This document shows, piece by piece, positions 1 to 64,000 of a stretch of DNA of 64,000 nt; position 1 is the first letter of the stretch, and each line of letters begins with the position of its first letter. The stretch spans positions 147,272-211,271 of the forward strand of contig JASGHK010000008.1 of the NCBI GenBank assembly GCA_049841135.1. Reading direction: 5' to 3'. This stretch comes from Myxococcales bacterium (lineage in GTDB: Bacteria > Myxococcota > Myxococcia > Myxococcales > UBA5297). Both the position numbers and the translations under genes were made by a program. Below the pieces are notes generated by a model, which saw only the letters and a program-made list of their open reading frames with translations, did no database searches and was not told the origin of the DNA.

Positions 1-1971
1 TCCTTGACCACCTCTAGGAGTTCCCTCGCTGCCGCCTTCGCCTCCTCCGGGGTCGGTTCGGCAGGGACCGGCGCGCAGGGGCCGCTCGGACGGAAGAGAA
101 GCCCAGTCGCCCCGTCATAGCCCGGCTTGTCGATGATGCTGCCATCCGGCCGGAGAGATGGAGAGCCGATCACGCCGCGCAACTCGCGCACTCCTGGCCA
201 GTTGCCGCGACAGAGCGTGGCCGCGATGACTGTCCCTGGAGGGTCCATCGCGACAAGGCCCTTATCGGTTTCGTGGGCCCACCGCAGGAGGGCGCTGGCC
301 ACCTCCCAGAGCTGAGCCGCCGACAACTCGCGGACCACGGGCGCGCCAATCTCGCGGCGGCTGTGCGCGTTATCGGGTTGGCCTTCCCAGGCGGCCACCA
401 TCACGAGGTGCCCGTTGCGCTGATACACGTCCGGATGCCCAGCCAAAGCCTCGGTCAGCGCGGCAACCGATAGATGCCCATCGCTTGGGCGCCAGACGTG
501 GATCGGTCGCTCGTCTCCCCTCACCCTCGGGAGATCCCACTTCTTCCGCGCCATGCGCTTGAGTGTGCCGATCTTCTCGCCGGTCTTGCCCGACAAGAGC
601 CGCAGCCCCTCGTTGCGGTCCATTCTCGACGTGCGGGCCCTGGGCCTCTGCAAGTAGTTTCAGAACGCGATCGATCGCGTCGCGGAGAACGCCCTGCGGT
701 GAGTCCTTGGAGACCCCGGCCAACTCCTGATTGACGCGCCAGACGGTCGCGGGAGTCGCCGCTGCTATCCTCTCCTTCCACTTCTCGATGCCGTGCCGGT
801 GGATGAACTCGTCCGGATCAAGGTCATCAGGCAACCGCTCGACAACGAACGCGGCGATGCCCGCGCGTTGCAGCGCTTCGATGTTGGCGAGCGTGCCACG
901 ATCCCCGCCGCCGTCCGGGTCGCCACAGACACAGACCTTCTGCACTCCTCGCCGCCGCACCGTCTCCGTCTGCTCGCCGTTCAGTTGCGCCGAAACGGAC
1001 GCCACCACGCTGCTGTCTCCGCGAATCTGGGCAAAGGCTGCGTCGTTCACGCCCTCTACAAGAACGATCTCGCGGTTGCCATCCTCCAACGCGCGGTCGA
1101 GGAAGAAGGGCGACCGCTTCGTGTTCTCTCCAGGCAGGGCGAGAGTCTTTGGAACCCCCGTCTCCTTCCATTTCGTGGCTGCCTGTTTGTCGGGGGGCAG
1201 CGCCTGCCATGCGGCCCACTCCTCCTCGCGATCCTTCGCCCACGCCGCAGCGTCGCGCTTCTCTGGGGGTACCTCTGTGTGCCAGCGACCATAGAGGGTC
1301 AGCGGTCGACCGAACTCATCGTTCCAGAGATAGGTGATGAACCCTTCAAACTTGCGCCAGAGCAAGCAGGCCTCTCGCGCCTCGCCAAGATCGGCCCCTG
1401 CCCTGTGTAGCGCTTGCTCGACACGGGCCGCAGACAGATAGAGGCCCAAACCCAGATCGCGGATTTCGGCGTCGGTGTAGTGGCGCCCTTCGCGCAGGTA
1501 AGATCGCGCCCGTTCGCCCTCTGGGCTCCACAACTCCGAGACGCAGAACTCTTGGGCCACAGCTAGGGCCGTGCGGCGCTCCTCGCGTCGCCGTGCTTCC
1601 TCGAGCTGCTCGGGCGTCTGGTCTCGGTCCAGCGGGGAGGCGTCTACGCCCGCCAATCCAGCGAGTTTGCGGATTGCGCGGATGAAGTCCTCGCCGGTCG
1701 GCTTGCGGCCACCGTTCACGAGGTCCAAGAAGCGAACGCCCGCGTGGCCGTGCGTCTTGATCCACCAAGGGCGGTTTTCGTAGACGCAGAGGCGCTCCGG
1801 GTTCTCGTGCCCCACAGACTCGGGGAATCCGGCCGGCCACTTCGTCGCCTCCCAGCGGCGCCCCTTCTTCACCCACCCGAACTCGGGGAAGGCACGGTCG
1901 AGGTTGCGAAAGAGAGCGGGCAGCACCTCGTCCTCAAAGAAGGTGCTCGGCTTCAGGTCGGGGATGCTCAC
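1..1971 (-). CDS. TOPRIM-domain DNA primase-family protein (phage/plasmid type). It continues past the left window edge and is disrupted by indels.
   Basis: DnaG-like TOPRIM motifs EIVLVEGVNDA and VCVCGDPDGGGD in the 370..1971 ORF. Downstream, well-formed protein sequence continues in other minus frames to position 1 (…LLSGKTGEKIGTLKRMARKKWDLP…GYDGATGLLFRPSGPCAPVPAEPTPEEAKAAARELLEVVK). Frame switches at ~606-609 (C4 homopolymer), ~361 and ~300. Confidence 0.55.
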
Positions 1972-2255
1972 GACTCACCCCCGTCCGCGCCAACGGCCTG
2001 CTTCGGCATCGAAGGCTCTGCGCCTTCCGGCCGAGTCCGCAGCTCGCCACGTTGCAGCCCCAACGCACGTTCGACGCGAGCCACCCAGTCGCCGGGAGGC
2101 GTGGCCACTCCCCGAACCCACGCAGAAAGCGTGCTCGGTGACACGCTGAGTCGCTGCGCAAGTTGGGCCTGGGTGAGGTCCGCCAGTGCGAGCGCCGCCA
2201 GATACCGCCTGTGATCCAGTTGCACCATTTTCAGCCTCCGTTGCCGCGCGAACAT
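1968..2255 (-). CDS. XRE-family helix-turn-helix transcriptional regulator
   Basis: HTH signature LTQAQLAQRLSVSPSTLSAWVRG. Overlaps the primase start by 4 bp, so probably co-transcribed. Confidence 0.6.
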   Translation of the reverse strand: MFARQRRLKMVQLDHRRYLAALALADLTQAQLAQRLSVSPSTLSAWVRGVATPPGDWVARVERALGLQRGELRTRPEGAEPSMPKQAVGADGGES

Positions 2256-2321
2256 CGCGGCATCAACGGAAGGCAGGATGCGACTGGCGGGTGGGCTAAT
2301 CGACGGAACTAGGCGGTCGTT

Positions 2322-3161
2322 CTAGCTGCCCTCGTTTCCGCCTATTCCCTGGAGACGATCGTTCCGGAGACGAGCACTCTCGGCGTGCTCCTTGCGCCAG
2401 CGACCGATGCGCGCCTCTTCCTCGTTGACGTCACCGCAGGGGGGCTCTAGCCCAGCCACCACGGACAGCGCAGCAATGTCTCTGTAGGAGATTGCCATGC
2501 CATGCTTCTCTGCTGTCCCGAGTAGGGCTTGGGCGAAGGTTCGGCGTTGGTCCTGAGTGTAGGCGGACTGGTGCGCCGGCCCCTGTTGCTTGGCGTAGTC
2601 TTCAACGTCCCCCAAGTAGCAAGCCATGCGGCGCAACGTCTTCACAAACAGCGGCCACTCGGCAGCGAACCCGGGAGGCCAGGTCTTCCCCGGCGGGCCG
2701 ATCTTCCGGCACGACAAGTAGGCGTGCGCGAGTTCTCTCGCCAGGGCAGGCGACGCGTCCAAAAGGCGCCGATCGGCCACCAGACTAGGCAGCATCTGGG
2801 CGCATATTCCCTTCGCGTTCGTGATCAGGAGACCCGCCCGCTCGTCGCCATGAGTCGCAACGAGATAGGCGGTTGCTGTTTCGAGGCTCGCGGTCGCTGA
2901 TGGCTTCGCCTTTGGCCCAGTCTTCGCCCGCGCCTTCTTCGGAGCCGAGCGAGGCGGCGGGTCTGCGGAGGCTGGCCGCGAGACCTTGGCAGCAGGGATC
3001 GGAGGGAGTTCGACGCCGAGCCTGCGCGCGATTTCCTCGCCATCGGCGCATCGGTAGCAACTCGCCCGGGGACCCTTCTCGCGCTCGTGCCTCTGGCGCT
3101 TCGGACAGTCCTTCTCGGGAAGTTTGCACCGCAGTTTCCTGCAATAGAACGACGCGCCCAT
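2322..3161 (-). CDS. Hypothetical protein with an N-terminal Cys-rich (zinc-finger-like) segment
   Basis: ORF with a GGGAG RBS before MGASFYCRKLRCKLPEKDCP…CYRCADGEE. No family recognised. Confidence 0.4.
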   Translation of the reverse strand: MGASFYCRKLRCKLPEKDCPKRQRHEREKGPRASCYRCADGEEIARRLGVELPPIPAAKVSRPASADPPPRSAPKKARAKTGPKAKPSATASLETATAYLVATHGDERAGLLITNAKGICAQMLPSLVADRRLLDASPALARELAHAYLSCRKIGPPGKTWPPGFAAEWPLFVKTLRRMACYLGDVEDYAKQQGPAHQSAYTQDQRRTFAQALLGTAEKHGMAISYRDIAALSVVAGLEPPCGDVNEEEARIGRWRKEHAESARLRNDRLQGIGGNEGS

Positions 3162-3238
3162 GTTCCGCTCCCACAGCGGCCCCAGGTGAGAACCGGCGGC
3201 GGGCAGGCGCACTGGGGATGCGCTTTTCGGGAGCTACC

Positions 3239-3646
3239 CTAGCCCGCGCCGTTCAACTTGGACTCTACGCCTGGCCGTGCTGCTTCTCCCATTTGTGGAA
3301 CGAGGCCAGTTGCGCTTGCTGGCGGGCGCTGAAGCTGGCAAATGGGCGTGGTCATCGCTGCGTTGAGGTCCGCGAAGGTCGTCTTTCCGGTGCGCTCGCA
3401 GTAGGCGCGCTCCCGCATGTGGAACTGCTGGGCGGTGATCTCGACGTACCAGCGAAACGCGGGGTCCCGGCCGATGCCCGCCGCGATGCGCTCCGACGTG
3501 AGGATGGGCAGTTTGTTGGCGGCGGCCTTCACCTTCCTGGCGACCTCGCGCAACTCGGCGTCGGTGACAGGCTTGACGATGATGGCGGTCTCCGCGGCCG
3601 CGTTCTTGCTCTGCGAGGCTGGACGGTTCAACTTGGTGGTAGCCAT
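3239..3646 (-). CDS. Hypothetical protein
   Basis: 135-aa ORF in the same operon orientation as the RHH and primase genes. No recognisable domain. Confidence 0.35.
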   Translation of the reverse strand: MATTKLNRPASQSKNAAAETAIIVKPVTDAELREVARKVKAAANKLPILTSERIAAGIGRDPAFRWYVEITAQQFHMRERAYCERTGKTTFADLNAAMTTPICQLQRPPASATGLVPQMGEAARPGVESKLNGAG

Positions 3647-3761
3647 TGCGTCGCTCTCCGTGTTCGGCGCGGTGGTGAGGGCGGGGGTCCGGTTGCCGCC
3701 GGGCCTCCGTCCGTTCCTCCTTCCGGCGCGCCAGAACCCGGAGGGAGGAGGAAATCTTCGA

Positions 3762-4022
3762 CTAGCCGATTCCCCTCTTGGCCCTCTCTTGACGCGAGCC
3801 CATGCCCTTGACGGCGCTTGGAGCTCGGGGTGGGGCGATGCCCTCCTGCTTCTCTACAACCGGAAGCCCGGCGAGCAGAATCATGCGAACCACGTCCGTG
3901 GTCGTTGGCGCCAGTCCGGGGCGGGAGAGTTTCTCCTTCACCACCTCCAGGCGCTCGAAGAGTTCATGCTCCAACCTGATGGCGATCTGCGTCGTGTTCG
4001 GCGTCTTGTTCGTGGGCACCAT
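3762..4022 (-). CDS. Ribbon-helix-helix (CopG/Arc-like) DNA-binding protein
   Basis: AAGGAG RBS 6 bp upstream. N-terminal beta-strand plus two helices: TTQIAIRLEHELFERLEVVKEKLSRPGLAPTTTDVVRMILLAGL. Divergent from the resolvase gene. Confidence 0.5.
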   Translation of the reverse strand: MVPTNKTPNTTQIAIRLEHELFERLEVVKEKLSRPGLAPTTTDVVRMILLAGLPVVEKQEGIAPPRAPSAVKGMGSRQERAKRGIG

Positions 4023-4142
4023 GCGCGGCTCCTTGATCGTTGGAAGGAGTCTATTGGCGGTCGCAATATTTGTCAACCACGCATTGCGCGCATTGCTGGG
4101 TGGTGCTACTGTCCAAGTCGCACCCGCTCGGAGGTCTGCCCG

Positions 4143-4784
4143 ATGCCCAAGAGTCAGCCCGCTGCCGCCTGCTACCTGCGCGTCTCCAGCGACCGCCAGA
4201 CCGTCGAGAACCAGCGGGCCGAGGTAGAGGCGCTCGCACGGGCCAGGGGGCTAATGCCGGTCTTCTACGAGGAGACGGAATCCGCGGCGAAGAAGCGGCC
4301 CGAGTTCGACCGGATGCTGGCCGAGGTGCGGCGCGGAAAGGCTTCGGCCGTCGTCGTCTGGGCGCTCGACCGCCTACACCGCTCGATGGCGGGCGCAATC
4401 AACGACGTCTTGGAACTCGACCGCCTCAACGTGCGCGTCCTGTCGGTGCGGGAGCCCTGGCTAGACACGTCCGGCCCAGTTCGCCCCCTCCTCGTCGCCA
4501 TCTTCGGCTGGGTAGCCGAGCAGGAGCGGGCCCGGCTCATCGAGCGGACGAAGGCAGGAATCGAGCGCGCACGGGCCGAGGGGAAGCGGCTGGGGCGTCC
4601 GCCCACGTCGTCTATCCTTCTGCACGCGGCTCGCGATCTTGTCGCCGGGGGCGCGACTGTCGCGGCGGCAGCACGAGCCAAAGGCGTGTCCCGCGCAGCT
4701 CTCCGGCGCTTCCTGTCCGCTCAAGGTGGCCGAAAAGGTGTCTCCGGGGACCCCACTGGCGAGGCCCAGATTCCCGCCCCTTAA
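4143..4784 (+). CDS. Small serine recombinase (resolvase/invertase family) with a C-terminal HTH
   Basis: Catalytic-serine motif YLRVSSDRQ near the N-terminus. Resolvase-like core (VVVWALDRLHRS, ERTKAGIERARAEGKRLGRP). The in-frame ATG at 4143 sits inside the longer 3417..4784 ORF. Confidence 0.8.
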   Translation: MPKSQPAAACYLRVSSDRQTVENQRAEVEALARARGLMPVFYEETESAAKKRPEFDRMLAEVRRGKASAVVVWALDRLHRSMAGAINDVLELDRLNVRVLSVREPWLDTSGPVRPLLVAIFGWVAEQERARLIERTKAGIERARAEGKRLGRPPTSSILLHAARDLVAGGATVAAAARAKGVSRAALRRFLSAQGGRKGVSGDPTGEAQIPAP

Positions 4785-4900
4785 GGTGGGCGACCTCGGG
4801 TGGCCGGAAAGGGTCGTTATCGGCCGCCGGGTCTTCCCAAGCCCGCCACTTGCCGGCGCGCTCCCGTGGCAAGAGACTGAGGCACGGGGAGGTACATGCG

Positions 4901-5224
4901 ATGGCTAAGCGCGAAGCGGGGCGAGCCGTGGTGATCGACGGCTCCTATGGAAGTGACAACGTCTTCAGCCTTCGAATCTTCACGACCCGCGGCAAGCCGC
5001 TATCGCCAGGCGAGACAGATCGGCTGCTGAACGTGATCTCGGAGTATTTCCACGCCATCGGCTTCACTGCCATGAAGGTGGGGACCTACCGCCGCAACCG
5101 CCAAGGGGACGAGTTCCGCTTCCAAGTTGTGGAAAAGGGAGAGAAGTGGATGCCGGTCGAGCCTGTTGACCTGTCTAAGCTCCGAAAGCCGAAGCGGCAG
5201 CCGAAGACGAGGCGACGGCTCTAG
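4901..5224 (+). CDS. Hypothetical small protein
   Basis: GGGAGG RBS before ATG 4901. 107-aa ORF with no recognised domain. Confidence 0.35.
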   Translation: MAKREAGRAVVIDGSYGSDNVFSLRIFTTRGKPLSPGETDRLLNVISEYFHAIGFTAMKVGTYRRNRQGDEFRFQVVEKGEKWMPVEPVDLSKLRKPKRQPKTRRRL

Positions 5225-5274
5225 AGACCGCGAGCCGCAAGCGACGCACATCGTTCGAAGCCGCGTTGGCCGTG

Positions 5275-6351
5275 TTAGCGGCAGCAGGCGGGGCGTCCAG
5301 CAAGGACTTGCGCACAGGAGCCACTTGCGGCGAGCGGGGACTTCCAGAGGCTGTGGTCAGTCCACGTCGACGGCAATCCCATCGACGTTGCGAACAATGG
5401 ATCCTTGTCCACGCTCTGAAGAAGTCTTGCGGCGTCCTGCGCCCACTGCTCGCCTCCTGGCACTGGCTTAGTGAGGTGACGAAGGATGCTGAGGACACAG
5501 AAGACCCTCGTGTTCCCGAATTGCCAAGTTGGATCCTTCTTGGGCAGCAGCGGCTTGATCGACAGCTCGCGATTCCAAAGCCGCCCATGGTGTGCGCAAA
5601 CGTTTCGAACGTAACTGAGCGATCGAAGCCATGAGACGGCGACGATGGCGGTGACCCCGAATTCGCCGGCGATTGGCAATCTGTCGCCGGTCAACATGTT
5701 CTCAAATAGCAAAGAGAGGCTACCGAACGACATGACCTCTGATGCCATCCAGATCGGGATTGACGGGAAGCCGTTGTACTTCGACCGGAAGTGCCCCAGG
5801 AAGTTCTCGCGAGCGCGATGAGTTTCTTTGCGCAGCGAGTCGATCCAGTCTCTGTGTCCCACGGCCCATGAGTGGTCGAAGTTGCGCGCGTCCTCGTGGG
5901 CGAAGGCCCCATGCCTATGACCGAGTTGGTAGGTGATCTTCGTCCGCAGCAGGATCTCTACCCGCTGAATCGCATCGAAGACACACAGCCGCAAGCGTCG
6001 ATCGAACTCGTACAACTCAATCGCTCGCTCGAACGTCGCTCCCGCAATGAACGTGTCGTCGGGGTGCTTGAACGGGTGCCAGTAGGCGCTAAGGCGGTAG
6101 TAGCTGATGCGCGCCAAGCGCTCCAACGCACGCGGACGGTCGGCTACAGCAAGACCGCGACGCTCAAGAAGGGCGAGCTGGTCACTGAAAGTCAGCGCTT
6201 GCTTGCTGTATGGTTGCCCCACAGTTGTCAGTGTGGCTGTTCGCCAAGACGCTGGGCAAGAAAAAACCGGCCTGAGGCGCGTGGCCCTTGCGGACCAGAG
6301 GCGTGGCCGGTGTGTTGAAGGCATTTTGCGTCCCACAGGTTGTGGGGTCAA
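5275..6351 (-). CDS. Abi-like abortive-infection protein (Abi_2 / AbiD-AbiF family). The N-terminal start is uncertain.
   Basis: Family hallmark YSKQALTFSDQLALLERRGLAVADRPRALERLARISYYRLSAYWHPF followed by a conserved helical body. The true start is probably internal (TTG/GTG around 6225-6235). Confidence 0.7.
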   Translation of the reverse strand: MTPQPVGRKMPSTHRPRLWSARATRLRPVFSCPASWRTATLTTVGQPYSKQALTFSDQLALLERRGLAVADRPRALERLARISYYRLSAYWHPFKHPDDTFIAGATFERAIELYEFDRRLRLCVFDAIQRVEILLRTKITYQLGHRHGAFAHEDARNFDHSWAVGHRDWIDSLRKETHRARENFLGHFRSKYNGFPSIPIWMASEVMSFGSLSLLFENMLTGDRLPIAGEFGVTAIVAVSWLRSLSYVRNVCAHHGRLWNRELSIKPLLPKKDPTWQFGNTRVFCVLSILRHLTKPVPGGEQWAQDAARLLQSVDKDPLFATSMGLPSTWTDHSLWKSPLAASGSCAQVLAGRPACCR

Positions 6352-6413
6352 GAGGGAGATGTGTTAGCCGTTGGGGGTGTTTGCCCAACCCCTCGTCCTT
6401 GCTCGTCTTCTGC

Positions 6414-6677
6414 CTAGATCCCCTCCCGCATCACGCGCTCGATCTCCGTCCACGGCACCTTCCAGCGTCCATTGATGCGGATGGCGCGGATCCGCTTGCA
6501 GGCGACCAGTTCGTGCAGCGTGTCGTTGCGGCTAACGCCAAGCATGGATGCGGCCTGCGCAAACGAGAGCAGAGCACGCGGCGGGCGGCGCTTGTGTGAG
6601 AGCAACTCGTCCAGCTTCCGCTCGATGCGGTCCAACTGCTCCCGGAGAGCCTCCCACTCTGCCTTGGTCGGTTCCAT
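6414..6677 (-). CDS. AlpA/excisionase-family (HTH_17) DNA-binding protein
   Basis: LLSFAQAASMLGVSRNDTLHELVACKRIRAIRINGRWKVPWTEIER matches the Xis/AlpA helix-turn-helix pattern. Confidence 0.6.
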   Translation of the reverse strand: MEPTKAEWEALREQLDRIERKLDELLSHKRRPPRALLSFAQAASMLGVSRNDTLHELVACKRIRAIRINGRWKVPWTEIERVMREGI

Positions 6678-6793
6678 ACGAGCGTTCTAGTGCCTCGCGG
6701 ACTTCACGTCTCGTCTCGCGTGGCGCGTGGGCTTTGCGCGGCTGTCTCGCCGGGGCGTAGCATCCTCCCAAGCCGTCAACCGGGGAGGGACCG

Positions 6794-7408
6794 ATGCGAA
6801 TCGCCGTTGTGCTTGCGGGCGCTGTGAGCGCTGTTCTGGTCGCCCACCTCGGGGCTGGCCGCGCGTCAGCGGCCGAGCCCAAGAGGCGCCCCGATGCGAG
6901 CAAGGCCGTCACGCTAGATACTGAGCTTGGTTCTCTTCTCCAGGCAATGACCACCAAGTTGGCTGCTGGGGATTGCAAGGCCTCCACATGCGCGAAGGCC
7001 AATGAAGCAGCACGGAAGTCAGAAGCGGCACTGTCGCCATACCCGGTCGGTTCCTCCGCTGACTTGAAGTGGCACGCAGCCACTAGCAAATGGGCCACGG
7101 ACTTGGCGAGGCTGTGCCGAGATGCACGCCAGGAATCTGTTGATGCTGACGAAAACTTTGAGACACGCCTAAAGATGCGAGAGAAGCCGGTCTCTGACTG
7201 CGAAGGGAAGTGGCTCCTCTCTTCGTCGCTCGACGCGACCGCCAAGATTCTTCGGGCTGCCGCAAAGTCCCTTCCTGATGCGGAGGCGAGCAACAACACC
7301 GCGAATGACATGTACGAGCGGGCCGACGTCTTCGCCGCTGAGGCACTCAAGGCAACCAAATACTTCCACGCGGCCGGATGCTTCGTTGTCGAGACGACGG
7401 GTCCATAG
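6794..7408 (+). CDS. Secreted hypothetical protein
   Basis: GGGGAGGGA RBS. N-terminal signal peptide MRIAVVLAGAVSAVLVAHLGAGRASA. No family assigned. Confidence 0.45.
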   Translation: MRIAVVLAGAVSAVLVAHLGAGRASAAEPKRRPDASKAVTLDTELGSLLQAMTTKLAAGDCKASTCAKANEAARKSEAALSPYPVGSSADLKWHAATSKWATDLARLCRDARQESVDADENFETRLKMREKPVSDCEGKWLLSSSLDATAKILRAAAKSLPDAEASNNTANDMYERADVFAAEALKATKYFHAAGCFVVETTGP

Positions 7409-7515
7409 GCGCGAGACCGTTCTACCGATTGCTTCGTCTTCGGGGGCTTCGTCCTCATCGAACCAAGAAGCGTCCCCCCCCCCACCTTGCACTTGAGCCG
7501 TCGGGGAAGAGAGCC

Positions 7516-8814
7516 TCACTCCGTCGGGCAGTCGCCCGTCTTGGCCGTCAGCAGCCCATCCACAAACGTCAGCGTGCACGTTCCCTTGGCCGTGGTTACC
7601 GCCAGGTGCGTGGTAAGTCCCTGCCGCCAGTCGGTGTCGTAGCCGTAGAGAGTCGGGAAGTAGCCGCCGCCGAGCGCGTAGACGGTACCGTTGAACAGCT
7701 TGTTCCCGGCGAAGGTCTGGTCGGCCGTCGTGACGTGGCCTGCCTGCGATGCAGATGCGGCCTGCGTCGTCAGTGGGCTGCCGGCGGTTCCAGCGCCAGT
7801 GATGGGAGCGGAGACGTGCAGCGCCGCCGCCAGGCTGACCGACGACCAGACTGAGCCAGCGTCGCAGACCATGAGGAGTTGGTCAGTGGTGTTCCATGCC
7901 AGCGCGCCAGCGGCGCACACGGCCGGGAGGCTGCCCACCGTGTAGGAGCCGACGCGAACGGTCTGCGAGAAGTCGCCAGTCCAGCCGGATACCGTGCCCT
8001 GTACTGTGGCCCCATAGGCGTTGATGGTGTGCGTGTAGCCGCCGCCAGTCACGGTCAGCGTTGGGGTGGTGACCGAGGTTGAGAAGGTCTTGGCACCAGC
8101 CGCGGTCTCGTTCCCAGTGAGATGCAGCGCGTACGGATCGGACTCAGACACGCAGACCGGAGGCCCGTCCGAGGCCGTGGTCTTGAGGAAGGTGCCAGAG
8201 TCGCAAACTGGCCAGCCGCTTACCTTCCCGAGCCCGACGCCGTCGATCTCGCCGTCGCTGACGCACGGCCCCTCCAGGCAGTACAGGTTCCCTGCTGCGC
8301 TTGCCCAGTTCACCCAGTCGACGCAGGTAGGCGAGGCGCCGCCCACGGACGCGAGGTTGTACCCGGAGCCGCAGACCGGCCACTCACTGACCTTGGCAAG
8401 GCCGACCGTGGAGATCTCGGAATCGGCCACGCAACCGGAGCACTGGAGGTCTGCCGCAACGCTGGCCGTGGGGGCGTTGGTCGCGCAAGTCATGGCGCCA
8501 GTGCTCACGTTCCATCCGGTCATGAGGCCGCTGCCGCTGCAAGTCGTGCTGGCGCCGTTCCCCTTCACTCCGCCGAGGGTCGATGCTGACGCAACAGGAA
8601 GCGTGTAGCCGGGAGAAGTACCGCTGGGCGTGCAGTTGGTCCAGGCACCGCTACGGCAACACCAGACCTGGGCCGGGTTCGTCTGAGTGACCCAGACGCG
8701 TGACCCTACGCAAGTGCCGGAAGGGATGCCCTCGGCCACATAGACCGGAGGTCCCTGCAGTGCTTGCAACGCAAACGCAACCGCTACTGCGGCGCCTGAG
8801 CCAAGACAGTCCAT
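7516..8814 (-). CDS. Secreted cysteine-containing repeat protein (fibre/lectin-like)
   Basis: Start MDCLGSGAAVAVAFALQALQG (signal peptide, GGGAG RBS). Internal ~45-aa repeats (EISTVGLAKVSEWPVCGSGYNLAS / EIDGVGLGKVSGWPVCDSGTFLKT). Thr/Gly-rich beta-rich C-terminus. Confidence 0.5.
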   Translation of the reverse strand: MDCLGSGAAVAVAFALQALQGPPVYVAEGIPSGTCVGSRVWVTQTNPAQVWCCRSGAWTNCTPSGTSPGYTLPVASASTLGGVKGNGASTTCSGSGLMTGWNVSTGAMTCATNAPTASVAADLQCSGCVADSEISTVGLAKVSEWPVCGSGYNLASVGGASPTCVDWVNWASAAGNLYCLEGPCVSDGEIDGVGLGKVSGWPVCDSGTFLKTTASDGPPVCVSESDPYALHLTGNETAAGAKTFSTSVTTPTLTVTGGGYTHTINAYGATVQGTVSGWTGDFSQTVRVGSYTVGSLPAVCAAGALAWNTTDQLLMVCDAGSVWSSVSLAAALHVSAPITGAGTAGSPLTTQAASASQAGHVTTADQTFAGNKLFNGTVYALGGGYFPTLYGYDTDWRQGLTTHLAVTTAKGTCTLTFVDGLLTAKTGDCPTE

Positions 8815-9254
8815 GACCAACTCCCATCCGAGTTTTGAAGGCAGATCAAAAGTTGCTCCGGAGTGCCTTCGTCCTGCACACGTACAAAGCGGCCAAGCCA
8901 GTTTGGACCTGGGGCCGGAAGCAGTTCGGTCTTGCCGGGCACTGCGCCCGAGGTGACGAACCGCGGCGGGTACATCGCTACCGTGTTCCAAGACCACCGA
9001 TGCTCATTGTTGGTGCTCGCGTCCTGCAGACAGACCTGCAACTGCTCGGGGGTTCGGAGGCTGTCCCAGACGCGAATCAACTCGCCAGCCTGGGCCTCGC
9101 CTGCCTTGAGCCGCTTCGCTGTCGTAACCCTGGGCGGATAGGACATTGCCCAAGCAGTAAGGACACGGAGAGCGGCGATAACCTGGTCCTGGAACCGAGC
9201 TAGGACTCCGTCGTTGACGTGGAGGCGCATGGGCTGCGGGAAGTTCCGGGGCAT
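8784..9254 (-). CDS. Hypothetical protein with two copies of a ~30-aa CLQ…SWSW repeat
   Basis: Repeats IRVWDSLRTPEQLQVCLQDASTNNEHRWSWNTV and VRVQDEGTPEQLLICLQNSDGSWSWTVL. Paralogous to the adjacent upstream gene. Confidence 0.45.
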   Translation of the reverse strand: MPRNFPQPMRLHVNDGVLARFQDQVIAALRVLTAWAMSYPPRVTTAKRLKAGEAQAGELIRVWDSLRTPEQLQVCLQDASTNNEHRWSWNTVAMYPPRFVTSGAVPGKTELLPAPGPNWLGRFVRVQDEGTPEQLLICLQNSDGSWSWTVLAQAPQ

Positions 9255-9274
9255 GGCGTGCGGCTCCTTGAGGT

Positions 9275-9571
9275 TCAGGCCTTCGCCACTGTTGCCCAGT
9301 GCCACGAGTCGTCGGCCCGCTGCAGGCAGATCACCAGCGAATCCGCCTCGCCCTCGTTCACCAGCCGCACCATGCACCCCTCGAAGAACGCGGACGGGGC
9401 CGGGAGCGCCTGGGGCGTGTAGCAGGGGAGGCGCCGCTTGAACCGAGCGAGCAAGACACGCGGCAGGGCTCGGAGGGCGGCCCACAATTCAGCCAGAAAT
9501 TCCCGATTTCGATTCATTTGTAATTCTTTCATTGTTTGCGTGCGCCGAGCAATCAGACAATCCGGCTTCAC
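9275..9571 (-). CDS. Hypothetical protein, a paralogue carrying one CLQ…SWHW repeat
   Basis: VRLVNEGEADSLVICLQRADDSWHWATV plus an N-terminal helix similar to the neighbouring gene. The start may be at an internal Met (MKELQ). Confidence 0.4.
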   Translation of the reverse strand: MKPDCLIARRTQTMKELQMNRNREFLAELWAALRALPRVLLARFKRRLPCYTPQALPAPSAFFEGCMVRLVNEGEADSLVICLQRADDSWHWATVAKA

Positions 9572-9682
9572 TCTTGCTGAATACTAGCGAAATTCATTCT
9601 TGATATTGCATTCTATCACGCGATAGCCCTAATCGAGCGTATAATTATCATCAACAAATCGCATCAAATAGGAGTCTTCCCG
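9486..9682. promoter_or_regulatory. AT-rich intergenic island, likely a divergent promoter region inside the acquired element
   Basis: ~200 bp of roughly 35-40% GC in a 70% GC background. Contains TATAAT-like hexamers (tataat, tattg) and short inverted repeats. Lies between divergently oriented genes. Confidence 0.45.
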
Positions 9683-9940
9683 ATGGCTGAGAACGAGCCC
9701 GCGCCGCGCCCTGGTTCAGTCGTGCCGCTCCCACCTCGACACCGCAAACTGCGAAGCGCCGCGAACGTGCGCAGCCTCATGGCGTGGATCGTCCGGGAGT
9801 TGGAAGCCAACCGCCTGGACCCCGAGCGGGCGCGCGCCATGACCATGGCTGCCCAGACGCTGCTCAAGTCCATCGAGACGGCCACGCTTGAGAAGAAGAT
9901 CAAGGACTTCGAAGCCAGCCGGCGAGCGGGCACGCTGTGA
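9683..9940 (+). CDS. Hypothetical small protein
   Basis: AGGAG RBS directly upstream. 85 aa. First gene of a three-gene operon. Confidence 0.45.
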   Translation: MAENEPAPRPGSVVPLPPRHRKLRSAANVRSLMAWIVRELEANRLDPERARAMTMAAQTLLKSIETATLEKKIKDFEASRRAGTL

Positions 9941-10206
9941 ACTACAAGCGCATGCGCCGGAGGGTGGAGCGCCTCATTGCCCAGCTCGAACAACGGCAGG
10001 GCGCTGCAGCCGTCAACAACCAGGTCCTCGCGCGCGAGCCCAAGCCGCCCGCACTGCGCATCGCCGGGCCGGTGGATGCCACTGCAGCCGACTGGGCCGG
10101 GAGACTGCTGCGCCTACCTCCCGAGGTCCGCCGCGCCGCGGTTGAGCGCATGGGCCAGGTGCTTGCCGAGGTCGAGCAAGACGCAGCGAAATCTTCGGGG
10201 AAGTAG
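9937..10206 (+). CDS. Hypothetical small basic protein
   Basis: GTGA start/stop overlap with the preceding gene. 89 aa. Confidence 0.4.
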   Translation: MNYKRMRRRVERLIAQLEQRQGAAAVNNQVLAREPKPPALRIAGPVDATAADWAGRLLRLPPEVRRAAVERMGQVLAEVEQDAAKSSGK

Positions 10207-10262
10207 CGGCCGGTTTTCATAATTTGCACTCGCGGGCTCGCGCTCGCAGTCGAGGTGAAGCG

Positions 10263-10727
10263 ATGCCTACCCTCCGCTTGCCTGAAGCCCCCTCGCTTCG
10301 AACAGAGCAAGGCCTTTGGGCCCTCGGGTATCGCTGGGTGTGGGGTATCGCAGCCTTCGGGCTCGCTCGTGACGGACAGCCGCAGAGCATCCACGCCGCA
10401 GCCGTCTTGCTCCCCGAGGACTTCAAGCCGGCAGACCTGGCGCCCGAGGTCATCCGCCAGCGCGTGCGAGCGTGCGCGTTCGGTTCGGCCGAGGTCACGA
10501 GAGGCGCACCCCTTCGCCGGGTAGGACTTCGGGCCGCACAGCGGGCGGTCGACGCCCTGGGCCTGCCGCTCGACTACCTGCTACGTGGCTTCTCGTATGA
10601 CCTGCCGGGCACCTACGTTCCTGGCGAGCACATCGAACAGGGCGAGCAACGGTGTCTGAGCATCGCCGCAGCCGCAACCCTCGCCGGATTGGCAGTCCGG
10701 GAACGGATGGCACAGTCTGGCGCGTGA
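10263..10727 (+). CDS. RNase HII-like protein with substituted catalytic residues (predicted inactive)
   Basis: GAGGTG RBS. RNase HII-like blocks are recognisable: VWGIAAFGLARDG (where RnhB has GVDEAGRGP), DYLLRGFSYDLP (RnhB YVLIDGNRCPKLP) and EQRCLSIAAAATLAG (RnhB GDSRVPEISAASILAK). The D-E-D-D catalytic positions read A-A-R-E. Confidence 0.45.
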   Translation: MPTLRLPEAPSLRTEQGLWALGYRWVWGIAAFGLARDGQPQSIHAAAVLLPEDFKPADLAPEVIRQRVRACAFGSAEVTRGAPLRRVGLRAAQRAVDALGLPLDYLLRGFSYDLPGTYVPGEHIEQGEQRCLSIAAAATLAGLAVRERMAQSGA

Positions 10728-10728
10728 C

Positions 10729-11124
10729 CTACTGCTTCGCGGCACCCGCTGCCGCCGGCTGCGTCTTCTTCCACTCCTCAAACGCCGCCTTGGCCTGCCT
10801 GTCCTGCTCCTCGGCGCTGAGCGGGGCGATCTTTTCAGTAGCCGTGACCGGGTTGGCGGCAGTGGGCGCTACGGGCACTTGGGCCGGCGGGGTGGCGCAC
10901 TGGATGGCGATGAAGCCGTTGACGCTGGTTGCCTCATCAATGATGTAGCCGTCGGGGCACGCGTCCCCAGCGCGCGCGACGCAGTTGGAGTGATTCCGGC
11001 ACCTGATCCCCAACCAGTCGGCGCCATCGGGCCCGCGGAAGACGTCGGTCCGGGCCCTGCTCGCGCAACTCAGGGTGAGTGCAAACGCTACGACAACGAC
11101 TGCGAAGCCGGCGCCGCGAATCAT
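10729..11124 (-). CDS. Secreted hypothetical protein
   Basis: Start MIRGAGFAVVVAFALTLSCASRA (signal peptide). Cys-containing small domain, then an Ala/Pro-rich tail. Confidence 0.45.
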   Translation of the reverse strand: MIRGAGFAVVVVAFALTLSCASRARTDVFRGPDGADWLGIRCRNHSNCVARAGDACPDGYIIDEATSVNGFIAIQCATPPAQVPVAPTAANPVTATEKIAPLSAEEQDRQAKAAFEEWKKTQPAAAGAAKQ

Positions 11125-11545
11125 GGGAAAACCCCCGCAGCGGGAAAGATAGCACGGCGCCAATCTCGGGTCGGCGGTCGTGCTCCCGGGCGCACCACCC
11201 ACGTTCCGCGCCGCGACGTTGCCCTGCTCCGCACGCTCTCTGCCTTCCCTTGGCCCTCTGTCTGCAACGGGGGCGCTGGACGGGTTCTCGATGGAGGGAG
11301 GGCGGCGGGATGACAGCGGACAGGATGTTTCGGAAGCTCGCAGCGCTGGCGCTGGCCGTGGGCGAGTTGGAGCTACAGACCGCCCAGAAAGAGCGCGACT
11401 GGCAGCGAGTCCGACGGGCAAGACTGCTCCTAGCCGCAGCCGAACGGTTCGCCAGCGCGCTGCTCAGCACGGGCGTTGAGGTCCACTTGACCTTGGATGG
11501 GCTCTGACCCCGAGGTGCTACAGTGCCGAGCGGGAGGCCTAGACC

Positions 11546-12196
11546 ATGACTCGGCTCGTAGTCGCTGCGATCGCATGCCTTGTGGCTGCCAACTGCACGG
11601 GCCCGGCGGGGGCGCAAGGGGCAAAAGGAGAACAGGGGCCCCAAGGCGTAGTTGGTCCGACTGGCGCGACTGGGGCAACGGGGGCTACCGGAGTAGCAGG
11701 CGCGACAGGGGCCCAAGGAGACCCAGGCACCAAGGGCGATCAAGGTGAACAGGGAGCGAAGGGCGACCCCGGCGCAGCATGCAGGCAGGCAGTCTTGAAG
11801 ACAGCAAATGGCGCCGTCGTTGGAGTGGGAGTGGCGCCGTTCGGGCCTCCCAACTTCGATACGACCGTGACCGCGTTCAACACTGCGGCCAACAAGTTGA
11901 TGGTCGTGCGGCTGGACACCGGACGCCTGGACGTTCGCGCCGTCGTCTACTTCGAAGACGCCTACTGCGGCGGGAAGGCGTGGATTGAGAAGACAGGAGC
12001 CGTCCTAGTCGAAGGCGAGAGCACGACGCGTCTCTTCGCCCCCACTTTCACCAAGGCTCAGTCCTTCCAAGCGGGCTCGATGATCGCCATGCAGGGATGC
12101 ATCAGCAACAGCAAGTCCGGCACTGGCTATCCCGTGACGGAAGTGACCGACCCCGCCTATCCCTACGCCACGCCGCTGGAGATCGTGCTCCAGTAG
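11546..12196 (+). CDS. Collagen-like triple-helix repeat protein (secreted/lipoprotein)
   Basis: Signal peptide [19 protein letters not shown]. About 25 Gly-X-Y triplets ([28 protein letters not shown]…). Globular C-terminal domain. Confidence 0.65.
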
Positions 12197-12298
12197 CCCT
12201 CTCAGACCGCCCGGCCGGCGGGCACAGATTCTCGCGAGCTGCCACGCGGGTGACTCGGCGTGCAGCGGGTCTCGCTAGCTCGAACGTAGGATCGCGCA

Positions 12299-12625
12299 AT
12301 GCCCGAGAAGAAGCCCCAGGAACTCCGCGTGAGGATCGTCAACACCTGCGCCAACGAGGCGGAAGAGGAGGACGTGCGGCGCGAACTCGTGCAATGGATG
12401 CTGCGAGTAGACGCCCGGTGCCAGGCCGAGGACGCCCTGGTCAAGCACACCGTCAACGCCATGACTGCGGATGAGCGCGAGCGGATCCGAAGCATCAACA
12501 TCGCAAACACCCGGGCTGAACGGTTACGGGTCTGGAGGGACTATGTGGCCTGGCTCCAGCGAGTGAAGGCCGACGTCGGAGGGAACAAGCATCAGAAGAC
12601 GCCTCGCGCAAGGCGGCGCAGTTGA
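12299..12625 (+). CDS. Hypothetical protein
   Basis: 108-aa ORF, charged and helical. No family recognised. Confidence 0.35.
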   Translation: MPEKKPQELRVRIVNTCANEAEEEDVRRELVQWMLRVDARCQAEDALVKHTVNAMTADERERIRSINIANTRAERLRVWRDYVAWLQRVKADVGGNKHQKTPRARRRS

Positions 12626-12655
12626 CCTGTTCGTGGAAGCGAGCGCTTAGGGGGT

Positions 12656-12895
12656 GTGCCGATGCCTGACGACAAGAAGCCGAAGCCCCATTGGCAAGAG
12701 GAGGGAGAGCTTCCCACCGATGAGTGGGTGAAGCAGATGGCAGCCGAGATCAGGGCCAAGCGGGAACGGAAGCGCCAAGAAGGCAAAGCGCAGAAGCAGC
12801 CACCGACCACGGACGACCCGCCCATGTTCAGACTTGGTGGGCAACCGCCTGTTGAGCCGCCACCTCGGGACCCGCCCGAGGACGAAGAAGGCTAG
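12656..12895 (+). CDS. Hypothetical small charged protein
   Basis: 79-aa ORF rich in K/E/P. Confidence 0.3.
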   Translation: MPMPDDKKPKPHWQEEGELPTDEWVKQMAAEIRAKRERKRQEGKAQKQPPTTDDPPMFRLGGQPPVEPPPRDPPEDEEG

Positions 12896-13353
12896 TCTTC
12901 GACACCCAGACGACCCGAAAGAGGAAGCGCGCGAATCGCGTCCCTGTCTCCTTTGGACAGAGGGATCTTCTTCGCCCGAGCAGCGATAGCGGCCCAGTCG
13001 CCAGGTTGGGTTGGCGCGGCTCGTTCGTCCTTTGGCCGTGGTGGCAACTCGCGCACCGGGTCTTCTTCAAGTGCCGCTACCACGGAAGCACGGAAGACCA
13101 TCGTGCGTCGGCCGATTCGTCTGGCTCGACGGACCACTCCGTCCCGAATGAGCGCGAAGACGTGGGTGCGCCCGCAGCGGAGGAGTGTGGCCGCCTCATC
13201 GACGGTGACCACGAGTGGTTTCTCGACGGCATCGTTGGGCCGAGAGGCTTGGTCTTTAGTTGCTGAAGACTTCGCCTCGACCAGCGCCACGAGTCTCCGG
13301 GTCAAATGGACGAGTTCGACCAGCAACTCCCGTTCAGTCTCAAGAGTGGGCAT
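12892..13353 (-). CDS. AlpA/excisionase-family (HTH_17) DNA-binding protein at the element end
   Basis: [47 protein letters not shown]. Located directly next to the comM junction. Confidence 0.6.
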
Positions 13354-13539
13354 GCGCGAAGCCTAGCCCGACGCGCCAGGAGGCCTCAGGACGAACGTGC
13401 AGCGTGGCCCATCTGGGAGCCCAACCCACTACCTGTGACGCGCAGGAAGGGCTGTTTTGGCGGTTTGGCGGGCCACGGCGGGCGGGCCTTCCTACACCGC
13501 GACCGAGAGGAGAAACGGTACCCCGGACATATGTCCCGA

Positions 13540-14426
13540 CTGGGTTGATGCTCGGGCCGCCTGGCTCTGGGAAGACGATGCTCGCCAAGCGCCTGCCCAC
13601 CATCCTGCCGGGCATGAGCTTCGAGGAAGCGCTCGAGACGACGAAGGTCTACAGCGTCGTGGGCATGGTCGGCGACCGCTCGCTCATCTACGAGCGCCCC
13701 TTCCGCGCGCCGCACCACACCATCAGCGACGCTGGCCTCATCGGCGGCGGCTCGGTGCCGCGGCCGGGCGAGGTCTCGCTCGCGCACAACGGCGTGCTCT
13801 TCCTGGACGAGCTGCCCGAGTTCAAGAAGAACGTCCTCGAGGTCCTGCGCCAGCCTCTGGAGGACGGCAAGGTCACCATCGCTCGCGCCGCGCAGACCAT
13901 CACCTTCCCCTCGCGGATGATGCTGCTGGCGGCGATGAACCCCTGTCCCTGCGGCCACGCGGGCAGCGGCACGCACCCCTGCAACTGCAACCCCAAGGAG
14001 GTCCTGAGTTACCGCTCGCGGATCAGCGGGCCGCTGCTGGACCGGATCGACCTGCACGTCACCGTGCCGCCGGTGCGCTACCGCGACCTGACGCCGCAGC
14101 GCGAGGGCGAGACCTCCGCGGCGCTGCGCGAGCGAGTCCAGCAGGCGCGGGCGCTGCAGCTGACCCGCTTCCTGCGGACGCCGGGCACCCACTGCAACGC
14201 GCAGATGACGCCCCGGCAGATCCGCCGGTTCTGCGAAGTCGACGCCGAGGGCGCCTCGCTGCTGCAGAACGTGGTCGACCGGGTCGGCATGAGCGCGCGG
14301 GCCTACGACCGCATCCTCAAGGTCGCCAGGACGATCGCCGACCTCGACGGCTCCGAGGCCATCCGCTCGAGCCACGTCAGCGAGGCCATCAGCTACCGGA
14401 CGCTCGACAGGAAGCTTCCGGCTTGA
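13540..14426 (+). pseudogene. comM: comM/yifB (Mg-chelatase-like AAA+ competence protein), 3' two-thirds only. The N-terminal Lon-like domain is missing.
   Basis: Homology begins abruptly at Walker A ([17 protein letters not shown]) and runs through the ChlI AAA+ and C-terminal domains (AAMNPCPCG…). The ~200-aa N-terminal domain is absent, and the upstream DNA encodes the oppositely oriented Xis-like gene. Confidence 0.75.
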
Positions 14427-14524
14427 AGGGCGCCGCCGGCGCGCCTCCGGAGGATGGGCCTCCGGGGCGCGGGCGGGCGGCGGTTCACACGACGAGCCCT
14501 GGGCAAGGGCGGGAGGGGAGAGGC

Positions 14525-15572
<1,048 letters not shown>

Positions 15573-15743
15573 CCAGCGGGACGGACGTGTCGGCGGGCTC
15601 GCCGCCAAGGGAACATGGGTGGCTGGGTGAGGTGGGGTGGCGAGTGACGAGCGAGGGCCCGGAGCCATTCCGGTTCCGGGCCCTCTTGGTCGGGGCAGGT
15701 CAACCGCGCGCTGCGAGAGCGGCGCAACCGAGGAGGGGACGCA

Positions 15744-16205
15744 ATGTCGATGGCAAGGGCGATGGGGCGGGAGCGCGAAGCGCGCCGGTGGACCGGAGCC
15801 ACGATCATCCCGGCGGTGCACGGGGCCGCGCGCTGGGCGATGGGCGAGCATGCTGCGGTCCGCGAATACCTCGAGGCGCAGGAGAGCGCTCACGGCCAAC
15901 CTGGCGAGGTGCCTGAGAGCGAGATCGGCCGGCTGGCCGCGCGGCTCTACGAGAGCGGTGCGACGCGCGAGGAGCGCAAGGAGCTGCTCGCGTTCCTCGC
16001 CCACCACGGCACGGCCCGGGCGACCAGCGAGCTGCAGCGCTTCGTCGAGCGCTGCGAGCCCGGGCTCTTGCGCTTCGCGGAGCTGGCCTACGAGGAGGCG
16101 CTCGGCCGGGCCCAGCCCGCAGCGCGAACGCTGGGCCGCCAGGAGCCCTGCCCGTGCGGCAGCGGCAGCAAGTTCAAGGACTGCTGCGCGCGGGGGCTCT
16201 CATGA
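15744..16205 (+). CDS. SEC-C motif domain protein
   Basis: C-terminal [13 protein letters not shown] metal-binding SEC-C motif. Confidence 0.55.
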
Positions 16206-16519
16206 GGACCGCCCTCGTCGCCCTGCTCGCGGGAGCACTGCTCCTCGGGACTGGCTGCTTCATGCGCCCCTGGGCCATCGAAGAGAGCGACCGGATCGAC
16301 CGGCTGCTGGAGCACGAGGTGGACGACGCCGACGGCGAGGCGTTCGCCGGCGTCTCCACGCCGCGGTGCCTAAGCCCCACCGCGGTCGCGGAGGTCGAGC
16401 ACCGCTCGAGCACTGCCCAGACCAAGAAGGCGAAGAAGGGCAACTCGAAGGGCTCGAAGGACATCGTCTCCTTCTCTTCCCTCACGCCCGGCTCGAGCAA
16501 GAGCGGGAAGAAGCGCTAA
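16202..16519 (+). CDS. Small lipoprotein
   Basis: ATGA overlap with the upstream gene. Lipobox LLLGTGC after a signal peptide. Lys-rich tail. Confidence 0.45.
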   Translation: MRTALVALLAGALLLGTGCFMRPWAIEESDRIDRLLEHEVDDADGEAFAGVSTPRCLSPTAVAEVEHRSSTAQTKKAKKGNSKGSKDIVSFSSLTPGSSKSGKKR

Positions 16520-16546
16520 GGCTCCTGCCGGCACTCGAGGGCTCGC

Positions 16547-17191
16547 CTAGAGGAAGCTCTCGGGGACGTAGACGATGTCCCCGGGCTGCATGAAGAAGTT
16601 CTTCTCCCGGCCCTCGCCGATCGACTCCACCGGCACCTTCACCTTGCGCTCGTCGCTCTGGAGCGTCTTCTCGTCGACCACGACCCGCGTGACGATCACC
16701 GAGTCCTTGGCAGCCATCTTGGTGAAGCCGTTGGCGAGCGTGACGGCCTGGATGATGGTCATCTGCGGCTCGAAGGCGAAGGTCCCCGGCTTCTGCACCT
16801 CGCCGAAGACGAACACCTTCTGCGAGTTGTACTCCTTGAGGAAGACGGTGACCTGTGGGCGCTTGAGGTAGCCGTTCTTGAGGCAGCTGGTGAGCAAGTC
16901 CACGAGCGCACTGGAGGATAGCCCCGAAACCTTGATGCGGCCGCAGAACGGGTAGTCGATGGTCCCCTCGGTCGCCACCCGGAACGCGCCCGACAGGTCG
17001 GGCTCCTGGTAGACCCGGACCTCGAGCACGTCGCCGACCCCCAGCGCCGAGTTGGCCACCGGCTGGCTGCGAGCCATCTGGTCGCGGGTCGAGTAGCTCG
17101 GGACTTCCCGGCCAGGCGTCTTGCAGGCTGGCGCGACCAGCACCACGAGCGAGGCGACGGCGAGCAGGAGTGCGGAGCGCGAGACGAGCAT
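16547..17191 (-). CDS. Outer-membrane polysaccharide export protein, short OPX/Wza-like (Poly_export + SLBB)
   Basis: Lipoprotein signal (LVAPAC). Poly_export/SLBB-type sequence ([20 protein letters not shown]…[11 protein letters not shown]…[12 protein letters not shown]). Lacks the C-terminal Wza helix. Confidence 0.7.
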
Positions 17192-17261
17192 CGAACTCAC
17201 AAACGCGGGCAGGAGCGCGGGGATTCCCGCGTGCGCGCCCAGCAAACGTTCGGCGGAAGGC

Positions 17262-18509
17262 TCAGTAGATGAACTGGAGCTTCAGGAAGCCTTCGTGCCG
17301 CCAGAACTGGTTGTTGGAGGCATAGACCGAGAGCCCGGTCATGTAGGTCAGGCGGTAGCCGCCGCCGACCGTGACCCAGGGCTTGATCTCGTAGTCGAGG
17401 CCGAGGTCGAAGGCGATGTTGTGCTGGTCCTTGCCCGTCGCCCCAGCGCCGCGGAAGTTCAGGTAGTCGTAGGAGAGAGCGCCGTGGATGGTGAGCTTGC
17501 CGCCCAGGAGAATCCGCCCGTCCAGGTAGACGCGATCGTCGCCGAAGCTGTTGTAGGTGGAGCCACCCGTGGGCTCGAAGGTGCGCACGTAGCCCAGACG
17601 GAGCGAACCCGTCTCGGAGAGGAGGTAGCCGACCTCGGCCTGGCCGATGACGCTGGAGTAGGTGTTCAAGGAGAAGTCCTGCCCCCAGCCGGCGCGCAGC
17701 ATCACTTCCCAGTGCGTGGTGAGCAGACCGGCGACGCCGATGGTCGCCTTGAGGGACAGCATGTCCTTGCTGCGGACCCCACCCACCGAGTTCATGTACT
17801 GCCGAGCATTGAAGGCGGTGTCGAGGATGAGGGCGGTCTTGGGCAGGAACTTCCAGCGGCCGTTCAGGTTGGCCGTGTGGTTCATGTAGTCGAACGCCGA
17901 GACCTGGTCGGGGTTGCACTCCGGCGTGACCGGACCAGTTCCGCAGACCGAAATCTTTGAGTACGGCGAGAAGACCTCGACTCCGAACTTGTACCCTGGC
18001 TCGATGGTGATGGAGCCGTTGTAGGGGCGGATGGAGAGCTTGAGGCGGGCTTCGTTGAAGAGCGAGAGGGTGCCGTAGCGAAGGCTGGGCGAGCTGGTGT
18101 TGCGGTCGGAGCGAACGACGTGATCGCCGACGTCCAGCGCGATCTGTCCGTCGCGGTTGATGGCGAGGTCCAGGTCGGAGTCGATGGCCCAGTGCGACGC
18201 GGCAAGCGTGCCCTTGTTCATCAAGCCGGAGTACTGGACCCAGTCGAAGTTGCCGAGCCAGTTGAAGGCCACCATCGACGACGGCACTTCGAACTTGAAG
18301 CCGGGACGAATGTGGAAGAGGAGGTCACCGGGGATCTGCCCCGAGTCGACCACGGAGACCGCCGAGTCGAACCACGGCTCGAGCTCGATGTAGGGGTGGA
18401 GCCGAGCGCTGCCGAACTTGAGCCCCGGTCCTTCGGCGACTGCTGGCGTCGCAAGCAGAGTAGCCAGCGCAAGGATCGCCAAGCTGGCAGCGCGTGGTCT
18501 GCTCTGCAT
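17262..18509 (-). CDS. Outer-membrane beta-barrel protein, partner of the adjacent short OPX protein
   Basis: Signal peptide [27 protein letters not shown]. Alternating amphipathic beta pattern. C-terminal aromatic residue (…KLQFIY). Confidence 0.6.
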
Positions 18510-18672
18510 CCGTAGTTGCGGCCTCAATCCTGGCTCCAAATCGGCAATGCGGCCCGCCCTAGCGGTGGCCCGGCAGCCACCGGACTTCCTCGACTTTTCT
18601 GCATCCCGCCCGGACCCTCGATCGAGGGCTTTCGCTGAAGCGCTGACTACTTAGCCCAACGCCGTCTCCTGA

Positions 18673-19230
18673 TCAACTGGTGGGACTGGCGGGTGGAGGG
18701 CGGTTCACCGGCGGCGGCGGCGGTGGCGTGACCGTTGGGTCGACCTGGGGCAGGTCGGGAGGCACCTCGACGATGACCTCCGTGTCCCCAGTCTCGAAAG
18801 CGAGCATGCCCACGCACTGCTCCGCCTCAGCCTTCAGCTGCTCGATCTTGGCGCGGGCGATGGTGACCTTGGTGTACTCGTGCTCGGCGGTCTGGGACTC
18901 CTTCTTGGCGACCGCCTCCTGCAGCGAGATGTCCGCCTGCTCGCTGATGCGCAGCAGGCCCTTGATGTTGGTCAGCTTCTCGTTGACGCAGTTGAGCTTG
19001 ACGACGTCCTTGCTCGCGCGTGCTTCCTCGAGCTTGCCGAGGACGACCTTCAGCCCCGCACGCATCTGCGTGAGGAACTCGGTCGACTTCTGCAGCTTCT
19101 CGGGGTCCGGGACGTTCTCGGCCTTCGCCTGTGTCTGGTCGGAGGTTGCAGGAGGCTCCGCGGCAACCGCGGTCCCCATCACCAGCCCCCCGGCCAGAAC
19201 CCCAGCGACGATCGACAGCCGCTTTCTCAT
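18673..19230 (-). CDS. Secreted coiled-coil protein with a Pro-rich C-terminus
   Basis: Signal peptide, heptad-rich central region, then PPPPPPVNRPPPASPTS tail. Confidence 0.45.
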   Translation of the reverse strand: MRKRLSIVAGVLAGGLVMGTAVAAEPPATSDQTQAKAENVPDPEKLQKSTEFLTQMRAGLKVVLGKLEEARASKDVVKLNCVNEKLTNIKGLLRISEQADISLQEAVAKKESQTAEHEYTKVTIARAKIEQLKAEAEQCVGMLAFETGDTEVIVEVPPDLPQVDPTVTPPPPPPVNRPPPASPTS

Positions 19231-19435
19231 CGTGTCGCCTCTGTGAAACCAACGGGTTCAGCCCGATTCAAAAAGTGGGGAATTATACGGACTTGGCTGA
19301 ACCAGTGTCAATGAAGTGTCGGGCTCGACTTCGCTCCGGTTGCAGCAGCTCTCCTGTTGGGTGTCCACCCGCGTTCCGGGCATTCACGAAGGCTGCAACA
19401 CCTCGTACCCACATCCGTTTTCACACAAGACGCCG

Positions 19436-22400
19436 TCAGCGGGAGGCAGAGCCCGCAGACGCGGATTGGACGACCACCTCGTTGCTCGAGCCCGAACTCC
19501 CTTCGTTGTCGCCGTCGGTTGGAGTGATGACGCAGCGCCAGATGTCGCCGGCCTTCACGAGCCGTCCCGGAACCTCGGCCGAAGAGGCCGCGAACGACTG
19601 ATCGACGCCGTTCTTCTGCCAGACGAAGCGATAGCTCACCCTGTCGCCATCGGGGTCGACGGAGGCCGTGGCGATGGTGCAGCTGAGCGCTCCCCCAGCA
19701 GTTGGCGCCTCCGGCGAGAGGCGTACGACGGGCGCGGTCGGAGGGCTGTTGCGATACCTGGCCTCGCCTCTGGCCACCGGCCCCTTCGCGGTCCCGTCGC
19801 TGGCGGACACTTCGCACTGGTACGAGTGGCCCTTCTTCGTCGCCGCTGCCGGCAACTTCCAGGGCTCGGCGGCGTCGGCTGCCACGGGCTTCCCCCCAGA
19901 CTTCCAGACGAAGGTGTAGCTGACGCGGTCGCCGTCGGGGTCCTCCGCAGGCTGGGCGAGCCGGCAGAAGAGGTCCTGCCCGGCCTGCGGCTCCTCCGGC
20001 TCGACGACGGCCTTGGCCGCGCCCGGAGCCGAATTGACGACGGTCACCTTGGCCTCGGTTGGCGCGCTCGACAGCTCACCATCGGAGGCGACCGCGGTGC
20101 AGCTCCAGGTCTCGCCGTGGAGCGCGACCCCCGCGGGGATCTTGGTCTGGTCGGCGGAGACCGGGACCGGCTCGCCGTCTCGCATCCAGGTCAACGCCAC
20201 TCGTGGCGTCTCCTGGTCCGGGTCTTTCGCCGCGACCTTCACGACGCAGGAGAGCTCGTCCTTGACCGTTGGCTTCTCCGGCACCAGCGCAATCTGCGGA
20301 GCGACCGGCGCGCTGTCCTTGACCTTGGCGGTGGCTGCGGCACTGCCGCCCTCCACCTCCCCGTCAAAGGGCGTCACCACCAGCTTGAGCACCTCGCCGC
20401 GGCGAAGGGTCCCGGGCTTGAGCGAGGAAGCCTCGGCCGGAAGCTCGACGCGCACCCCGTCCTTGAACCACGCATAGCGGTACCTGATGGCGTCGCCGTC
20501 GCGGTCGGTGGACGGCTGCTCCACCTTGGCCTTGGCGCCCACTTCGGCGGACGGCTCCGAGGGTTCGATGGAGACCACCGGCGCCGTGGGCGGTGTGTTG
20601 ACTGCGACCAGCCGCGCCTTTCCGGAAGGACCGTTCTCCTGGCCGTCCGACGGAGTCACCTCGACCGTCCACACCTCGTGCTTCTTCACCCTGCCCGCGG
20701 GGATGGAAGCCGCGTCCTTGGGCAGGCCTGCGGGCTTGCCGTCCACGGCCCAGGCATAGGCCAGCGACACCGCGTCGCCGTCGAGGTCGGTCGACGGCCG
20801 GTCGATCTTCACGTCCACGGCCTCGCCCGACGGAGGCGCCGCGGTGGAGAAGGAGACCGCGGGCGCCGTCGGACGGGTGTTCTTGACGGTCACGCTCGCG
20901 TTGGCGGGCGGCGAGTCCGCCTCTCCATCGCTGGCGATGACCTCGAGCTGGTACACCTCGCCCTTCTTCAGCCCGCGCACCTCGCGCCCGTCGGCGACGG
21001 CGTCGACCTTCTTCCCCGCCTTCTCGAACGTGAAGCGGTAGGCCAGCTTGTCGCCGTCGGCGTCGGTCGCGGGCTTGTCCACCGCGCCGAGGATGGCGTC
21101 CTGTGTCCCCGGCTCGGCGGGCAGGACGACGACGTGGGGCGCTTCCGGGGCGGTGTTCTGCACCGTGGCCTTCGCCGTCGCCACCGGCCCCTGCAGCTCG
21201 CCGTCGTCGGCGCGGACCTCGACGCTCACCACTTGCTTCTTGCGCGCGGTGCGCGCCGGGACGATATCCACCGACGCGTCGAACGTCAGGGGCGTGCCGT
21301 CCACGAAGAAGCGGTACTGGTACTTGAGCTTGTCGCCGTCGGGGTCGCTCGCCGGCTTCTTGACCACGGCCTTGATCGCGTCGCCCACCTTGGGCTCGGC
21401 GGGCGTGAGCGCGACCTCGAGCGCACCGGGGGCGCTGTCGGCGATCACCGCCTCGATCGATGCCGGGGTTCCGTCGGCCTCGCCGTCGTTGGGCGTCGCC
21501 GTCACCTTCCAGCGCTCGCCCTTGCCGACCGTGCCCGCCGGCAAGTCGGGGGTCGTGAGCGCGCTCTGGACCTGGCCGTTCTTCGACCAGGTCCACCGGT
21601 AGGCGATGGGGTCGCCGTCGGGGTCCACGGAGGGCGCGGAGAGCTTCACCTTCACGGCCTCGGCACGCCGGAGAGGCGTGGTCTCGAAGGCGATGGCCGG
21701 AGGGGTCGGAGGGGTGTTCTTCACGGTGACCGTGGCCTTGGCCGCAGGCGCCTCGGCCTCGCCGTCGGAGGCGACCACCGAGAGCTCGTAGACCTCACCC
21801 TTCTTCAGCCCTCGGACCTCGCGGCCCTCGGCGAGCGCGGTCTCCACCTTCTTGCCCGCCTTCGAGAAGGAGAACCGGTAGCTCAGCTTGTCGCCATCGG
21901 CGTCGGCGGCGGGGCTGTCGATGCCTCCGAGGATGGCGTCGACGTTCCGCGGCTCCCGCGGCAGCACCAGCGCCTTGGGCGGCTCCGGCGCGGTGTTGAG
22001 CACGGTCACCCTCGCCGTCGCCACGGGGCCCTGCAGCTCGCCGTCGTCCGCCCGAACCTCGACGGTCACGACCTGCTTCTTCTTGGCGGTGCGCGCCGGG
22101 ATGGAATCGATCGCGTCGTGGAACGGCAGCGGCGTCCCGTCCACCAGGAACCGGTACTGGTACCTGAGCTTGTCGCCATCGACGTCCGACGCCGGCTTGG
22201 AGATGACTGCCTTGATCGCGTCCCCCACCCTGGGCTCGGCTGGCGAGAGCGCGACTTCGAGCGAGCTCGGCACGCTGTCGCTGGCCATGGCCTCGATGGA
22301 CGCGGCGGTGCCGTCCTCCACCCCGTCGTTGGGGGTGGCGGTGACGCGCCACACCTCGCCCTTGCGTACCGTCCCGGCGGGCAGCTCGGGCGCGGTGAGC

Positions 22401-24946
22401 CCAGCCTGTGCTTGCCCGTTCTTGGACCAGGCCCAGCGATAGCCCACCTTGTCGCCGTCGGCGTCGGTCGACGCCGTGACGATTTTGACCTTCACCGGAT
22501 CCGAGCGGCGCAGAGGGAGCGCCTCGTAGGCCAATGCCGGCGCGGTCGGCGCCGTGTTGCGCACCGTCAGCGCCACCTTGCCCGGCGCCGAGTCGGCCTC
22601 GCCGTCGGAGGCGACGGCGGTCAGCTCGTACAGCTCGCCCTTCTTGAGGCCAGGCAGCTCACGCGCCTCGGAGACGGTCTTCCCTGCCTTGGCGAAGGAG
22701 AAGCGGTAAGTCAGCCGGTCTCCGTCGATGTCTTGGGAGGCGCTCGCCAGCCCCGCGACCAGCGCGTCCTTCTGCCGTGCGTCGGCGGGGACGATGGACG
22801 GCGCTGGCGCAGTCGGGGCGGTGTTGACGATGGTCGCCTGCGCCTTGGCCGCGGGCCCGAGCAGCTCTCCGTCGTCGGCCTGCACCTCCACCGAGAGGAC
22901 CTGCTTCTTTCGCGCGAGCAGCGGCGGCAGCGTGTCCAGGCTCGTCGCCAAGGAGAGCGCCACGCCGTCCACGAAGAACCGGTAGCGGTACTTGAGCGCG
23001 TCCGAGTCGACGTCGGTCGCCGGCTTGGCGATGACCACCTTCACCGGGTCGCCGGTCTTCGGCTTGGCCGGCGTCAGGGAGATCTCCGGCACGGTCGGAG
23101 CGCTGTCGCCCACCGTCGCCTCGGCCGCGGCCGCGGGGCCCTCGGCCTCGCCGTCCGAAGCGGTGACGACCACCGACCAGCGTTCGCCGCGCTTGAGCGA
23201 GCCTGCGGGGAGCTCGTTCGTGGTCATGCCCTTCTGCGGCTTGCCGTCCCGTAGCCAGGTGTACGAGTAGCTGGGCTTGTCTCCGTCGGCGTCGGGCGCT
23301 TCCCCGGCGATCCTGGCGCGCACGGCCGAGGCGCGTCGCGGCACCTCGGGGTCGAGCGCCACCGTGGGGCGGCCCGGGGCGCTGTTGCGGATGACCACCT
23401 CGGGACTCGCCTTCGCCACCCCGCCCGGCGCCGACACCTGGAAGCGCCACTTCTCCTTCTTCCGGGTCTCCTCCTTGGGCACGGTCTGCTTGCCTGCCAG
23501 CGCCGGGACTTCCTTGCCGTCTCTCAGCCAGCGGATCTCGGTGGCCGGCTCGGGGTCGCCGTCGAGGTCGAAGTACCGGTACCTCGCCGTCAGCACATCG
23601 TCGGTCGAAGGCTCGGCCGGCTCGATGCGCAGGTCGGCATAGCCGGGCGGGTTCGGATGCACCCGGCCGTTGCGCGCCGGGTCGTGCCCCTGCTCGCGCC
23701 AGGCGAGCGGCGCGGTGGACTTGCCTGCGCGCTTGACCTTGAAGGCGTGAACCTTGTCGCCGGCGGCCTGGAAGATCACCGTCCCATCGCCGAGCTCGGC
23801 GACCGACGGGCTGCCGATCGCCTCGGCGCCGAGGCGGGCGGGGAATCCGGCTGCCGGCTTGCCGTCCTTGCGTACTGCGTGCAGCTGGCCATCGGAGCTG
23901 GCCACCAGGATCTCGTCCTTGCCGTCGCGGTCGAGGTCGGCGATGACCGCCGAGCCCACGAGCTTCTCGCCCAGCTTGACCGGGAAGCCCTTGAGCTCCT
24001 GGCCCGCGAGGTCGAACAGGTGGAGCCGGCCATCCATGGCGGCGACGGCGAGCTCCAGCCGGCCGTCGCCGTCGACGTCCGCGAGCGCCACTCCGCCCAG
24101 CACCCGCGCGCCCACCGTTGCTGGGAAGCCAGCCCAGGCCTTTCCGTCAGGCCGCACCGCGTAGACCTTGAAGTCCTGCGACGCGAAGGCGAGGTCGTTC
24201 GAGCCGTCGCCGTCGAGGTCGCCCATCGCCGGCTCGCCGCTGACCAGGTACGAGGAGGCGACTGGAAAGCCCAGCAGCCCCACCCCCTTGAGGTCCACCA
24301 CGTAGACCTTGCCGTCCTCGTTACCCGTGGCCAGCGCCATGGCCGACGACGCCCCGAACCGGCCGCCCGCGACCGCGCTCGTCACGGTAGCTCCCAGCTG
24401 GAGCGGGAAGCCCTTCACCGGCGTGCCGGAGGCGCTCGTGGCGTGGAGCTTTCCGCCCTTGCCCCCGAAGACGATCTCGAGCTTGCCATCGCCGTCCAGG
24501 TCGATCAGGGACGGTCCGGCTTCGAAGCCATCCGCAATCTGGAGCGGGAATCCAGCGAGCGGCACTCCGTCCGAGCCCAGGACCGTGAGCTGGCCGTCGG
24601 TTTGGCAGACCGCGACGGCTCCCTTGTGCTGCGGGTCGAGATCGCCCACGGCAGGGGCGCCGACCACGCCCACCTTCTCGCCCAGGCTCACCGGGAAGCC
24701 GGCACAAACCGAGCCTGCGAAGGTGAAGCAGAGCAGCTCGTTGCCGGCCGCGAAGACGGCGCGGCCGCCCTCGGCGGGGTCGAGGACCACGGGCGTCGAC
24801 ACCATTGCCGGGTCCCTGCCCGGCTGTGCCCCTGGAACCCGGCGAGGAAAGCCCGACAGCGCTTGTGCAGCCTGTGCGGTCGCGGGCGCGAGGGCCGCCA
24901 CCGCCACGCCAGCGCAAAGCGAGAGAAGAGAAAGCCCACGGCTCAT
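19436..24946 (-). CDS. Giant secreted adhesin-like protein: N-terminal FG-GAP/beta-propeller repeats followed by ~15 Ig-like tandem domains
   Basis: Signal peptide MSRGLSLLSLCAGVAVAALAPATAQA. FG-GAP-like motifs (DLDGDGKLEIV, DVDGDGRLEL). Recurrent ~95-aa modules (…DADGDKLSYRFSF…GEVYELSVVASDGEA…). Confidence 0.7.
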   Translation of the reverse strand: MSRGLSLLSLCAGVAVAALAPATAQAAQALSGFPRRVPGAQPGRDPAMVSTPVVLDPAEGGRAVFAAGNELLCFTFAGSVCAGFPVSLGEKVGVVGAPAVGDLDPQHKGAVAVCQTDGQLTVLGSDGVPLAGFPLQIADGFEAGPSLIDLDGDGKLEIVFGGKGGKLHATSASGTPVKGFPLQLGATVTSAVAGGRFGASSAMALATGNEDGKVYVVDLKGVGLLGFPVASSYLVSGEPAMGDLDGDGSNDLAFASQDFKVYAVRPDGKAWAGFPATVGARVLGGVALADVDGDGRLELAVAAMDGRLHLFDLAGQELKGFPVKLGEKLVGSAVIADLDRDGKDEILVASSDGQLHAVRKDGKPAAGFPARLGAEAIGSPSVAELGDGTVIFQAAGDKVHAFKVKRAGKSTAPLAWREQGHDPARNGRVHPNPPGYADLRIEPAEPSTDDVLTARYRYFDLDGDPEPATEIRWLRDGKEVPALAGKQTVPKEETRKKEKWRFQVSAPGGVAKASPEVVIRNSAPGRPTVALDPEVPRRASAVRARIAGEAPDADGDKPSYSYTWLRDGKPQKGMTTNELPAGSLKRGERWSVVVTASDGEAEGPAAAAEATVGDSAPTVPEISLTPAKPKTGDPVKVVIAKPATDVDSDALKYRYRFFVDGVALSLATSLDTLPPLLARKKQVLSVEVQADDGELLGPAAKAQATIVNTAPTAPAPSIVPADARQKDALVAGLASASQDIDGDRLTYRFSFAKAGKTVSEARELPGLKKGELYELTAVASDGEADSAPGKVALTVRNTAPTAPALAYEALPLRRSDPVKVKIVTASTDADGDKVGYRWAWSKNGQAQAGLTAPELPAGTVRKGEVWRVTATPNDGVEDGTAASIEAMASDSVPSSLEVALSPAEPRVGDAIKAVISKPASDVDGDKLRYQYRFLVDGTPLPFHDAIDSIPARTAKKKQVVTVEVRADDGELQGPVATARVTVLNTAPEPPKALVLPREPRNVDAILGGIDSPAADADGDKLSYRFSFSKAGKKVETALAEGREVRGLKKGEVYELSVVASDGEAEAPAAKATVTVKNTPPTPPAIAFETTPLRRAEAVKVKLSAPSVDPDGDPIAYRWTWSKNGQVQSALTTPDLPAGTVGKGERWKVTATPNDGEADGTPASIEAVIADSAPGALEVALTPAEPKVGDAIKAVVKKPASDPDGDKLKYQYRFFVDGTPLTFDASVDIVPARTARKKQVVSVEVRADDGELQGPVATAKATVQNTAPEAPHVVVLPAEPGTQDAILGAVDKPATDADGDKLAYRFTFEKAGKKVDAVADGREVRGLKKGEVYQLEVIASDGEADSPPANASVTVKNTRPTAPAVSFSTAAPPSGEAVDVKIDRPSTDLDGDAVSLAYAWAVDGKPAGLPKDAASIPAGRVKKHEVWTVEVTPSDGQENGPSGKARLVAVNTPPTAPVVSIEPSEPSAEVGAKAKVEQPSTDRDGDAIRYRYAWFKDGVRVELPAEASSLKPGTLRRGEVLKLVVTPFDGEVEGGSAAATAKVKDSAPVAPQIALVPEKPTVKDELSCVVKVAAKDPDQETPRVALTWMRDGEPVPVSADQTKIPAGVALHGETWSCTAVASDGELSSAPTEAKVTVVNSAPGAAKAVVEPEEPQAGQDLFCRLAQPAEDPDGDRVSYTFVWKSGGKPVAADAAEPWKLPAAATKKGHSYQCEVSASDGTAKGPVARGEARYRNSPPTAPVVRLSPEAPTAGGALSCTIATASVDPDGDRVSYRFVWQKNGVDQSFAASSAEVPGRLVKAGDIWRCVITPTDGDNEGSSGSSNEVVVQSASAGSASR

Positions 24947-25013
24947 GGCCTAGGATCTCCTGCGGCCGGCCGATGGCCGCGCTGTTCTTCAGTGAGTCCG
25001 CCCGTGGCGCGCG

Positions 25014-25460
25014 CTACAGGCGAGCCGCAAGCCGGACGTTGGCGGCGCGCAGCCGCGACGAGAGCACCCGGGCGATATTCATGACCACGAAGGTGAACCC
25101 GTCCCGGTGGTGCTTGCGAAAGGCGGTGAAGTTCTCTGCCGTCAGCTGCAAGAGCACGCTGTCGATGCGGGCGCGGACGGTCGCCGACCGGTACTCCTTG
25201 TCGATGAGCGACATCTCGCCGAAGAAGGCCGGGGGCGCGAGGGTCTGGATGACCTTCAGCTCTCCGGCGTCGTTCTTGCGCAGCACCTCGACCTCGCCGC
25301 TGGCGATGACGTAGAGCGAGTCCCCCAGGTCGCCTTCTTCGAAGACGATCTCCCCGGCCGCGAACCGCCGGGGCCGGCTCATCTCCGCGGCCAGCTCCAG
25401 CTCCGCCGGCGAGACCATCTCGAAGAGCGGCGAGCTCTGCAGCACCTCGAACTTCTCCAT
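25014..25460 (-). CDS. Cyclic nucleotide-binding domain protein
   Basis: cNMP-binding fold: FAAGEIVFEEGDLGDSLYVIASGEVEV…FFGEMSLI. Confidence 0.65.
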   Translation of the reverse strand: MEKFEVLQSSPLFEMVSPAELELAAEMSRPRRFAAGEIVFEEGDLGDSLYVIASGEVEVLRKNDAGELKVIQTLAPPAFFGEMSLIDKEYRSATVRARIDSVLLQLTAENFTAFRKHHRDGFTFVVMNIARVLSSRLRAANVRLAARL

Positions 25461-25526
25461 GTTCTCTCCGGCCCACCATTCTGTGGTGGGACATCGGCAC
25501 CCGAAGGCGCCGCGATAACCCCGGCG

Positions 25527-26567
25527 TTACGCCGACTTGCGGTCCGTCTCCTCGCGCACCCGCCCCTTGCGCCCCTTGAGGAAGTACTCCTCGAAGCGCC
25601 GGTCGCCCTCCGCGTCCGAGGCCTTCACCTCCACGCCCGGCTCCAGGAACTCGACCCCGCGCTTCTGGTCGATGGAGTAGACCGCGAGCGGCTTGACCTC
25701 GATGTTGTAGTTCTGGGAGTCCTCCACCAGCGCCACGCACCAGGCGCGCTTGGGGTTCTCCTTCTGGCGGTAGTAGGCGAACTCGTCACCTTGGGCGCAG
25801 CCGAACCGCTCGCAGGCCTCCTTCATGGCCTCGGCCAGGCGGGTCTCGGCGGCCTCGCGCTCGCGGGCCACGGCGTCGGCCTCGGCGCGCAGCTTGTGCG
25901 CCCGCTGCTTGCGCTCCTCGGCCTGCTTGAAGAGCCGCTCGGCCTCGGCGCGCACCTTCTTGCCCTGGGCGCGGCGCTCGGCCATCAAGAGCGCCAGCTC
26001 CATCGAGCGGCCCCAGATACGTTCCACCTCTTCCCACAGGCGGTTCTTGACCGCGAGCTCGCGCTGATTCTCCTGCGACACCTGGGTCTGGATGCGCTCC
26101 ACGCGGCGCAGCTCGCCGTCGAGCCGGGCGATCTCCGCCTCGAGCTCCTTCTTCTGCGGACCGGCGGGAAGCGCGCTGGCCTTCTCCCGGCGCTGGGCGA
26201 TCTGCTGGCGGGTGACCTCGTTCTGCTTGTCGAGGGCGCAGGCGCGGTACCACTGCTCGCTGGCCTGCACGCGCTGCTGCTCGTAGTCGGCGACGACCTT
26301 GAAGCTGGTGTTGTCCAGCTCCTGGGCCTCGGCGGCCATCTTGGCAGCCGAGTCCTCGAGCTCGCCGGCGCGGTACAGCGTGTCGATGGCGTTCTTCTGG
26401 GCGAGCTCGGCGCGGAAGTCCATGAGCATCGCCTGGGAGAGCAGCTCGTCGTGCCGCTCGCGCGCGTCGTCGCGCTGGAGCCGCACCTTGGCGAGACCGT
26501 CCCACCATCCCTTGAACTCCGGGGAGGCGACGAGCTGCTTGATGTCGCTGAGCGCCTTGGCCTTCAT
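25527..26567 (-). CDS. Hypothetical coiled-coil protein
   Basis: 346-aa ORF with long heptad/charged helices. No enzymatic motif. Confidence 0.4.
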   Translation of the reverse strand: MKAKALSDIKQLVASPEFKGWWDGLAKVRLQRDDARERHDELLSQAMLMDFRAELAQKNAIDTLYRAGELEDSAAKMAAEAQELDNTSFKVVADYEQQRVQASEQWYRACALDKQNEVTRQQIAQRREKASALPAGPQKKELEAEIARLDGELRRVERIQTQVSQENQRELAVKNRLWEEVERIWGRSMELALLMAERRAQGKKVRAEAERLFKQAEERKQRAHKLRAEADAVAREREAAETRLAEAMKEACERFGCAQGDEFAYYRQKENPKRAWCVALVEDSQNYNIEVKPLAVYSIDQKRGVEFLEPGVEVKASDAEGDRRFEEYFLKGRKGRVREETDRKSA

Positions 26568-26689
26568 CGGTTGCGCAGTCTAGCCCATCGGTACGGCTGG
26601 GGAAAATAGGTCCGGCAACGCCCAAAGAGCACGGCCGCCGGCGTCGTTCGCCGGCGGCCGCACGGTTCATCTCACGGTCCTCGGAGGGC

Positions 26690-28070
26690 TCATCCGCCGC
26701 CGGCAGGCGCGAACACGAACGGATAGGCGACCGGGCACTCGTCCTCGGACTTGATGGGGAACATCCACATGCGGATGGTGTTGCGGATGCAGCTGACCAC
26801 CGCCTCGTTGTGCAGGGTGTCCTCCTCGACCTCGGGCATCCCCTGGATGCGTCCGGTGCCGCCGATGGTGAAGCGGATGACCACCTTGCCCTTCAGGCTG
26901 ACGTTGCGCTTGAGCTCGCGCTCGTAGCAGCTCTGGATGGCGCGCAGGTTGCGCTTGACGTAGCGGGCGATCGCGTCGCGGTCGCAGCTTGCCGAGTCGA
27001 CCTCGGGCGCCGACTCCGAGACGAACCCCCGGACTGCGGCCACTGCCTTCTTCTCGCCCAGACTACCCGCAGTGCCGGCGCCGCCGGTGGTCCCCAGGTC
27101 GCCGATGCCTGCCGCCTCGCCCGAGCCTCCGCCCTTGCGACCGCCGCCCTCGGCGAGGTTGTCGGAGTTGGCCACGCCGACCCCGCCGGCGCCTGCGAGC
27201 GCGCTGGCGATGTCCTGGCTGCCGGCCCCGCCGCCGAGCACGTCCTCGATGGCGCCGCCACCGGACCCGTCGCCGATGGCGCCGAGCATCTTGAGCAGGC
27301 CCTTGTTGGCGACGCCCTTCGCGATGGCCGCGCGCTTGGCCTCCTGGTCGACCGGGCCGGTCGGGCCCTTCGGCTTGGCGTTGCCCTTCGGCTTGTCGTC
27401 GCCCTTCTTGTCGTCGCCCTTCTTGTCCGCACCCGTGTCCGACTCGGCCACCTTGGGCTTGGGCGGCTCCTTGGGCTTGTCGGGGACGATCATCTTCACG
27501 AAGCGGTCGGGCAGATCCTCGAGGGTCGAGCTCGGGCTCTTCCTTCTTCTCGCGCAGGCTCACCGCTTGGACCGTGCCGAAGTCCACGAGCAGGCAGGCC
27601 ATGAGGATGCCGAAGAAGACCTTGTCGATGGTGTGCCAGATGGAGCCCTTGGCGATGTCGGGCAGGACCGGCTTGGGCGCCTCGGGGGGCGGGGTGACGA
27701 ACTGGAAGAGCAGCGTCACTTCGCCCAGGGCGATCTTGCCCTTGGCCTGTTCGCTGAGCGGGACCGCATAGGCGTCACGATCCTTCTTGGCCAGTCCCTG
27801 CGCCTTGAGCGCCGCGAAGTCGAGCTGGGTCTCCCCGCTGGAGAGCCGGCCCGCCATCTGGTCGGTGAAGCGCAGGACGTAGCCATTGCCCTTCATCTCG
27901 AAGACCGCGAACGACGGCGGCAGGTTCGAGACCGGGATGACGATGGTGTTCTTGGCGGACTGGCCGACCGTCACCGTGTCGCGCTTCTTGACGAGGCGCT
28001 CCTCGATGATCTTGCCGCCTTGGATGACGCCAATCCGTAGAATCTTTGCGGATTTCTGTTCCGTCGCCAT
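26690..28070 (-). CDS. FHA-like / TM / Gly-Pro-rich linker / TonB_C-like (AgmX/PglI C-terminal domain) protein, GltG/NfsG/PglI-like. Apparent frameshift near 27515.
   Basis: N-terminal FHA-like segment, TM helix IDKVFFGILMACLLVDFG, then after a frame switch (…EPELD | LEDLPDRFVKMIVPD…) a Gly-rich linker and a C-terminal TonB_C-like domain (SCYERELKRNVSLKGKVVIRFTIGGTGRI). Confidence 0.6.
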
Positions 28071-28167
28071 CTGTGCTCCACCTGCCTTCAGGGGCGTGGG
28101 AAAGCGTCCCCGGCTGCTTTGACCACATCGGGGCTCGGTTGGTTCCCGATAACCCCGCCCTGACGAT

Positions 28168-28416
28168 TTAGAACGGGTCCTTCTCGACGCTCTTGACCAC
28201 CTTGGGCAAGAAGCTCTCGGCGCGATCCAACTCGTCGAAGTTCAAGTTGGACCGCTGAAGGATGTAGAAAGCCTGGGGTTTTTGGATTCGGCCCTCGACC
28301 GTGATGGTCTCGAGCCGGATGACCTTCTTCTTCTTGACCTCGCCGGCATGGACTGCTGCCGGCATCGCCAGAGCGATGGCGACCGCGATGGCCCCGACTG
28401 TGCGAGCTTTCACCAC
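28168..28416 (-). CDS. Small secreted protein (GltF/NfsF-like position)
   Basis: 82 aa. Signal peptide MVKARTVGAIAVAIALAMPAAVHA. Confidence 0.4.
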   Translation of the reverse strand: MVKARTVGAIAVAIALAMPAAVHAGEVKKKKVIRLETITVEGRIQKPQAFYILQRSNLNFDELDRAESFLPKVVKSVEKDPF

Positions 28417-28428
28417 CGAAGTGCCTCC

Positions 28429-30451
28429 TCAGTCGTCGGAGATCTTGCCCGAAGAGGCGGGCTTGTTGGAAGGGGCTGCTGCGCCGTCGTCGTCGCCGAG
28501 CTTGCCGCCCGTGTTTCCAGCCGGGGGAGTCGTCGTCGTGTTCTTGGCCGGCTGAGCGCCGTCCTCGTCGTCGCCGAGCTTCGAAGCGGGCTTCGGCTGG
28601 TTCCTGGCTGCCTTCTCCGCGTCGGCCTTCGCCTTGGCATCCGCAGCCGCCTGCTTCTTGGCTTCAGCCGCGGCGGCCTTGTCGGCGTCCGCCTTCGCCT
28701 TGGCGTCGGCCGCGGCCTGCTTCTTCGCATCGGCCTCCGCCTTCTTGGCCTCGGCGGCAGCACGCTTCTCTTCGTCGGCCTTGGCCTTGGCGTCGGCAGC
28801 GGCCTGCTTCTTCGCGTCGGCCTCCGCCTTCTTGGCCTCGGCGGCAGCGCGCTTCTCGTCGTCGGCCTTCTGCTTGGCGTCGAGCGCCGCTTGCTTCTTG
28901 GCGTCGGCCTCGGCCTTCTTGGCGTCCTCGACGGCCTTCTTCTCGGCGGCGATGCGCGCCTTCTCGGCGTCCTCGGCGGCCTTCTTCTCGGCGGCGATAC
29001 GGGCGGCCTCGGCGTCGGCCTTGGCCTTCTCCTCGTCGGCCTTGCGCTTGGCCTCGGCCTCGGCCGCCTTCTTGGCGTCCTCCTCGGCCTTCTTCGCCTT
29101 GCGCAGCTTGTCCTTCTCCTCGCGCTCCTTGCGCCGCTTCTCCCGCTCGATCGCCTTGCTCGCGTCCTTGAGGTACTGCTCGACGGTGTCGTCGCCCTTG
29201 CCGGCTTCCTTGACCTTGGTGAAGTAGGCGATGGCCTCTTCCATGCGCTTGGTGATGTCGAGGTCCTTCATCTCCGCGTCCAGGTAGAGCACGCCGAAGT
29301 TGAAGTAGACGTCGGCCGCCAGCGCCGGATCGAGCTTGATCGCCTCGTTGTAGCGGGCCTTGGCCTTCTCGATCTCGCCCTGGCCGCGGTAGGCGTTGCC
29401 CAGGTTCAGGTGGGCGCTGGCGAACATCGGGGCGTACTTGACCGCGAGCTTCGAGCTCCTTGGCGGCTTCCTGGAAGTTTCCGGCGGCCAGGAGCATCGC
29501 GCCCAGGTTGTTGTGCGCCTCGGGGAAGTCCTCGCGCAGGTCGGCGGCGCTGCGGAACTTCTCCTTGGCGGCGGTCTTCTTCTTCTGCGACAGCAGGATG
29601 ACACCCTGCAGGTTGGGGATCTCCGCGCGGTTGATGTCGATGTGGCCGGCGTTGTCGAGCACCATCATCGCCAGCTCGGTGCGGCTCTGCTTGAAGTAGA
29701 TGTTGGCCAGCACGAACATCGCCGAGACGTTCTGCTCGTCGTTCTTGAGGACCTTCTTGCACTCCGCCGCGCCCTCGTCGAGCTTGTCCTGGGCGTAGAG
29801 CGTCCAGGCCAGGGCGTAGCGCAGGCCCAGCGAGTCCGGGGCCGCCTCGATCCGCTTCTTGAGCTCGGCTTCGCCCTGCAGCGCCCGTCCGGTGCGCACC
29901 AGCAGCTTGGCGTAGTTCTCGGCGGCGCGGTCGACCTTGGGCTTGACCCCGGCTTTCGCCTGCTTGTCGATGGCCTTGAGGTAGCTCTTCTCCGCCAGCG
30001 CGTCCTCGCCCTTGCGCTCGTAGAGGACGCCCAGGTTGTAGTCGGCCCAGTGCGTACGCGGGTCGTCGGTGGCTGCCTTCTGGAAGCGGGCGATGGCGCC
30101 GTCGGTGTCGCCCTTGACGGCCTCGCGCATTCCGTCGTCGAAGGCGTCGCGCACCTTGGAGTCGAGGACCTTCACCTCCTCCTTGGGCGGCTCCTTCCTC
30201 TCGGGCTTCTTCTCCTCCGGCTTCTGGTCGTCGGCCTTCTTGGACTCCGCCCCGGCGTCAGGCGTGGAGATCTCCTCCGGTCGATCGGGGATGTCGGGCG
30301 TACCGGCCTTGACCTCGATCGGGCCGGCATCGCCGGCATCGGGCGCGGCGAGAGGATCGTCTGGCTTGGTCTCGGTGGTGGCGCACGAAGCCGACCAGAG
30401 CCCGAGGCCGAGCAGGGAGCCCAACAAGGTCAGGCGGAGGGCGCTCATCAA
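28429..30451 (-). CDS. TPR-repeat lipoprotein with a C-terminal Ala/Lys-rich TolA-like repeat region. Apparent frameshift near 29450.
   Basis: Lipoprotein signal LGLGLWSASC. TPR helices (…ADYNLGVLYERKG…). The two ORFs join at …AAKELEA | AVKYAPMFASAHLNLGNAYRGQG…. C-terminal repeats are KKAEADAKKQAAADAKAKAD. Confidence 0.6.
28620..28990. repeat. ~87-bp tandem DNA repeats encoding Ala/Lys-rich 29-aa repeats inside the TPR lipoprotein gene
   Basis: Protein repeats KKAEADAKKQAAADAKAKADEEKRAAAEA x3-4 with near-identical DNA units. Confidence 0.5.
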
Positions 30452-33400
30452 TCCCGGTCCTCTCCGAGCTTGCCCGCGCCGGCGGGCTTCTTGACGGCCG
30501 GCCCTTCGACGGTCTCGACGAGCGACGACGGGTAGAACGTGGTGGGCACCGGCACCGAGCGCGCCTTCTTGAGGACCTTGAAGTCCGAGCGCAGACGGGC
30601 CAGCGACTCCTGCGTCCTGTCACACCACTCGTTGTCGACCAGTTGCTTCTCCAGACACTCCTTGGCGGTGGTCTGGTAGGCCTCGACGGCCTTCTCCTCC
30701 ATGCCGGTCACCTTCTCGACCAGGGTCGAGCGGTACATGTCGCAGCCCTCGTCGCCGTAGGCGGCCTTGATGTCCGGCGGGCACGGGCTCTCGACCAGCG
30801 TGGTGGCGAAGCGCTCCAGGACGAAGCCCTTCTTGTAGGACGCCGCGAGGATCCACTCGACGCTCTTGAACTGGTAGACCTCGCTGTAGCTGTCCTGCAG
30901 CTTCTTGGCCTCCGTCAGCTTGGCCTTGAACGCGTTCTCCAGCGCCCTGCCGCGGCCGGTGAGCTTGATGTCGTCCCACTTCTTGAACTCGACCTCGGCG
31001 AGCTGGAAGCGGGCGTAGCCGGCGGCGGAGGAGGCGGCCTCCTCTTTGCCGGTGAGGCCGCGCTTCTTGTACTCCTGCGTCGAGGTCAGGTACGAGGCGC
31101 GCGCGCCGGTCTCGTTGCGGAGCGTGCGCTGGCAGTCGCCGATGCGCTTGTAGGCGTCGACGACGCGCTCCGACTGCTTGGCGTCCTTGGAGAACTTCTT
31201 GATGAACTCGTTGAGCGACTGAATCTCACGGCCGCAGTCGTTCATCTTTTCGTAGATGGTCGCCGCCTTGTAGAGGTTCTTCGGCGCGTCCTCGTCGGAG
31301 GGATAGAGGTCGGCGAAGCGCGTGAACTGCTTGGCGGCGTCCTGGTAGCGCTGCAACGCCTCGAGCAGGCGGGCCAGGTTGTTGAGCGCGGCCGGGCGGT
31401 CCTTCGACTTGGCGTACTTGTCGACGAGCTCCTTGTAGCGCTCGACGGCCTTCTCGTGGTCGTAGCTGTTCTCGGCGTTGACCGCGACGCGGAAGAGCGC
31501 CACGTCGGCGAGGTCGGACTTCGGGTACTCCTTGTAGATGCGCTCGTAGAGCTTGAGGGCCGACTCGAACCGGCGGGCGTTCTCGCGGCAGACGGCGGCG
31601 TTGTTGAGGGCCTTGTCGGCGAACTGGTAGTCCTTGTTGCGCTCGACCAGGTCCTCGTAGAGCTTGCCGGCCTCGTCCCACTTCTTGTCGGCCATCAGCT
31701 TCTCGGCCTGCTTGAACATGGCGTTGTCGCCGAAGCCGCTCAGGATCTTGCCGGCGTCGCTCTTCGGGTCGACCTTCGACTTGCCGTCTTTGCCGCCCTT
31801 CAACAGGTCGTTGGTGAACTGCGTGACGGCGACCCAATCCTTGGTGATGAGGAAGGTCTCCAGGGTGAGGTTGGAGGCGAACTTGGCGAACTCGCTGCCC
31901 GGGTAGCTCTCGGCGATCTGCGCGAAGCGCCGACGCGCCTCCTCGAAGTCCTCGTAGACGTAGTAGGCCTCGGCCGCGCGGTAGGCGATCTTCGGGGCGC
32001 CCTCGTGCCTGGGCTGCATCTTGATGAAACCGTCGCCGGCGGAGACGAACTTCTTCCACAGGTCGGGCAGCGGCTTCTTCTCGACCGAGCGGCTCTCGGC
32101 CCAGTCGCGAGAGGTGAAGACCGGCTTGGTCTCGAGCACGGGCGGGCTGGCCTTCTGCTGCGCGTCGATCTCCTTCTGGTACGCGAGCACCGCGTTGTAG
32201 GCGGAGTCGGCCAGGAAGCGCGTGTCGGCGGTCGAGTCGCGCACCGCCTCGAAGTGCTTGGCGGCGGCGAGGAACTGCAGCGAGGAGTAGAGGCAGTCGG
32301 CGAGGTAGTACTCGAGCTCGTAGGCCACCTTCGAGTGCGGGAAGCGCTTGAGGTAGTCGTCGTAGCCGCGCGCGGCGATCTCGAACTCGCGCTTGGCCTG
32401 GTCGAGCTTGTCGTTCTTGACGTGCTGCAGCGCCTGCTGGTGGTGGTAGATGGCCGCCGAGTAGAGGCTCTTCTCCGAGAGCTCCTGCGCGCCCTTGATC
32501 ACGTCCGAGTTGGACTTGTTCTTCTCGTACCAGGGCGAACCGGGGGCGTAGTTCTTGACCGAGAGCTCGCGCTCTCCGAACGCGCCCTCGAAGTCGCGCT
32601 TGCCCTGCTCGTAGGCCTTGACGATCTTGTCCTGGATCTGCGGGGCGTTGGCGTTGGTCGGGTCCTTGGCCAGGTTCTGCTTGTAGGCGGCGATGGCGTC
32701 GTCCCACTTGGTCTGGTCGGAGTAGACGTCGCCCAGGCGCTTCCAGAGCTCGGCCTCCCAAGGCCGCAGCCCGATGCGCCCGAACAGCTCCTGCGCCTTG
32801 GCGATGGAGCCCCACTTCTCGTCGGCGAACGAGATGGCCATGTACTGCAGCGCCTCCGTCCGCAGGTCGCCGCCGGCTTCGTCCTCACCCTTCTCCTTGC
32901 TCTGCTGGTCGTAGAAGTCCACCAGCTGGACGAACGAGTCGACAGCCTTGTCGAAGTTGTCCATGCGGTAATACGTCCAGCCCAGCTTGTAGATGGCCTT
33001 GTCGTAGAGCGGGTGGTCCTTGAAGGTCGCCGCCTTGGCGTAGGCCTCGGCCGCGTTCTCGAGCGCCTGCGGCTCGCCCACCGCGTCGAAGTAGTACTCG
33101 CCCAGGCGGACCCAGGCCTCGGGCACGTAGCGCGAGGTGGGGTACATCGCGATGAGGCGCCGGAACGTGTCGCGGCTCTGCTCGAGCTCACCCTGCTTCT
33201 CCAGGCAGAAGCCGAGCAGGTAGCGCGAGGCGTCGTTGAACCGGTAATCGGGGAACTTGGTGATGAGGGTCTGGTAGAGCTCCACCGAGCGCTGGAAGCT
33301 CTGCTTGGGCTCGGGCGGCGCTGCGGCGAGCTTGCCGGACTCGACGAGCTTGAGCTGCTCCTCGTAATCCTTCATCGCCAGGTTGTAGTCGTCCTTGGTC

Positions 33401-33993
33401 TTCTCGTAGTAGAGCTCGGCCAGGCGGAACATCACGTCCGGCGTGTACTTGGGCTCGTCGGGGTAGCGCTGCAGGAACTCCTCGAACATCGCGATGGCGT
33501 CCAGGCGCTCCTTGCGCTCGAGCACCTCGATGTCGCTGATGGCCTTCTCGTAGCTGGCCTCGAGCCCCTTGCGCTTCTCCTCGTACTTCTTCTCGATGAG
33601 CAGCTGGATTTCCTTGCGGTACTCCTTGGCCTGCTCCTCGTACTCGCGCACCGTCTCGGCGAGGTCGGCGTACTCCCTCTCCTCGTCGGGGGTCTTGCCC
33701 ATGCCCTCAAAGCGGCCGCGCTCGCGGCGCTCGCTGGGGACGACCGTGGCCTTCTTCTCGTCGGTGGCGCGCTCGGCGTCCGACTTCACCTGCGGACCGG
33801 ACGCGGATGCGGCACCCTCCTGGCCATCCTTGCCCGGGCTTGCCGAGGCGTCCTTATTGGCCTCGTCACCCTTCTTTCCATCGGCCTTCTTGGCCTCCGC
33901 CTTGGCCGCGGCGGCGGGGGCCTGCGCCGGGAGGGCGAGGACGGCGGCGAAGGCGAGGGCGATGGCGAAGGCGAAGGCGAAGGGTCGTCGCAT
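30448..33993 (-). CDS. Large periplasmic TPR-repeat protein (1181 aa), GltD/NfsD/AgmU-like
   Basis: Signal peptide MRRPFAFAFAIALAFAAVLALPAQA. Dozens of TPR-like helical hairpins. ATGA overlap with the downstream gene. Confidence 0.65.
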   Translation of the reverse strand: MRRPFAFAFAIALAFAAVLALPAQAPAAAAKAEAKKADGKKGDEANKDASASPGKDGQEGAASASGPQVKSDAERATDEKKATVVPSERRERGRFEGMGKTPDEEREYADLAETVREYEEQAKEYRKEIQLLIEKKYEEKRKGLEASYEKAISDIEVLERKERLDAIAMFEEFLQRYPDEPKYTPDVMFRLAELYYEKTKDDYNLAMKDYEEQLKLVESGKLAAAPPEPKQSFQRSVELYQTLITKFPDYRFNDASRYLLGFCLEKQGELEQSRDTFRRLIAMYPTSRYVPEAWVRLGEYYFDAVGEPQALENAAEAYAKAATFKDHPLYDKAIYKLGWTYYRMDNFDKAVDSFVQLVDFYDQQSKEKGEDEAGGDLRTEALQYMAISFADEKWGSIAKAQELFGRIGLRPWEAELWKRLGDVYSDQTKWDDAIAAYKQNLAKDPTNANAPQIQDKIVKAYEQGKRDFEGAFGERELSVKNYAPGSPWYEKNKSNSDVIKGAQELSEKSLYSAAIYHHQQALQHVKNDKLDQAKREFEIAARGYDDYLKRFPHSKVAYELEYYLADCLYSSLQFLAAAKHFEAVRDSTADTRFLADSAYNAVLAYQKEIDAQQKASPPVLETKPVFTSRDWAESRSVEKKPLPDLWKKFVSAGDGFIKMQPRHEGAPKIAYRAAEAYYVYEDFEEARRRFAQIAESYPGSEFAKFASNLTLETFLITKDWVAVTQFTNDLLKGGKDGKSKVDPKSDAGKILSGFGDNAMFKQAEKLMADKKWDEAGKLYEDLVERNKDYQFADKALNNAAVCRENARRFESALKLYERIYKEYPKSDLADVALFRVAVNAENSYDHEKAVERYKELVDKYAKSKDRPAALNNLARLLEALQRYQDAAKQFTRFADLYPSDEDAPKNLYKAATIYEKMNDCGREIQSLNEFIKKFSKDAKQSERVVDAYKRIGDCQRTLRNETGARASYLTSTQEYKKRGLTGKEEAASSAAGYARFQLAEVEFKKWDDIKLTGRGRALENAFKAKLTEAKKLQDSYSEVYQFKSVEWILAASYKKGFVLERFATTLVESPCPPDIKAAYGDEGCDMYRSTLVEKVTGMEEKAVEAYQTTAKECLEKQLVDNEWCDRTQESLARLRSDFKVLKKARSVPVPTTFYPSSLVETVEGPAVKKPAGAGKLGEDRD

Positions 33994-34016
33994 CGGAAGA
34001 GTCTCAGCGGGGCGCG

Positions 34017-36385
34017 CTACTCCACGTCCTTGAGGACCTCCTTGAACTCGGTGTCCAGGCCCTTGAGCTCGCGGTCCTTCTGCTTGGCGAGGTTCTGGAT
34101 CTGAAGGGTCTTGTCCTGCTTGCGGGTCCAGGCCACGTCCACCAGGCCGACGTCGGCCTTGAGCACCAGGTCGTAGAACTGCCGGCGCACCCGCTTGAAG
34201 CTCTCGAAGGCGATGGAGCCGACCAGGTTCTGGGCGTTGCCGGCGACGGTGGTCACCTCGGCGTCATAGGCCTTGAGCAGCTCGGTCTCGGTTCGCACCT
34301 TCTCGCGCATCGCCTCGGCCTTGCGCTTGACCGCGTCGCGGATGGTGGCCTTGGCGTTCGCCGAGCGGGTCTGGAGGGCGGCGATGGTGGTCCGGACCTG
34401 GTCGACGTTGCTCAGCACCGCGCGGCTGGAGTCGGGCAGCTCGGTGCGCAGGCTGGCCAGGAGCTCCTTCTCCCGCTGCAGGGCCTTCTCGTAGCGCTCG
34501 CGCAAGGAAGCGTCGGCGGTGCCGGTGAGGCCCAGCTTGGCCTTCTCGTCGCGCATGGCCTTCTGCGTCACCTGCAGCTCTTCGCGCAGCCCGTCGGCGA
34601 TCTCGCGCTCCTTCTTCATGCGCTCGACCTCGTCCTTCTCGGTCTGGGCGTCGGGCTTGCGCTGGTCGCGGGTGTCGGCCAGGTACTTCTCTACCGCCGC
34701 GAGCACGGCGTACAGGCTCTCGACCTGCAGGCTCAGGCGGTACGCCTCCTGGTCGAGCCGGGTGATCTCCTGGCTCATCCGCATCCGTCGCGCCTCGAGG
34801 TCCTGCTCGCTCTTGGGCAGCGACTGGAACTGGGCGTCCAGCCGCTCGCGCTCCGCCTTGACCTGCTCGAGCTTCCTTCTGCAGGTCGCCCAGCCGCGTG
34901 CCGCCCACCAGGCGCTGCTCGACCGCGAGCAACTGCTTCTCGACCTGCGCCAGCGAGCTGTCCACGGCGTCCGCGCGGTTGAGGCCCTCCTGGTACTGCG
35001 GGAAGAAGCTCGAGCGCGCGCTTGTCCAGCACCTCGAACAGGCGGGTGGCGACCTCGTTGGACTCGATGACGCCCTTCTTGCTGGCGTCGATGTCCCCGG
35101 TCATGCGCACCGCGTCGGCGACGTCGCGGCTGGTGGTGGCCCACTTGACGGCGATGGGCGGCAGGAAGGCGGTGATGTCGAAGGTCTTGCCCGACTCGGC
35201 GATGACCTGCTGGAAGTAGCGCACCGGGTCGGGGTGCGCCTTCAGGCGGCCGTCGATGTTGTCGTACACCTCGAGGTAGGTGTTGATGACCGCGGTGTAG
35301 CTCTCGTTGGCCTCCTGGTACTTGCCCAGCTTGAGCAGCAGGTGCCCCTGGAGGATGCGAGCCTCGGGCGCGAGCACCGAGTCGGGTGCGGCGAGCAGCA
35401 GCTTCTCGCAAGCCTGGTTGGCCTTCTCGTACTCCGCGGGCCCACCGGTCTTGGCCCGCCGCACGTGCGTCCAGGCGATCTCGTAGAGCGCGTCGACGAA
35501 GTTGTCGGAGTTGTAGTCGATCTCCTGGTACCGGTCGATCGCCTCGGTGTACTTGCCGAGCTCGAAGTAGACGCGACCCAGCGACAGGTTCGCCTGCTCG
35601 TGGGTCTTCTTCTCGCGGGGGCTGTTCGCCGGAATCTTGAGCACGCGCTCGAAGGCGGCGGAGGCCGCGGCCATGTCTCCCGACTGCACGGCGAGCACGC
35701 CCAGGAAGTAGGCAGCCTGCATCGCATAGGCGCCGCCCGCGTCGGCCACCGGGCCAAAGACGGCCTGGGCGCGCGCGATCCGGTCCTTGTCCGGCACGTC
35801 GGTGCGGCGGAAGAGCCACTTGGCGTAGACGTAGGCGAGCTCGGCAGGCAGCGCGCCGCCCGGGCCCTTGGCCTGTTCGATGTACTGGTCGATGCCGGTG
35901 AACTCGTTGATGCGCCCGCTGATCTCCAGGTAGCGGCCCAGGGCGTCCCGGTAGTGGTCGCCCCGCTGGTTCATGTGCTCGCGAAAGTAGAGCCGCGCGC
36001 CCAGGTAGTTCTGCTGCTGGTAGAGCGCCTCCGCGAGCATATAGAGCGCGTTGGCGTACTCGCGCATGCCGCGGAAGGTGGCGCTGCCGACGAGGTCGTA
36101 GAAGAGGACCGAGGCCGCCTGGTAGTTGTTGAGCAGGAACTGGATCTCGGCGTCCGAGTAGCGGCGCTTGAGCGCCTCCTGCTCACCAGGCTCGTTCTTG
36201 TAGGTGTACTGCTGCTCCACCACCTGCAGCCGCGCCTCGATCTGCCCGAGGTCCTTGCGCACCCGCTCGACCTCTGCGCTCTCCGCTGCCGTGTCGACCG
36301 GCGCCTGTGGCTGCGCCGCCCTCACCTGACTGGCCGGGGCCAGCGCCGTGAGCGCGAGGACGAGCGATGCGAGGGAGAGACGCAT
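34017..36385 (-). CDS. Secreted TPR plus long C-terminal coiled-coil protein. Two or more apparent frameshifts (~34868 and ~34968).
   Basis: Signal peptide MRLSLASLVLALTALAPASQVRA. TPR-like N-terminal half. Three ORF fragments (34775.., 34264.., 34017..) join into one continuous coiled-coil. Confidence 0.55.
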
Positions 36386-36399
36386 GGACCTTGGGGTGC

Positions 36400-37194
36400 C
36401 TACTTGGTCTCGGCCGCCGCAGCGGGCTTGTCGGTGGGCGTAGCGTCCGTCGCCTTGGTGTCGGAGGCCGGAGCCTGGGAACGTCCTTCGGCGCCCTTGT
36501 CCTTCTTCATGGCGGCGTCCGTGGAGCGCTCCAAGTCATAGCGGACGGAGGGGCGGTCCTTCAGGTCGGTGGTGATGCCGCCCTTCTCGTGGCCGACCAC
36601 CTTGACCGTGGTGATCTTCCCGGGCTCGGCGTCGAAGGTGTAGCTCGACTGCACCTTGAACTTGTAGCCCTCGAGGTAGCTGAAGATGCCGAAGCCGTGG
36701 CCTCGGAACTGAAGCTTGACCGCGATTTGGTGCTGGCCAGGGACGATGCGGCCGTTGAAGATCTCGAACTCTTCCTTCTTGTCGAGGTCGCCGTCGACGT
36801 CGACCTTGGTGTAGACCGGCGCACCGTCGAGCGCGTAGGCCACCGATTCCAAGTAGAAGGAGCTGCCCATCTCGTTGCGGTGGACGAGCACGGCCTTCGC
36901 GCCCTGGCTGATGGAGCCACCGCCGAGGACCGACTCCTGCAGCAGCAGCAGGCGGGCCTTGGTCCTGAAGATCTTCTCCTTGAGGTCGTTGACCTGCTCC
37001 TCCATCGTCTTGACGCGGATGGAGAACTCCTCGTCGGAGGTCTGCGGCACGGGTGCCGCCGCGGGTGCGGCCGCCGCAGCCGGGTCGGAGGCAGGAGCGG
37101 GAGTTGCCGGAGCGGGCGTCTCACCAGCCTGGGCGAGAGTCCCCCAGGAGAGGAGAGCGATGGCTGCGAATACGGTCAGGCCTTGGGCTTTCAA
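36400..37194 (-). CDS. Secreted hypothetical protein (coiled-coil N-terminus plus beta-rich domain)
   Basis: Probable TTG start with an AAGGA RBS. Signal peptide MKAQGLTVFAAIALLSWGTLAQA. Confidence 0.4.
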   Translation of the reverse strand: MKAQGLTVFAAIALLSWGTLAQAGETPAPATPAPASDPAAAAAPAAAPVPQTSDEEFSIRVKTMEEQVNDLKEKIFRTKARLLLLQESVLGGGSISQGAKAVLVHRNEMGSSFYLESVAYALDGAPVYTKVDVDGDLDKKEEFEIFNGRIVPGQHQIAVKLQFRGHGFGIFSYLEGYKFKVQSSYTFDAEPGKITTVKVVGHEKGGITTDLKDRPSVRYDLERSTDAAMKKDKGAEGRSQAPASDTKATDATPTDKPAAAAETK

Positions 37195-37651
37195 TGTTGC
37201 GTCCTTTGGAATGTCTCGGGCTGCATTGGCCGAGCTTCCCCCTACTGCAAAGGCCGCCAGGAATCGGGACCTTCTACCATCCGGCAAGACCCACTGTCAA
37301 TTTGCGAAACGCCCAAAAGGTCCCCTGCTTTCGAGCACTTCCAAGCAGCCCCCGCTTGCTTGCCAGCCCTGACCGACGGAGGTCGCACCCCCCTTGGTTG
37401 CCGGCGCCACCCAGCATGATCAGGGTTGGTCTTGGGCAGGTAGGACACGGCAAGGGCACGCACGGTCGGCGACTTCATCAGGCGGGCGCTCGGTTGGCTG
37501 CACGGCATCTCCGCTCCCAGACAGTCCAGGGCCTCCAGCCCACAGAGGCTACCCATGGATGTACCCGGCCACGACTTTTTGGATCGCGCCTGGGGTTTCG
37601 AACCTCGACCACCCGAACCAATCTGATCCCCAAGCCGACCCCGCAAATGAC

Positions 37652-37683
37652 GAGCCCCGCCGCGCCTCAGCGCTGCGGGGCTC
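37652..37683 (-). terminator. Hairpin 20 nt downstream of the mglA stop; possible operon terminator
   Basis: 9-bp perfect stem GAGCCCCGC…GCGGGGCTC with a 14-nt loop, followed on the transcribed strand by GTCATTTGCGG (weak U-tract). Confidence 0.3.
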
Positions 37684-37703
37684 ACCGATGAGTCGGATTT
37701 GTC

Positions 37704-38291
37704 TCAGCCGCCCTTCTTCAGCTCGGTCAGGACGAGCTTGGCGACGCTCTTGAGGGTGTCGAAGACGCCCACGCCGGTCGGCGCGACGGCCTGGTACTCC
37801 GGGACGTTGCGCGGATTCAGCAGCCGGCGCAGTTCGTCGACCGTCGCCACGTTCGGCAGGTCCCGCTTGTTGTACTGCACGACGAAGGGGACCTTGTTGA
37901 GGTCGTAGCCCTGCTCGGCCAGGTTGACCCGGAGGTTCTCCATCGACTCGATGTTCGCCTCCATGCGCTCGATTTGGCTGTCGGCGACGAAGACCACACC
38001 ATCGACGCCCTTGAGGATGAGCTTGCGGGAGGCGTCGTAGAAGACCTGGCCTGGCACCGTGTACAGGTGGAAGCGGGTCTTGAACCCGCGGATCTCGCCG
38101 AGCGAGAGCGGCAGGAAGTCGAAGAAGAGCGTGCGCTCGGTCTCCGTGGCGAGGGAGATCATCTTCCCCTTCGCCTCGGGGTTGGTCTTTGCGTAGACGT
38201 ACTGGAGATTCGTCGTCTTACCGCACAGGCCAGGCCCGTAGTACACGATCTTGCAGTTGATCTCGCGCGACGAGTAGTTGATGAACGACAT
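37704..38291 (-). CDS. mglA: Ras-like motility/polarity GTPase MglA
   Basis: 195 aa. [29 protein letters not shown]… is near-identical to the Myxococcus MglA signature (P-loop [13 protein letters not shown]). Confidence 0.95.
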
Positions 38292-38300
38292 GGGGCGTGC

Positions 38301-38780
38301 CTACTCGCTGAAAAGGTTGTCGATGTCCGAGTCGGTGATCTCTGCGAAAGGCGAGCCCGAGCCAGGCGCTTCCACCTTCTTGAGGAGCCCCTCAAAGATC
38401 TTGGTGAGCTCGTCGCAGGCCTTGCGCGCCCTGAGGCGCACCAGGCCAATCCGGTTCTTGTCCTCGAAGATGATTACGAGGATGACCCGGCTGGCGACGA
38501 GGTTGATGTAGATGCAGTCCTTGTCGCCTTCGTGGAACTGGGTCGTGAAGTCCTTCTCGCCGATGAGCTTGGCGAGGCCGCCGGTGGCCGCGATGTTGCC
38601 AGCCGTGAGCGAGGCCAAGGAGGTCGTGTCCAGGTCCTGGGTCTGACCCGTCGCCGCGATCAGTTGTCCGTTCTTGTCGACGAGGAAGACGACCTTGGCG
38701 TTGGCGTCCTTGGTGAGGCGCTCGCAAACGACGGTGATCTGATTGAACTCCTCTTCGTACATCACCATCTGCGGGTTCAT
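38301..38780 (-). CDS. mglB: MglB, Roadblock/LC7-family GAP for MglA
   Basis: 159 aa. Roadblock fold sequence immediately upstream of mglA, matching the conserved mglBA operon order. Confidence 0.9.
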   Translation of the reverse strand: MNPQMVMYEEEFNQITVVCERLTKDANAKVVFLVDKNGQLIAATGQTQDLDTTSLASLTAGNIAATGGLAKLIGEKDFTTQFHEGDKDCIYINLVASRVILVIIFEDKNRIGLVRLRARKACDELTKIFEGLLKKVEAPGSGSPFAEITDSDIDNLFSE

Positions 38781-39026
38781 CAGCTTCGCCTCGTTCTAGA
38801 TCGCGACGGGAACCCGCATGCGTGAGCCGGGTGCGCCGTTCCCCGCCTGCATCCTATGGACAGCGATGTGAGTGTCTACCAGACGGTGGGAGGGTGCGCA
38901 AGCGCCCTTCTCGGCGCGTTTTCAGGGTGTTTCGTCCTCGCCCGGCCGCGTGCCGGCAGGCCTGCCTGGCTGACGGGCGCTCGGCTCCATTGACAGCGCG
39001 CCGGGCTGCGGCGAGCGTGGCGCACC

Positions 39027-39695
39027 GTGAGAGAGACGAGCACCCAGAGGGCGGGCCGGGCAGCCCAGATCTTCGAGCGTCTGGCGAGCGCCTACCCTGA
39101 AGCGGCCACGGAGCTGGACTTCGGCACGCCGCTCGAGCTGCTGGTCGCGGTCCTGCTGTCGGCGCAGTGCACCGACGTGCGCGTGAACCAGGTGACGCCG
39201 GCGCTCTTCGCCCGCTTCCGCAGCGCCGAGGATTTCGCGCGCGCCAAGCCCCAGGAGATCGAGCCGTACATCAAGACCTGCGGCCTCTACCGCAACAAGG
39301 CCCAGGCCATCGCGCTGGCGAGCCGGGCCATCGTCGCGGAGCACGGCGGGCAGGTGCCGACCTCCCGCGAGGCACTGGTGCAGCTTCCGGGCATCGGCAA
39401 CAAATCGGCCGGCGTCATCTCCATGCACCTGTCGGAGACCGAGCACGCCTTCCCAGTGGATACGCACGTGGCGCGGCTGTCGTTCCGGCTGGGCCTGTCG
39501 AGGGCCGATCGCCCGGACGACATCGAACGCGACCTGCGCGAGCTGCTGCCGCGGGGGCTGTGGAAGCCCGGCCACCACCAGCTCATCCTGCACGGCCGGA
39601 GAGTCTGCACCGCGCGCGCCCCCAAGTGCCCGCAGTGCCCGCTGCTCGACCTGTGCCCCCGCAACGGGCTCCCGAAGCTGGCGAAGGAGGAGTAG
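39027..39695 (+). CDS. nth: Endonuclease III (DNA glycosylase/AP lyase)
   Basis: HhH-GPD motif LPGIGNKSAGVI. The [4Fe-4S] cluster loop CTARAPKCPQCPLLDLC. GTG start. Confidence 0.9.
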   Translation: MRETSTQRAGRAAQIFERLASAYPEAATELDFGTPLELLVAVLLSAQCTDVRVNQVTPALFARFRSAEDFARAKPQEIEPYIKTCGLYRNKAQAIALASRAIVAEHGGQVPTSREALVQLPGIGNKSAGVISMHLSETEHAFPVDTHVARLSFRLGLSRADRPDDIERDLRELLPRGLWKPGHHQLILHGRRVCTARAPKCPQCPLLDLCPRNGLPKLAKEE

Positions 39696-39698
39696 GCG

Positions 39699-40262
39699 CT
39701 ACAGGCCGGGCGTCGAGAGGCGCTCTGGCTCGGGCTGCTTGCCCTCGGCCTTCTCGCGTTCGCGGTCGGCCTTGAGCCGCTTCATGCGCCGCTTGATGAG
39801 CCCGCGCTTGAGCGTCGAGATGCGGTCGACGAACACCGTGCCGTCCAGGTGGTCGAGCTCGTGCTGCAGCGCGATGGCGAGCAGGCCGGTGCCCTCGACC
39901 TCGAACTCCTTGCCATCCTGGTCGAGCGCCTTGACGGTGACCTTCTCGTAGCGCGTCACCTCTTCCGCCTCGCCCGGGACCGACAGGCAGCCCTCTTCCC
40001 AGACGACCTCACCCTCGTGTTTGACGATGACCGGGTTGATGAGCGCGAGCGGCTTGACGCCCTCCTGCTTGGGAGTGGTGTCGATGGTCACGATCCGTTG
40101 CAGCACGCCAATCTGCGGGGCGGCCAAGCCTACGCCGTTGGCCTTGTACATCGTCTCGAACATGTCGGCGACGATGGCGCGGACATCGTCGTTCACCGCC
40201 TTGACGTCGGTGGCCTGCTCGCTCAGCCGAGGATCGGGCCAGATGAGGATCTCGCGGACCAT
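39699..40262 (-). CDS. def: Peptide deformylase
   Basis: Motifs GVGLAAPQIG, EGCLSVPG, HELDHLDG. Confidence 0.9.
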   Translation of the reverse strand: MVREILIWPDPRLSEQATDVKAVNDDVRAIVADMFETMYKANGVGLAAPQIGVLQRIVTIDTTPKQEGVKPLALINPVIVKHEGEVVWEEGCLSVPGEAEEVTRYEKVTVKALDQDGKEFEVEGTGLLAIALQHELDHLDGTVFVDRISTLKRGLIKRRMKRLKADREREKAEGKQPEPERLSTPGL

Positions 40263-40364
40263 GTCTTTACCTCTCGCCTCCCCAACACAAGAAAGCACGG
40301 GATTATAGGGACCGCAGGGGTCCGCATCCACCCGCCCGTGGGGGATTGCCAGAGGGAGCTGCCG

Positions 40365-43300
40365 CTAGTCCGCCAGGCTGCGGGCGTAGTCCTCGCGCAC
40401 CGCGTCGTCGCTGAGCACGTCGCACGCCTCCGCGAGGCCCCGGCCGATCTCATCGAGGCGCCGGAAGAGCGTGGCGTCGTCGAGGGTGCCGAACCGGTCC
40501 GGGTGGAACTCGCGCGCGAGCTTCTCGTAGGCCTCGCGCACTTCGTAGCCCGAAGCATCGCGGCGCAGGCCCAGCATCTGGAAGTAGTCGCCGGCGACGA
40601 CCTGGTTGTACTTCTCGGCGACGCGGGCGAGGTCCAGGCGCGCCGCCTCCTGCGGGCTCGCGGGGCGCGCGGCCCGGCCCAGCACGGCGATCTCGACCGC
40701 GCCGGCGGCAGCCAACGAGTAGAGCACCTTGAGCGCGCCGGCCTCGTCGAGCCCGCCCTCGAAGAGCAACTCCTCGACCGTGCGCAGCCCGTCCACCATC
40801 GAGGCCAGCCGGCGCTCCCTGGCGGAGAGGCCGAAATAGTCGAGGTCGAAGTTCTGGGCGCGCGGGCGTAGCAGGGTCGCCGGGCCGCCCAGCCGGGCCC
40901 ACAGGCGGGGCGTCGAGAGCTTGCGGCGCACGCCCTCGGTCGCCATGGCGTACGGGTGCATGGGCAGCACCACCCGCTCCTCGGGCGGCGGCGCCTCGGG
41001 CGTGAAGACGTAGGCCGAGGACTCGTCCAGGAAGACGGAGTAGCAGACCTCCTGGACCCGTTTGCGGACCAGCGGGTAGAGCTTCCTGCGGCCGGATGTA
41101 GCCCAGCTCGACCATCTGCAGCGCCAGCCGCCGGGCGAGCCGCTCGTCGCTGACGCGCAGCGCGTGATGCTGGGCTGCGGTGATGAGCCCGCCCCGCAGC
41201 GCCACGTCCTCGAGGCGCTCGACGAGCGAGGTGGAGGAGGCGGCGACCAGCCGGCCGTCCTCGAACCAGAGGGTGCGCTGGGCGTCGAGCCCGGCGACGT
41301 CGACGCGGCCGGTGAGCCGCCCATCAAAGGCCTTGCACAGGAGCGCCGGCGCGTCGAGCTGGGCCAGCGTTCCGCGCGGCGGGAACGGCGGCTCGGTCGG
41401 CTCGAGTGACGGGCCGGTCTTGAACCCGGCCTCGAGATCCACCTGCTCTCCGGCGCCAGGCGTTGGCTGGGCCGGCGGCACGAAGCCGGGAGAGGTCGGC
41501 TCGTCGTTGGCCGGAGCCATCTCGGTGACCCGGAGCGGCCCTCGCCACTTCCCCGAGGCGAACGGGCGCACGTGGCGCGGATCCTCAGCGTGCGGCGGCC
41601 CCTCGTTCGCGAACTCGGGACGGGGTGCGCCGCGCAGCGGCCGGCCGGGGCGGGCTGCCTCGAGCGTCCGCCTCGCGTCCTCCTCGCGACGGCGGATCTC
41701 GGCCTGCTCGACCTCGCGCTCGGCCAGGGCCCGGCGAATCTCCACCTCGCGTGCCTCGCGCTGGCGGCGGGCGGCGTCGGCCCGGTCCTGCAGCTCCTTG
41801 CCGGTCCTCTCCGAGGATTCCTCGAGACGACGCTCCTCCTCCTCGACGGCGGCACGCTCGGCCTCGAGCTTCTTGCGCGCGGCCTCGGCCTTCTCCTTCA
41901 GCTCGCGCTGAGCCGCGGCGGCCTCCTCGATGGATCGGCGCTCCTGGGCCTCGACGGCGGCGCGCTCGGCCTCGAGCCTCTGGCGCGCTGCCTCGGCCTT
42001 CTCCTTCAGCTCGCGCTCGGCGGCTTCAGCTTGCTCGGCGACACGACGCGCCTCTTCCTCGGCGGCGGAACGCTCGGCTTCCACCTTCTTGCGCATCGCC
42101 TCGGTCTTCGCCTTGAGCTCCCGATCGGCGACGGCGGCCTGCTCGGCGACGACTCGCGCCTCCTCCTCGGCGGCGGCGCGCTCGGCTTCCAGCTTCTTGC
42201 GTGCCGCCTCGGTCTTGGCTCGCAGCTCGCGGGCCTCGGCCTCGGCAGCCTCGGCCGCGGCGCGCTGCTCGGCCTCGAGGGCCGCGTGCTCCTGCTCCAC
42301 CTTCTTGCGGGCAGCCTCGGCGCGAGCCCGAAGCTCCCGTTCGGTGGCCCGGGCCACCTCCTGGAGCTTGCGGTTCTCTTCCTCGATGGCCGCGTTCTCG
42401 GCGTCCAGCCGCTGGCGAGCGATCTCCTGGCGCCGCTTGAGCGCCTCCTCGGCGGCCCTGGCCTGCACCTCGATCTGGCGTTCCTGCTCCTCGACCGCGG
42501 CCCGCTCGGCCTCGAGGCGCAGCGCGGCCTCCTCGGCCTGGCGCTGCAGCTCCTCGCGCCGCAGGGCGAGCGCGGTGGTCTCGGCGTCTATCTTGCGGCG
42601 GGCCTCCTCGGTGCGGGCTTCGAGCTCGGCCTTCCGCGCTTCCAGCTCCGCCTCGTCCTGCGCCAGGCGCTGAGCGAGCTCCTCCGCACGACGCTCCTCG
42701 GCGTGGGCGGCCTCTTGGAGCTCCTCGACGCGCAGCTTCTGCGCCTCCTCGCGGGCCTTCACCTCGGCGATCTTCCGGTGCAGCTCCTCCGCGGCGCCGA
42801 CCAGGGCGTCCGCCTGCTTGGCCTCGGCCTCGAGCCTCTTCTGGGCCGCGTCGATCTTCTTCTTGGCCTCGTCGCGCCGGCGCGCGAGGTCCCTGGCGTT
42901 GGCCTCGACCTGCTCGCGCTCCGCGGTCGCCTTGCGCTCCTCCTCCTCGGCGGCCTGCTTCAGCTCCTCGATGCGGCGGCGGTGCTGCTCCTCGGTCGCG
43001 CGAGCCACCTCGACCCGCTCGCGGTGCTCCCCAGCGAGGCGTTCCAGCTCCTCGATGCGGCGGATGTCGTCGTCGGCTCGCTTCTTCTCGACCTCCACCT
43101 GGCGGAGGGCCTCTTCGCGGCGCTCGGCGATCTCCGCGGCCTCGATCTCGAGCAGGGCGCGCTCCTGCGCGGCGCGCTGCTCCTCGTCGAGGGCCGCCTG
43201 CTTCAGGTCGGCGATGCGCCGCCGTTCCTCATCCTCGCGGGCGCGGATCTCCTCGACCAGGCGCTGCTGCTCTTCGGCTTCCCGTCGCAGCTCCTCGGCA

Positions 43301-46300
43301 CGAACCGCCTCTTCCTCCACCCTTCGCTGTGCGCCCTCGGCCTTCTGCTGGGCCTCCTCGCGACGGAGGGCGAGCTCCTGGGCCTCGGCCTCGAGACGCT
43401 CGCGCTCGGCGAGCGCGCGGCGCTCCTCCTCCTGGGCAACGAGGTTCGCGTCCGCCAAGGCTTGGAGCTCGCGCTCGCTCTCTTCCTTCCGGGCCTGGGC
43501 CAGCTCGCGCAGCTCGGCAGCTTCGCGCTCGGCCTCTTCGCGGCGGCGAGCAGTCTCGGCGGCCTCGGCCTCCAGCCGCTCCCGCTCTTCGCGAGCCGCG
43601 CGCTGGGCCTCCTCGGCTGCCCTGCGCAGCGCCTCGAGCTTCTCTCGCTCCTCGGCCGCGACGCGTTCACGCTCTAGCTGCGCCTCGCGCTCCGCCCTCT
43701 CCAGCGCTTCTCTCTCGGCGACCTGCCTTGCCTGCTGCTCGGCGGCCAGACGCTCCAGCTCCGCCTCCTCGCGAGCCTGGTCCTCCGCCGCCACTCGCTG
43801 GAGCTCTTCCTTGGCCTTGGCTTCCGCCGCGACTCGCTCCGCTTCTTCCGCCGCCTGGCGCTCCTGCTCTGCCCGCTCGGCCTCTTCCTTGGCCTTGGCT
43901 TCCGCCGCGAGCCGCTCTGCTTCTTCTGCCGCCTGGCGCTCCTGCTCTGCCCGCTCGGCCTCTTCCTTGGCCTTGGCTTCCGCCGCGAGCCGCTCCGCTT
44001 CTTCTGCGGCCAGCCGCTCCTGCTCTGCCCGCTCGGCCTCTTCCTTGGCCTTGGCTTCTGCCGCGAGCCGCTCTGCCTCTTCCGCCGCCTGGCGCTCCTG
44101 CTCCGCCCGCTCGGCCTCTTCCTTGGCCTTGGCTTCCGCCGCGAGCCGCTCTGCCTCTTCCGCCGCCTGGCGCTCCTGCTCTGCCCGCTCGGCCTCTTCC
44201 TTGGCCTTGGCTTCCGCCGCGAGCCGCTCCGCTTCTTCTGCGGCCAGCCGCTCCTGCTCTGCCCGCTCGGCCTCTTCCTTGGCCTTGGCTTCCGCCGCGA
44301 GCCGCTCCGCTTCTTCTGCGGCCAGCCGCTCCTGCTCTGCCCGCTCGGCCTCTTCCTTGGCCTTGGCTTCCGCCGCGAGCCGCTCCGCTTCTTCTGCGGC
44401 CAGCCGCTCCTGCTCTGCCCGCTCGGCCTCTTCCTTGGCCTTGGCTTCCGCCGCGAGCCGCTCCGCTTCTTCCGCGGCCCGGCGTTCCTGCTCTGCCCGC
44501 TCGGCCTCTTCCTTGGCCTTGGCTTCCGCCGCGAGCCGCTCCGCTTCTTCTGCGGCCAGCCGCTCCTGCTCTGCCCGCTCGGCCTCTTCCTTGGCCTTGG
44601 CTTCCGCCGCGAGCCGGTCTGCCTCTTCCGCGGCTCGGCGTTCCTGCTCTGCCCGCTCGGCCTCTTCCTTGGCCTTGGCTTCCGCCGCGAGCCGCCCCTG
44701 CTCAGCGCGCTCAGCCTCTTCCTTGGCACTGGCCTCGGCCGCAAGCCGTTCGAGCTCCGCGTTCTCGGCAGCTTCCTCCTCGGCGACCTTCCTCGCTGCC
44801 TCCTCGGCCGCCGCGCGCTCCTGGTCGGCTTTCGCTGCCTCGGCCAGCTGCTTCGCTTTCGCCTCGGCCTCGCGAAGCTCAGTCTCCGCCGCCAGCTCTG
44901 CTTCCTTCTCCGCCACGTCGGCAGCGCGGCGCGCCTCCTCGCGCGCCTTGCGTTGTGCATCCTCCCAATCCAGCTCGGGGGCCTCATCCCTCACCGGCGT
45001 CGACCGCTTCGGCGGATCGGGCAGCAGTTCAGGGACCGCTTCGTCCGTCGCCTTGGCCAATTCCGTAGCGAGACCGTCGTCGGAAGCAGGCTCTGCAGCC
45101 GACGCGGGCTCCGAAGACCAGCTCAACTCGTCGGCCAGCGGCTCTTGCGCACTCGCAGTGTCCAGCCTCGGCGACTCGGCCGGCGGCTGCTCCGCCGCTC
45201 CGTCGCCGAACAACGAATCCGCCAGCGGCGCCGACGCATTCGTCTCCGGCGGCGGCTCCGTCACCAACGAGTCGGTGAGCGGCGCGGTCTCCGGCGCTGG
45301 CTGCTCCGCCACTCCATCGCCGAACAGCGAATCCGCCAGCGGCGCCGACGGGTCCGTCTCCGGCGGCGGCTCCGTCACCATCGAGTCGGTCAGCGGTGCC
45401 GACTCCGGCGCCGGCTGCTCCGCCACCCCATCGCCGAACAGCGAATCCGCCAGCGGCGCCGACGGGTCCGTCTCCGGCGGCAACTCCGTCACCAGCGAGT
45501 CGGTCAGCGGTGCCGACTCCGGCGCCGCCTGCTCCACCACCCCATCGCCGAACAACGAATCCGCCAGCGGCGCCGACGGGTCCGTCTCGGGCGGAGGCTC
45601 CGTCGCCAGCGAGTCGGTCAGCGGCGCCGACTCCGGCGCGGGCTGCTCCACCACTCCGTCGCCGAACAGCGAATCCGCCAGCGGCGCAGAATCGTCGATG
45701 GGCGGCGGCTCGGTGAGCAGGTCATCCGCAGCCAAACCAGCGCTCGCCGCCTGTTGAAGGAGCTCGGCCGAAGACACGGCCGGGGCTCCCTCTGCCGGCG
45801 GCGCCGCGAAGAGCCCCTCGGCAAGCGGTGCCGATTCGCCGGCAACCGGGTCCGTCGGCGCGTCGCCGAAGAGGGTGTCCGCCAGCGGCGTGGAGGAGTC
45901 ATCAGCCGCGGGCCGGGGCCCGGCTGGAGGAGGCTCCGCGAGGGGCGAATCGCCCGGCTCGGACAGCCGCCAGGCGGAGGCGACATCGTCCTCGTCGAGC
46001 GCTCGCTGCACCGCTTCCAGGAGCGCCTGGCCGTCGAGCGGCAGGTCGACGACCGCCGCCTCGGGAGCTTCGGAGATGCCATGACCCAGCAGGACGAAGC
46101 GGGTCGCGTCGCCGCGCGGGTGATTGCGGATCTCCTGGTAGATGGCCGCGCCACGCCCGCCGTCCACCTCGGGAGCGAGGACGACCACCGCCGGAGCCAG
46201 GTCTCCGAAGGTGATGACCGCGTCGGCGGCGTTGGTGACCAAGACGCTGTCGACGCCCTCGCGCTGGAGGACGCGCTTCGCGGGGGCGATGACCGCGATG

Positions 46301-46332
46301 TCATCGTGGACGAGGAGGACGGGGCCGGCCAT
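40365..46332 (-). CDS. Giant (~1990 aa) protein: N-terminal receiver-like domain, acidic 38-aa repeats, very long E/R/A-rich coiled-coil (26-aa repeats), C-terminal DnaJ (J) domain. Apparent frameshift at ~41095.
   Basis: N-terminus [28 protein letters not shown]… is REC-like. Repeats [26 protein letters not shown] x11. C-terminus [32 protein letters not shown] (HPD motif) lies in the 40365..41855 frame, joined at …GYIRPQ | KLYPLVRK. Confidence 0.6.
43790..44700. repeat. Near-perfect 78-bp tandem repeat array (~11 copies), coding for the 26-aa coiled-coil repeats
   Basis: Unit CCTGCTCTGCCCGCTCGGCCTCTTCCTTGGCCTTGGCTTCCGCCGCGAGCCGCTCCGCTTCTTCTGCGGCCAGCCGCT recurs with 1-3 substitutions per copy. 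Confidence 0.8.
45190..45720. repeat. 114-bp tandem repeats (~4.5 copies), coding for acidic 38-aa repeats ([38 protein letters not shown])
   Basis: The protein shows four to five near-identical 38-aa units. The DNA is correspondingly periodic. Confidence 0.65.
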
Positions 46333-46399
46333 GCGGGGATGATTCTACCCCGCGCTGCTCACCCGTCCACGAAACGGCCCGGGTCGGGTTGGCGGCGCC

Positions 46400-47557
46400 T
46401 CAGGACGCGGGCTCGGCCGGCTTGGCCTGGCTCGGCTCGGTCGCCGCTGGCGCTGCCGCCGGGACGTCGGGGCTGTCGAGCAGGATCTGCTTGAGGCGAT
46501 CCAGGCTCTCCCGCGTCTTGGCGATGAAGGGGTTCTCGGCCCCGATGCGCTCGGCGGCGGCCAGGGTCCGCTCGTAGATGGACATGGCCTTGGTCACCAG
46601 CACCCGCACCTTCTTGTGCAGCTCCTCGCGGTAGATCTGCTGCTGGTCGGCGTCGAGCCCCGGCGGGACCTTGGCGTTGAGCATGGCGTCATAGAGGTCC
46701 TCGTAGAGCGCGCCGATGCGGAAGCCGGCGGCGGTCGCCCACTGCCCCTCGCCGATGCGGATGGCGCGCAGGTAGTGGCCCTGGGCCGACAGGAGCATCT
46801 CGCACTTGTTCTCGAGGTCCTTGCCCAGCTTGTCCTCGCCCTGCTCGGGGTCGAGCTCCACGCGCTCGTAGAAGATCCGGTAGATCTCGCCCAGGAAGAA
46901 CTGGGCCTGGCCCGGGAAGTACTCGTCCAGGCGGTCGGCTTCCTTCTTCTCCGACCAGTAGTTGAGCGAGTCGCGCAGCGAGGTCTCGGCGGCGTCCAAC
47001 TCGCCGCTCTCGAGCTGGCAGATGCCCTTGTGCACCTTGGCCTCGAGCCGCTTCTGGGAGGAGATGTCCTCGCGCCCGGCGACCACGTTCAGGATCTCGA
47101 TGGCCGGCGCGTACTGGTCCAGGTGGTAGTAGCACTCGGCCAGACGGAACGCGGCGTCGAGCGAGTCGCCGGTGCCCTTGGCGGGGTCGGCGAGCGGCTT
47201 GAAGCGCTCGGCGGCGTCGGCGAACTTCGACAGGCGCTCGAGCGAGAGGCCGGCGTTGAACGCGGCATCGGCGCGGTGCTTGGAAGCCGGGAAGGTGTCC
47301 GCCAGGCGGCCGAAGCAGCGGGCGGCCTTCTCGTAGTCCTGCGCCGCGAAGGAGCTCGTCCCCAAGGCGAAGAGCTCCTCGTCGTTCATCCCGGCGAGCT
47401 CCAGCTCCTCTTTGCCGCCCGGGGTCACCAGGACGGGCTCGAAGCGCAGCACCTCGGGCTCGCCCGCGCCGGCCTTCGCGCCACGCGTGGAGGCGCACGA
47501 AGGGGCGAGGAGCAGGCAGGCAGCCGCGAGGAGCGTGGACCAGAGGATGGAGCGCAT
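46400..47557 (-). CDS. TPR-repeat lipoprotein
   Basis: Lipoprotein signal MRSILWSTLLAAACLLLAPSCAS. TPR-like helices throughout. Confidence 0.6.
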   Translation of the reverse strand: MRSILWSTLLAAACLLLAPSCASTRGAKAGAGEPEVLRFEPVLVTPGGKEELELAGMNDEELFALGTSSFAAQDYEKAARCFGRLADTFPASKHRADAAFNAGLSLERLSKFADAAERFKPLADPAKGTGDSLDAAFRLAECYYHLDQYAPAIEILNVVAGREDISSQKRLEAKVHKGICQLESGELDAAETSLRDSLNYWSEKKEADRLDEYFPGQAQFFLGEIYRIFYERVELDPEQGEDKLGKDLENKCEMLLSAQGHYLRAIRIGEGQWATAAGFRIGALYEDLYDAMLNAKVPPGLDADQQQIYREELHKKVRVLVTKAMSIYERTLAAAERIGAENPFIAKTRESLDRLKQILLDSPDVPAAAPAATEPSQAKPAEPAS

Positions 47558-47696
47558 CGGATTCTCCGACAGGACTTCGGTCCGGCGCTTCGCTTCCCTC
47601 CGAACCGAAGTCATTGTGGCCTCCCGGTTGCCCGTAGGACAACGGGTGAGCCCGAATGGTTCCCGGCTCGCTCCCCTGACGCAACCCTTCGTCTGC

Positions 47697-48095
47697 CTAC
47701 CCGGCGATCGTCTTGACCCACACCTGGCGCCGGCGCGGCCCGTCGAACTCGCAGAAGAAGACGGACTGCCAGGTGCCGAGCTGGAGCTGCCCGTCCTCGA
47801 CGATGACCGTGACCGATGGGCCGACGAGGGAGGTCTTGGTGTGCGAGTCGGAGTTGCCCTCGCCGTGGCGGAAGCCCTCGTTGGGCACCGAGCGCTCGAG
47901 CGCGAAGAGCAGGTCGCGCCGCACGTCGGGGTCGGCGTTCTCGTTGATGGTGATGGCCGCCGTGGTGTGCGGGCAGTAGACGGTGACCAGGCCGCTCTTC
48001 AAGCCTTCCTGCGCCACCAGCTCCTGCACCCGGCGCGTGACGTCGACCAGCTCGCAGCGCTGCCGGGTGGAGATCTCGAAGGTGGTCTTGGGCAT
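47697..48095 (-). CDS. YjbQ/UPF0047-family protein (secondary thiamine-phosphate synthase-like)
   Basis: MPKTTFEISTRQRCELVDVT…GLVTVYCPHTTAAITINENADPDV…HTKTSLVGPSVTV matches the YjbQ family pattern. Confidence 0.7.
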   Translation of the reverse strand: MPKTTFEISTRQRCELVDVTRRVQELVAQEGLKSGLVTVYCPHTTAAITINENADPDVRRDLLFALERSVPNEGFRHGEGNSDSHTKTSLVGPSVTVIVEDGQLQLGTWQSVFFCEFDGPRRRQVWVKTIAG

Positions 48096-48187
48096 GGCCT
48101 GCCCTCCTTGGTCGTTCGTGGCTCTCGGGGAGGGCGTCTTTTCGCTCGGAGCCCCGCCCGACGCAAGCGCGTCGTGGCGCCGGGCCG

Positions 48188-49333
48188 CTATCCGCCGAAC
48201 AGGTGACGGTTCAGCTCGCGCAGGCTGGAGACGTCGTACACGTCGGAGTCGAAGCGCGGGACGCTGACGAGCGGGGTGGGCGCGCACGCCTCGGCGAGCC
48301 GGCGGACCTCGGCCTCGTCGAGCTCGGAGAGCATCTCCGCCTCGGTGAGCGCCTGGGCGAGCCGCGCCCTGGGAGACTCGTCGAAGCCTTGCGGCGCTGC
48401 GTTCTCCAGGAGCCTGGCGAGCGCCTCGACGTGCTCGGGCGAGGCGCCGGGGCGGCCCGGCTCGACGTGCGGGTGCACGCGGTTGGCCACCACCGCCGCC
48501 ACCGGCATGCCGTCCTGCTTGAGCAGGGTGTGGAAGTAGATGGCCTCGTCCACGGTCAACGGCGACGGGCTCGTCACCAGCACGAAGGCCGACTTCGGCG
48601 AGGCGAGCATCTCCTTGACCTGCTGCGCGCGGCGCTTGAACACCTCGTACATCGGCGCGAGCGAGAGCAGGAACTCGCTGAGCTCCTGCAGCACCTCCAT
48701 GCCGGTGAAGCGCGACAGCGTCTTGATCATGTAGCCGCCGGTGAGCTGGAACATCTTCAGCCCCATCCGGCCGGCCTTGAGCGCCGGCGCCAGCATGAAG
48801 CGCACGGTGTCGTCGCCGAAGAAGTCGAGGACGCGGTTGGGCGCGTCCAAGAAGTCGAGCGCGTTGGTGGTCGGCGGCGTGTCGAGCACGAGCAGGTCGT
48901 AGTCGCGGCTCTCGGAGAGCTCGACCATCTTCTCCATCGCCACGTACTCCTGGCTGCCGATGAGCGCCGAGGAGAGCTGCTGGTAGAAGCGGCTCGACAG
49001 GATGGCGTCGCGCTTGTCGGGCGGCGCGTGGCGCAGGATGAACTCGTCCCAGCTGCGCTTGAGGTCGAGCATCATCGCGTACAGCTCGCCCTTGGCCTGC
49101 AGCCCCGCCGCGGCCAGCTTGTCGGGCGGCACGCGGGTCTCGACGTTGCCCAGCTCGGTCAGCCCCAGTGAGTTGGCGAGCCTTCGCGCCGGGTCGATGG
49201 TGCAGACCACCACCTTGCGTCCCTGCGCCGCGGCGTGGACCCCGATGGCCGCCGACAGCGTGGTCTTGCCCACCCCGCCCGAGCCGACGCAGATGAGCAC
49301 GCGCTTGTGCGCGACGACCTCGGCGAGGCTCAT
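48188..49333 (-). CDS. ArsA/GET3-family P-loop ATPase (second of a tandem pair)
   Basis: Deviant Walker A VLICVGSGGVGKTTLSAA, then an ArsA-like body. 38-bp spacer from the upstream paralogue. Confidence 0.6.
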   Translation of the reverse strand: MSLAEVVAHKRVLICVGSGGVGKTTLSAAIGVHAAAQGRKVVVCTIDPARRLANSLGLTELGNVETRVPPDKLAAAGLQAKGELYAMMLDLKRSWDEFILRHAPPDKRDAILSSRFYQQLSSALIGSQEYVAMEKMVELSESRDYDLLVLDTPPTTNALDFLDAPNRVLDFFGDDTVRFMLAPALKAGRMGLKMFQLTGGYMIKTLSRFTGMEVLQELSEFLLSLAPMYEVFKRRAQQVKEMLASPKSAFVLVTSPSPLTVDEAIYFHTLLKQDGMPVAAVVANRVHPHVEPGRPGASPEHVEALARLLENAAPQGFDESPRARLAQALTEAEMLSELDEAEVRRLAEACAPTPLVSVPRFDSDVYDVSSLRELNRHLFGG

Positions 49334-49371
49334 CGGCGGCGCCGGGGGCGACGACGGGGAGGACGGGACGC

Positions 49372-50292
49372 TCACGCTTTCTCCACCAGGCGGGAGACCC
49401 GCTCGACCTCGGCGCGGCCGAAGCGGCGGGTGAAGAGGAAGGGGACAGGGACCGGGGAGAGCTCGGTGTCCACCAGGAGCTTCTCCGCGTAGCGCTCGCT
49501 CATCGACGCGCGGACCTCGCGGGCGAGCGCCGCGCGCGCCAGCGGCGAGAGCTCGCCCTGCACGGCCGCCAGGCGCTCGCGCTCCTCGACGCTGAAGCGC
49601 GAGCGGACGTAGCCGTTGAGGAAGAGCGCCGCCGGGGTCATGCCCACCACGTCGCGCAGCTCGCGGTTGAGGTCGATGGTCTCGTTGACCGGCATCGCCT
49701 CCGGCAGGGTGACCAGCGCCACCGCGGTCTGCTTGGGGTCGACCAGCGTCTGGTGCATCTTCTGCGCTTCGTTCGCCATGGGCCCGGCAGGCATGGTCGT
49801 CGCCAACACCTGGGGCAGCCGCAGCAGCAGCGCGCCGTGGCCGGTCGCCGGCGCGTCCAGGACGACCAGGTCCCACTTCGGCCGGCCGTCGGGGCGCCGC
49901 TCGCCGACGTGGTAGAGGATCTTGCCCAGCATCACCAGCTGGGCGAGCGAGGGCACCGCGCGCAGGAAGTAGCGGACGATGCGGTTCTCGAACACCGCGT
50001 TGTAGATGGAGCGGAACTTCAGGATCATCAGCGCGTACTCGCGCATGGCGGCCTGCGGCTCGACGTTGACCGCGTCGATGTTCTCCTCGAGCGCCGCCAC
50101 CTCGTTGCCCACCGGCCGCCGGCCCAACAGCGCGCTGACGCGCTCGCGGGTGTTCACCTCGGCCACCAGGACCTTCTTGCCCGCGCGCGCACCGGCGAGG
50201 GCGAGCGCCGCGGACACGGTGCTCTTGCCCACGCCACCCTTGCCGATGACGACCACGAGGTGCTTGTCGAGCAGCATCGGGCGAAGACCCAA
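49372..50292 (-). CDS. ArsA/GET3-family P-loop ATPase (first of a tandem pair). Start uncertain (TTG 50292 or ATG 50277).
   Basis: Walker A LVVVIGKGGVGKSTVSAA. ArsA-like motifs DAPATGH…. Confidence 0.6.
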   Translation of the reverse strand: MGLRPMLLDKHLVVVIGKGGVGKSTVSAALALAGARAGKKVLVAEVNTRERVSALLGRRPVGNEVAALEENIDAVNVEPQAAMREYALMILKFRSIYNAVFENRIVRYFLRAVPSLAQLVMLGKILYHVGERRPDGRPKWDLVVLDAPATGHGALLLRLPQVLATTMPAGPMANEAQKMHQTLVDPKQTAVALVTLPEAMPVNETIDLNRELRDVVGMTPAALFLNGYVRSRFSVEERERLAAVQGELSPLARAALAREVRASMSERYAEKLLVDTELSPVPVPFLFTRRFGRAEVERVSRLVEKA

Positions 50293-50506
50293 CCATCGGC
50301 CCCATGGGGTGTCAACGATTCGCCGGGCCCCGCCCTGAGCCGCAACCGCCCGAAATCACCCGGTTTCTTGGGGGCCGCCGCCAGGCCATTTCGGCAAACC
50401 CCCATACTTGCTCGGCAATTCTCTGCCGGCCCGCATCCATATCTATGGGTCCGCGTCCCCGATTGCTCGGTCAGCGGTCGGCCTTCCCGGCTGGACCGGC
50501 CGATCG

Positions 50507-50947
50507 TCAGTCGAGGTACTTGCCGGAGATGTAGTCCCGCAGGCGGTGGTTCTCGGTGTTGGTCTCCTGGTGCAGCGCCTTGAGCACGTCTCCGATGGAG
50601 ATCAGGCCGACGATCGCCCCGTTCGTCACGATGGGCACGTGGCGGATGCGCCGCTCGGTCATCGTGACGCGCACCGATTCGACCTCGTCGTCAGGCCTGG
50701 CAACGATCACGCCGTGGGTCATCGCCTCCCCGACCGGGATGGCCGCGACCGACTTGGGCTGCAAGTTGAGCATCCGGACGATGTCGCGCTCGGAGAGCAC
50801 GCCGACCGGGCTGAGCGTCTCGTCAACGACGATGAGCGCCCCGACGCGCTCGGTCGAGAGCCGGCGCGCAGCGTCGAGCAGGCACTCGTCCGCCCGGGCC
50901 GTGACCACCCGCCTGCCCTTCTCGTCCAGGATCTCGTGGACCTTCAT
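50507..50947 (-). CDS. CBS-pair domain protein
   Basis: Two CBS motifs (…VGALIVVDETLSPVGVLSERDIV… and …RIRHVPIVTNGAIVGLISIGDVL). Confidence 0.7.
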   Translation of the reverse strand: MKVHEILDEKGRRVVTARADECLLDAARRLSTERVGALIVVDETLSPVGVLSERDIVRMLNLQPKSVAAIPVGEAMTHGVIVARPDDEVESVRVTMTERRIRHVPIVTNGAIVGLISIGDVLKALHQETNTENHRLRDYISGKYLD

Positions 50948-51066
50948 GGCGCCCCCCCCAGGGGTCGGCCGGACGCACCGGCACCTTCACCCCGCCACCA
51001 CGAGGTTGCGCTTTCCGCACAGCCGCTCCACTCGCCCGTTCGTGAGCGAGCGAGCAGCCGAGACAG

Positions 51067-53067
51067 CTACTCGCCGTCCAGCTCGCCCTCCTGGACGGCC
51101 CGAACCGCTGCGGGCTCGAGGTCGGGCAAGGGCTGGATGGGGACGACCCGGGTCGGCGCATCCACCGGCGCCGGGGGGAGCGCCGCGAGCTGAGCCGGCG
51201 AGGTGAGCGCTCCATAGGGGACGGCCATCAGCATCTGCCGACCGTCGGCCCCGGTGCCCGCAGGGACGTAGACGACCGGCCAGGGCGTGACCGGGGTTGC
51301 CGGCGTCGCGGCGGGCGCGGGGACCGAGGAGACGGGGACAGCCGGCGGGGAGCCCGACTGGCGAGCCACGTCCGAGAGGTCGACGACGCGCGTGGTGAGC
51401 ATCACGTGCGGATCGGCCGGGTCGAGCTGCCTCCAGCGCAGCTCCTGCTCCGGGCGGCCGTACGCCCGCGAGATCGCCCGGCGCATGCCGAGCTCGGTGC
51501 AGAGCACCGGGCGGCAGCGGCGCCCGACCGCAAAGCCCACGGCGTCGCGCTTGGCGAGGTCGGCGGGGTCGGCCATCGCGACGTAGACCCAGCCGTCCTT
51601 GAGCGCGACCGGCAACGCCAGGAGCTTGAGCGCGGTCTCCTGGGAGAAGCGCTCCAGGAAGCTCCTTGGGCGGCTCGAAGCCGAGCAGTTTCTCGTCGGT
51701 CACGAAGGGGACCGCGAGCTGGCTGGCGAGGGTCGCGAGCACCTCGCGGGCCGGCGCCAGGTCGAGCCTCGATGGCCCACTCCCCCACCCGGCCCCCTTC
51801 CCGGCGCTGCCGCTGGAGGATGGTCTGCAGCTGGCTCGCGGTGATGACCCCGCGCTCGACCAGCATCTCGCCCAGGCGCTGGCGCTTGGCCGGACCGCCA
51901 GGAGGAGCTGGGGCAACCTTGACCGCCGACGACGACGGCTTCGGCGCGGTGCGGCTGGGCGGAGCAGCGGCGTCCTCCCGCAGCGGGCGGCCCGCGCCCT
52001 TGAGCTCAGTGTCCAGCCGGACCCGGTCGGGGAAGAGCCGGCGCACGCGCGCCGCCAGTTGCTCGGGGCCGACCCGGCTTCCCCGCCGGGAGAGGACCTC
52101 CCGCAGCGACTCGGCGAGCTGGCGGGCGTGCTCGTAGCGTCCTGACGGGTCCTTGGCGAGCGCCCGCCGCAGGATGGGCATCAGCTCGGAGGTGCCTTCC
52201 GCCGGCTCGCCCAGGGCGGCGTCGTCATAGGCGATGAGCTCGCCGATGGCCTGGGCGGCGCTGCCTCGTTGCTTGAACAGTGGCCGTCCGGCGAGCAGCT
52301 CCCACAGGAGCGCGCCGGCCAGGAAGAGATCCGACCGGTGGGTCGGCTCGCGCCCCGCGGCGAGCTCGGGGGCGATGTAGCCGAGCTTGCCCTTGATGAG
52401 CCCAACCTGGGTCCGCTCGCGGCCGTCGGCGCGCGCCACCCCGAAGTCGGCGAGCTTGACGATCCCGTCGGAGGAGACGAGCACGTTCATCGGGTTCACG
52501 TCGCGGTGCACGACGTGCAGCGGCGTGCCCTGAGGGCCCTTGGCGTCCCAGGCATACGCCAGGGCGTCGGCGACGGCAGCCACGACGTACACCGCCTCGT
52601 CCAGGCTGAGCGGGTCGCCGGCAGCGCGGGCGGCGTTGACCACGCGGCGAAGGTCGGACCCGTCGACCAGCTCCATCACCAGGTAGGGCTGCCCACCGGT
52701 GACCCCGTAGTCGAGCACCTGGACCACGTTTTGGGTGCGAAAGGTAGGAGCAGAGCTTGGCCTCGCGCAGGAAGGCCTCGGCGCTCTCAGGGTCGCGCGC
52801 AAGCTCGGGCAGCAGACGCTTGATGGCCACCGGCTTCTCGAAGCCCCCCGTGGCCACCCGCTTGGCCAGAAAGACTTCCGCCATTCCACCTGCAGCCAGC
52901 TTTCGGATGACTTGGTATTGCCCCACGCCCCGCCTCCCCGCTCGCTCGCCTGGAGGGCAAGTTGGCGTCCCGGTCGCGATGGAGAAGCGCCTCCCTGGGG
53001 CGTCCGAGCGCCTGTACGGGGCCCTGGACTCCTTCAAGTTCGTGATCGATCGGGATCTATCGCCCAT
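51067..53067 (-). CDS. Ser/Thr protein kinase fused to a C-terminal T2SSE_N/MshEN-like domain. Three or more apparent frameshifts.
   Basis: Kinase subdomains I-II (LAAGGMAEVFLAKR…VAIKRL), then after a 1-nt indel in a T4 run at ~52730: HRDVNPMNVLV, DFG, APE. C-terminal GspE_N-like sequence (LGEMLVERGVITASQLQTIL…LPVALKDGWVYVAMADPADL…RAISRAYG) is spread over three frames (switches at ~51765 and ~51655). Confidence 0.6.
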
Positions 53068-53217
53068 GCGCGGCAAGAAAGCGGGCAACGGCTGAGGATG
53101 CCCTCGCCGGTCTGCCGCTGTCTTCAACGTTGAGAACGACAGCCCGATGCTCCCGGCCACCGGGCGTGGAGCGGGCCGCGCGGGCGCTCAGCGGAGCCCA
53201 CCGGTCCCGGGCCCCGG

Positions 53218-56200
53218 TCAAGGCATGGGGACGTCCACCTCGACCGACTGCTCGCCGACACCGGCGATGTCGACGTCCGTGCTCGCCTGGGTGCGCTTCT
53301 TTCCCGCCCCGCAGTTGACGAGCAGGTGGTAGCGCCCGGCGTCGATCGCCTTGAACGTCAACGTCCCGCTCACGGAGCGCGCCGAGGGCGGCAGGCTCAC
53401 CGAAGCGCCCTGGCCCGGGCCGGGCACGAAGACGAGCATGCCGCCGCAGGAGTCCGAGCCAGCGCCGGCCCCCTTGAGGGTGGCGACCAGGGTGGCCCCG
53501 TCCGCTTTGGGGCGCAGGTCCAGGGTCGCCTCGCCACCTTCGGGGACCTCCACGTTCGCCGTGATGCGCTCGCCCTGATCCGCGCCGGCCGGAGAGGTGG
53601 TGCTGACGCGCCAGGTTCCTCCGGCCAGCCCTCCCAGCTCGAAGGTGCCGTCCTCGCCGACCTCGGCGATGGCGCGGCCGCCCCCCTTGCTGCTGGCGAA
53701 GAGCAGCGCCCGCTGGGGCCTGCCGGCCCGGTCGAGCACGCGGCCGCGCAGCGTCGCGCCACGGGAGAGGACGGCCGAGACCTCGTAGATGCCGGGGACG
53801 ACGTCGATGAAGGTGCTCTTGTAGCGCGGGTGGTCCAGCGTCAGCCGTGTCATCCCCTCCTCGATCTGCATGGAGAAGGCGCCGGACTCGTCGGTCACGG
53901 CCGCCGCCGCGGGTCCCGAACGGCCCCGGCCGAGGACCATGCCCGAGGGTCGGGCCTCGCCGAGGTTCACGCGCACCCCGGCGATGGGCGAGCGGGTGTT
54001 CGCCTCGAACACGTGACCCGAGACCTTCCGGCCTTTGGTGAGGACAATCCTCCCCGCGTCGTAGTCGGCGTCCTCCATCACGGTGAAGCTGCGCACCCCC
54101 GGCGCGAAGCCGGGCGCAGTGACCGTCAGCGCCATCATCTCCGAGCGCCGGATGGGCACCGCGAAGCGCCCTTCGGGATCGGAGAATGCCTCGCCGTTGG
54201 CCTCGAAGGAGGTCACCGGGAAGCCCTGGACGTCGAAGACCTGTCCGCGCAGCGCCGACAGGCCCGGGAGCACGACTCGCACGTCCTGGGCGCCGGCCCG
54301 CACGCCGCTCTCCTCCGCGCGCTTGTGGAGCCGCTTGGTCGCAGCCAGCCGCCAGGTCCCCGGGCCCAGGCCCTTGACCGTGAAGGTGCCGTCCGCCGCC
54401 GAGGTGGTCGACCGGAACGAAGGCCTTCGCAGCGTCCCGGTGATCTCGCCGCCGCCCTCCTTCATCAGCGTCACCCGGGCCTCGGGGACGGGACGACCGG
54501 CGGCGTCGACCGTCGTCCCGGCGATGGAGAGCGTGGGCGCGAGGACGAGGCGGACCTCGGCCTCGGCGCCGGGCAGCACCTCGACTCGCGCGGTCGCGTA
54601 GGCCGTCGCGGCGCCCAGCGGATCGCCCTGGGGTGTCGCCTCCAGCAGCCAGGGGCCCTCGGCCAGGTTCGCGAAGCGGAACTTGCCGGTCGCGTCCGCC
54701 CGAACGCTCTGGCGCCCGCCCCGCCCCGCCGCGCCTTCGCCGCGGCGGTCGCGGGGGGCGGAGAGCTCGACGCTGGTCCCCGTGACGGGAGCCCCGCGCT
54801 CGTCGACCACCTCGCCCTTCACCGCGCCCGCGGTCAGAAGCTGCAGCTCCACCTTCTCGTCGGGCGCGTGGACGGTCTGGGGCTTGTGCCCGAAGCCCTC
54901 CTTCGCGGCGGTGAGGACGTAGGCGCCCGCCCCGAGCCCCTCGACGCGGAAGGCGCCATCGTGCCCTGAGCGCGCGGTCGCCCTGCGACGCTGCAGCACG
55001 CTCTCGACCAGCGCCTTCTTCGTGGCGCCCGCGGCCGGCATCGCCGCTTCCTGACGGACGGTGATCTCCACCGCCTCCGCCGGCCGTCCCTGGGGATCGA
55101 CCACGCGGCCGGCGAGCAGCGACTGCGGCTCCAGCGCGAAGTTGGCCTGCCCGTTCCCGCCGGCGGCGACCTCGACCAGCACGACGGCCGACTCGGCGAA
55201 GGAGGGCGCCGTGGCCTGCAGCGAGTAGGGCCCGGGCGCCGCGGAGGTCACCGACCAGGTGCCGTCCGCGGCGCAGGGCGCGACCCGCCGCGCGATGGGC
55301 AAGCCGGGCACGCCGGAGACGGACGGACGACGCAGCCAGTAGCTGACCTGGGCGCCCGGGACCGGCTTGCCGTCCGGACCATGCACGGTGCCGTGGAGCG
55401 AGGTCGAGACGCCGAGGTCGAGGACGAGGTCTTCCTTGCGCTCGCCGGCCCCGAGCACCACGCCTTCGGAGACCGAGCGGCCTTCGGCCTGGGCGGTGAC
55501 GACCACGCCCCCGCCGGCGCCGAAGTCGGTGAAGGAGAACCGTCCGTCGGCGTCGGCGCGCCCCTCCACGTGACACCGCGCGGCCTCCACCCGGACGTAG
55601 GCCCCGGGCGACTTCGCTCCGCCGGAGATGACCATGCCCGCGACCACCGCCTGGCTGTCGAGCCGCACGTCGAACTCGGTCTCGTCCGCGCCCAGCTCGT
55701 CCGTCGCGCGCAGGTCGGCCCAGGACGCGACCACGCGCCAGGCGGAGCCGGGCGGCACCGGGCCGATCGCTGCGCGCCCCGACGGGTCCACGCTGCCCTC
55801 GAAGAAGCGGCCGAAGTCCGCGGAAAGCGCGAGCACCGTGACTCCCCCCGCGGCACCGGAGGGGGCTTGGACGGTGCCGGTGAGCACGACGCCCGGCTGC
55901 ACCGGCACGTCGACACCCTGGGAGTCGACCGCGACCCCAGCGAGGTGGCCGACGCCCGCGGCCGACTCGGCCCACAGGTCCACCCGGGTCCCGGCGGCCA
56001 GACCGGCGAGCGCGAAGGAGCCGTCGTCGCCTGCGTGGGTCAGCGCCAGGAACTGGGACGCGCTCCGGTGCGCTCGGAGGACGGCATCGCTCCTGGCGCT
56101 CAGGGCCTGGCAGGTGCACGCAGCCGAGGAGAGCCCGCACTCTCCGTCGCACGGGCAGGACTGCTCCTCGCGTTCGGGAGCGGGCGCGGTCCAGGCCGGG

Positions 56201-56406
56201 AAGGCGCGCACCAGGCTCTTGGGCGCGGTCCGCCCGCGGATCTGCCCCGGTCCCGGCGGGACGGCGGCGGCGCCGGAGGGCCGGGGCAGCGGCGTGCCGA
56301 TGGCGGCGTCGGGCCCGGCCTCGCTGGGCGTGCCGGACTTGACCAGCAACACCAGACCCACCACGCCGGCGACGACGGCGACCAGGACGATGGAGCTGCG
56401 GTTCAT
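53218..56406 (-). CDS. Membrane-anchored protein with an N-terminal Cys cluster and ~8 carboxypeptidase-regulatory-like (CarboxypepD_reg) beta-sandwich repeats
   Basis: TM helix IVLVAVVAGVVGLVLLV. CPCDGECG…CTC cluster. Repeated GRVVDPQGRP…/GEVVDERGAPV…/GTTVDAAGRPV… modules. Confidence 0.55.
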   Translation of the reverse strand: MNRSSIVLVAVVAGVVGLVLLVKSGTPSEAGPDAAIGTPLPRPSGAAAVPPGPGQIRGRTAPKSLVRAFPAWTAPAPEREEQSCPCDGECGLSSAACTCQALSARSDAVLRAHRSASQFLALTHAGDDGSFALAGLAAGTRVDLWAESAAGVGHLAGVAVDSQGVDVPVQPGVVLTGTVQAPSGAAGGVTVLALSADFGRFFEGSVDPSGRAAIGPVPPGSAWRVVASWADLRATDELGADETEFDVRLDSQAVVAGMVISGGAKSPGAYVRVEAARCHVEGRADADGRFSFTDFGAGGGVVVTAQAEGRSVSEGVVLGAGERKEDLVLDLGVSTSLHGTVHGPDGKPVPGAQVSYWLRRPSVSGVPGLPIARRVAPCAADGTWSVTSAAPGPYSLQATAPSFAESAVVLVEVAAGGNGQANFALEPQSLLAGRVVDPQGRPAEAVEITVRQEAAMPAAGATKKALVESVLQRRRATARSGHDGAFRVEGLGAGAYVLTAAKEGFGHKPQTVHAPDEKVELQLLTAGAVKGEVVDERGAPVTGTSVELSAPRDRRGEGAAGRGGRQSVRADATGKFRFANLAEGPWLLEATPQGDPLGAATAYATARVEVLPGAEAEVRLVLAPTLSIAGTTVDAAGRPVPEARVTLMKEGGGEITGTLRRPSFRSTTSAADGTFTVKGLGPGTWRLAATKRLHKRAEESGVRAGAQDVRVVLPGLSALRGQVFDVQGFPVTSFEANGEAFSDPEGRFAVPIRRSEMMALTVTAPGFAPGVRSFTVMEDADYDAGRIVLTKGRKVSGHVFEANTRSPIAGVRVNLGEARPSGMVLGRGRSGPAAAAVTDESGAFSMQIEEGMTRLTLDHPRYKSTFIDVVPGIYEVSAVLSRGATLRGRVLDRAGRPQRALLFASSKGGGRAIAEVGEDGTFELGGLAGGTWRVSTTSPAGADQGERITANVEVPEGGEATLDLRPKADGATLVATLKGAGAGSDSCGGMLVFVPGPGQGASVSLPPSARSVSGTLTFKAIDAGRYHLLVNCGAGKKRTQASTDVDIAGVGEQSVEVDVPMP

Positions 56407-56418
56407 CGCCAGCCTCTA

Positions 56419-58095
56419 CTAGTAGTGGAAGCTCGACCCGCCGATGAACTCGCGCAGGATGCTCGAGTGCGGCACTTCCTCGGCGAAGATGGGCACGAAG
56501 AGGGAGAGGAAGCGCAGCAGCCGGTCCGCCTCGACGAAGCTGGGCGAGTCGGTCGGGACCTCGAGCAGGAAGCGCTCGGCGTACGTCTTGAGCACCGCGG
56601 GCTCGTAGACGAGCGCGCTGTTGAAGATGGCGTCCGCCTGCTCCTGGAACGGGAAGATGTGCATCTGCTCGCCGCGCCGCACCGACGGCCACATCTCGAT
56701 GCTGCGCTCGGCGCGGTAGCCGCGGAAGAGCCGGTCGCGCACGATGCGGCGGATGAGGCGCGAGTCGCTGGTGAAGATGCGCTCCGAGTTGTCGACGGTC
56801 AGCTGGGTGAGCGCGCTGACGTAGACACGGAACTTGTGGCTGGCGCTGACCGCCGAGGTCAGCCGCTCGTTCAGGCCGTGGATGCCCTCGACCAGCAGCA
56901 CGTCGCCGGGGGAGATCTGCAGCGAGTGCCACTTCTCCTTCGGCGCCCGCTTGCCGGTGGCGAAGTCGTACTTCGGCGTCTCGACGCGCTCGCCCTTCAT
57001 CAAGAGGTCCAGGTGCTCGTTGAGGAGCGCCAGGTCGATGGCCTCGATGGCCTCGAAGTCGGGTTTGCCGTCGGAGTCGCGCGGGGTCTTCTCGCGGTCG
57101 ATGTAGTAGTCGTCGAGCGAGAGCGCCACCGGGTGCACGCCGTTGACCCGCAGCTGCACGGACAGGCGCTTGGCGAAGGTGGTCTTGCCCGAGGAGGACG
57201 GGCCGGCGATGGTCACGAGCTTGACGCCCTTGCGCGCCACGACCAGGTCGGCGATCTCCGCGACGCGCTTCTCGTGCAGCGCCTCGGCCACCTTGACGAT
57301 CTCCAGCACGCCGCCGGAGATGCACAGCTCGTTGAAGCGGCCGACGTCGCTGACCCCCAGGATCTCGTTCCAGCGCCGCGTGTCCCGGTAGACCTTGAAC
57401 AGCCGCGGCATGTCCGCAACCTCGCGGCCGCGCGCCGAGGGGCCGGGGAAGCGCAGGATGAGGCCGCCGTTGTAGAGCAACAGCTCGAAGCCCTCGAGGC
57501 CCCCCGCCGCCGGCGCCACCGGGCCGTGGCCGATGACGTGGACGTCGCCCACGGAGACCACCGGCACGCTGGAGACGCGCAGGGTCTTGAGCAGGCGCAC
57601 CCGCTCGACGGCGCCCTCGCGGGCGAAGAGGTCGATGGCCTCGTCGATGTCGACCTGCTCCTCCACGAAGGGCCGGTCCTCGGCGATGATGGTGCGCATC
57701 TTCGCCTCGAAGGCGCGGACGCGGTCCTCGGTCAACGGCTGCGGGCCGACCCACTCGAAGAAGTAGCCGTCGCCCAGCGACTGGCCGATGACCAGCCGCC
57801 CGTCCGGCGCGACGTCGCGCACCGCCTGGAGCAGGACGATGGAGATGGACCGCCGGTAGATGACCGTGCCGTCGCGGTGGCCCTCGGGGACCGGGCTGAC
57901 GCGGGAGGCGCCGCGGATGGGCGTCGAGAGCGAGACCAGCCGGTTGTTGAGGACCGCGCCGAGGATGGGGCGGCCTTCGGGGTCCTTGCGGCCCAAGAGC
58001 GCCATCAGCGGCGTGCCGACTGGGACCAGGTGTTCCTGCTGACCGTCGATGCGAACTTTCACGATGCGGGCGGACATGGACAGGATCTGTAGCAC
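56419..58095 (-). CDS. Uridine-kinase/PRK-family nucleoside kinase with an N-terminal TGS-like domain
   Basis: Walker A TIAGPSSSGKTTFAKRLSVQL and a PRK/Udk-like body. N-terminal ~60-aa TGS-like beta-grasp. Confidence 0.6.
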   Translation of the reverse strand: MLQILSMSARIVKVRIDGQQEHLVPVGTPLMALLGRKDPEGRPILGAVLNNRLVSLSTPIRGASRVSPVPEGHRDGTVIYRRSISIVLLQAVRDVAPDGRLVIGQSLGDGYFFEWVGPQPLTEDRVRAFEAKMRTIIAEDRPFVEEQVDIDEAIDLFAREGAVERVRLLKTLRVSSVPVVSVGDVHVIGHGPVAPAAGGLEGFELLLYNGGLILRFPGPSARGREVADMPRLFKVYRDTRRWNEILGVSDVGRFNELCISGGVLEIVKVAEALHEKRVAEIADLVVARKGVKLVTIAGPSSSGKTTFAKRLSVQLRVNGVHPVALSLDDYYIDREKTPRDSDGKPDFEAIEAIDLALLNEHLDLLMKGERVETPKYDFATGKRAPKEKWHSLQISPGDVLLVEGIHGLNERLTSAVSASHKFRVYVSALTQLTVDNSERIFTSDSRLIRRIVRDRLFRGYRAERSIEMWPSVRRGEQMHIFPFQEQADAIFNSALVYEPAVLKTYAERFLLEVPTDSPSFVEADRLLRFLSLFVPIFAEEVPHSSILREFIGGSSFHY

Positions 58096-58200
58096 ACGGA
58101 TCTCGACAGGTCAGGAAGTCGGCCGCGCCGGGCCGGTTGCCAACGGCGCGGCCAGGCTCAATGATCCCCGCCCCACTCCGCCGACGAACGAGGTGACGAC

Positions 58201-58509
58201 ATGCTGGTCCTGCTGGTCGACGTCCACGTCAAGCCCGAGCACCGCGACGCCTTCATCCAGGCCTCCATCGCCAACCACCAGGGCTCGCGCAAGGAGCCGG
58301 GGAACCTGCGCTGGGACTTCCTGCAGAACGAGGAGGACCCCAACCGCTTCACGCTCTACGAGGTCTACCGGGACAAGGCGGCGCTGGAGGAGCACCAGAA
58401 GCAGCCGCACTACCTGGAGTGGAAGAAGGTGGTCGAGCCGTGGATGGCGCAGCCCCGCTCGCGGCAGAAGCTCTCCAACCTGGCGCCGCGCGACGACTCC
58501 GGCTTCTAG
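58201..58509 (+). CDS. Antibiotic-biosynthesis-monooxygenase (ABM) domain protein
   Basis: MLVLLVDVHVKPEHRDAFIQA…FTLYEVYRDKAALEEHQKQPHY is an ABM/YgiN-like ferredoxin-fold pattern. Confidence 0.65.
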   Translation: MLVLLVDVHVKPEHRDAFIQASIANHQGSRKEPGNLRWDFLQNEEDPNRFTLYEVYRDKAALEEHQKQPHYLEWKKVVEPWMAQPRSRQKLSNLAPRDDSGF

Positions 58510-58519
58510 CCTCCGCGCC

Positions 58520-59694
58520 ATGACCTTCGACCTCGCCACCGCCCAGCGCATCGTCTTCGGACGCGGCACCTTCGAGCAGCTCGGAGAGCTCGCCTCGCCC
58601 TTCGGCAAGTGGGCCCTCCTCGTCGCCGGGACTCACCTGTCGCGCACCGGCGAGCTCGCCCGCGCCGAGTACCTGCTGTCCAAGAAGGGCGTCGCGGTCG
58701 AGACGCTGCTCGTTCACGGCGAGCCCGAGGTCCCGGTCGTCGACGACGCGGCCGGGAAGGCGCGCACCTGCGGCTGCGAGCTGGTGGTCGGCATCGGCGG
58801 CGGCTCGGCGCTGGACGTCGCCAAGGCCGCGGCGGCGCTGGCCACGAGCGGCGGCTCGGTGCGCGAGTACCTGGAGGGCGTGGGCACCGGACGCGCGCTG
58901 CGCGCCCGCCCCCTGCCCTTCCTCGCCGCCCCGACCACCGCCGGCACCGGCAGCGAGGTCACCCGCAACTCGGTCGTCGGGTCCAAGGCCGAGGGGTTCA
59001 AGAAGAGCATCCGCAGCCCGATGATGTTGCCGGCGGTGGCGCTGGTCGACCCGGCCCTCACCGACTCGAACCCGCCGGCGCAGACCGCCTCCAGCGGCCT
59101 CGACGCGCTGACCCAGCTCATCGAGCCGTTCGTCTCCACGAAGGCGATGGCCCTGACCGACGGGCTGTGCCTGGAGGGGATTCCGCAAGGCGCGTCCCGC
59201 GCTGCCGCGGGCCTTCGCCAACGGGGCGGACACGGCCGCGCGAGACGATTCTGGCGATGGCGAGCCTGCTCGGCGGCTTCTGTCTGGCCAACGCCGGGCT
59301 GGGCGCGGTGCACGGCATCGCCGCGGCGCTGGGCGCCCGGTTCGAGATGCCGCATGGGCTCGCCTGCGCCTGCACGTTGGCGGCAACGGTGGAGGTCAAC
59401 GTCCGAGTGCTGGAGACGAGAGCTCCATCGAGCCCGGCCCTCGGGCGCTACGCCAGGATCGGCGAGGCCCTGTGCGGACGCGCCTTCGCGACCGAGGCCG
59501 AGGCACGAGCGGCGGCGGTCAAGGACGTCCGCGCGCTCTGCGAGGAGCTGCGGGTCCCCAAGCTCTCTGGCTACGGCGTGACCGAGGCGAAGCTCGCCAT
59601 GCTGGTGGGCGAGTCGAGAGGCTCTTCGATGAAGAGCAACCCCATCGCGCTCGAGGACCCGGAGATCGAGGAGATTCTCCGGGCGTCCCTATGA
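58520..59694 (+). CDS. Iron-containing alcohol dehydrogenase with two closely spaced apparent indels (~59178, ~59235)
   Basis: Fe-ADH motifs GIGGGSALDVAKA, GTGSEVT, LGAVHGIA. The reading frame goes 1 to 3 to 2 within ~60 bp (…GLCLEGI | RKARPALPRAFANGADTAAR | ETILAMASLLGG…). Confidence 0.7.
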
Positions 59695-60254
59695 TCGGGC
59701 CTGTCGTCGCCAAGCACTCTCGGCGGCGCGCAGTCCTCGTCACCTCCACGCTGTTGGTGGCCGCGGCGCTCTCGGCGTTCGGCGTCATCGCGGTCCTATG
59801 CCGCCCTGGCGGTCCGCTTGCCGCTTCGGAGTTCACGCACCTGGTGAGCCTCTTCGTGAACCTGGGGCGCGCGCGGCTCGTGGTCGCCCAGGGCGTGAAG
59901 GCTTCGGACTTCAGGGTGAAGCTCTTCAACACCTCCTGGACCCAAGACCCGTATGAGGTCTTCGACGGTCAGAGGTTCGCCACCGTTCCGACCGAGTACG
60001 GGGAGCACGACTTCCTTGTGGAGTACCGAGGCCAACGGGTCTGCATGTTCCGACACTTCAGGTCCTCCAACTGGCACTTCGCCGACTACGAATTCCGATG
60101 CAGGCCCCACGAAGACTCTGCGAGGTGCGACGTCACCATCACGCAGGGGCCCGGACACAGCGCTCCGATAGTGGTGCCGGAGAGTTGTTCGAACGCCGTG
60201 GCAAAGTGGGATGAGGACCTGCTGTTCCTCGAAGAGAACCGGCGCGGCCGCTAG
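59691..60254 (+). CDS. Membrane-anchored hypothetical protein
   Basis: ATGA overlap with the Fe-ADH stop. N-terminal TM helix VLVTSTLLVAALSAFGVIAVL. Confidence 0.4.
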   Translation: MIGPVVAKHSRRRAVLVTSTLLVAAALSAFGVIAVLCRPGGPLAASEFTHLVSLFVNLGRARLVVAQGVKASDFRVKLFNTSWTQDPYEVFDGQRFATVPTEYGEHDFLVEYRGQRVCMFRHFRSSNWHFADYEFRCRPHEDSARCDVTITQGPGHSAPIVVPESCSNAVAKWDEDLLFLEENRRGR

Positions 60255-60379
60255 CCGGTCGCGGACGGCGCGCAAGGACGTCCCATCGGCGAGCTCGTCC
60301 GTCGAGCCCTTTTGAGCCCTTCCTCCGAAACCGCGACTCCCTCCCGGGATGGCTCGGTTTCATCGCGGAGATCCGGCTC

Positions 60380-61114
60380 CTAACGTGCCGCCGGCCCGTC
60401 GAGCACGACCTTGGCCTCCTCGACCCTTCCCTTGCTCAGCAGCGACGCCACCCGGATGACTCGGTGGATGGGCCGGGTGATGCCCCGAGCGATGAGCAGG
60501 CCGACCGAGAAGCCGCCGAGGATGCTGAGGACGAGGTTGGCGACCAGCAGCCGGATGGTCTTGCCCGAGAGCTGGTTCATCTCCTCGATGAGCGCGAGCT
60601 GGCGCGCCGCGAGCTCGTCGGAGTAGCTCCTGAGGGCGCTGATCAGCTCCTCCGAGGCACGGTCGTACGCATCCATGACTCGGTTTCCCTGGTCCCAGTC
60701 GGCGAGGTAGGCGTGGAACATTCGCTCGCCGGTCGCGTCGAGGGCCTCCAGGCGCGAGGTGAGGGCCTTCAAACGTGCCTGCGCCGCCGAGTCCTCCGCA
60801 GAAAGCCGGCGCAGCTCGTCGAGGTCGGCGAGCGCGTGCCGGAAGCTCGGCTTGGCCTCTTCCCGGACGACCTCGTCCGACCGTGTCAGTGAAGCGTCCG
60901 TGTAGAACTGCCAGACGTTGGCGACGTTCAGCTGCAGGTCCTTGGCTTTGGAAATCCTGGCATTGACCGCGTCGAGCTCCTCCTTGGAGTCGACGAAGTC
61001 CAGGACCTCCAGAAGGATGAGGAGCGAGAACCCCGACACCACGGCGATGACCAGGCCAAACCCCAGAAGGATTTTGGTTTGGATCGACGCGTTTCGAAGA
61101 AGGTGGCCGAGCAC
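60380..61114 (-). CDS. Membrane sensor fragment: TM1, periplasmic helical sensor, TM2, HAMP, with no output domain (possibly truncated)
   Basis: GTG start. TM helices ILLGFGLVIAVVSGFSLLIL and IRLLVANLVLSILGGFSVGLLIA. HAMP start RGITRPIHRVIRVASLL. The ORF stops ~20 aa later. Confidence 0.45.
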   Translation of the reverse strand: MLGHLLRNASIQTKILLGFGLVIAVVSGFSLLILLEVLDFVDSKEELDAVNARISKAKDLQLNVANVWQFYTDASLTRSDEVVREEAKPSFRHALADLDELRRLSAEDSAAQARLKALTSRLEALDATGERMFHAYLADWDQGNRVMDAYDRASEELISALRSYSDELAARQLALIEEMNQLSGKTIRLLVANLVLSILGGFSVGLLIARGITRPIHRVIRVASLLSKGRVEEAKVVLDGPAAR

Positions 61115-61264
61115 GGGCGCTGTCCCTTCTGGGTGATGACGCCTTCGAGCGTCGACACGCTTCGCCGCGGCGATAAGGGACTGGGGTCGCCGCGCCCCAG
61201 TGCCGGCGATTGACCCCGCTCGTCGGCTCACGTTGAATGCTCGGGCGTCCAGCAAGGAGTCTTT

Positions 61265-62137
61265 GTGCCCAGGTTGTCGTCTCTCGTCGCGGTGGTGTTG
61301 GCCGTCCTCGCAGCGTTCCCGGCTCACGGCGCCACGCCCGCAAGCAAGAAGAAGGTGGCGGTCCTGGAGGTGCAGACGCTCGGCACCTTCGACCCCAAGG
61401 CCGTCCAGGGCCTGTCGATGGTGGTGGTCTCCGAGGCGGAGAAGGCGCCGTTGAAGGTCGTCGCCGGCACCGACCTGAGCGCGCTCATCGGCTTCGAGCG
61501 GCAGAAGCAGATGCTGGGCTGCACCGAGAGCTCCTGCCTGAGCGAAGTCGGCGGCGCGCTCGGGGTCGAGTACCTCCTCTCCACGCAGGTGTCGGAGGTC
61601 GGCGGGGTCTGGCTGCTGACGACCACGCTCCTCGACGTGCTCAGGTCGGTCTCGCTCAAGCGCGTGAGCCTCAAGACCGAGCAGGTGCGCTCCCTCGTCG
61701 ATCTCGCCCAGCAGGCGACCCGGGAGGCCCTCGCCGCCCTCCCCGGCAGCAACCCCGCGCCCGCGGCGCCCCCCGCAATCTCCGTCTCGAACCCGGCCTC
61801 GCCCTCTTCCATGTCGGGCACCCGTGTCGCCGGCATCGCGCTGGCCGTCGCCGGAGGGGCCGCGCTCGCCGGAGGCGGCGTCTGCGGAGTGCTGGCCCTG
61901 GGCCAGTTCGACGAGGCCAAGCGCGCCGCCACCGACCAGTCCTTCCAGGACGCCAAGCGATCGGGAGGTACCGTGGCGCTGGCGGCGGACGTGCTCTACG
62001 GGGTGGGCGCCGCCGCCGCCGTCACCGGGATCATCCTCGCGGTCCTCGGCGGGACCAGCCACGCCACCCCTGCCGTCACCTTCGCGCCCTCGGCGGCGCC
62101 GGGTGGAGCGGGGCTGGTGGCTTCGGGAAGCTTCTAG
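61265..62137 (+). CDS. Secreted protein with an alpha/beta N-domain and a Gly/Ala-rich hydrophobic C-terminus
   Basis: AAGGAG RBS and GTG start. Signal peptide …AVLAAFPAHGA. Pattern KKVAVLEV…GADYLL-like. Confidence 0.45.
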   Translation: MPRLSSLVAVVLAVLAAFPAHGATPASKKKVAVLEVQTLGTFDPKAVQGLSMVVVSEAEKAPLKVVAGTDLSALIGFERQKQMLGCTESSCLSEVGGALGVEYLLSTQVSEVGGVWLLTTTLLDVLRSVSLKRVSLKTEQVRSLVDLAQQATREALAALPGSNPAPAAPPAISVSNPASPSSMSGTRVAGIALAVAGGAALAGGGVCGVLALGQFDEAKRAATDQSFQDAKRSGGTVALAADVLYGVGAAAAVTGIILAVLGGTSHATPAVTFAPSAAPGGAGLVASGSF

Positions 62138-62211
62138 CAAGAGCAGCGGGCAGGACTCGTGCGTCGGCGGCCCAGGGCCCTGCGCGTGCGAGCGCATCCA
62201 GGAGAGCAACC

Positions 62212-64000
62212 ATGAGAAGGCTCGTCGTCGGTCTCGCCCCGCTCCTCGCCGCCGTCGGACTCGCCGGCTGCGAGCTCATCACCGACTTCGCCCATCTCTC
62301 CGGACCGGACGCGAGCAGCCCCGGCGGAGACGACGCGGGGATCCGTCACGACGCGTCCGAGGACGACGCCGGGAGCGACGCGGGAGGATTCGGCTGCGGC
62401 AGACACGGGCGCCAGCAGCCCCGACGCCACAGCGAGCCCCTCCGACGCCGGCCAACCCGACGGCTGCACGCCTTTGACGCCTTCCGAGTTCTGCGAGTCC
62501 CAGGGCGCGGTCTGCGGGCAGGTCTCCGGCACCGACGGGTGCGGGCAGCGGCACAGCAACGAGTCCTGCGGCAGCTGCGCTGCGCCCCAGGTCTGCGTCG
62601 ATGGCTCGTGCAAGGGCTGCCTGGCGTCGGGCACCGACTGCTCCCAGAGCAGCGAGTGCTGCGACGGCCTGGGCTGCAAGGAGGCGAAGTGCGCCGCGGG
62701 CTGTGGCGGCGACGGCGCGACCTGTTCCTCCCAGGCCGACTGCTGCTCCTCGGCGCCGTATTGCGTCGGCGGCGCCTGCCGGGCGAGCTGCCCCGGGTTC
62801 GGCGATGCCTGCTCGAAGACCACGGACTGCTGCCCCGGCGGCGAGTGCACCAACGGGCACTGCTGCGCGGGCGGCCAGACCTTCTGCGGCTCGGCCTGCG
62901 TCGACGTCTCGAGCAACCACGACCACTGCGGCACGTGCGGCCACGCCTGCGGCACCTCGCAGACGTGCGCCTCGAGCTTCCTGTGCCTGTCCCGCGGGCG
63001 CCCGGGCGCAGGGAACGAATTGCGCCGAAGCCGACTGCCAGGACACCAAGGACAACGACGGCGATGGCGGCGCCGACTGCGCCGATCCCGACTGCCAGGA
63101 TCAAGTCTGCGGTGCCGCCGCGCGCTGCCTCGCCGACGGGTCCTGCGGCTGCCGGGACGCGGCCTGCGGCAGGGACGCCGACTGCTGCTCTGCGAGCCCC
63201 TACTGCGCCCTGGGGGCGTGCGCGGCGTGCGTGCCCAAGGGTGCCGCCTGCACGTCCACCAGCCAGTGCTGCAACTCGATGACCTGCGCCTCCGGAGCGT
63301 GCTGCCCTGGCACCAACTCACCTTGCGGCTCCTCGAACGACTGCTGCCCGGGCGCATTCTGCGTGAACCACCAATGCAGCCAGACCTGTGGCAACTCCGG
63401 GGCCTACTGCAACGACAGCTCCGACTGCTGCGACGGCCTGGGCTGCGACCCCACGTCCCTGCAGTGCGAGGCCACCTGCGTCAGCGAGACCTACCCCTGT
63501 GCGGCGACCGCCCCCTGCTGCGCGGGCCTCTACTGCGTCGGCACCGAGTGCTCGGCCACCTGCGGAGGCAAGGGCCAGTCCTGCGTCGGCCCCGGCGACT
63601 GCTGCAGCGGCTCCTGCGTGGGCGGCCTCTGCGTGTGCGCGACCGCCGGCCTCGGCTGCATCGCCGACGGCGACTGCTGCGCCCCCACCAACGAGTGCAA
63701 GAGCGCCTTCTGCGGCAGCGGCACCTGCGGCGAGGTGGACCGCGCCGCGACGGCCACCTGCGCCGGCGGACAAGGGACGTGCCAGGCGGGCCTGTGCAGC
63801 TTCCAGCTCTCGGTCAGCATCAGCGGGTCGCAGGTCCAGGTGACGGACCTGGACACGCACACGCTGCTCGCCACCTGCCCCAGCGCGTCGTGCGCGAACC
63901 TGCTCGTCCCCCGGGGACACCGGGTCATGGTGGTGAACACCCGCGCGGACACTGCGCTCGCCTCGGCGACCGTGAACGGAGCTGCGACCGCCTGCACCTC
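62212..64000 (+). CDS. Lipoprotein made of Myxococcus-type cysteine-rich repeats (…DCCxGxxC…). Continues past the right edge. Apparent frameshifts at ~62390 and ~62980.
   Basis: Lipoprotein signal MRRLVVGLAPLLAAVGLAGC. Repeated modules CSSQADCCSSAPYCVGGAC / CSKTTDCCPGGEC / CNDSSDCCDGLGC recovered across three frames. Confidence 0.55.

Follow-up and report, generated by a model that had tools for sequence, protein, structure and literature searches.

ComM is a helicase that drives branch migration in natural transformation, and the mobile genetic elements (MGEs) that disrupt its gene are thought to protect themselves from deletion by incoming DNA. Several elements that use a large serine recombinase (LSR), such as Listeria A118/phi10403S in comK and the Bacillus subtilis elements SPbeta in sprA and skin in spoIVCA, split a host gene and can act as reversible switches. 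The myxophage Mx8 (intP/intX) has its attP within the integrase gene, and the 3' end of that gene is therefore changed on integration; Mx8 Int is a tyrosine recombinase and its attB lies in a tRNA gene. In Acinetobacter baumannii, comM is interrupted in the Mg-chelatase (AAA+) domain by diverse MGEs, often with defence systems, and the proposed benefit is that fewer MGEs are cured by transformation (PMC11472951). The sr1WO serine-recombinase phages integrate into the Mg-chelatase gene of Wolbachia, named chlI in PMC5062602, and both secondary sites and rearranged copies have been reported for them (PMC9203015, PMC5062602). We take Wolbachia chlI to be a YifB/ComM-type gene.

The locus described here lies in a window of 64 kb (the whole stretch of DNA that was analysed) from an uncultured Myxococcales bacterium, known as an NCBI metagenome-assembled genome (MAG; locus tags QM765_473xx). 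We give a probability of roughly 0.7 to the reading that window positions 1 to ~13547 are the right arm of an integrative element of foreign origin, placed in comM by an LSR. The case adds an example to a kind of event already known and does not amount to a new system: an ordinary integrated element with a key end missing. It resembles phage WO in that an LSR would insert the element into the host magnesium chelatase gene, the halves of which flank phage WO, but WO is a complete tailed phage, and its host is an alphaproteobacterial endosymbiont. Its recombinases were absent from the listed tblastn matches to either of the LSR clades studied, and the best phage matches among those listed, mycobacteriophage and Firmicutes integrases, had less than 30% identity. 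An interrupted Mg-chelatase domain of comM and defence cargo are shared with the AbaR/AbGRI islands; AbaR is, however, a Tn7-like transposon, whereas the window junction has serine-recombinase att features and no transposition genes were seen. Insertion in the middle of a functional ORF by an LSR, with conservative recombination that would restore the gene on excision, would link the locus to A118/phi10403S, SPbeta and skin, and comK is also a competence gene. Those elements differ in target gene and phylum, and the visible part of the window element is without phage structural genes.

The truncated comM gene

Three features define the junction:

13492..13545, minus strand: orphaned LSR 3' end (last 17 codons and stop), the phage-side (P) arm of attR, identified with an LSR C-terminal profile
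13544..13550, plus strand: inferred crossover region, G-TTGATG, the point where identity to the intact comM allele starts
13548..14426, plus strand: 3' comM fragment (codons ~217-509), an open reading frame with the Walker A box at 13554-13577

Homology to comM starts at window position 13544 (within 13539-13544), at residue 215 of the 509-aa protein P0002 and just 5' of the Walker A box. The fragment lacks the ChlI N-terminal domain, and its Pfam Mg_chelatase match begins at profile position 26, as expected from the initial annotation, which had described the loss of the N-terminal ~200 aa of ComM. That annotation let the element end at 13540, where comM homology was said to begin; the junction at the Walker A box stands, but the boundary lies at 13544-13550 instead. 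The fragment codes for a protein that is 92% identical to P0002 and matches P0001, annotated at 292 aa, at 100%. Its dN/dS against the relative L007 is 0.11, compared with 0.15-0.21 for pairs of intact comM genes, and it shows no decay. Neither a 5' comM fragment nor a second comM copy was found anywhere within the 64-kb window, and hence the intact paralogue that had been named as evidence against an insertion is absent from it.

Intact comM followed by recA is present in six relatives (L002/L003/L007, L005, L006 and L009). In L002/L003/L007 the 509-aa comM and recA are followed by SEC-C and Poly_export, which is the order of the window, and the comparison with relatives called for earlier thus yielded, in L002/L007, a match to its whole downstream gene order. 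In the other lineage this block lies inverted with respect to its flanks. DNA homology to the relatives with intact comM extends 10.8 kb rightwards from 13544. The insertion is simple and without long duplication, attB being intact in L002/L007, L005, L006 and L009. Among eight close genomes (the window and seven relatives), comM is split at the same codon in three: the window, L004, and L008 with L001, the last two forming one contig on which the insertion in comM is a prophage of 41.6 kb. The visible window element and this LSR prophage have no genes in common, which counts against an LSR origin.

Base composition changes at the same point: positions 1-13543 have a GC of 0.650 and the remainder of the window one of 0.697, with no 13.5-kb block of that remainder falling below 0.665. 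Within the element GC ranges from 0.60 to 0.68, and the AT-rich island proposed earlier amounts to a relative dip over the AbiD gene, to 0.60 for 5001-6000, the lowest value in the region. Taken together, the onset of homology at 13544, the relatives with intact comM and the lower GC bear out the claim that a mobile element of at least 13.5 kb abuts a comM gene cut at the Walker A box.

Signature of a large serine recombinase at attR

A six-frame translation of the window gave 1268 peptides, all of which were scanned with a profile of nine LSR C-terminal tails. The best match lies at 13492-13545 (E 2.5e-4; runner-up 0.036). Within it, the motif ACCCCGG at 13520-13526 stands 28 nt ahead of the core ATG, with equal spacing in L001, L085 and L086. 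In the free, attP-form relatives (L085, L086/L090) attP is inside the LSR 3' end, and the L086 attP core, TTGATGCTCGG, is identical to the window core. Motif spacing, core and LSR tail thus show that, on the element side, the junction is homologous to attP in relatives that code for an LSR. The crossover was placed by aligning the window with the attB of L007, the attP of L086 and the attL/attR of L008/L001; in L008/L001 the att sites overlap in just ~11 codons of similar sequence, with no long repeat.

In L004 and L008, a protein of ~510 aa with Resolvase, Recombinase and Zn_ribbon_recom domains is coded next to the comM 5' half, and at its 3' end the ORF runs 71-80 nt across the comM junction. 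These loci are like Mx8 in that the recombinase ORF crosses attL, as it also does in a second clade (L124 and others), and the integrated recombinases of L008, L004 and the second clade have a changed C-terminal tail, coded by antisense comM. The window agrees with Mx8 in keeping the displaced recombinase tail at attR; it differs in that the enzyme would be a serine recombinase and that the target is a protein-coding motif.

We propose that an LSR coded at the left end, beyond position 1, joined two sites: an attP located within, or at, the 3' end of the LSR gene, and an attB in the stretch of comM coding for Walker A, with the crossover within TTGATG (13545-13550). Integration would split comM at codon ~216 and leave the last 17 LSR codons behind at attR (13492-13545, minus strand), and excision would presumably restore comM exactly. 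Loss of ComM may lower transformation-mediated recombination and in this way shield the element from curing. We infer that the LSR gene lies to the left of position 1. No LSR gene, Phage_integrase domain, attL or comM 5' fragment was found inside the 64-kb window. The lack of an LSR gene, of attL and of the comM 5' half counts against the proposal; it agrees with the earlier view that the left boundary and the integrase are outside the window.

A Tn7-like transposon of the AbaR/Tn6022 type that homes to comM, as in A. baumannii, would also end in this gene, since Tn7-like AbaR islands are known to target the comM Mg-chelatase domain (PMC11472951). We regard this origin as extremely improbable: TnsA/B/C-like and TniA/B/C-like domains are absent from the visible 13.5 kb, no terminal repeated transposase-binding motifs occur near 13400-13543, and the junction agrees with LSR att sites instead.

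Gene content of the visible arm

The genes of the element are as follows:

1..1971, minus strand: primase-helicase gene, continuing past position 1; Toprim domain 625-1971, central domain 3-623 (Pfam Toprim_2/3/4, PHROG DNA primase)
1968..2255, minus strand: XRE-family HTH regulator, 95 aa (Pfam HTH_3 1.9e-9, HTH_31)
2322..3161, minus strand: hypothetical protein, 279 aa, Cys-rich N-terminus; exact match to MGC4122068 (QM765_47310)
3239..4076, minus strand: two small genes for hypothetical proteins of 135 aa (3239-3646) and 104 aa (3762-4076), no Pfam, PHROG or PADLOC match
4143-4784, plus strand: small serine recombinase of resolvase/invertase type, 213 aa (Pfam Resolvase 2.8e-36)
4901-5224, plus strand: hypothetical protein, 107 aa, 3' of the small serine recombinase
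5275..6351, minus strand: AbiD/Abi_2 abortive-infection defence gene (Pfam Abi_2 1.9e-55; PADLOC AbiD 8e-72)
6414..6677, minus strand: HTH_17 protein, 87 aa, regulator or excisionase-like (Pfam HTH_17 2.6e-7; phrog_66)
6794..12895, mixed orientation: cargo block, comprising the next seven entries
6794-7408, plus strand: secreted protein, 204 aa
7516-8997, minus strand: Cys-repeat, tail-fibre-like protein, 493 aa
8784-9254 and 9275-9571, minus strand: two proteins with a common repeat motif
9683-10727, plus strand: small ORFs
10729-11124, minus strand: lipoprotein-like protein, 131 aa
11546-12196, plus strand: collagen-repeat lipoprotein-like protein (Pfam Collagen 1.1e-9)
12299-12895, plus strand: ORFs of 108 aa and 79 aa
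12892..13353, minus strand: HTH_17 protein, 153 aa (HTH153), the final element gene before attR (Pfam HTH_17 8.7e-8)

Pfam, PADLOC or PHROGs confirmed most of the domains first assigned to this region (TOPRIM primase, XRE, small serine recombinase, Abi_2 and collagen repeats). The gene at 3762-4076, previously called an RHH regulator, has no family match at E<=0.01. The 279-aa hypothetical protein is single-copy in the MAG and has no Pfam, PHROG or PADLOC family match, and the 135-aa protein corresponds to MGC4122069. In the cargo block, a BppL_N match reaches just 1.8e-4, under its cutoff, and the PHROG matches are weak or driven by collagen repeats. No phage structural module (terminase, portal, capsid, tail) is present in the visible 13.5 kb. 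The visible arm looks as if it came from an island or satellite that replicates itself, or as if it were a prophage's accessory arm, rather than a phage structural arm, because of its predicted content: a primase-helicase, an XRE and two HTH_17 proteins, a small resolvase beside AbiD, and secreted and lipoprotein cargo.

The Toprim ORF and the ORF at the left edge, which matches phrog_29234 (4e-13), belong to a single primase-helicase gene that one extra A near 625 interrupts in the window. Its product has 33% identity over 171 aa to the primase-helicase adjacent to the LSR in L164. The closest primase homologue (L084, 51% identity), however, sits in an int(Tyr)-HTH_17-primase-DnaB island, and this counts against placement by an LSR. 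The window element could accordingly be a genomic island that entered comM through a tyrosine integrase and has an Xis-type excisionase, the two HTH_17 proteins, one of them coded right at the right end of the element, being excisionases. We consider this quite unlikely: attR holds an LSR C-terminal remnant and a P-arm motif, and in both relatives split at the same codon (L004 and L008) an LSR crosses attL, while the sequence seen beside attL contains no tyrosine integrase. Moreover, tyrosine-integrase islands usually rebuild the end of the target gene from attP, whereas comM is here cut mid-ORF at attR and not rebuilt. Of the two AlpA/Xis-like genes originally proposed, the HTH_17 domains, which are generic, hold up; the proteins may be regulators and not excisionases, since the chemistry of the junction points to an LSR.

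A second copy of the element

A near-identical second copy is located on another contig (3.31 Mb) of the same MAG. It includes an identical HTH153 (MGC4116956) and lacks both the comM fragment, which is single-copy, and SEC-C; the duplicated unit therefore ends at attR. It also retains the whole block from HTH153 to the 135-aa gene, of which it holds a frameshifted twin, with equal gene number. Both HTH_17 genes are present at the same 15-gene spacing and thus travel as one unit. Six proteins, several from the cargo block, are identical between the copies, a sign of recent activity. A copy outside comM is nevertheless unexpected for a strictly site-specific integrase and counts against the LSR explanation.

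The second copy also bears on the suggestion, made in the initial annotation, of a composite or of two different elements accreted in tandem at comM, each with an Xis-like gene. Two HTH_17 genes 6 kb apart, a mosaic gene orientation and GC varying between 0.60 and 0.68 could be read in this way. However, positions 1-14500 contain no internal core, att copy or long repeat, the 87-aa and 153-aa HTH_17 proteins are unrelated in sequence and are not paralogues, and the block is conserved as a unit in copy 2, which makes tandem accretion very improbable.

The primase-helicase is frameshifted in both copies, at different places. The product of the second copy, P0182 (749 aa), is uninterrupted across the site of the break in the window (...GPHVEMDRNEG...). 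When 5.8 billion proteins were searched for homologues of the L008 LSR, there was no match from either contig of the source MAG. The lack of an LSR protein and the broken primase gene would fit a decayed, grounded remnant, in which an LSR element integrated once and then lost its recombinase or left arm, or was rearranged by recombination with the second copy, leaving comM dead for good; copy 2 could serve as the substrate, and rearrangement of this kind is reported for sr1WO in wRi (PMC9203015). Both frameshifts look like sequencing errors, however, because each is an extra A, one of them in GATC, and because housekeeping recA also holds a single-base frameshift in the assembly. The missing LSR protein is weak evidence against the LSR reading, since such frameshifts, in recA and in the primase gene, would lead to NCBI pseudogenes without a protein record. 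With the comM fragment undecayed and six proteins identical between the copies, a grounded remnant is unlikely, and integration by an LSR that would be coded beyond the left edge remains our preferred reading.

Wider distribution and significance

In a side survey, a related recombinase was found next to an interrupted comM in ~40 metagenome loci, the interruptions falling at two additional sites. The target sites of the LSR elements in comM would all lie in stretches that code for conserved motifs: Walker A at codon ~217, codon ~323, and MNPCPCG at codon ~353. Islands at other places in comM resemble the window element in their modules and so speak for an LSR. One of them (L124, ~10 kb) has no structural genes and carries a primase-helicase, a small resolvase and an LSR; in another (L164), the primase-helicase homologous to that of the window is directly upstream of the LSR. 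Homologues of the small recombinase (36-43% identity) occur in several serine-recombinase loci of the metagenome scan, and in L124 and L112, two loci with both halves of comM in view, they lie immediately upstream of the LSR.

These loci suggest that an entire lineage of recombinases homes to comM as a general target; if so, that lineage could be a source of new site-specific integrases with a conserved, predictable target. More tentatively, and at less than even odds, the window element may belong to a broad superfamily of LSR-borne comM-homing elements, from small islands that replicate themselves up to complete prophages, with attP in the 3' end of the recombinase gene; as far as we have found, such a superfamily is undescribed. 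If it exists, the swap of the C-terminal tail on integration would mean that the recombinase itself records whether the element is integrated.

The locus widens the pattern of comM disruption to uncultured Myxococcales and, beyond Tn7-like transposons, to serine-recombinase elements, which were found in diverse soil metagenome contigs. Should the wider reading be true, comM-homing LSR elements could act as reversible switches of transformation-linked recombination, and they would provide a route to asking whether insertions in comM are such switches.

The interruption of comM

The window derives from an uncultured Myxococcales MAG and has a high GC content (~0.69). Its comM is truncated, as described in the initial annotation: the Pfam Mg_chelatase match covers the profile only from position 26 of 207 onwards, the ORF lacks the N-terminal ChlI domain, and a search across the 64 kb found no other comM pieces. 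The features of the window discussed here are the following.

1 to ~13547: right-hand arm of the element
6414-6677, minus strand: 87-aa HTH_17 protein (HTH87)
7516-8997, minus strand: 493-aa protein, weakly tail-fibre-like
8784-9254, minus strand: 156-aa motif-repeat protein
9275-9571, minus strand: 98-aa motif-repeat protein
12892-13353, minus strand: 153-aa HTH_17 protein (HTH153)
13492-13545, minus strand: 17-residue peptide resembling recombinase tails
13544-13550: inferred crossover region of attR, at the comM 3' fragment
14525-15572: host recA
19436-24946, minus strand: 1836-aa host protein
40450-46332, minus strand: 1960-aa ORF

An intact comM of 509 aa is present in a relative (L002/L003/L007; ComM 92% identical), where it is followed by recA and the genes for a SEC-C protein, a 113-aa protein and Poly_export, the order found at 13.5-17.2 kb of the window. 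DNA homology with this relative begins at 13544 and extends over 10.8 kb; the break follows ...AAGGHNA, immediately ahead of the Walker A box. The GC content of positions 1-13543 is 0.650 versus 0.697 for the remainder, and is below that of every 13.5-kb block of the remainder. Species-representative genomes were scanned with the N-terminus of ComM; of the 80 loci kept, only two (L004 and L008) are split at the comM position of the window. L008, with the 5' half, and L001, with the 3' half, lie on one contig, 41.6 kb apart. Insertion at the same codon thus concerns three of eight close genomes, the window included, and the site is empty in the other five (L005, L006, L007, L009 and L027). The split and empty sites in relatives, together with the start of homology and the GC contrast, bear out the proposal that a mobile element is inserted in comM. 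Relative to the genes on either side, the comM-recA block has opposite orientations in the L007/window lineage and the L009/L005/L008/L004 lineage; in the latter group, Poly_export and a 1837-aa gene lie upstream of comM.

The comM 3' fragment is an open frame of 293 codons, and its dN/dS relative to L007 (0.11) is not higher than that of intact-gene pairs (0.15-0.21). Synteny and dN/dS led us to reject an old, dead comM paralogue. The low ratio suggests an insertion that is either recent or reversible.

The integration system

A large serine recombinase (LSR) is the most likely agent of integration. In L008 and L004, a recombinase of ~510 aa with Resolvase, Recombinase and Zn_ribbon_recom domains adjoins the comM 5' half and converges on comM. 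Its ORF extends 71-80 nt into the comM fragment, so that the final residues of the integrated LSR, ~10 in number, are encoded by antisense comM (...LRCDHRRRR in L008, 10620-10700; ...WRCGRPRRR in L004, 2480-2560). Loci L085 and L086/L087/L090, which look like free phage genomes, encode homologues of 60-64% identity in the absence of comM, and attP in these free forms falls within the final ~20 codons of the LSR gene. The motif ACCCCGG is situated exactly 28 nt ahead of the core ATG in the attP of L086 (GGCACCCCGGCAGATTGGGCACCGCATCTTGATGCTCGGCCC), the attR of the window (GGTACCCCGGACATATGTCCCGACTGGGTTGATGCTCGGGCC) and the attR of L001 (GGAACCCCGGGCATACGGTCAGATTGCCATCATGATCGGCCC), and an 11-nt core, TTGATGCTCGG, is common to L086, the window and the intact L007 allele. 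The L008/L001 element has ATGATT at attL and ATGATC at attR, which places its crossover within ATGAT; the corresponding position of the window is TTGATG (13545-13550). Metagenomes searched with a degenerate attR pattern gave no hits.

On the minus strand of the window, positions 13545-13492 encode 17 residues followed by a stop, and this peptide resembles the tails of the free-form enzymes (AGVPLRFVALVG, PGVPFRIETMVA and VVLPFRLSVAV...). An HMM built from nine LSR tails, with the window left out, ranked exactly this peptide first among the 1268 stop-to-stop peptides of the whole window (E 2.5e-4; runner-up 0.036). The remnant is the scar expected of an LSR with attP inside its own 3' end, the displaced tail codons of which would come to rest at attR after integration. 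The small resolvase of the arm was rejected as the integrase, given its resolvase/invertase layout and the presence of an LSR tail at the junction instead. The window itself is the attR half only of an otherwise ordinary event, and we infer that the DNA leftward of position 1 contains the recombinase gene, attL and the comM 5' half.

In its free attP form the L008 enzyme would end in ...LGQS. The tail swap in L008 and L004 therefore implies that integration changes the C-terminus of the recombinase, and we regard this rewriting by the LSR lineage of its own enzyme as a lead. Such a change recalls intP/intX of Mx8.

The absence of the recombinase from the window

No LSR gene was found in the 64-kb window, and no protein of the source MAG was among the LSR homologues retrieved. 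The latter result carries little weight because genes with such frameshifts are classed as pseudogenes and receive no protein record. The host recA contains one extra A near 15122, within GATC (GAAGAATCGG versus GAAGATCGG in L007), and has no protein record in the MAG annotation; the extra A may stem from a methylated adenine misread in the long reads, or recA may be a real pseudogene. Relatives carry a second recA paralogue nearby (L002, 1-245). The primase-helicase gene of the element likewise has an extra A near 625 compared with its twin P0182 from a second copy of the element (GAGAATGG versus GAGATGG); the twin reads through this site, yet is frameshifted further downstream. The greater part of each of the host ORFs of 1836 and 1960 aa is uninterrupted. 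Together, these features are consistent with sporadic errors of long-read sequencing at modified adenines.

The 1960-aa ORF, receiver-like at its N-terminus, includes a long and almost perfect tandem repeat that accounts for the extreme skew in AT and GC at 42-45 kb; the last ~200 aa of the ORF appear to be out of frame. The 1836-aa protein contains internally repeated segments (multiple off-diagonal BLAST matches to L002) and is FG-GAP/Big_9-like in a relative.

A second copy of the element

Exact-sequence look-ups revealed six element proteins (HTH153, the 108-aa, 89-aa and 107-aa proteins, HTH87 and the resolvase) in identical form on a 3,313,968-bp contig of the same MAG (MGC4116956-69), and two more are present there as near-identical variants (proteins of the second copy, MGC4116956-MGC4116979; locus tags QM765_208xx). 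HTH153 and the 135-aa gene are separated by the same 15-gene spacing in both copies. The copies are not identical, seven proteins lying between the 126-aa gene and the primase in the second copy versus one in the window. The comM 3' fragment, the SEC-C protein and a 279-aa protein are single-copy, and the gene content of the second copy thus gives an independent location for the right-hand limit of the mobile unit, between HTH153 and comM. The two HTH_17 genes had been taken as a possible sign of two tandemly accreted elements; the evidence argues instead that they belong to one unit: the second copy carries both at the same spacing, internal repeats are absent and the two proteins are dissimilar. 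The second copy suggests that the element was recently active, and may represent a secondary-site insertion, a rearrangement product or strain heterogeneity in the bin.

Gene content and nature of the element

Family searches upheld most of the earlier gene calls, including the Toprim primase, XRE, the small Resolvase-domain recombinase, Abi_2/AbiD (PADLOC match, 8e-72), the two HTH_17 proteins and a collagen-repeat protein; the proposed RHH protein is without any family match. The truncated ComM (P0001, 292 aa) and the Toprim protein (P0121) exactly match NCBI proteins of the MAG on a 1,652,613-bp contig, on which the relevant proteins are MGC4122067-MGC4122086 (locus tags QM765_473xx). No tRNA genes were found in the window. 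Besides regulators, the visible arm encodes the small resolvase adjoining AbiD, a pairing reported to be typical of defence loci (PMC13552941), and secreted, lipoprotein-like and collagen-repeat proteins.

In the family searches no terminase, capsid or tail module was visible in the 13.5-kb arm, the sole structural hints being collagen-repeat matches and a BppL_N match of the 493-aa protein (1.8e-4, below its cutoff). Two Cys-rich repeats (C..G.CV.D.EI..VGL.KVS.WP.C.SG...P.CV) precede a segment of this protein that weakly resembles a tail-fibre or baseplate N-terminus. Directly downstream, the 156-aa and 98-aa proteins, both without family match, share the motif ...VR(V/L)xDxxxPEQLxICLQxxDGSWSW..., twice in the former and once in the latter. 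The region around the small resolvase and the tail-fibre-like gene was searched for an internal att site and for invertible segments, without yielding convincing repeats. Comparison of the visible arm with the L001, L008 and L004 elements (tblastx, tblastn) gave compositional noise only, with no genes in common with the L001/L008 prophage, and IMG/VR scans with the primase, HTH153 and the LSR alignment found nothing close.

The Toprim ORF and the ORF running off position 1 form one primase-helicase gene that continues leftwards and the central domain of which matches phrog_29234. In the metagenomic locus L164, a primase-helicase with a central domain 33% identical to that of the window gene (E 1e-15) is located directly upstream of a comM-abutting LSR. 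By analogy with islands of the L164/L124 type, the LSR of the window element may be situated just a few kb leftward of position 1, in which case the whole element could total ~17-20 kb and be a self-replicating island instead of a full phage; a larger prophage is possible.

A second clade of comM-associated recombinases

Scanning metagenomes with the LSR alignment uncovered a second, distant clade in soil metagenomes (loci L103-L165, e.g. L109, L113, L124, L112, L155 and L164), the enzymes of which are 22-30% identical to that of L008 and 35-65% to that of L124. The recombinase ORF overlaps the broken comM 5' half in 29 loci, usually by 38-44 nt, and adjoins the comM 3' half in seven further loci. 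The 5' half ends at codon ~351-362, the AAMNPCPCG motif, in 27 of the 29, and at ~324-325 in two; L112, an additional locus, has a less clean junction (218-nt overlap at codon ~322). Elements with both comM halves in the locus are small (~10.3 kb in L124, 10.6 kb in L112, 7 kb in L155), that of L124 encoding DUF4145, a DUF3854+AAA_25 primase-helicase, a small resolvase 38% identical to that of the window and the LSR. A further lead is that the recombinase lineage comprising both clades homes to three conserved comM motifs.

Significance

LSR elements that split host genes are classical, as exemplified by A118 in comK, SPbeta and the skin element; the LSRs described here are distant from known phage integrases (<30% identity). 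Our search for literature linking serine integrases to comM found only papers on phage WO of Wolbachia, in which the serine-recombinase phages of the sr1WO group insert into the Mg-chelatase gene of the host (PMC9203015, PMC5062602). In A. baumannii, comM is often interrupted in the Mg-chelatase domain by AbaR and other mobile genetic elements with defence systems, and the loss of ComM has been suggested to hinder the removal of such elements through transformation (PMC11472951). The most interesting leads from the present analysis are the homing to three comM motifs and the rewriting of the recombinase C-terminus upon integration.

Follow-up and report, generated by a model that had tools for sequence, protein, structure and literature searches.

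Two adjacent minus-strand genes in a 64,000-nucleotide window of a Myxococcales genome, here called A and B and followed by a larger gene C, carry copies of a short module unlike any curated protein family, and raise the question of what kind of protein they encode and what such proteins might do. The features on which the answer rests are collected in Table 1, in which all positions are those of the window, i.e., of the whole stretch of DNA that was analysed.

Table 1. Genes, module copies and neighbouring features of the A-B-C locus.
Feature	Position	Strand	Description
Gene A	9532..9275	minus	85 aa; N-terminal helix and one module (ORF and translation)
Gene B	9254..8784	minus	156 aa; canonical N-terminal helix (NDGVLARFQDQVIAALRVL), then two linker-plus-module units (ORF)
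Gene C	7516..8814	minus	432 aa, fibre-like protein; N-terminus common to proteins encoded after the small gene in phage contigs
Module copy A	9284..9406	minus	residues 43-83: LPAPSAFFEGCMVRLVNEGEADSLVICLQRADDSWHWATVA; family HMM 65 bits
Module copy B1	8976..9104	minus	residues 51-93; divergent; family HMM 43-44 bits
Module copy B2	8799..8921	minus	residues 112-152: LPAPGPNWLGRFVRVQDEGTPEQLLICLQNSDGSWSWTVLA; near family consensus; family HMM 71-72 bits
B/C dual-coding junction	8784..8825	minus	overlap of 31 nt (8784-8814)
Spacer	9533..9682		150 bp, 43% GC, between gene A and divergent plus-strand genes; presumed A-B-C promoter region

Two genes and three module copies

Codon-position GC (GC3 of 0.79 in A and 0.73 in B vs. 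GC2 of 0.48 and 0.49) and family homology both support the view that A and B are real coding genes. The likeliest start of gene A is the ATG at 9532, with GTG 9571, ATG 9517 and TTG 9454 as alternatives, the last being the start used in the NCBI call behind P0001 ('MAG: hypothetical protein QM765_47355 [Myxococcales bacterium]'), to which the C-terminal 59 aa of A are identical; its stop is the TGA at 9277-9275. Gene B has an AAGGAG at 9269-9264 ahead of its ATG at 9254 and ends with the TAG at 8786-8784, and the two genes lie in different frames, separated by 20 nt.

All three peptide strings on which the earlier note had based its claim of paralogous neighbours that between them contain three copies of a single module are found in minus-strand ORFs within 8784..9571, and the claim is upheld by shuffle scores and HMM alike. 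In local BLOSUM62 comparisons against 2000 shuffles (mean about 22, standard deviation about 4), A and B2 scored 108 and B1 and B2 scored 82, with none of the shuffles as high in either case, while A and B1 scored 45, a value reached by 2 of the 2000; as judged from these sequence comparisons, the likeness among the copies is far above chance. A and B2 share the same residue at 19 of the 41 module positions, and B1 carries a 4-5-residue insertion (STNNEHR) ahead of the last strand. The repeating unit, earlier put at about 30 aa, is instead about 41 aa long and is accompanied by a PR(V/F/Y)TTA linker of about 10 aa. The notion of a triplication holds only insofar as three copies exist: a recent local triplication is ruled out since B2 resembles outside members (scores of 118-127) more than it does A (102) or B1 (77), and no repeat is present at the DNA level.

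Beyond these three, no further copies were detected when the six-frame translation of the whole window was searched with a three-copy HMM and then with a 53-copy family HMM. A candidate fourth module at 12205-12540 was marginal with the three-copy HMM (E 0.037) and disappeared with the better one, and two parts of C considered as extra modules, its N-terminus (GSRVWVTQTNPAQVWCCRSGAW) and an internal stretch, reached at most 0 bits with the family HMM.

Another concern is that a sequencing indel could have split a single gene of known type into A and B, or merged two genes to yield B, as the assembly does carry indels, with a recA frameshift elsewhere, at about 15040. Gene A, however, stops 6 residues past the invariant Trp (8 in the family), B opens with the family N-terminal motif and its own AAGGAG-ATG, with residues 1-96 aligning end to end with family members of about 90 aa, and B2 lacks a separate N-terminal helix and has just a PRF-VTSG linker, a two-unit layout that is repeated in P0002 (154 aa). 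Because the end of A and the beginning of B coincide with those of full-length family members, the single split gene suspected in the earlier note is refuted, and an indel artefact of either kind is extremely improbable.

The wider family and its predicted fold

Far from being a peculiarity of this locus, the module defines a family of at least 46 clusters that occurs in phage tail gene modules. An exhaustive HMMER search of 1.84 billion representatives (E<=1e-3) recovered 46 protein clusters, all of which align, with Pro, Cys and Trp invariant or near-invariant (Pro44, Cys69 and Trp79 in A numbering) and with the consensus LPxxSAxxxGRhIRVKDxGxPExLQxCLQxSDGSYxWxxhA. A typical member is about 90 aa long and consists of an N-terminal helix followed by the module; P0037 has the module four times in tandem, and P0012 (190 aa) comprises an attachment domain and the module, with nothing else. 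The N-terminal motif and linker of B (LARFQDQV ... PPRVTTAKR) fit the family pattern of N-R-x-Q-D/E-x-h and P-R-Y-T-T-A. Gene A is a divergent member, and its alignment to the family N-terminus and linker is looser (NREFLAEL ... LPCYTPQ).

The earlier note had not recognised the family, and the databases agree with it: neither the module nor A and B had a match in Pfam, PHROGs, NCBIfam or PDB sequences, and no curated family covers them. Nothing was found for the module in 50,697 deposited phage genomes, a word-indexed homologue search with B gave no match at E<=10, and a GTDB pattern search with B and a tblastn search against phages were both empty. A hand-made degenerate DNA pattern returned 3 genome loci (2 true), 2 viral loci and 4 metagenome loci, two of the last being true and both duplicates of the viral loci. 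The early impression of an orphan was a sensitivity artefact, as the exhaustive HMMER scan alone recovered the family. To judge from sequence, its members are probably small phage tail proteins, and the family has been undescribed until now.

Structure prediction, which the earlier note had proposed, gave a confident AF2 model of A (pLDDT 89, from a 19-sequence alignment; 95-98 in the module part), with a helix at residues 2-31 and strands at 54-57, 65-71 and 77-84; AF2 of B with A as the sole alignment partner reached a pLDDT of 43. The predicted build is an N-terminal helix and a C-terminal three-stranded module of about 41 aa. A Foldseek search against the PDB returned nothing at E<0.1, and all structural matches of the module lie below conventional significance.

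A putative anchor for the fibre protein encoded next

Genomic context, also proposed for survey, proved informative, although it is the fibre-like gene C, lying downstream, that bears on function, and not the divergent operon to which attention had been drawn. The N-terminus of C contains a hydrophobic stretch, QGPPVYV and G.C.G.RVW..WCC..W..C, and its first ~55 aa match the downstream proteins of loci L003, L005, L007 and L001 by BLASTP (E 1.7e-14 to 8e-4), with an internal fibre motif matching in the same set (E 4.7e-8). Weak matches were obtained to BppL_N (E 1.2e-4) and to a PHROG virion structural protein.

Equally informative is the junction between B and C. C starts at an ATG (8814-8812) that arises from TCA-TGG where module B2 encodes its invariant Trp, and a putative Shine-Dalgarno sequence, GGGAG at 8825-8821, falls within the Asp-Gly-Ser codons. 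At 8 other sequenced or called loci (9 in total with B/C) the overlap is likewise 31 nt long, with an xxA-TGG start and a GGAG-like motif, and the downstream partners at overlap loci share the N-terminal domain of C. The codons of the conserved DGSxxW strand also provide the fibre gene with its ribosome-binding site and start codon, a dual coding that ties the two genes to each other and may help to explain why the motif is conserved. Gene A has no overlapping downstream start, since its motif reads DDSWHW and so provides neither GGAG nor ATG. A programmed -1 frameshift joining B to C was considered and rejected, as the 31-nt overlap contains no slippery heptamer here or in L003.

In the phage contigs, the gene order is adaptor, small protein, 420-725-aa protein. 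These contigs carry SU10_portal and/or SU10_MCP matches, mostly weak or faint, together with an SU10_adaptor gene, L003 and L006 having the adaptor match alone, without portal or MCP. The small gene lies directly 3' of an SU10_adaptor (PF24175) gene in L002, L003, L005, L006 and L007, with no such gene upstream of it in L001, and it precedes the fibre gene at all loci; the contigs with the adaptor-small protein order are metagenomic SU10-like podophages. Fusions accompany this synteny: P0049, encoded immediately after the adaptor gene, begins with the helix and module and continues as a collagen-like fibre, and in two proteins of L004 the module is placed between an N-terminal domain and a C-terminal beta-helix or other domain. 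Domains of the L004 N-terminal type give matches to Phage_T7_tail and PHROG tail-fibre families in other proteins with the module: two such proteins match Pfam Phage_T7_tail and five match PHROG tail or tail-fibre families through their N-terminal domains.

As the module elsewhere comes after a tail-attachment domain of T7 type, or is joined in one chain to the beginning of a fibre, A and B are on balance probably paralogues in a small phage tail protein family that serves as tail-fibre anchor or connector. The N-terminal helix would fix the small protein to the tail, in related phages at the SU10-type adaptor, and the module would form a platform or neck carrying the N-terminal domain of the fibre protein encoded next, here C. 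The fibre would accordingly be split between a small anchor polypeptide and a large distal one, with their synthesis coupled through the fibre start signals embedded in the codons of the module. B would be the canonical anchor, with its linker-plus-module unit internally duplicated and coupled to C, and A an older, more divergent and uncoupled paralogue. Counted against this reading are the lack of sequence similarity to SU10 gp12, the structural scores mentioned above and the C-terminal position of the module in many proteins (P0010, P0012, P0030 and P0041), which would also fit a distal tip domain. P0041, moreover, looks like a Tat-secreted beta-helix enzyme more than a virion protein. The anchor model further leaves unexplained the N-termini of the proteins downstream of the small gene, which resemble signal peptides.

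A rather unlikely alternative takes the module as the distal tip or a ligand-binding (e.g., glycan-binding) domain, and the ~90-aa proteins as short whiskers or decoration fibres on the adaptor. It draws on the extreme C-terminal placement of the module in longer fibre-like or beta-helix proteins (the above four together with P0019 and P0044), on the tandem copies in P0037, a habit common in binding modules, and on P0041, which combines a Tat-like signal with a pectate-lyase-type beta-helix. In P0049, P0033, P0036, P0046 and the L004 tailspike, however, further domains come after the module, which always stands directly after an N-terminal attachment element, and the coupling in translation to a fibre gene whose product has a conserved N-terminal domain is itself strictly conserved, which suggests partnership, not an independent whisker.

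The small size of A and B and the tight coupling in translation to the fibre gene would also suit proteins that help C to assemble, as chaperones or scaffolds, and are absent from the finished particle. This is quite improbable, given that the family always lies upstream of the fibre gene, whereas the fibre chaperones known so far (Tfa, gp38, gp57A and intramolecular C-terminal ones) have their coding sequence behind that of the fibre or at the C-terminal end of the fibre itself, that A and B match no chaperone family in Pfam, PHROGs or NCBIfam, and that covalent fusion of helix and module to the fibre N-terminus points to the attachment end and not to a chaperone site.

Genomic setting and comparison with known systems

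At the locus itself, A-B-C stand alone in a lower-GC island beside a truncated comM, and no sigma-70-type consensus promoter was found in the 150-bp spacer, so that the co-regulation with the divergent operon suggested in the earlier note finds no support there. The upstream flank of gene A consists of this spacer and the divergent genes, not of an SU10_adaptor gene. With no match to adaptor, portal or capsid genes in window positions 1-19257, the cassette is probably a prophage remnant: a fibre cassette stranded within a genomic island of a Myxococcales genome. Both the missing adaptor gene and the indel errors in the assembly make its present-day function uncertain. A Gin/Cin-style invertible fibre segment, acting through a nearby resolvase, was considered as well, and no convincing inverted repeats flank the cassette. 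It is very doubtful, though conceivable, that A-B-C are functional as a fibre set carried by the island, one that fits onto the adaptor of an SU10-like phage, resident or helper, and changes the host range of that phage; in this case the single module of A and the two of B would match the three of a homotrimer of the ordinary ~90-aa protein and provide an asymmetric heteromeric anchor for a trimeric fibre C. A related and similarly doubtful idea is that the signal-peptide-like N-termini of the fibre partners reflect an additional role of the protein pair outside virions.

For the window, the result is modest, amounting to one such stranded cassette. Its wider value lies in naming a conserved, unannotated phage tail-fibre domain that is currently missed by Pfam, PHROGs, NCBIfam and word-indexed homology search, and in assigning to this domain a role that can be tested. 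For annotation, the small gene can serve to show where the receptor-binding module begins in a group of high-GC, SU10-like podophages from the environment and in their prophage remnants.

The closest parallel is offered by SU10 (Escherichia phage, Kuravirus), in which the gene after adaptor gp11 encodes gp12, the proximal protein of the long tail fibre, whose N-terminal ~90 residues bind the adaptor, and in which the distal fibre protein gp13 comes after gp12, so that the fibre is split into proximal and distal parts (PMC9509320). The relatives of A and B likewise place a small gene between an SU10_adaptor-type gene and a large fibre-like gene. By this synteny, the small protein might, like gp12, sit on the adaptor as a trimer and bear the distal part of a fibre made of two polypeptides. 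In contrast to family members of ~90 aa, however, gp12 has 786 aa and a coiled-coil; gp12 and gp13 are separated by a 40-nt gap, whereas the family loci overlap by 31 nt; and no adaptor gene was found in window positions 1-19257. An hhalign comparison of the family profile A3 with gp12 residues 1-200 gave a probability of 0.1%.

The module was also compared with the small beta domains at the N-termini of trimeric tailspikes and fibres and with DUF2793-type proteins, e.g., the JBD30 baseplate protein (8rk3_a), GVE2 ORF18 (7chu), K1 lyase (7w1c) and Mtd (1yu0). Homology to these is unproven, since the scores are below significance and Pfam DUF2793 (PF10983) matched none of 47 members. A further likeness concerns the attachment domain of T7 gp17 type (PF03906, Phage_T7_tail), which directly precedes the module in several proteins; the module itself lies outside PF03906, and A and B, which have no match to it, carry a single helix instead. 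Branched-fibre podophages such as SP6/K1-5 have a small adaptor protein, gp37, and P0012, with its attachment domain and module, resembles a fibre adaptor.

Two genes of a recurrent module family

The minus strand at 8784..9571 holds two ORFs in differing frames, genes A and B, which contain all three peptide strings quoted in the earlier note, and their codon-position GC (positions 1/2/3: 0.65/0.48/0.79 for A, 0.64/0.49/0.73 for B) is a coding pattern, though GC3 falls short of the 0.87-0.98 seen in host-like genes to their right. The likeness among the three copies of their ~41-aa module, one in A and two (B1, B2) in B, is real: local alignment scores of 108 (A/B2), 82 (B1/B2) and 45 (A/B1), against 22 +/- 4 for shuffled sequences, were equalled in 0/2000, 0/2000 and 2/2000 shuffles, respectively, and searching the whole 64 kb with module HMMs in six-frame translation yields exactly three copies.

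The view that the module belongs to no known family stands for profile collections, as no Pfam, PHROGs or NCBIfam profile matches A, B or their relatives, but it requires qualification, the module recurring in 46 proteins, with a phage tail-fibre setting at the relatives' loci surveyed. A word-indexed search of 5.8 billion clusters for B, a pattern scan of GTDB genomes, and tblastn of B and a typical family member against 50,697 phage records all return nothing. An orphan status of A and B is nevertheless ruled out by an exhaustive HMMER scan (profile of B plus A; 1.84 billion representatives; E<=1e-3), from which the 46 module proteins derive; one of these, P0001, is an NCBI entry of a Myxococcales bacterium MAG and corresponds to gene A itself with TTG 9454 as its start. 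Every match aligns across the module (consensus LPAASAAYAGRLIRVKDAGQPEQLQICLQKSDGSYEWVTVA), whose Pro, Cys and final Trp vary little or not at all, and about two thirds are 57-123 aa long (most 80-105 aa) and built like A and B residues 1-96, with an N-terminal helix (N-R-x-Q-D-x-h motif), a PRYTTA linker, the module and the stop. A and B, whose membership is close to certain, are thus a real feature, members of a phage tail-fibre family that recurs yet has not been described.

That the two genes might be one gene broken by an indel is not borne out, and a split-gene artefact is highly improbable: the frame change of recA (~14520-15572) within a conserved INQxRx stretch shows that indel errors do occur in the assembly, but A ends and B begins at family-typical points, both being separate and complete relative to ~90-aa relatives. 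Aligned with these, A stops 6 residues past the invariant Trp, where the family stops after 8, and B opens with the family's N-terminal motif. The second unit of B lacks a separate helix and has just a PRF-VTSG linker, the counterpart of PRYTTA, and an unrelated member, P0002 (154 aa), shares the layout of helix plus two units, so that B is the result of an internal duplication rather than a fusion artefact. The copies are also old, and a recent local triplication is ruled out, since B2 aligns better with members from elsewhere (scores of 118-127) than with its neighbours A (102) and B1 (77), and no DNA-level repeat was found among the copies.

The dual-coding junction and other architectures

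The junction with the next gene is an unusual conserved case of dual coding. Wherever the module is the last part of its protein and DNA or gene calls exist (two ENA contigs, L001, L003, L005/L006, L007, L008 and L012/L016), the overlap is exactly 31 nt, because the codon preceding the invariant Trp has A as its third base and the resulting xxA-TGG, read in the DNA, supplies the next gene's ATG, with the D-G-S/G-x codons 6-8 nt upstream spelling GGAG or GGGAG. The layout at the boundary of B and the fibre-like gene C is identical. At the corresponding position gene A (motif DDSWHW) has neither GGAG nor ATG, and a 20-nt gap separates it from B.

Among relatives, a context survey (nine look-ups and pattern matches, all agreeing) finds one gene order in L002, L003, L005, L006 and L007: an adaptor gene, directly followed by the small gene and then by a gene of 420-725 aa. 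These loci carry an SU10_adaptor gene and SU10_portal and/or SU10_MCP matches, mostly weak or faint, with L003 and L006 having the adaptor match alone. The downstream proteins and C share an N-terminal domain (BLASTP E 1.7e-14 to 8e-4) that runs Met, hydrophobic stretch, QGPPVY, G.C.G.RVW...WCC...W..C; the L001 protein, which has a fibre motif in common with C, matches PHROG minor-tail families, and the fibre or RBP signals of C itself are weak (BppL_N, E 1.2e-4; one PHROG virion structural protein). All fibre-like proteins after the small gene start like signal peptides: basic residues and a ~15-residue hydrophobic stretch lead to an AxA-like motif ahead of QGPPVY, and four conserved cysteines come next. 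Such an N-terminus is odd for a virion protein assembled in the cytoplasm.

The module also occurs in larger proteins. Two in which it follows a T7-gp17-like N-terminal attachment domain match Pfam PF03906, and five match PHROG tail or tail-fibre families; the N-domain of P0012 matches tail-fibre and tailspike proteins from cultured podophages, but its module does not. In the L004 phage, two proteins carry the module between such an N-domain and a C-terminal part that is either a beta-helix or another domain, and in P0049 (L002) it opens a 368-aa collagen-like fibre that comes after the adaptor gene. The recurring unit in these architectures is an attachment element plus the module, the next part being either fused or encoded by the overlapping gene.

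The cassette in its island

The A-B-C cassette reads leftward from a 150-bp spacer of 43% GC, in which a scan found no sigma-70-type promoter, and the proposed co-regulation with the divergent operon has no support beyond adjacency. GC is 0.60-0.68 in 1-13000 and mostly 0.69-0.76 beyond ~39 kb. The truncation of comM at the right edge of this lower-GC island indicates that the island was probably inserted into comM. Within 1-19257, where adaptor, portal, capsid and terminase families have no match, the neighbours comprise the Toprim primase, serine recombinase, Abi_2, collagen-like and 5'-truncated comM genes together with unannotated small genes. No inverted repeats hinting at an invertible fibre segment were found flanking the cassette. 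The plainest explanation is that a temperate SU10-like phage left the cassette behind as a remnant within an island at comM. In this genome A-B-C is probably a leftover.

Features of the window and of related loci
Feature	Position	Strand	Details
Gene A	ATG 9532 (most plausible start); stop TGA 9277-9275	minus	85 aa
Gene B	ATG 9254; stop 8786-8784	minus	156 aa; AAGGAG 9269-9264, seven bases before start
B/C junction	GGGAG 8825-8821; ATG 8814-8812	minus	B stop as above
Signal-peptide-like N-termini	8745-8814	minus	relatives: L003 6124-6210; L005 10243-10330; L007 7914-7985; L008; L012
Toprim-domain primase-like ORF	370-1971	minus	last ~80 residues resemble out-of-frame, low-complexity read-through; may be another indel
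Serine recombinase/resolvase	~4140-4784	plus	E 3e-36; directly left of cassette
Abi_2 abortive-infection-type protein	5275-6351	minus	E 2e-55; directly left of cassette
Third divergent gene	10224-10727	plus	167 aa; faint RNase HII likeness (NCBIfam E ~1e-3, 18 bits vs cut-off >240); no Pfam or PHROG match
Collagen-repeat protein	11546-12196	plus	GxY repeats; Pfam Collagen E 1e-9; many PHROG tail-fibre matches; lipoprotein-like signal (..VAANC); may be a further fibre-type gene of the island
comM/YifB-type Mg-chelatase ATPase	13260-14426	plus	without N-terminal ~110 residues; right edge of island (1 to ~13200)
recA	14520-15572	plus	frameshift between ...FINQLRQK and following conserved residues; assembly indel or pseudogene
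L004 adjacent pair	7676-9985; 10001-10813		near-identical attachment-domain-plus-module heads; C-terminal beta-helix vs small domain; resembles a swappable receptor-binding set

Proposed role and the SU10 comparison

The AF2 model of A (mean pLDDT 89; 95-98 across the module; 19-sequence alignment) predicts a long helix (2-31), a linker that contributes a short bridge, and three strands (54-57, 65-71, 77-84) forming an antiparallel sheet. Among its weak structural neighbours, ~40-residue N-terminal domains from trimeric fibres and tailspikes are common (7chu, 7w1c, 6c72, 6e1r, 7xyc, Mtd 1yu0, the JBD30 DUF2793 protein), and the top BFVD matches are phage tailspikes (25-30% identity, 41-51 columns, E 1.6e-3 to 2e-2). 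Such likenesses of a predicted fold are compatible with a fibre building block and prove nothing.

The analysis leans, by a little, towards A and B as fibre anchor or connector proteins, in which the helix would attach the anchor to the tail, the module would bear the N-terminal domain of fibre C, itself the product of a separate gene, and translational coupling would keep anchor and fibre in step. That the module is instead a distal tip or binding domain is unlikely, even if its frequent C-terminal position, its tandem repeats (four copies in P0037) and P0041 fit such a role. P0041 (430 aa) combines a pectate-lyase beta-helix with a Tat-type signal (RRAFLK) and carries the module at its end, which suggests that the module is found in enzymes secreted by bacteria as well as in virions. 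Less probable again is an assembly chaperone.

In Escherichia phage SU10, gp12 is the 786-aa proximal protein of the long tail fibre, whose N-terminal ~90 residues bind the adaptor, and gp13 is the distal fibre (PMC9509320). On the SU10 gene map, gp12 comes directly after the adaptor gp11. The family sits at the genomic position of gp12, yet no sequence similarity between the two could be detected, and the claim is therefore one of fibre-anchor-like working rather than of gp12 homology.

Follow-up and report, generated by a model that had tools for sequence, protein, structure and literature searches.

A putative RNase HII pseudoenzyme closing a three-gene unit on a mobile island of a Myxococcales bacterium

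In a 64,000-nucleotide stretch of Myxococcales DNA (hereafter the window), a short gene, orf3, encodes a relative of bacterial RNase HII in which the catalytic residues are gone and the residues that define the fold are preferentially kept, as is expected of a pseudoenzyme. We consider it somewhat better than an even bet (probability of roughly 0.55) that orf3, a scaffold made up of the RNase HII catalytic domain alone, has turned into such a pseudoenzyme. This reading stems from sequence comparison, structure prediction and a simulation of neutral decay, and the strongest competing view, that orf3 is a decaying relic, is weighed against it below.

As read from the ORF list and the frame translations, orf3 is the last of three plus-strand ORFs that follow an AT-rich gap. 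The three-ORF cassette that had been claimed at this position is indeed present, and orf3 closes a tightly packed unit with the following parts:

9275 to 9532, minus strand: gene bounding the divergent region
9533 to 9682, no strand assigned: AT-rich divergent intergenic region of 150 bp (from the sequence and frame translations)
9683 to 9940, plus strand: orf1, 85 aa, ATG start (ORF with ribosome binding site)
9937 to 10206, plus strand: orf2, 89 aa, GTG start
10207 to 10262, plus strand: orf2-orf3 spacer of 56 nt with a Shine-Dalgarno sequence (from the sequence)
10263 to 10727, plus strand: orf3, 154 aa, RNase HII catalytic-domain homologue (from homology and an AlphaFold2 model)

The packing of these genes is operon-like. 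The GTG of orf2 overlaps the stop codon of orf1 as GTGA (a 4-nt overlap), the spacer ahead of orf3 is short, and ribosome binding sites precede both orf1 (AGGAG at 9670-9674, 8 nt upstream of the ATG) and orf3 (GAGGTG at 10252-10257, 5 nt upstream of the ATG, which is located at 10263 and not at 10264). No terminator was predicted inside the unit by a consensus scan; the sole terminator-like site in 9200-11600 lies downstream of orf3, with a count at chance level. The GC content at codon positions 1, 2 and 3 was 0.66/0.52/0.83 for orf1, 0.79/0.49/0.80 for orf2 and 0.76/0.55/0.74 for orf3, a coding-like pattern with position 2 lowest in each of them. The GC3 of orf3 is the lowest of the three, and it amounts to 0.69 in the first third of this gene. 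We infer that the three ORFs are expressed and co-transcribed. The presumed promoter/operator of the cassette is the divergent region, which contains TATAAT at 9640-9645 and an imperfect palindrome, CTATCACGCGATAG, at 9613-9626. Of the AT-rich promoter in the original prediction, the AT-rich region and its TATAAT were recovered, but this box has no -35 partner and a consensus sigma-70 scan of 9200-11600 gave no promoter.

The descent of orf3 from RNase HII was borne out by several approaches and does not reflect chance similarity. BLASTP against an Anaerolineales RNase HII gave an E value of 7e-16, with 38% identity along 94% of the orf3 sequence, and hhalign against eight real RNase HII sequences gave a probability of 99.2% (E 1.1e-19, 141 columns). 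Five NCBIfam RNase HII models matched at E 1e-3 to 1e-2 with scores of 15.6-18.6 bits, which is below their curated cut-offs of 167-273, and a Pfam search, for which PF01351 was the expected family, gave no match at E up to 10. The AlphaFold2 model of orf3 reached a pLDDT of 86 and a pTM of 0.83, and its best Foldseek matches in the PDB are RNase HII structures, namely 5y9p (E 3.5e-8, TM 0.76), 7uwe_C and 3o3f. Since the input alignment consisted of real RNase HII sequences, this model is biased toward the RNase HII fold. Its secondary structure elements (H, helix; E, strand; residue numbers of orf3) are:

H13-20, E26-36, E39-49, H61-67, E70-77 (first part, AlphaFold2)
H84-99, E105-108, E121-123, H132-153 (second part, AlphaFold2)

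In vivo, orf3 is presumed to fold. At the sequence level, the protein begins at the ancestral Met-Pro start, still has the N-terminal helix motif 'LPEAPxL..E.GLW' and shares the 'RCLSIAAA' segment of helix E with real RNase HII.

The public annotation (PGAP) of this locus is shorter, as it calls only 106 aa of orf3 from a TTG at 10407, leaving the N-terminal 48 codons uncalled, and it likewise gives only 57 aa of orf1 (QM765_47360). In the same assembly recA, a core gene, is frameshifted. With at least one core-gene frameshift of this kind, the gene models in this region cannot be relied on fully.

These observations bear on the idea that the gene was mis-called, such that the cell makes either no product or solely the 106-aa one starting at TTG 10407, and there is no RNase H-like domain. 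The PGAP call, the recA frameshift and the weak coding signal of the first third of orf3, the weakest part of the gene, are in line with this idea. On the other hand, the 48 upstream codons match real RNase HII N-termini residue by residue (MPxLR, LPEAPxL, E.GLW and strand 1), the Shine-Dalgarno sequence is well placed for the ATG at 10263, and no RBS-like sequence was noted ahead of TTG 10407. We therefore regard a mis-called gene as very improbable, the least probable of the explanations that we weighed.

The losses in orf3 were mapped by alignment with real RNase HII sequences and are given here relative to Thermotoga maritima RNase H2 (3o3f). T. maritima RNase H2 has four absolutely conserved carboxylates, D18, E19, D107 and D124, and its D-E-x-G-R-G motif provides the first two of these together with the GRG bulge that senses the 2'-OH (PMC3025331). 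The corresponding sites in orf3 are:

10350 to 10367, plus strand: codons for A30-A31-F32-G33-L34-A35, in place of D-E-x-G-R-G (alignments)
10587 to 10589, plus strand: codon for G109, at the site of the third catalytic Asp, T. maritima D107 (alignments)
10644 to 10646, plus strand: codon for E128, at the site of the fourth catalytic Asp, D124 (alignments)

The DEDD carboxylates are thus represented by A30, A31, G109 and E128. The original prediction had stated that all four acidic positions are replaced, which is correct, but the third aligns with G109 and not with the neighbouring R108 that had been taken for it. The alignments also exclude that the catalytic residues were kept at shifted positions, as the two nearest positions on either side of A30 and of G109 hold no Asp or Glu.

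The degradation goes further than the original prediction had noted, as the substrate contacts are affected too. In the T. maritima complex, R22 reaches into the minor groove, K47 of the DSK loop sits on the scissile phosphate, K122 and K138 are conserved, and a C-terminal domain carrying Y163 forms half of the substrate groove (PMC3025331). In orf3, G33-L34-A35 replaces GRG and is followed by a 2-aa insertion, and both an equivalent of R22 and the DSK loop are missing, the latter through deletion. The K122 equivalent is Q126, located just before the site of the fourth Asp, the K138 equivalent is G142 and the R141 equivalent is missing. The C-terminal domain of about 58 aa, including the junction-sensing Tyr, is missing as well: orf3 stops after helix E, which is the final helix of the catalytic domain, and thereby on the domain boundary described for T. 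maritima RNase H2 (PMC3025331). No frameshifted C-terminal half lies downstream, since tblastn with full-length RNase HII was blank beyond 10694 in any frame. The stop codon of a convergent gene is 1 nt from the truncated end of orf3, and the truncation may have arisen by deletion and not by design. With the carboxylates replaced and the GRG and DSK elements gone, the earlier view of orf3 as a catalytically dead RNase HII homologue holds. Because the carboxylates, the substrate contacts and the C-terminal domain are all lost, orf3 is unlikely to cleave nucleic acid, and canonical binding of RNA/DNA hybrids is unlikely as well.

Such extensive losses are also what a decaying relic would display. 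According to this explanation, orf3 is an rnhB fragment from a former host that lost its 3' end by rearrangement and is drifting without function, while its open frame and the small neighbouring ORFs are incidental in GC-rich DNA. To separate the two, we turned to the 31 columns that are invariant among eight real RNase HII sequences, a set limited to these eight and picked as the best matches to orf3. None of 13 polar or charged invariant columns was kept by orf3, as opposed to 12 of the 16 non-polar ones that it covers (Fisher p 6e-5). The changes comprise D to A30, E to A31, the D, S and K of the DSK loop (P61, E62 and a gap), R to a gap, the Asp of EID to A82, D to G109, D to E128, S to A138, K to G142, R to V145 and D to R146. 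The buried Gly, Ala, Ile and Leu positions that define the RNase HII fold are the ones that orf3 kept.

Neutral decay was simulated with a GC-biased, substitution-only procedure that was seeded with a real rnhB gene and stopped at an equal number of lost invariant positions, corresponding to about 0.44 substitutions per nt. On average, 4.5 of the 13 polar and 7.4 of the 16 non-polar positions survived in the simulated genes, and the combination of no polar and at least 12 non-polar positions occurred in none of 400 runs. A decay that erases all 13 polar positions would thus be expected to remove roughly half of the 16 non-polar positions as well. The biased retention of the core in orf3, which the simulation never reproduced, favours a folded pseudoenzyme over a decaying pseudogene. 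Frameshifts would also be expected at this substitution level, yet all indels of orf3 relative to the real enzymes are in-frame (+2 aa, the DSK-loop deletion, two small deletions and +1 aa). In addition, orf3 still has its ancestral start codon with a good RBS ahead of it, and its truncation falls exactly on a domain boundary, both of which speak against drift. Moreover, no real enzyme is more than 38% identical to orf3, so that a recent origin as a pseudogene within a sampled lineage does not apply. The open frame of orf3 in DNA of 68% GC is weak evidence by itself, because 20% of the neutral simulations stayed stop-free, and this number is in agreement with a relic. So are the loss of all functional motifs together with the C-terminal domain, the restriction of the PGAP call to 106 aa, the singleton status of orf3 and the housekeeping nature of its real relatives. 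Taken together, we hold a relic to be possible, at about one chance in three, and clearly behind the folded pseudoenzyme.

The search for relatives covered several large collections. A word-indexed search of a 5.8-billion-protein database with orf3 returned only its own MAG annotation and one real RNase HII, and HMMER searches of 1.84 billion representatives at E up to 1e-3 returned orf3 itself and six ordinary RNase HII. GTDB genome contigs, JGI metagenome contigs, IMG/VR, INPHARED phages and PLSDB plasmids yielded no relatives of the cassette or its proteins save an ordinary Anaerolineaceae rnhB. Looking up the annotated proteins by exact sequence, in order to see their genomic context, gave no record. 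The three-gene cassette was accordingly found nowhere else in the collections searched. Within the literature library searched, we came across no account of a bacterial RNase HII that is both free-standing and catalytically dead.

The two companions of orf3 are orphans too. The orf1 product (pI 10.8) has a Pro-rich N-terminus followed by helices, and the orf2 product has a pI of 11.1. In the word-indexed 5.8-billion-protein database, orf1 matched only its own MAG annotation QM765_47360 and orf2 only itself (QM765_47365). For orf1 there was no match in Pfam, NCBIfam or PHROGs, chance-level matches in PADLOC (E 0.02-0.03), and none among phages, plasmids and viral contigs. For orf2, the Pfam/NCBIfam matches were at chance level (ABATE E 0.033, GspH E 0.032), and PADLOC, PHROGs, plasmids and viral sequences gave none. 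In all collections searched, orf1 and orf2, as well as orf3, are orphans. It is possible that an indel in the assembly has split a single gene into orf1 and orf2; judging by the frameshift in recA, such errors can occur here, and the frame of orf2 is open only from 9892.

The cassette resides on DNA with a GC content of 0.60-0.68, compared to 0.70-0.76 in the rest of the window, and the GC3 is lower as well. The genes of this low-GC island include a serine recombinase, a Toprim primase-like gene, HTH/excisionase-like genes and abiD, and the island abuts a 5'-truncated comM. By these sequence features, the island is an integrative element inserted in comM. The placement of the cassette on mobile or horizontally acquired DNA in the original prediction is supported by the low GC, the recombinase and excisionase-like genes and the comM junction, and the Abi gene on the same element was recognised as AbiD (PADLOC E 8e-72). 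The genes surrounding the cassette, from 8.7 to 13 kb, are likewise orphans, which would also suit a relic, and no related islands were found via the neighbouring gene at 8784-9260. In actinobacteria, rnhB occurs in a neighbourhood with yraN and comM. That the element captured its rnhB from a host locus next to comM found no support at the loci inspected, where the closest real rnhB genes are not beside comM; they are housekeeping genes, for instance in an rplS-lepB-rnhB context.

The presence of AbiD brings up the role that had initially been proposed for the cassette, namely that orf3 binds hybrids or R-loops and forms, with the two basic proteins, a defence, anti-defence or replication-control module. 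Apart from the AbiD-bearing island, this proposal can draw on the pI of about 11 of orf1 and orf2, which could allow them to bind nucleic acid, and on the inactivated RNase H-fold domains of some defence systems, such as the YprA fusions of TALON (10.1101/2025.09.15.676423). The binding part is argued against by orf3 itself, in which each substrate-holding element (R22, the GRG backbone, K47, K122, K138, Y163 and the C-terminal groove; PMC3025331) is substituted, deleted or truncated, and of which the net charge is near neutral (17 K+R versus 15 D+E). For the defence or anti-defence part we found no positive evidence: orf2 and orf3 have no match in PADLOC-DB 2.0 and orf1 has only chance-level ones, none of the three matches PHROGs, and AbiD is neither adjacent nor co-oriented, being 3.3 kb away on the opposite strand with five other ORFs in between. 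As the cassette was found in no other genome or contig of the collections searched, its position relative to defence genes could be read from this window only. This proposal is therefore improbable, though slightly less so than a mis-called gene.

In the preferred reading, that of a folded pseudoenzyme, orf3 would descend from a normal bacterial rnhB gene and would have lost two-metal binding, contact with the scissile phosphate, 2'-OH sensing and the other wall of the substrate groove. It would have been retained as a folded protein, because the fold-defining buried positions are kept. The protein is probably translated last in a three-ORF cargo unit, beside two very basic small helical proteins, and this unit would be driven from 9533-9682 and carried by the integrative element in comM. 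The likeliest mode of action would be protein-protein contact, in which orf3 could serve the two basic proteins as an adaptor or imitate host RNase HII toward a partner; that orf3 has such a partner, of whatever identity, we infer from this reading. E. coli RNase HII rides on RNA polymerase in the TC-RER complex (PDB 7uwe; PMC13492167). A bolder version, which we consider doubtful and only a little more probable than the hybrid-binding proposal, is that of an undescribed three-protein module in which a disarmed RNase HII core serves as mimic or adaptor and tunes rNMP/R-loop processing or transcription for the element. Here orf3 would occupy the docking site of host RNase HII on a partner such as RNA polymerase, or it would link the products of orf1 and orf2 to this partner, and the benefit for the element might be, for example, maintenance, anti-defence or superinfection exclusion.

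Few repair nucleases are as uniformly conserved as RNase HII. If orf3 is made and folded, it would indicate that mobile DNA can recruit the type 2 RNase H core as a non-enzymatic module, and it would offer a handle on the contacts that RNase HII makes in the cell besides its substrate. At present orf3 is a single sequence from one metagenome-assembled genome, and its practical value is limited to a cheap and well-defined biochemical test.

Compared with known systems, orf3 looks like a one-off 'zombie enzyme', a singleton variant of a known family and no recognisable defence system. Its closest counterpart is bacterial RNase HII (RnhB; PF01351, PRK00015/PRK13925), represented for example by T. 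maritima RNase H2 (3o3f), Staphylococcus aureus RNase HII (5y9p) and Escherichia coli RnhB (7uwe_C), to which it is homologous over the whole catalytic domain, with the same predicted order of strands and helices and the same N-terminal helix motif. It differs from these enzymes in lacking DEDD except for a Glu at the fourth site, GRG, the DSK loop and the equivalents of R22, K47, K122, K138 and R141, and in being located on a mobile island whereas the real enzymes have a housekeeping context. Among prokaryotic immune systems, TALON contains an inactivated RNase H-fold fused C-terminally to YprA helicases, and RNase H domains also occur in TOTE (10.1101/2025.09.15.676423). Like these, orf3 is an inactivated RNase H-fold module on mobile or defence-type DNA. 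However, the TALON and TOTE domains, compared here by description only, are fused inside large helicase proteins of recurrent multi-gene systems, while orf3 is a free-standing protein of 154 aa with RNase HII (type 2) ancestry, no helicase nearby, no recurrence and no PADLOC match. Viruses and mobile elements also carry pseudoenzymes, enzyme-dead homologues that act by binding or mimicry; none of those described in the parts of the two reviews considered here is an RNase HII (PMC7605207, PMC5106787). With these pseudoenzymes, as far as those parts describe them, orf3 has in common that it keeps the fold, loses the catalytic residues and is carried by a mobile element.

The three plus-strand ORFs at 9683-10727 each occupy a different frame, and all show a coding-type GC distribution over codon positions, lowest at position 2 and high at position 3.

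Features of the cassette
9683-9940, plus strand: orf1, 85 aa; ATG start with AGGAG 8 nt upstream
9937-10206, plus strand: orf2, 89 aa; GTG start overlapping the orf1 stop as GTGA
10263-10727, plus strand: orf3, 154 aa; ATG start with GAGGTG 5 nt upstream
9533-9682: AT-rich region of 150 bp between the cassette and a divergent minus-strand gene

The spacer between orf2 and orf3 measures 56 nt, no terminator-like site was detected in a scan of the three-ORF unit, and the stop codon of a convergent lipoprotein-like gene lies 1 nt from that of orf3. The orf1 and orf2 products are very basic (pI ∼11) and helical. A perfect TATAAT is present at 9640-9645, while no -35 box was found within 9533-9682 and a consensus scan reported no promoter there. 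An imperfect palindrome, CTATCACGCGATAG (9613-9626; 6 of 7 positions pair), is located 14 nt upstream of the TATAAT and could serve as the operator of an HTH protein encoded on the same low-GC island (see below). The source MAG (3.3-Mb contig) is publicly annotated with three consecutive hypothetical proteins at the cassette, with orf1 shortened to 57 aa and orf3 to 106 aa.

Several lines of evidence identify orf3 as a homologue of RNase HII. It had no match in Pfam, matched five RNase HII models of NCBIfam weakly (E 1e-3 to 1e-2), and found S. aureus RNase HII as its only PDB sequence match (E 1.2). An Anaerolineales RNase HII aligned with 38% identity over 94% of orf3 (E 7e-16), beginning at the first residues (MPTLR...LPEAPSL against MPRLR...LPEAPDL). 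Scanning 1.84 billion representative proteins yielded, at E up to 1e-3, the annotation of orf3 itself and six others; full RNase HII motifs are present in all six, of which the two that carry source names are both annotated as RNase HII. A profile built from eight real enzymes matched orf3 with 99.2% probability (E 1.1e-19, 141 columns). The AlphaFold2 model, a confident one (pLDDT 86, pTM 0.83), had its best PDB matches in the RNase HII of S. aureus (E 3.5e-8, TM 0.76), E. coli and T. maritima, which is supportive rather than independent evidence since the input was a shallow 8-sequence alignment made of RNase HII.

As defining features of the enzyme we took, from substrate structures of T. 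maritima RNase H2, four absolutely conserved carboxylates (D18, E19, D107 and D124), the GRG bulge and R22, and the following further elements: K47 on the mobile DSK loop contacts the scissile phosphate, K122 and K138 lie on the backbone, and R141 and R182 brace the bulge (PMC3025331). The original prediction that the catalytic positions of orf3 are replaced proved essentially right, as our alignments place A30, A31, G109 and E128 there; the third aspartate is indeed lost, but the residue aligned with it is Gly109 and not Arg108. The GRG motif has become G33-L34-A35, followed by a 2-aa insertion, and the DSK loop is deleted. K122, K138 and the R141 equivalent are replaced by Q126, G142 and V145, respectively. 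A shift of the catalytic residues was ruled out, as neither key site has an acidic residue within two positions. The protein terminates at the end of helix E, lacking the entire C-terminal domain, of which no trace was found downstream in any frame. The substrate-binding apparatus has been lost along with the catalytic one, which makes the proposed binding of hybrids or R-loops unlikely, at least in its canonical mode. From its sequence we predict with confidence that orf3 is no nuclease and does not read junctions or hybrids in the canonical way.

Whether such a protein is maintained was judged from the residue pattern within its one sequence, using 31 columns invariant in the eight real enzymes, a small set drawn from the best matches of orf3. 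None of the 13 invariant polar or charged residues is kept, versus 12 of the 16 non-polar ones covered (four Gly, five Ala, two Ile and one Leu; Fisher p 6e-5). Since mutation bias alone might preserve Gly and Ala codons in a GC-rich genome, we let a real rnhB gene evolve in silico by neutral, GC-biased substitution until an equal number of invariant positions had changed (400 runs), which required ∼0.44 substitutions per nt. The simulated genes kept on average 4.5 of 13 polar and 7.4 of 16 non-polar residues, and none of the 400 runs reached the observed split, which speaks against orf3 being a drifting relic. Of the neutral runs, 20% stayed stop-free, so that the open frame alone is weak evidence. 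Leaning in the same direction as the residue pattern, no length difference from the real enzymes breaks the reading frame, orf3 retains the ancestral start codon as well as a good RBS, and the truncation point coincides with the domain boundary. On these grounds we favour a folded, non-catalytic protein (probability about 0.55) over a drifting relic, which we consider less likely but still a serious alternative.

Such a folded orf3 might form a compact alpha/beta scaffold acting through protein contacts, perhaps in concert with the basic orf1 and orf2 proteins. Mimicry of the host RNase HII toward one of that enzyme's partners is another option. The E. coli enzyme docks on RNA polymerase (PDB 7uwe; review PMC13492167), and 7uwe was among the fold matches of the orf3 model; we nevertheless regard mimicry toward a partner such as RNA polymerase as quite improbable.

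The cassette lies in a low-GC island that covers positions 1 to ∼13,540 of the window (GC 0.60-0.68, versus 0.70-0.76 in the remainder of the window; GC3 is lower too).

Features of the island and its border
370-1968, minus strand: Toprim/DnaG-like gene
1968-2252, minus strand: Cro/CI HTH gene
3180-3249, minus strand: int-alpA RNA motif RF02996 (Rfam 37.1 bits, gathering score 35.8, E 5e-4)
about 4161-4781, plus strand: small serine recombinase (NCBIfam Mpi-family invertase, E 1.5e-19)
5275-6348, minus strand: AbiD/Abi_2 abortive-infection gene (Pfam E 1.9e-55; PADLOC AbiD E 7.9e-72)
7516-8994, minus strand: Gly/Ser/Thr/Cys-rich protein, weakly tail-fibre/baseplate-like (BppL_N E 1.8e-4; phrog_10512 E 5e-3)
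10729-about 11124, minus strand: small protein with a lipoprotein-type signal (…LTLSC)
11546-12193, plus strand: collagen triple-helix repeat protein (E 1e-9)
13260-14423, plus strand: comM/yifB Mg-chelatase-like ATPase (TIGR00368), homology from about 13545

The island abuts comM/yifB, whose match to TIGR00368 begins only at profile position 215 of 499 and which lacks its 5' 40%. This points to an integrative element that has inserted in comM and whose left end lies outside the window, and so supports the placement of the cassette on a mobile element. The recombinase itself is unlikely to be the integrase responsible, because its gene probably encodes a small invertase/resolvase of ∼205 aa starting near 4161; in the long ORF at 3417-4781 (plus) the catalytic domain begins only at residue 250. 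The int-alpA motif is immediately upstream of an ORF at 2322-3209 (minus). Two HTH_17 genes are present on the island, one of which (6414-6674, minus) adjoins AbiD. The genes at 7516-8994, 10729-about 11124 and 11546-12193 look like a phage-like or surface-related mix. The adjacent genes at 9275-9532 and 8784-9260 (both minus) carry one and two copies, respectively, of a ∼30-aa motif, x-V-R-[VL]-x-[DN]-E-G-x-x-E/D-x-L-x-[IV]-C-L-Q-x-x-D-x-S-W-x-W; they match no Pfam or PHROGs family, and searches of metagenome and viral contigs returned no relatives. Beyond comM, recA (14525-15572, plus) is split by a 1-nt frameshift near 15124-15127, its N-terminal 190 aa and C-terminal 150 aa lying in adjacent frames; the break reads cagaagaatcggcgtgatgttc where CAG AAG ATC GGC GTG ATG TTC (QKIGVMF) is expected. 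Either the assembly carries an indel in a short A run here or recA is a genuine pseudogene; the break is a warning of indel errors in the source MAG.

A role of the cassette in defence, as originally suggested, was not supported: none of the three proteins had a meaningful match in PADLOC or PHROGs, and AbiD lies on the opposite strand at a distance of 3.3 kb, with five ORFs between. Relatives of the three proteins were absent from a 5.8-billion protein database, and the 1.84-billion representative set, searched with orf3 alone, gave none beyond the six RNase HII above. In GTDB genomes orf3 matched only a normal Anaerolineaceae rnhB, and JGI metagenome contigs, IMG/VR, phage genomes and plasmids yielded no relatives of the three proteins or of a neighbour gene (8784-9260). 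The proposed search for the cassette in defence islands of other genomes therefore returned nothing to examine. The closest real rnhB genes occupy housekeeping neighbourhoods (e.g. rplS-lepB-rnhB).

The literature searched contained no account of a dead bacterial RNase HII, and orf3 is a singleton in the collections covered. By descent it belongs to the RNase HII superfamily. It lacks every functional hallmark examined in its sequence and scores below the curated thresholds of the family; RNase HII-derived pseudoenzyme is the fitting name for it, rather than RNase HII. Inactivated RNase H-fold domains have been reported as fusions in some immune systems, e.g. TALON (bioRxiv 10.1101/2025.09.15.676423). 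By that description, these domains are parts of large, recurrent helicase proteins, whereas orf3 is a free-standing type 2 core.

What the first reader, a model, noticed from the sequence alone, without database searches (positions are those of the whole stretch)
26690..38780. Glt/Nfs-like envelope-complex gene cluster immediately downstream of mglBA
A contiguous same-strand array encodes mglB-mglA, a secreted 265-aa protein, a secreted TPR plus coiled-coil protein, a 1181-aa periplasmic TPR protein, a TPR lipoprotein with a TolA-like tail, an 82-aa secreted protein and an FHA-TM-TonB_C (AgmX/PglI-type) protein. In domain content and order (large TPR, TPR, small, FHA/TonB_C) this mirrors the GltD-E-F-G / NfsD-E-F-G modules of myxobacterial gliding and spore-coat machines, whose activity MglA controls. 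Direct genomic linkage of the MglA/MglB switch to such a module is not the arrangement I know from M. xanthus and may define a distinct paralogous machine.
Basis: inference. Interest (0 to 1): 0.6.

Follow-up and report, generated by a model that had tools for sequence, protein, structure and literature searches.

The report
Known Glt-like "G4" cluster beside mglBA
This is the counterpart, in an uncultured myxobacterium, of the "G4" copy of the gliding-machine genes that also sits right after mglBA in Myxococcus xanthus. The gene layout is therefore not new, although what this machine does is still unknown.

Summary
The gene array is real. It lies on the minus strand, from mglB (38780) to the stop of the GltG-like gene (26690). 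These look like sequence errors.

Four products hit M. xanthus Glt-specific NCBIfam models in collinear order (GltC, GltE, GltF/CglF, GltG), all far below the orthologue cut-offs. The M. xanthus proteins MXAN_1923-1919 give the same sub-threshold pattern.

I fetched the M. xanthus DK1622 locus. It reads mglB-mglA-MXAN_1924...1919-cNMP protein-secreted protein-WzpB-WzaB, collinear with window 16547-38780 at 38-88% identity.

So this is the orthologue of the "G4" Glt paralogue named by Luciano et al. 2011. They reported no motility defect for a polar mutant and left its function unknown. The claim that M. xanthus lacks this arrangement is wrong.

Additions from this work:
- The module also includes a transthyretin-like secreted protein (C). 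In several lineages it includes a cytoplasmic coiled-coil protein (I) and a cNMP-binding protein (J).
- Distant versions carry TolQ/TolR-type motor genes inside the cluster.
- A class-3 polysaccharide-export pair (Wzp/Wza) recurs next to it.

The parts
38301..38780 (-). mglB (159 aa), Roadblock/LC7-type GTPase-activating protein of MglA
   Evidence: NCBIfam MglB model, E = 5.9e-26. It is 72% identical to M. xanthus MglB. A promoter-like site lies at 38878-38851.
37704..38291 (-). mglA (195 aa), Ras-like polarity GTPase
   Evidence: 88% identical to M. xanthus MglA over 195 aa. 598 relatives were found in genome contigs.
37195..37703 (-). 509-nt non-coding gap between mglA and C. It holds a G+C hairpin just after the mglA stop (37680-37655) and a TTGACA-N18-TAGAAG promoter-like site (37300-37271).
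   Evidence: Sequence inspection. No Rfam family matches here. That C-K form a transcription unit separate from mglBA is an inference.
36400..37194 (-). C: secreted 264-aa protein with a signal peptide, a Pro/Ala linker, a long helix and a transthyretin-like beta-sandwich. It is the orthologue of MXAN_1924.
34017..36385 (-). D: secreted TPR plus coiled-coil protein (788 aa after removing two inserted bases near 35005 and 34870). GltC-like; orthologue of MXAN_1923.
   Evidence: NCBIfam GltC gives 50.9 bits against a cut-off of 450; MXAN_1923 gives 67.4. D is 42% identical to MXAN_1923. The frameshifts are shown.
30448..33993 (-). E: 1181-aa secreted TPR protein with YbgF-like repeats. GltD-like; orthologue of MXAN_1922.
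   Evidence: 49% identical over 1075 aa to the M. xanthus DK1622 1111-aa protein. PMC3169522 names MXAN_1922 as the gltD homologue of G4. YbgF-type repeats score 155 bits.
28429..30448 (-). F: TPR lipoprotein-like protein (672 aa after removing one inserted base near 29450). It has a lineage-specific Lys/Ala/Glu-rich TolA-like tail. GltE-like; orthologue of MXAN_1921. Its start overlaps the E stop by 1 nt.
   Evidence: NCBIfam GltE gives 109 bits against a cut-off of 225; MXAN_1921 gives 121. TolA model E = 3.7e-4. The tail repeats lie at 28678-29094. The E/F junction is shown.
28168..28416 (-). G: 82-aa secreted protein ending in ...PF. GltF/CglF-like; orthologue of MXAN_1920.
   Evidence: NCBIfam CglF gives 24.5 bits against a cut-off of 90; MXAN_1920 gives 33.3. 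G is 79% identical over 53 aa to M. xanthus.
26690..28070 (-). H: bitopic inner-membrane protein (459 aa after removing one inserted base near 27527). It has a cytoplasmic FHA-fold domain, one TM helix (about residues 144-172), a low-complexity linker and a TonB_C-like AgmX/PglI domain. GltG-like; orthologue of MXAN_1919.
25527..26567 (-). I: 346-aa cytoplasmic coiled-coil protein, outside the finding's limits. It follows H in several lineages and is absent from M. xanthus.
   Evidence: No family matches. Orthologues sit directly after H in L083 (60%), L086 (38%) and L090 (29%).
25014..25460 (-). J: 148-aa stand-alone cyclic-nucleotide-binding domain protein. Orthologue of the gene after MXAN_1919 (MXAN_1918 by count).
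   Evidence: CRP-type cNMP-binding hits. Identity is 61% to M. xanthus and 53-72% in L083, L086 and L090.
19436..24946 (-). K: 1836-aa secreted protein with an FG-GAP beta-propeller and many Ig/PKD-like repeats. It is a recurrent neighbour of the module in some lineages and absent from M. xanthus.
   Evidence: Pfam FG-GAP_3, PKD, fn3 and Ig_2. K-like genes follow the module in L083, L084 and L090.
16547..19230 (-). Three genes. A secreted coiled-coil protein (19230-18673) is 63% identical to the M. xanthus 203-aa protein. A WzpB-like outer-membrane beta-barrel lies at about 18512-17262. A WzaB-like class-3 OPX lipoprotein lies at about 17191-16547.
   Evidence: Pfam Poly_export plus SLBB. The barrel is 38% and the OPX protein 60% identical to M. 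xanthus MXAN_1916 and MXAN_1915. Gene identities come from PMC9603273. The same trio or pair follows the module in Stigmatella, L089 and L091.

Best explanation
Window 26690-38780 encodes the MglB/MglA polarity switch followed by the orthologue of the M. xanthus 'G4' cluster (MXAN_1924-1919). G4 is an old paralogue of the Agl-Glt gliding and Agl-Nfs spore-coat envelope complexes.

Shown here: orthology and gene content.

Inferred working model:
- H is a TonB/TolA-like inner-membrane transducer with a cytoplasmic FHA-fold domain.
- A TolQ/TolR-type proton channel energises H. That channel is encoded elsewhere in this genome, because the cluster has lost the motor genes that distant versions still carry between G and H.
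- H passes the work to a periplasmic scaffold made of the TPR proteins D, E and F, the small protein G and the transthyretin-like protein C.
- The module has no GltA/B/H/K-type outer-membrane parts and is not needed for gliding in M. xanthus.
- Its most likely outer-membrane partner is the neighbouring Wzp barrel/Wza OPX pair, which is the BPS exporter in M. xanthus. The machine would then handle or position a secreted polysaccharide, as Nfs does for spore-coat polymer.
- The cytoplasmic proteins I and J (cNMP-binding), and possibly MglA, would act on the cytoplasmic face.

Likelihoods: G4 orthologue about 0.95; pmf-driven TonB/TolA-like transduction about 0.6; link to the Wzp/Wza polysaccharide exporter about 0.3; direct control by MglA about 0.25.
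For: - Collinearity with M. xanthus DK1622 across 12 genes at 38-88% identity. Hyalangium, Stigmatella and 9 of 67 informative mglA loci show the same layout.
- Window proteins and M. xanthus G4 proteins give the same sub-cut-off scores against the Glt equivalog models: GltC 51/67, GltE 109/121, CglF 24.5/33, GltG 186/158 bits.
- PMC3169522 defines G4 through MXAN_1922, and its supplementary table lists MXAN_1919-1923 as glt homologues.
- Motor coupling: five independent distant versions of the module carry MotA_ExbB plus two ExbD genes inside it (L086, L087, L089, L090, L091). H has a TonB_C-like domain. AglR-GltG interaction is published (PMC3169522).
- Polysaccharide link: a Wzp-like barrel, with or without Wza, lies downstream of the module in the window, M. 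xanthus, Stigmatella, L089 and L091. The last two share only about 28-34% identity with E.
- Tight gene junctions from C to K, from a 1-nt overlap to 122 nt, suggest one operon-like array.
Against: - No motor genes (MotA_ExbB, ExbD) turned up among the window ORFs I scanned, which were the main high-GC3 ORFs and not every ORF. The energy source in this organism is therefore assumed.
- A polar insertion in MXAN_1922 changed neither gliding nor soft-agar spreading (PMC3169522). This argues against an essential role in BPS export under laboratory conditions.
- The Wzp/Wza linkage is missing in Hyalangium, L084 and L086, and part of it may be inherited synteny.
- mglBA is not adjacent in L084, L086, L089 or L091, and the window has a 509-nt gap with a hairpin between mglA and C.
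- I could not fetch M. xanthus GltD, NfsD or the G5 proteins. Orthology to G4 rests on synteny and model scores, not on a full reciprocal search or a tree.
- The C and H structure models have only moderate confidence (pLDDT 64 and 71).
Confidence: 0.8

Rival explanations
1. The adjacency to mglBA is functional. On this view the module is a distinct machine whose assembly or polarity is directly switched by MglA-GTP.
For: mglBA-C-D-E-F-G-H adjacency is kept across lineages whose E proteins share only 26-50% identity (L006, L007, L019, L027, L090, M. xanthus). L090 keeps mglBA next to a version that still has its motor genes. MglA is known to bind the Agl-Glt complex (PMC3169522, PMC4508894).
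Against: Four lineages have the module without mglBA nearby (L084, L086, L089, L091). Cystobacter keeps mglBA without the module. Of 67 informative mglA loci, 58 lack it. The window has a 509-nt gap, a hairpin and a promoter-like site between mglA and C. No GltJ/AglZ-type MglA-binding domain was found in the cluster.
Confidence: 0.25
2. The cluster is this organism's canonical gliding machinery, that is, the orthologue of the M. xanthus G1/G2 glt genes and not a paralogue.
For: The best-scoring named NCBIfam models for D, F, G and H are the Glt models. The source genome's other loci could not be inspected.
Against: All scores are 2- to 9-fold below the equivalog cut-offs and match those of the M. 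xanthus G4 paralogues. H lacks about 200 N-terminal residues of GltG, with the model match starting at position 204. There are no GltH, GltI, GltJ, GltA/B or GltK genes nearby. The cluster is collinear with MXAN_1915-1926, not with MXAN_4862-4870.
Confidence: 0.03
3. The cluster is an Nfs-type spore-coat assembly machine (nfsC-G orthologue).
For: The gene order C'-D'-E'-F'-G' equals nfsC-G (PMC3858216). A polysaccharide exporter is encoded nearby.
Against: PMC3169522 treats nfs (G3, MXAN_3371-3378) and G4 as different clusters, and glt/nfs as a recent duplication. No nfsA, nfsB or nfsH-like genes flank the array. The syntenic M. xanthus locus is G4. No Nfs sequences were available for a direct comparison.
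Confidence: 0.03
4. The cluster is a decaying pseudogene array, because three of its genes carry frameshifts.
For: Four +1 frameshifts lie in D, F and H. Cystobacter has lost the six genes altogether.
Against: Removing one base at each site restores full-length ORFs with no stops. Third-position GC stays at 0.9-1.0 on both sides of each shift. The close relatives L001 (D and F only; it ends inside H) and L083 (all three) lack the insertions. The same GAGCTC-to-GAAGCTC/GAGCTTC insertion also accompanies reading-frame changes (judged by third-position GC) in unrelated genes at 41079, 41866 and 51658, and the comparison with L001 confirms the extra base at 41079. The probable source is a MAG with a 1.65-Mb contig.
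Confidence: 0.05
5. These are generic TPR and Tol-Pal-like envelope genes with no specific relation to Glt/Nfs.
For: E and D hit YbgF/CpoB and BamD-type TPR models, and no GltD-specific model hit E. NCBI annotates the proteins only as TPR proteins.
Against: Four separate products hit four different Glt-specific models in the collinear order, nearly full length. A GltG/GltJ-specific C-terminal domain scores above its cut-off. Published work assigns the M. xanthus orthologues to the glt family.
Confidence: 0.02

Closest known systems
M. xanthus G4 cluster (MXAN_1919-1923, plus MXAN_1924), next to mglBA (MXAN_1925/1926); Luciano et al. 2011, PMC3169522
   Same: Gene order and orientation are the same, with the same position directly after mglA. 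Identity is 41-79% for the six proteins. Scores against the Glt models are sub-threshold in the same way. The downstream cNMP-binding gene, the secreted coiled-coil protein, WzpB and WzaB are also shared.
   Different: The window adds I (coiled-coil protein) and K (1836-aa FG-GAP protein) between H and the Wzp/Wza genes. F carries an extra TolA-like tail of about 200 aa. The mglA-C gap is 509 nt against 121 nt in M. xanthus. Four apparent frameshifts are present.
Agl-Glt gliding (focal adhesion) machinery of M. xanthus: GltC, GltD, GltE, GltF, GltG
   Same: The protein types are homologous. They include large periplasmic TPR proteins, a TPR lipoprotein, a small secreted protein and an FHA/TM/TonB_C-like transducer that in Glt binds the TolQ-like AglR.
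   Different: Scores fall far below the equivalog cut-offs. H lacks about 200 N-terminal residues of GltG. There are no GltA/B/H/K outer-membrane parts and no GltI/J. The M. xanthus G4 mutant glides normally. The module has components that Glt lacks: C, I and J.
Agl-Nfs spore-coat assembly machinery (NfsA-H)
   Same: The core genes sit in one cluster in the order C-D-E-F-G. Both have a paralogous relation to Glt, and both may be associated with a Wza-exported polysaccharide.
   Different: There are no NfsA, NfsB or NfsH counterparts. PMC3169522 lists nfs as a separate cluster (G3).
Ancestral 'core complex' of Luciano et al. (gltC, D, E, G with aglR, Q, S in one operon) and, more generally, Tol-Pal/TonB-ExbBD systems
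   Same: Distant versions of this module (L086, L089, L090, L091) have MotA_ExbB plus two ExbD genes inside the cluster. H has a TonB_C-like domain, and E has YbgF/CpoB-like TPR units.
   Different: The window cluster itself has no motor genes. There are no TolB or Pal equivalents. The scaffold proteins are much larger than those of Tol-Pal.
Class-3 OPX/18-stranded barrel translocon WzaB/WzpB of the M. xanthus BPS pathway (PMC7310880, PMC9603273, PMC12819527)
   Same: Orthologues (60% and 38% identity) lie on the same strand downstream of the module, as in M. xanthus and Stigmatella. A barrel with or without an OPX gene follows the module in two deep lineages (L089, L091).
   Different: These are neighbours and not homologues of the finding. 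None of the papers I found and read links them to G4. The rest of the BPS pathway is encoded elsewhere in M. xanthus.

Membership tests
M. xanthus G4 (MXAN_1919-1924) orthologous group | Collinear six-gene order: C, GltC', GltD', GltE', GltF', GltG' | tested here: met
   tblastn of the window proteins against the DK1622 locus L082 gives collinear hits at 69, 42, 49, 41, 79 and 50% identity.
M. xanthus G4 (MXAN_1919-1924) orthologous group | Position directly downstream of mglB-mglA | tested here: met
   True for the window, M. xanthus, Hyalangium, Stigmatella, and L001, L005, L008, L017, L021 and L090.
M. xanthus G4 (MXAN_1919-1924) orthologous group | Closer to the G4 proteins than to the G1 (Glt), G3 (Nfs) or G5 paralogues, by reciprocal best hit or phylogeny | tested here: inconclusive
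   Only an indirect test was possible. Bit scores against the Glt equivalog models equal those of the M. xanthus G4 proteins. GltD, NfsD and G5 sequences could not be obtained, so no tree or reciprocal search was run.
Agl-Glt gliding machinery (equivalogs of GltC/E/F/G) | Score at or above the NCBIfam equivalog cut-off | tested here: not met
   GltC 50.9 against 450, GltE 109.1 against 225, CglF 24.5 against 90, GltG 186.1 against 650.
Agl-Glt gliding machinery (equivalogs of GltC/E/F/G) | Presence of the outer-membrane and extra parts GltA, B, H, K, I and J | tested here: not met
   None was recognised among the ORFs I scanned in the 64-kb window. The rest of the genome is not available.
GltG/PglI-type transducer (H) | AgmX/PglI (TonB_C-like) C-terminal domain | tested here: met
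   NF033768 scores 93.8 bits against a cut-off of 40. Pfam TonB_C hits 4 of 5 orthologues. Weak TonB hits appear in the PDB.
GltG/PglI-type transducer (H) | Cytoplasmic FHA domain | tested here: inconclusive
GltG/PglI-type transducer (H) | Single TM helix between the two domains | tested here: met
   One hydrophobic 19-mer window spans residues 144-172.
TolQR/ExbBD-powered 'core complex' | MotA_ExbB and ExbD genes in the same cluster | tested here: not met
   The G-H gap in the window is 97 nt with no motor gene, and no motor domain was found among the window ORFs I scanned. Homologous clusters L086, L087, L089, L090 and L091 do carry them.
Nfs spore-coat machinery | Eight-gene nfsA-H set with NfsA/B/H; closest similarity to NfsD/E/G | not tested
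   No Nfs sequences could be fetched with the tools. Gene content differs, with no A, B or H-like genes next to the array.

The most novel reading that the evidence does not exclude
The G4-type module is a third working form of the Agl-Glt/Nfs motor family and is dedicated to polysaccharide export. On this reading a TolQ/TolR-driven TonB-like transducer (H) and its TPR scaffold (C-G) couple to the class-3 OPX/barrel translocon Wzp/Wza, which is the BPS exporter in M. xanthus. Cytoplasmic inputs would come from a cNMP-binding protein (J), a coiled-coil protein (I) and the adjacent MglA/MglB switch. The versions that still hold the motor genes next to mglBA (L090) would be the closest living relatives of the ancestral core from which the gliding motor evolved.
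Probability: 0.25. Interest if true: 0.7.

Novelty: new member of a known kind. Interest (0 to 1): 0.3.

Why it matters
The G4 paralogue of the myxobacterial gliding machine has had no assigned function since 2011. This window shows that it is conserved well outside Myxococcus and still sits beside the MglA/MglB polarity switch.

Comparison with relatives gives testable leads. The module has extra conserved parts (C, I, J). Older versions carry their own TolQ/TolR-type motor. A polysaccharide-export pair is a recurrent neighbour. [quoted passage not shown]

As it stands, the finding is a correct recognition of a known gene arrangement and not a new one.

Tried and rejected
- I searched for the source genome by exact protein look-up. 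The E protein had no 100% match. Protein C matched MGC4122102.1 at 100%, but its contig was not retrievable.
- I tried to obtain true GltD, NfsD and G5 sequences for a reciprocal test. I fetched the contexts of seven distant E-like cluster representatives (P0408, P0375, P0458, P0435, P0349 and P0366, plus P0014). All turned out to be G4-type modules, not G1 or G3.
- Pfam and NCBIfam found no family for C, I, the secreted coiled-coil protein or the barrel.
- PDB sequence searches with orthologue profiles of C and H gave only coiled-coil noise and weak TonB hits.
- The terminator and promoter scan of 24900-39100 was no better than shuffled sequence, with 14 terminator-like sites against 11.6 expected.
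- An extra 152-aa ORF between mglA and C in relative L083 has no counterpart in the window.
- I first suspected that GAAGCTC/GAGCTTC always marks an error. It does not. 24 of the 32 sites show no frame change by the third-position-GC test.
- I considered the large gene upstream (40365-46332) as an AglZ-like MglA partner. It has a receiver-like N-terminus and a J domain but no AglZ match.

Full report
**Observation**

The array lies on the minus strand. ORF listing and translation give these genes:
- mglB, 38780-38301
- mglA, 38291-37704
- C, a secreted protein, 37194-36400
- E, an 1181-aa TPR protein, 33993-30448
- G, an 82-aa secreted protein, 28416-28168

- A third-position-GC frame plot and three-frame translations show that D (36385-34017) changes frame twice, near 35005 and 34870.
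- F (30448-28429) changes frame once, near 29450.
- H (28070-26690) changes frame once, near 27527.
- Each change is a +1 shift. Deleting one base at each site gives clean ORFs of 788, 672 and 459 aa.
- Orthologues from relatives align across the junctions in abutting frames.

**Are the frameshifts real?**

Probably not.
- Against the close relative L001 (about 88% DNA identity), the window has one extra base at 29453, 34873 and 35006, and also at 41083 in an unrelated gene. Each lies at the same motif, GAGCTC read as GAAGCTC or GAGCTTC.
- Frame changes at this motif also occur at 41866 and 51658.
- Third-position GC stays at 0.9-1.0 on both sides of each shift.
- Protein C is 100% identical to MGC4122102.1, from a Myxococcales MAG with a 1.65-Mb contig. 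This fits a long-read assembly with systematic indels.
- I therefore treat the genes as intact in the organism, with about 0.05 left for true decay.

**What the proteins are**

Scores against the NCBIfam models built for the M. xanthus gliding proteins:

| Model | Window protein | E-value | Window bits | M. xanthus G4 bits | Cut-off |
|---|---|---|---|---|---|
| GltC | D | 1e-13 | 50.9 | 67.4 | 450 |
| GltE | F | 2.5e-31 | 109 | 121.1 | 225 |
| CglF/GltF | G | 2e-5 | 24.5 | 33.3 | 90 |
| GltG | H | 1e-54 | 186 | 158.5 | 650 |
| AgmX/PglI C-terminal domain | H | 5.3e-27 | 93.8 | 106.8 | 40 |

- All four Glt-model hits are far below the equivalog cut-offs. Only the AgmX/PglI domain passes its cut-off.
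- E hits only YbgF/BamD-type TPR models.
- Pfam adds TPR hits for D and nothing for C, G, H or I.
- The 'TonB_C' label for H is supported by the domain hit above and by Pfam TonB_C in 4 of 5 orthologues.

**Comparison with M. xanthus**

- Luciano et al. 2011 (PMC3169522) describe paralogous clusters G3 (= nfs), G4 and G5, and give MXAN_1922 as the gltD homologue of G4. Polar mutants had no motility defect and the function was left unknown.
- Their supplementary table lists MXAN_1919-1923 as glt homologues.
- MglA and MglB are MXAN_1925 and MXAN_1926 (PMC3441718).
- I reached the M. xanthus orthologue of E through Hyalangium and fetched its locus from CP000113.1.
- That locus reads: mglB, mglA, 234 aa, 809 aa TPR, 1111 aa TPR, 490 aa, 91 aa, 447 aa, 148-aa cNMP-binding protein, 203 aa, 421 aa (WzpB, MXAN_1916), 204-aa Poly_export protein (WzaB, MXAN_1915; PMC9603273).
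- The window proteins hit this locus collinearly:

| Window protein | Identity to M. xanthus |
|---|---|
| mglB | 72% |
| mglA | 88% |
| C | 69% |
| D | 42% |
| E | 49% |
| F | 41% |
| G | 79% |
| H | 50% |
| J | 61% |
| secreted coiled-coil protein | 63% |
| barrel (Wzp) | 38% |
| OPX protein (Wza) | 60% |

- I and K have no counterpart there.
- The M. xanthus G4 proteins give the same sub-threshold pattern against the Glt models as the window proteins (table above).
- The window cluster is therefore the orthologue of G4, and the mglBA linkage is the ordinary M. xanthus arrangement. Its novelty premise is wrong.

**Distribution**

- Of the 80 best mglA loci from species-representative genomes, 67 have at least 2.5 kb downstream of mglA. 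Nine of those carry the module there, and three shorter loci show its first gene.
- The loci with the module are labelled Myxococcaceae, Anaeromyxobacteraceae or simply Myxococcales/Myxococcota.
- Sorangium, Minicystis, Labilithrix, Kofleriaceae, Geobacter and Nitrospirota loci lack it.
- Cystobacter has mglBA followed directly by J, with C-H missing.
- The E family is very large, with 1132 cluster representatives at E<=1e-30.

**Wider anatomy of the module**

I fetched the contexts of distant E-like representatives:

| Locus | Identity to E | Gene order |
|---|---|---|
| L083 | 76% | mglBA-C...H-I-J-K, as in the window |
| L084 | 57% | C...H-K-like; relA upstream instead of mglBA |
| L090 | 41% | mglB-mglA-C-D-E-F-G-MotA_ExbB-ExbD-ExbD-H-I-J-K-like |
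| L086 | 29% | C-(862 aa)-D-E-F-G-MotA_ExbB-ExbD-ExbD-H-I-J |
| L089 | 28% | C-D-E-F-G-MotA_ExbB-ExbD-ExbD-H-barrel-Poly_export |
| L091 | 34% | C-D-E-F-G-H-MotA_ExbB-ExbD-ExbD-coiled-coil protein-barrel |
| L087 | 33% | D-E-F-G-MotA_ExbB, then the contig ends |

Three things follow.
- C belongs to the module. I and J recur in several lineages, so the finding's lower limit should move to at least 25014.
- The module is a TolQ/TolR-type motor system. The window, Myxococcus, Stigmatella and Hyalangium versions have lost the motor genes from the cluster. The G-H gap in the window is only 97 nt.
- A Wzp-like barrel, with or without a Wza-like OPX gene, recurs downstream in the window, M. xanthus, Stigmatella, L089 and L091.

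**How it most likely works**

Everything in this section is inferred, except where marked.
- H is a TonB/TolA-like transducer. A proton-channel complex drives it. AglR-GltG binding is published for the paralogue, and motor genes sit inside distant versions.
- In this genome the motor must be supplied from elsewhere.
- H would pass force or a conformational signal to the periplasmic TPR scaffold (D, E, F), with C and G.
- No GltA/B/H/K-type outer-membrane parts are present, and the M. xanthus mutant glides. The module is therefore not a gliding motor.
- The recurrent Wzp/Wza neighbours suggest a role with a secreted polysaccharide, which is BPS in M. xanthus (PMC7310880). This would parallel Nfs acting on spore-coat polymer (PMC3858216).
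- In the full-text library I searched, no paper mentions both WzaB/WzpB and GltD/AglR, and the four papers I read on these proteins do not link them to G4.
- Against the idea: the polar MXAN_1922 insertion had no soft-agar spreading defect, and the linkage is absent in Hyalangium, L084 and L086.
- MglA control is possible but unproven. Adjacency is old but not universal. The window has a 509-nt gap with a hairpin (37680-37655) and a promoter-like site (37300-37271) before C. C to K are tightly packed, from a 1-nt overlap to 122 nt.

**Limits**

- I could not obtain GltD, NfsD or G5 sequences, so there is no reciprocal whole-proteome test and no tree.
- The source genome's other loci are unknown.
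- The structure models have moderate confidence.

**Verdict**

This is a real, well-conserved gene cluster and a correct recognition of Glt paralogy. It is the already described G4 arrangement, so the linkage itself is not new. The remaining interest is that G4 has no known function, and the comparative anatomy found here gives specific experiments to run.

Noticed in passing
window 29446, 34869, 35005, 41079, 41866, 51658: Single-base insertions inside GAGCTC (read as GAAGCTC or GAGCTTC) coincide with reading-frame changes in six places, three in the G4 genes and three in unrelated genes. For the four sites covered by the comparison, the close relative L001 lacks the extra base. This looks like a systematic sequencing or assembly error, for example at a modified motif in a long-read MAG.
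   Followed up: partly
window 370-12200, next to 13260-14426: This stretch has a lower third-position GC and carries mobile-element genes. They are a Toprim protein (370-1971, -), an int-alpA RNA (3180-3249, -, Rfam 37.1 bits), a serine recombinase (3417-4784, +), an Abi_2 abortive-infection protein (5275-6351, -) and a collagen-repeat protein (11546-12196, +). It sits beside a ComM-like Mg-chelatase gene and is possibly an integrated element.
   Followed up: partly
window 40365-46332 (-): A large gene has a receiver-like N-terminus, tandem repeats of 114 nt (4.5 copies, 45172-45687) and 78 nt (11.4 copies, 94% matches, 43804-44695), and a C-terminal J (DnaJ) domain. Frame changes interrupt it. 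No AglZ or FrzS model matched.
   Followed up: partly
L011 10001-11146 (Cystobacter fuscus) and L020: In Cystobacter, mglB-mglA is followed directly by the orthologue of the cNMP-binding gene J (60-62% identity). The six module genes C-H and the Wzp/Wza genes are absent from the locus. This looks like a natural deletion or relocation of G4.
   Followed up: partly
window 28678-29094 (within F): The TolA-like tail of F is encoded by imperfect 42- to 87-nt tandem repeats giving Lys/Ala/Glu/Asp-rich units. The tail is present in the close relatives L001 and L083 (664 and 611 aa) but not in M. xanthus MXAN_1921 (490 aa).
   Followed up: partly
window 19436-24946 (-) and L084 18016-21846, L090 20522-23666: A giant secreted FG-GAP beta-propeller protein with many Ig/PKD-like repeats (K) follows the module in several lineages but not in M. 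xanthus. It could be a surface adhesin or a cargo of the system.
   Followed up: partly
window 51402-56406 (-): A Ser/Thr kinase with a c-di-GMP-binding motif hit (51402-52889) and a CarboxypepD_reg-repeat protein (53218-56406) recall the kinase/FecR-like/CarboxypepD_reg trio upstream of mglB in M. xanthus, Stigmatella and Hyalangium. Here def, nth and other genes separate them from mglB.
   Followed up: no
PMC3169522 supplementary table (file 5): In the stored text of the table, the pairing of MXAN_1919-1923 with glt genes runs in reverse order (for example the 91-aa MXAN_1920 is paired with gltD). This conflicts with the main text and with protein sizes, so it is probably a table or extraction slip.
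   Followed up: no
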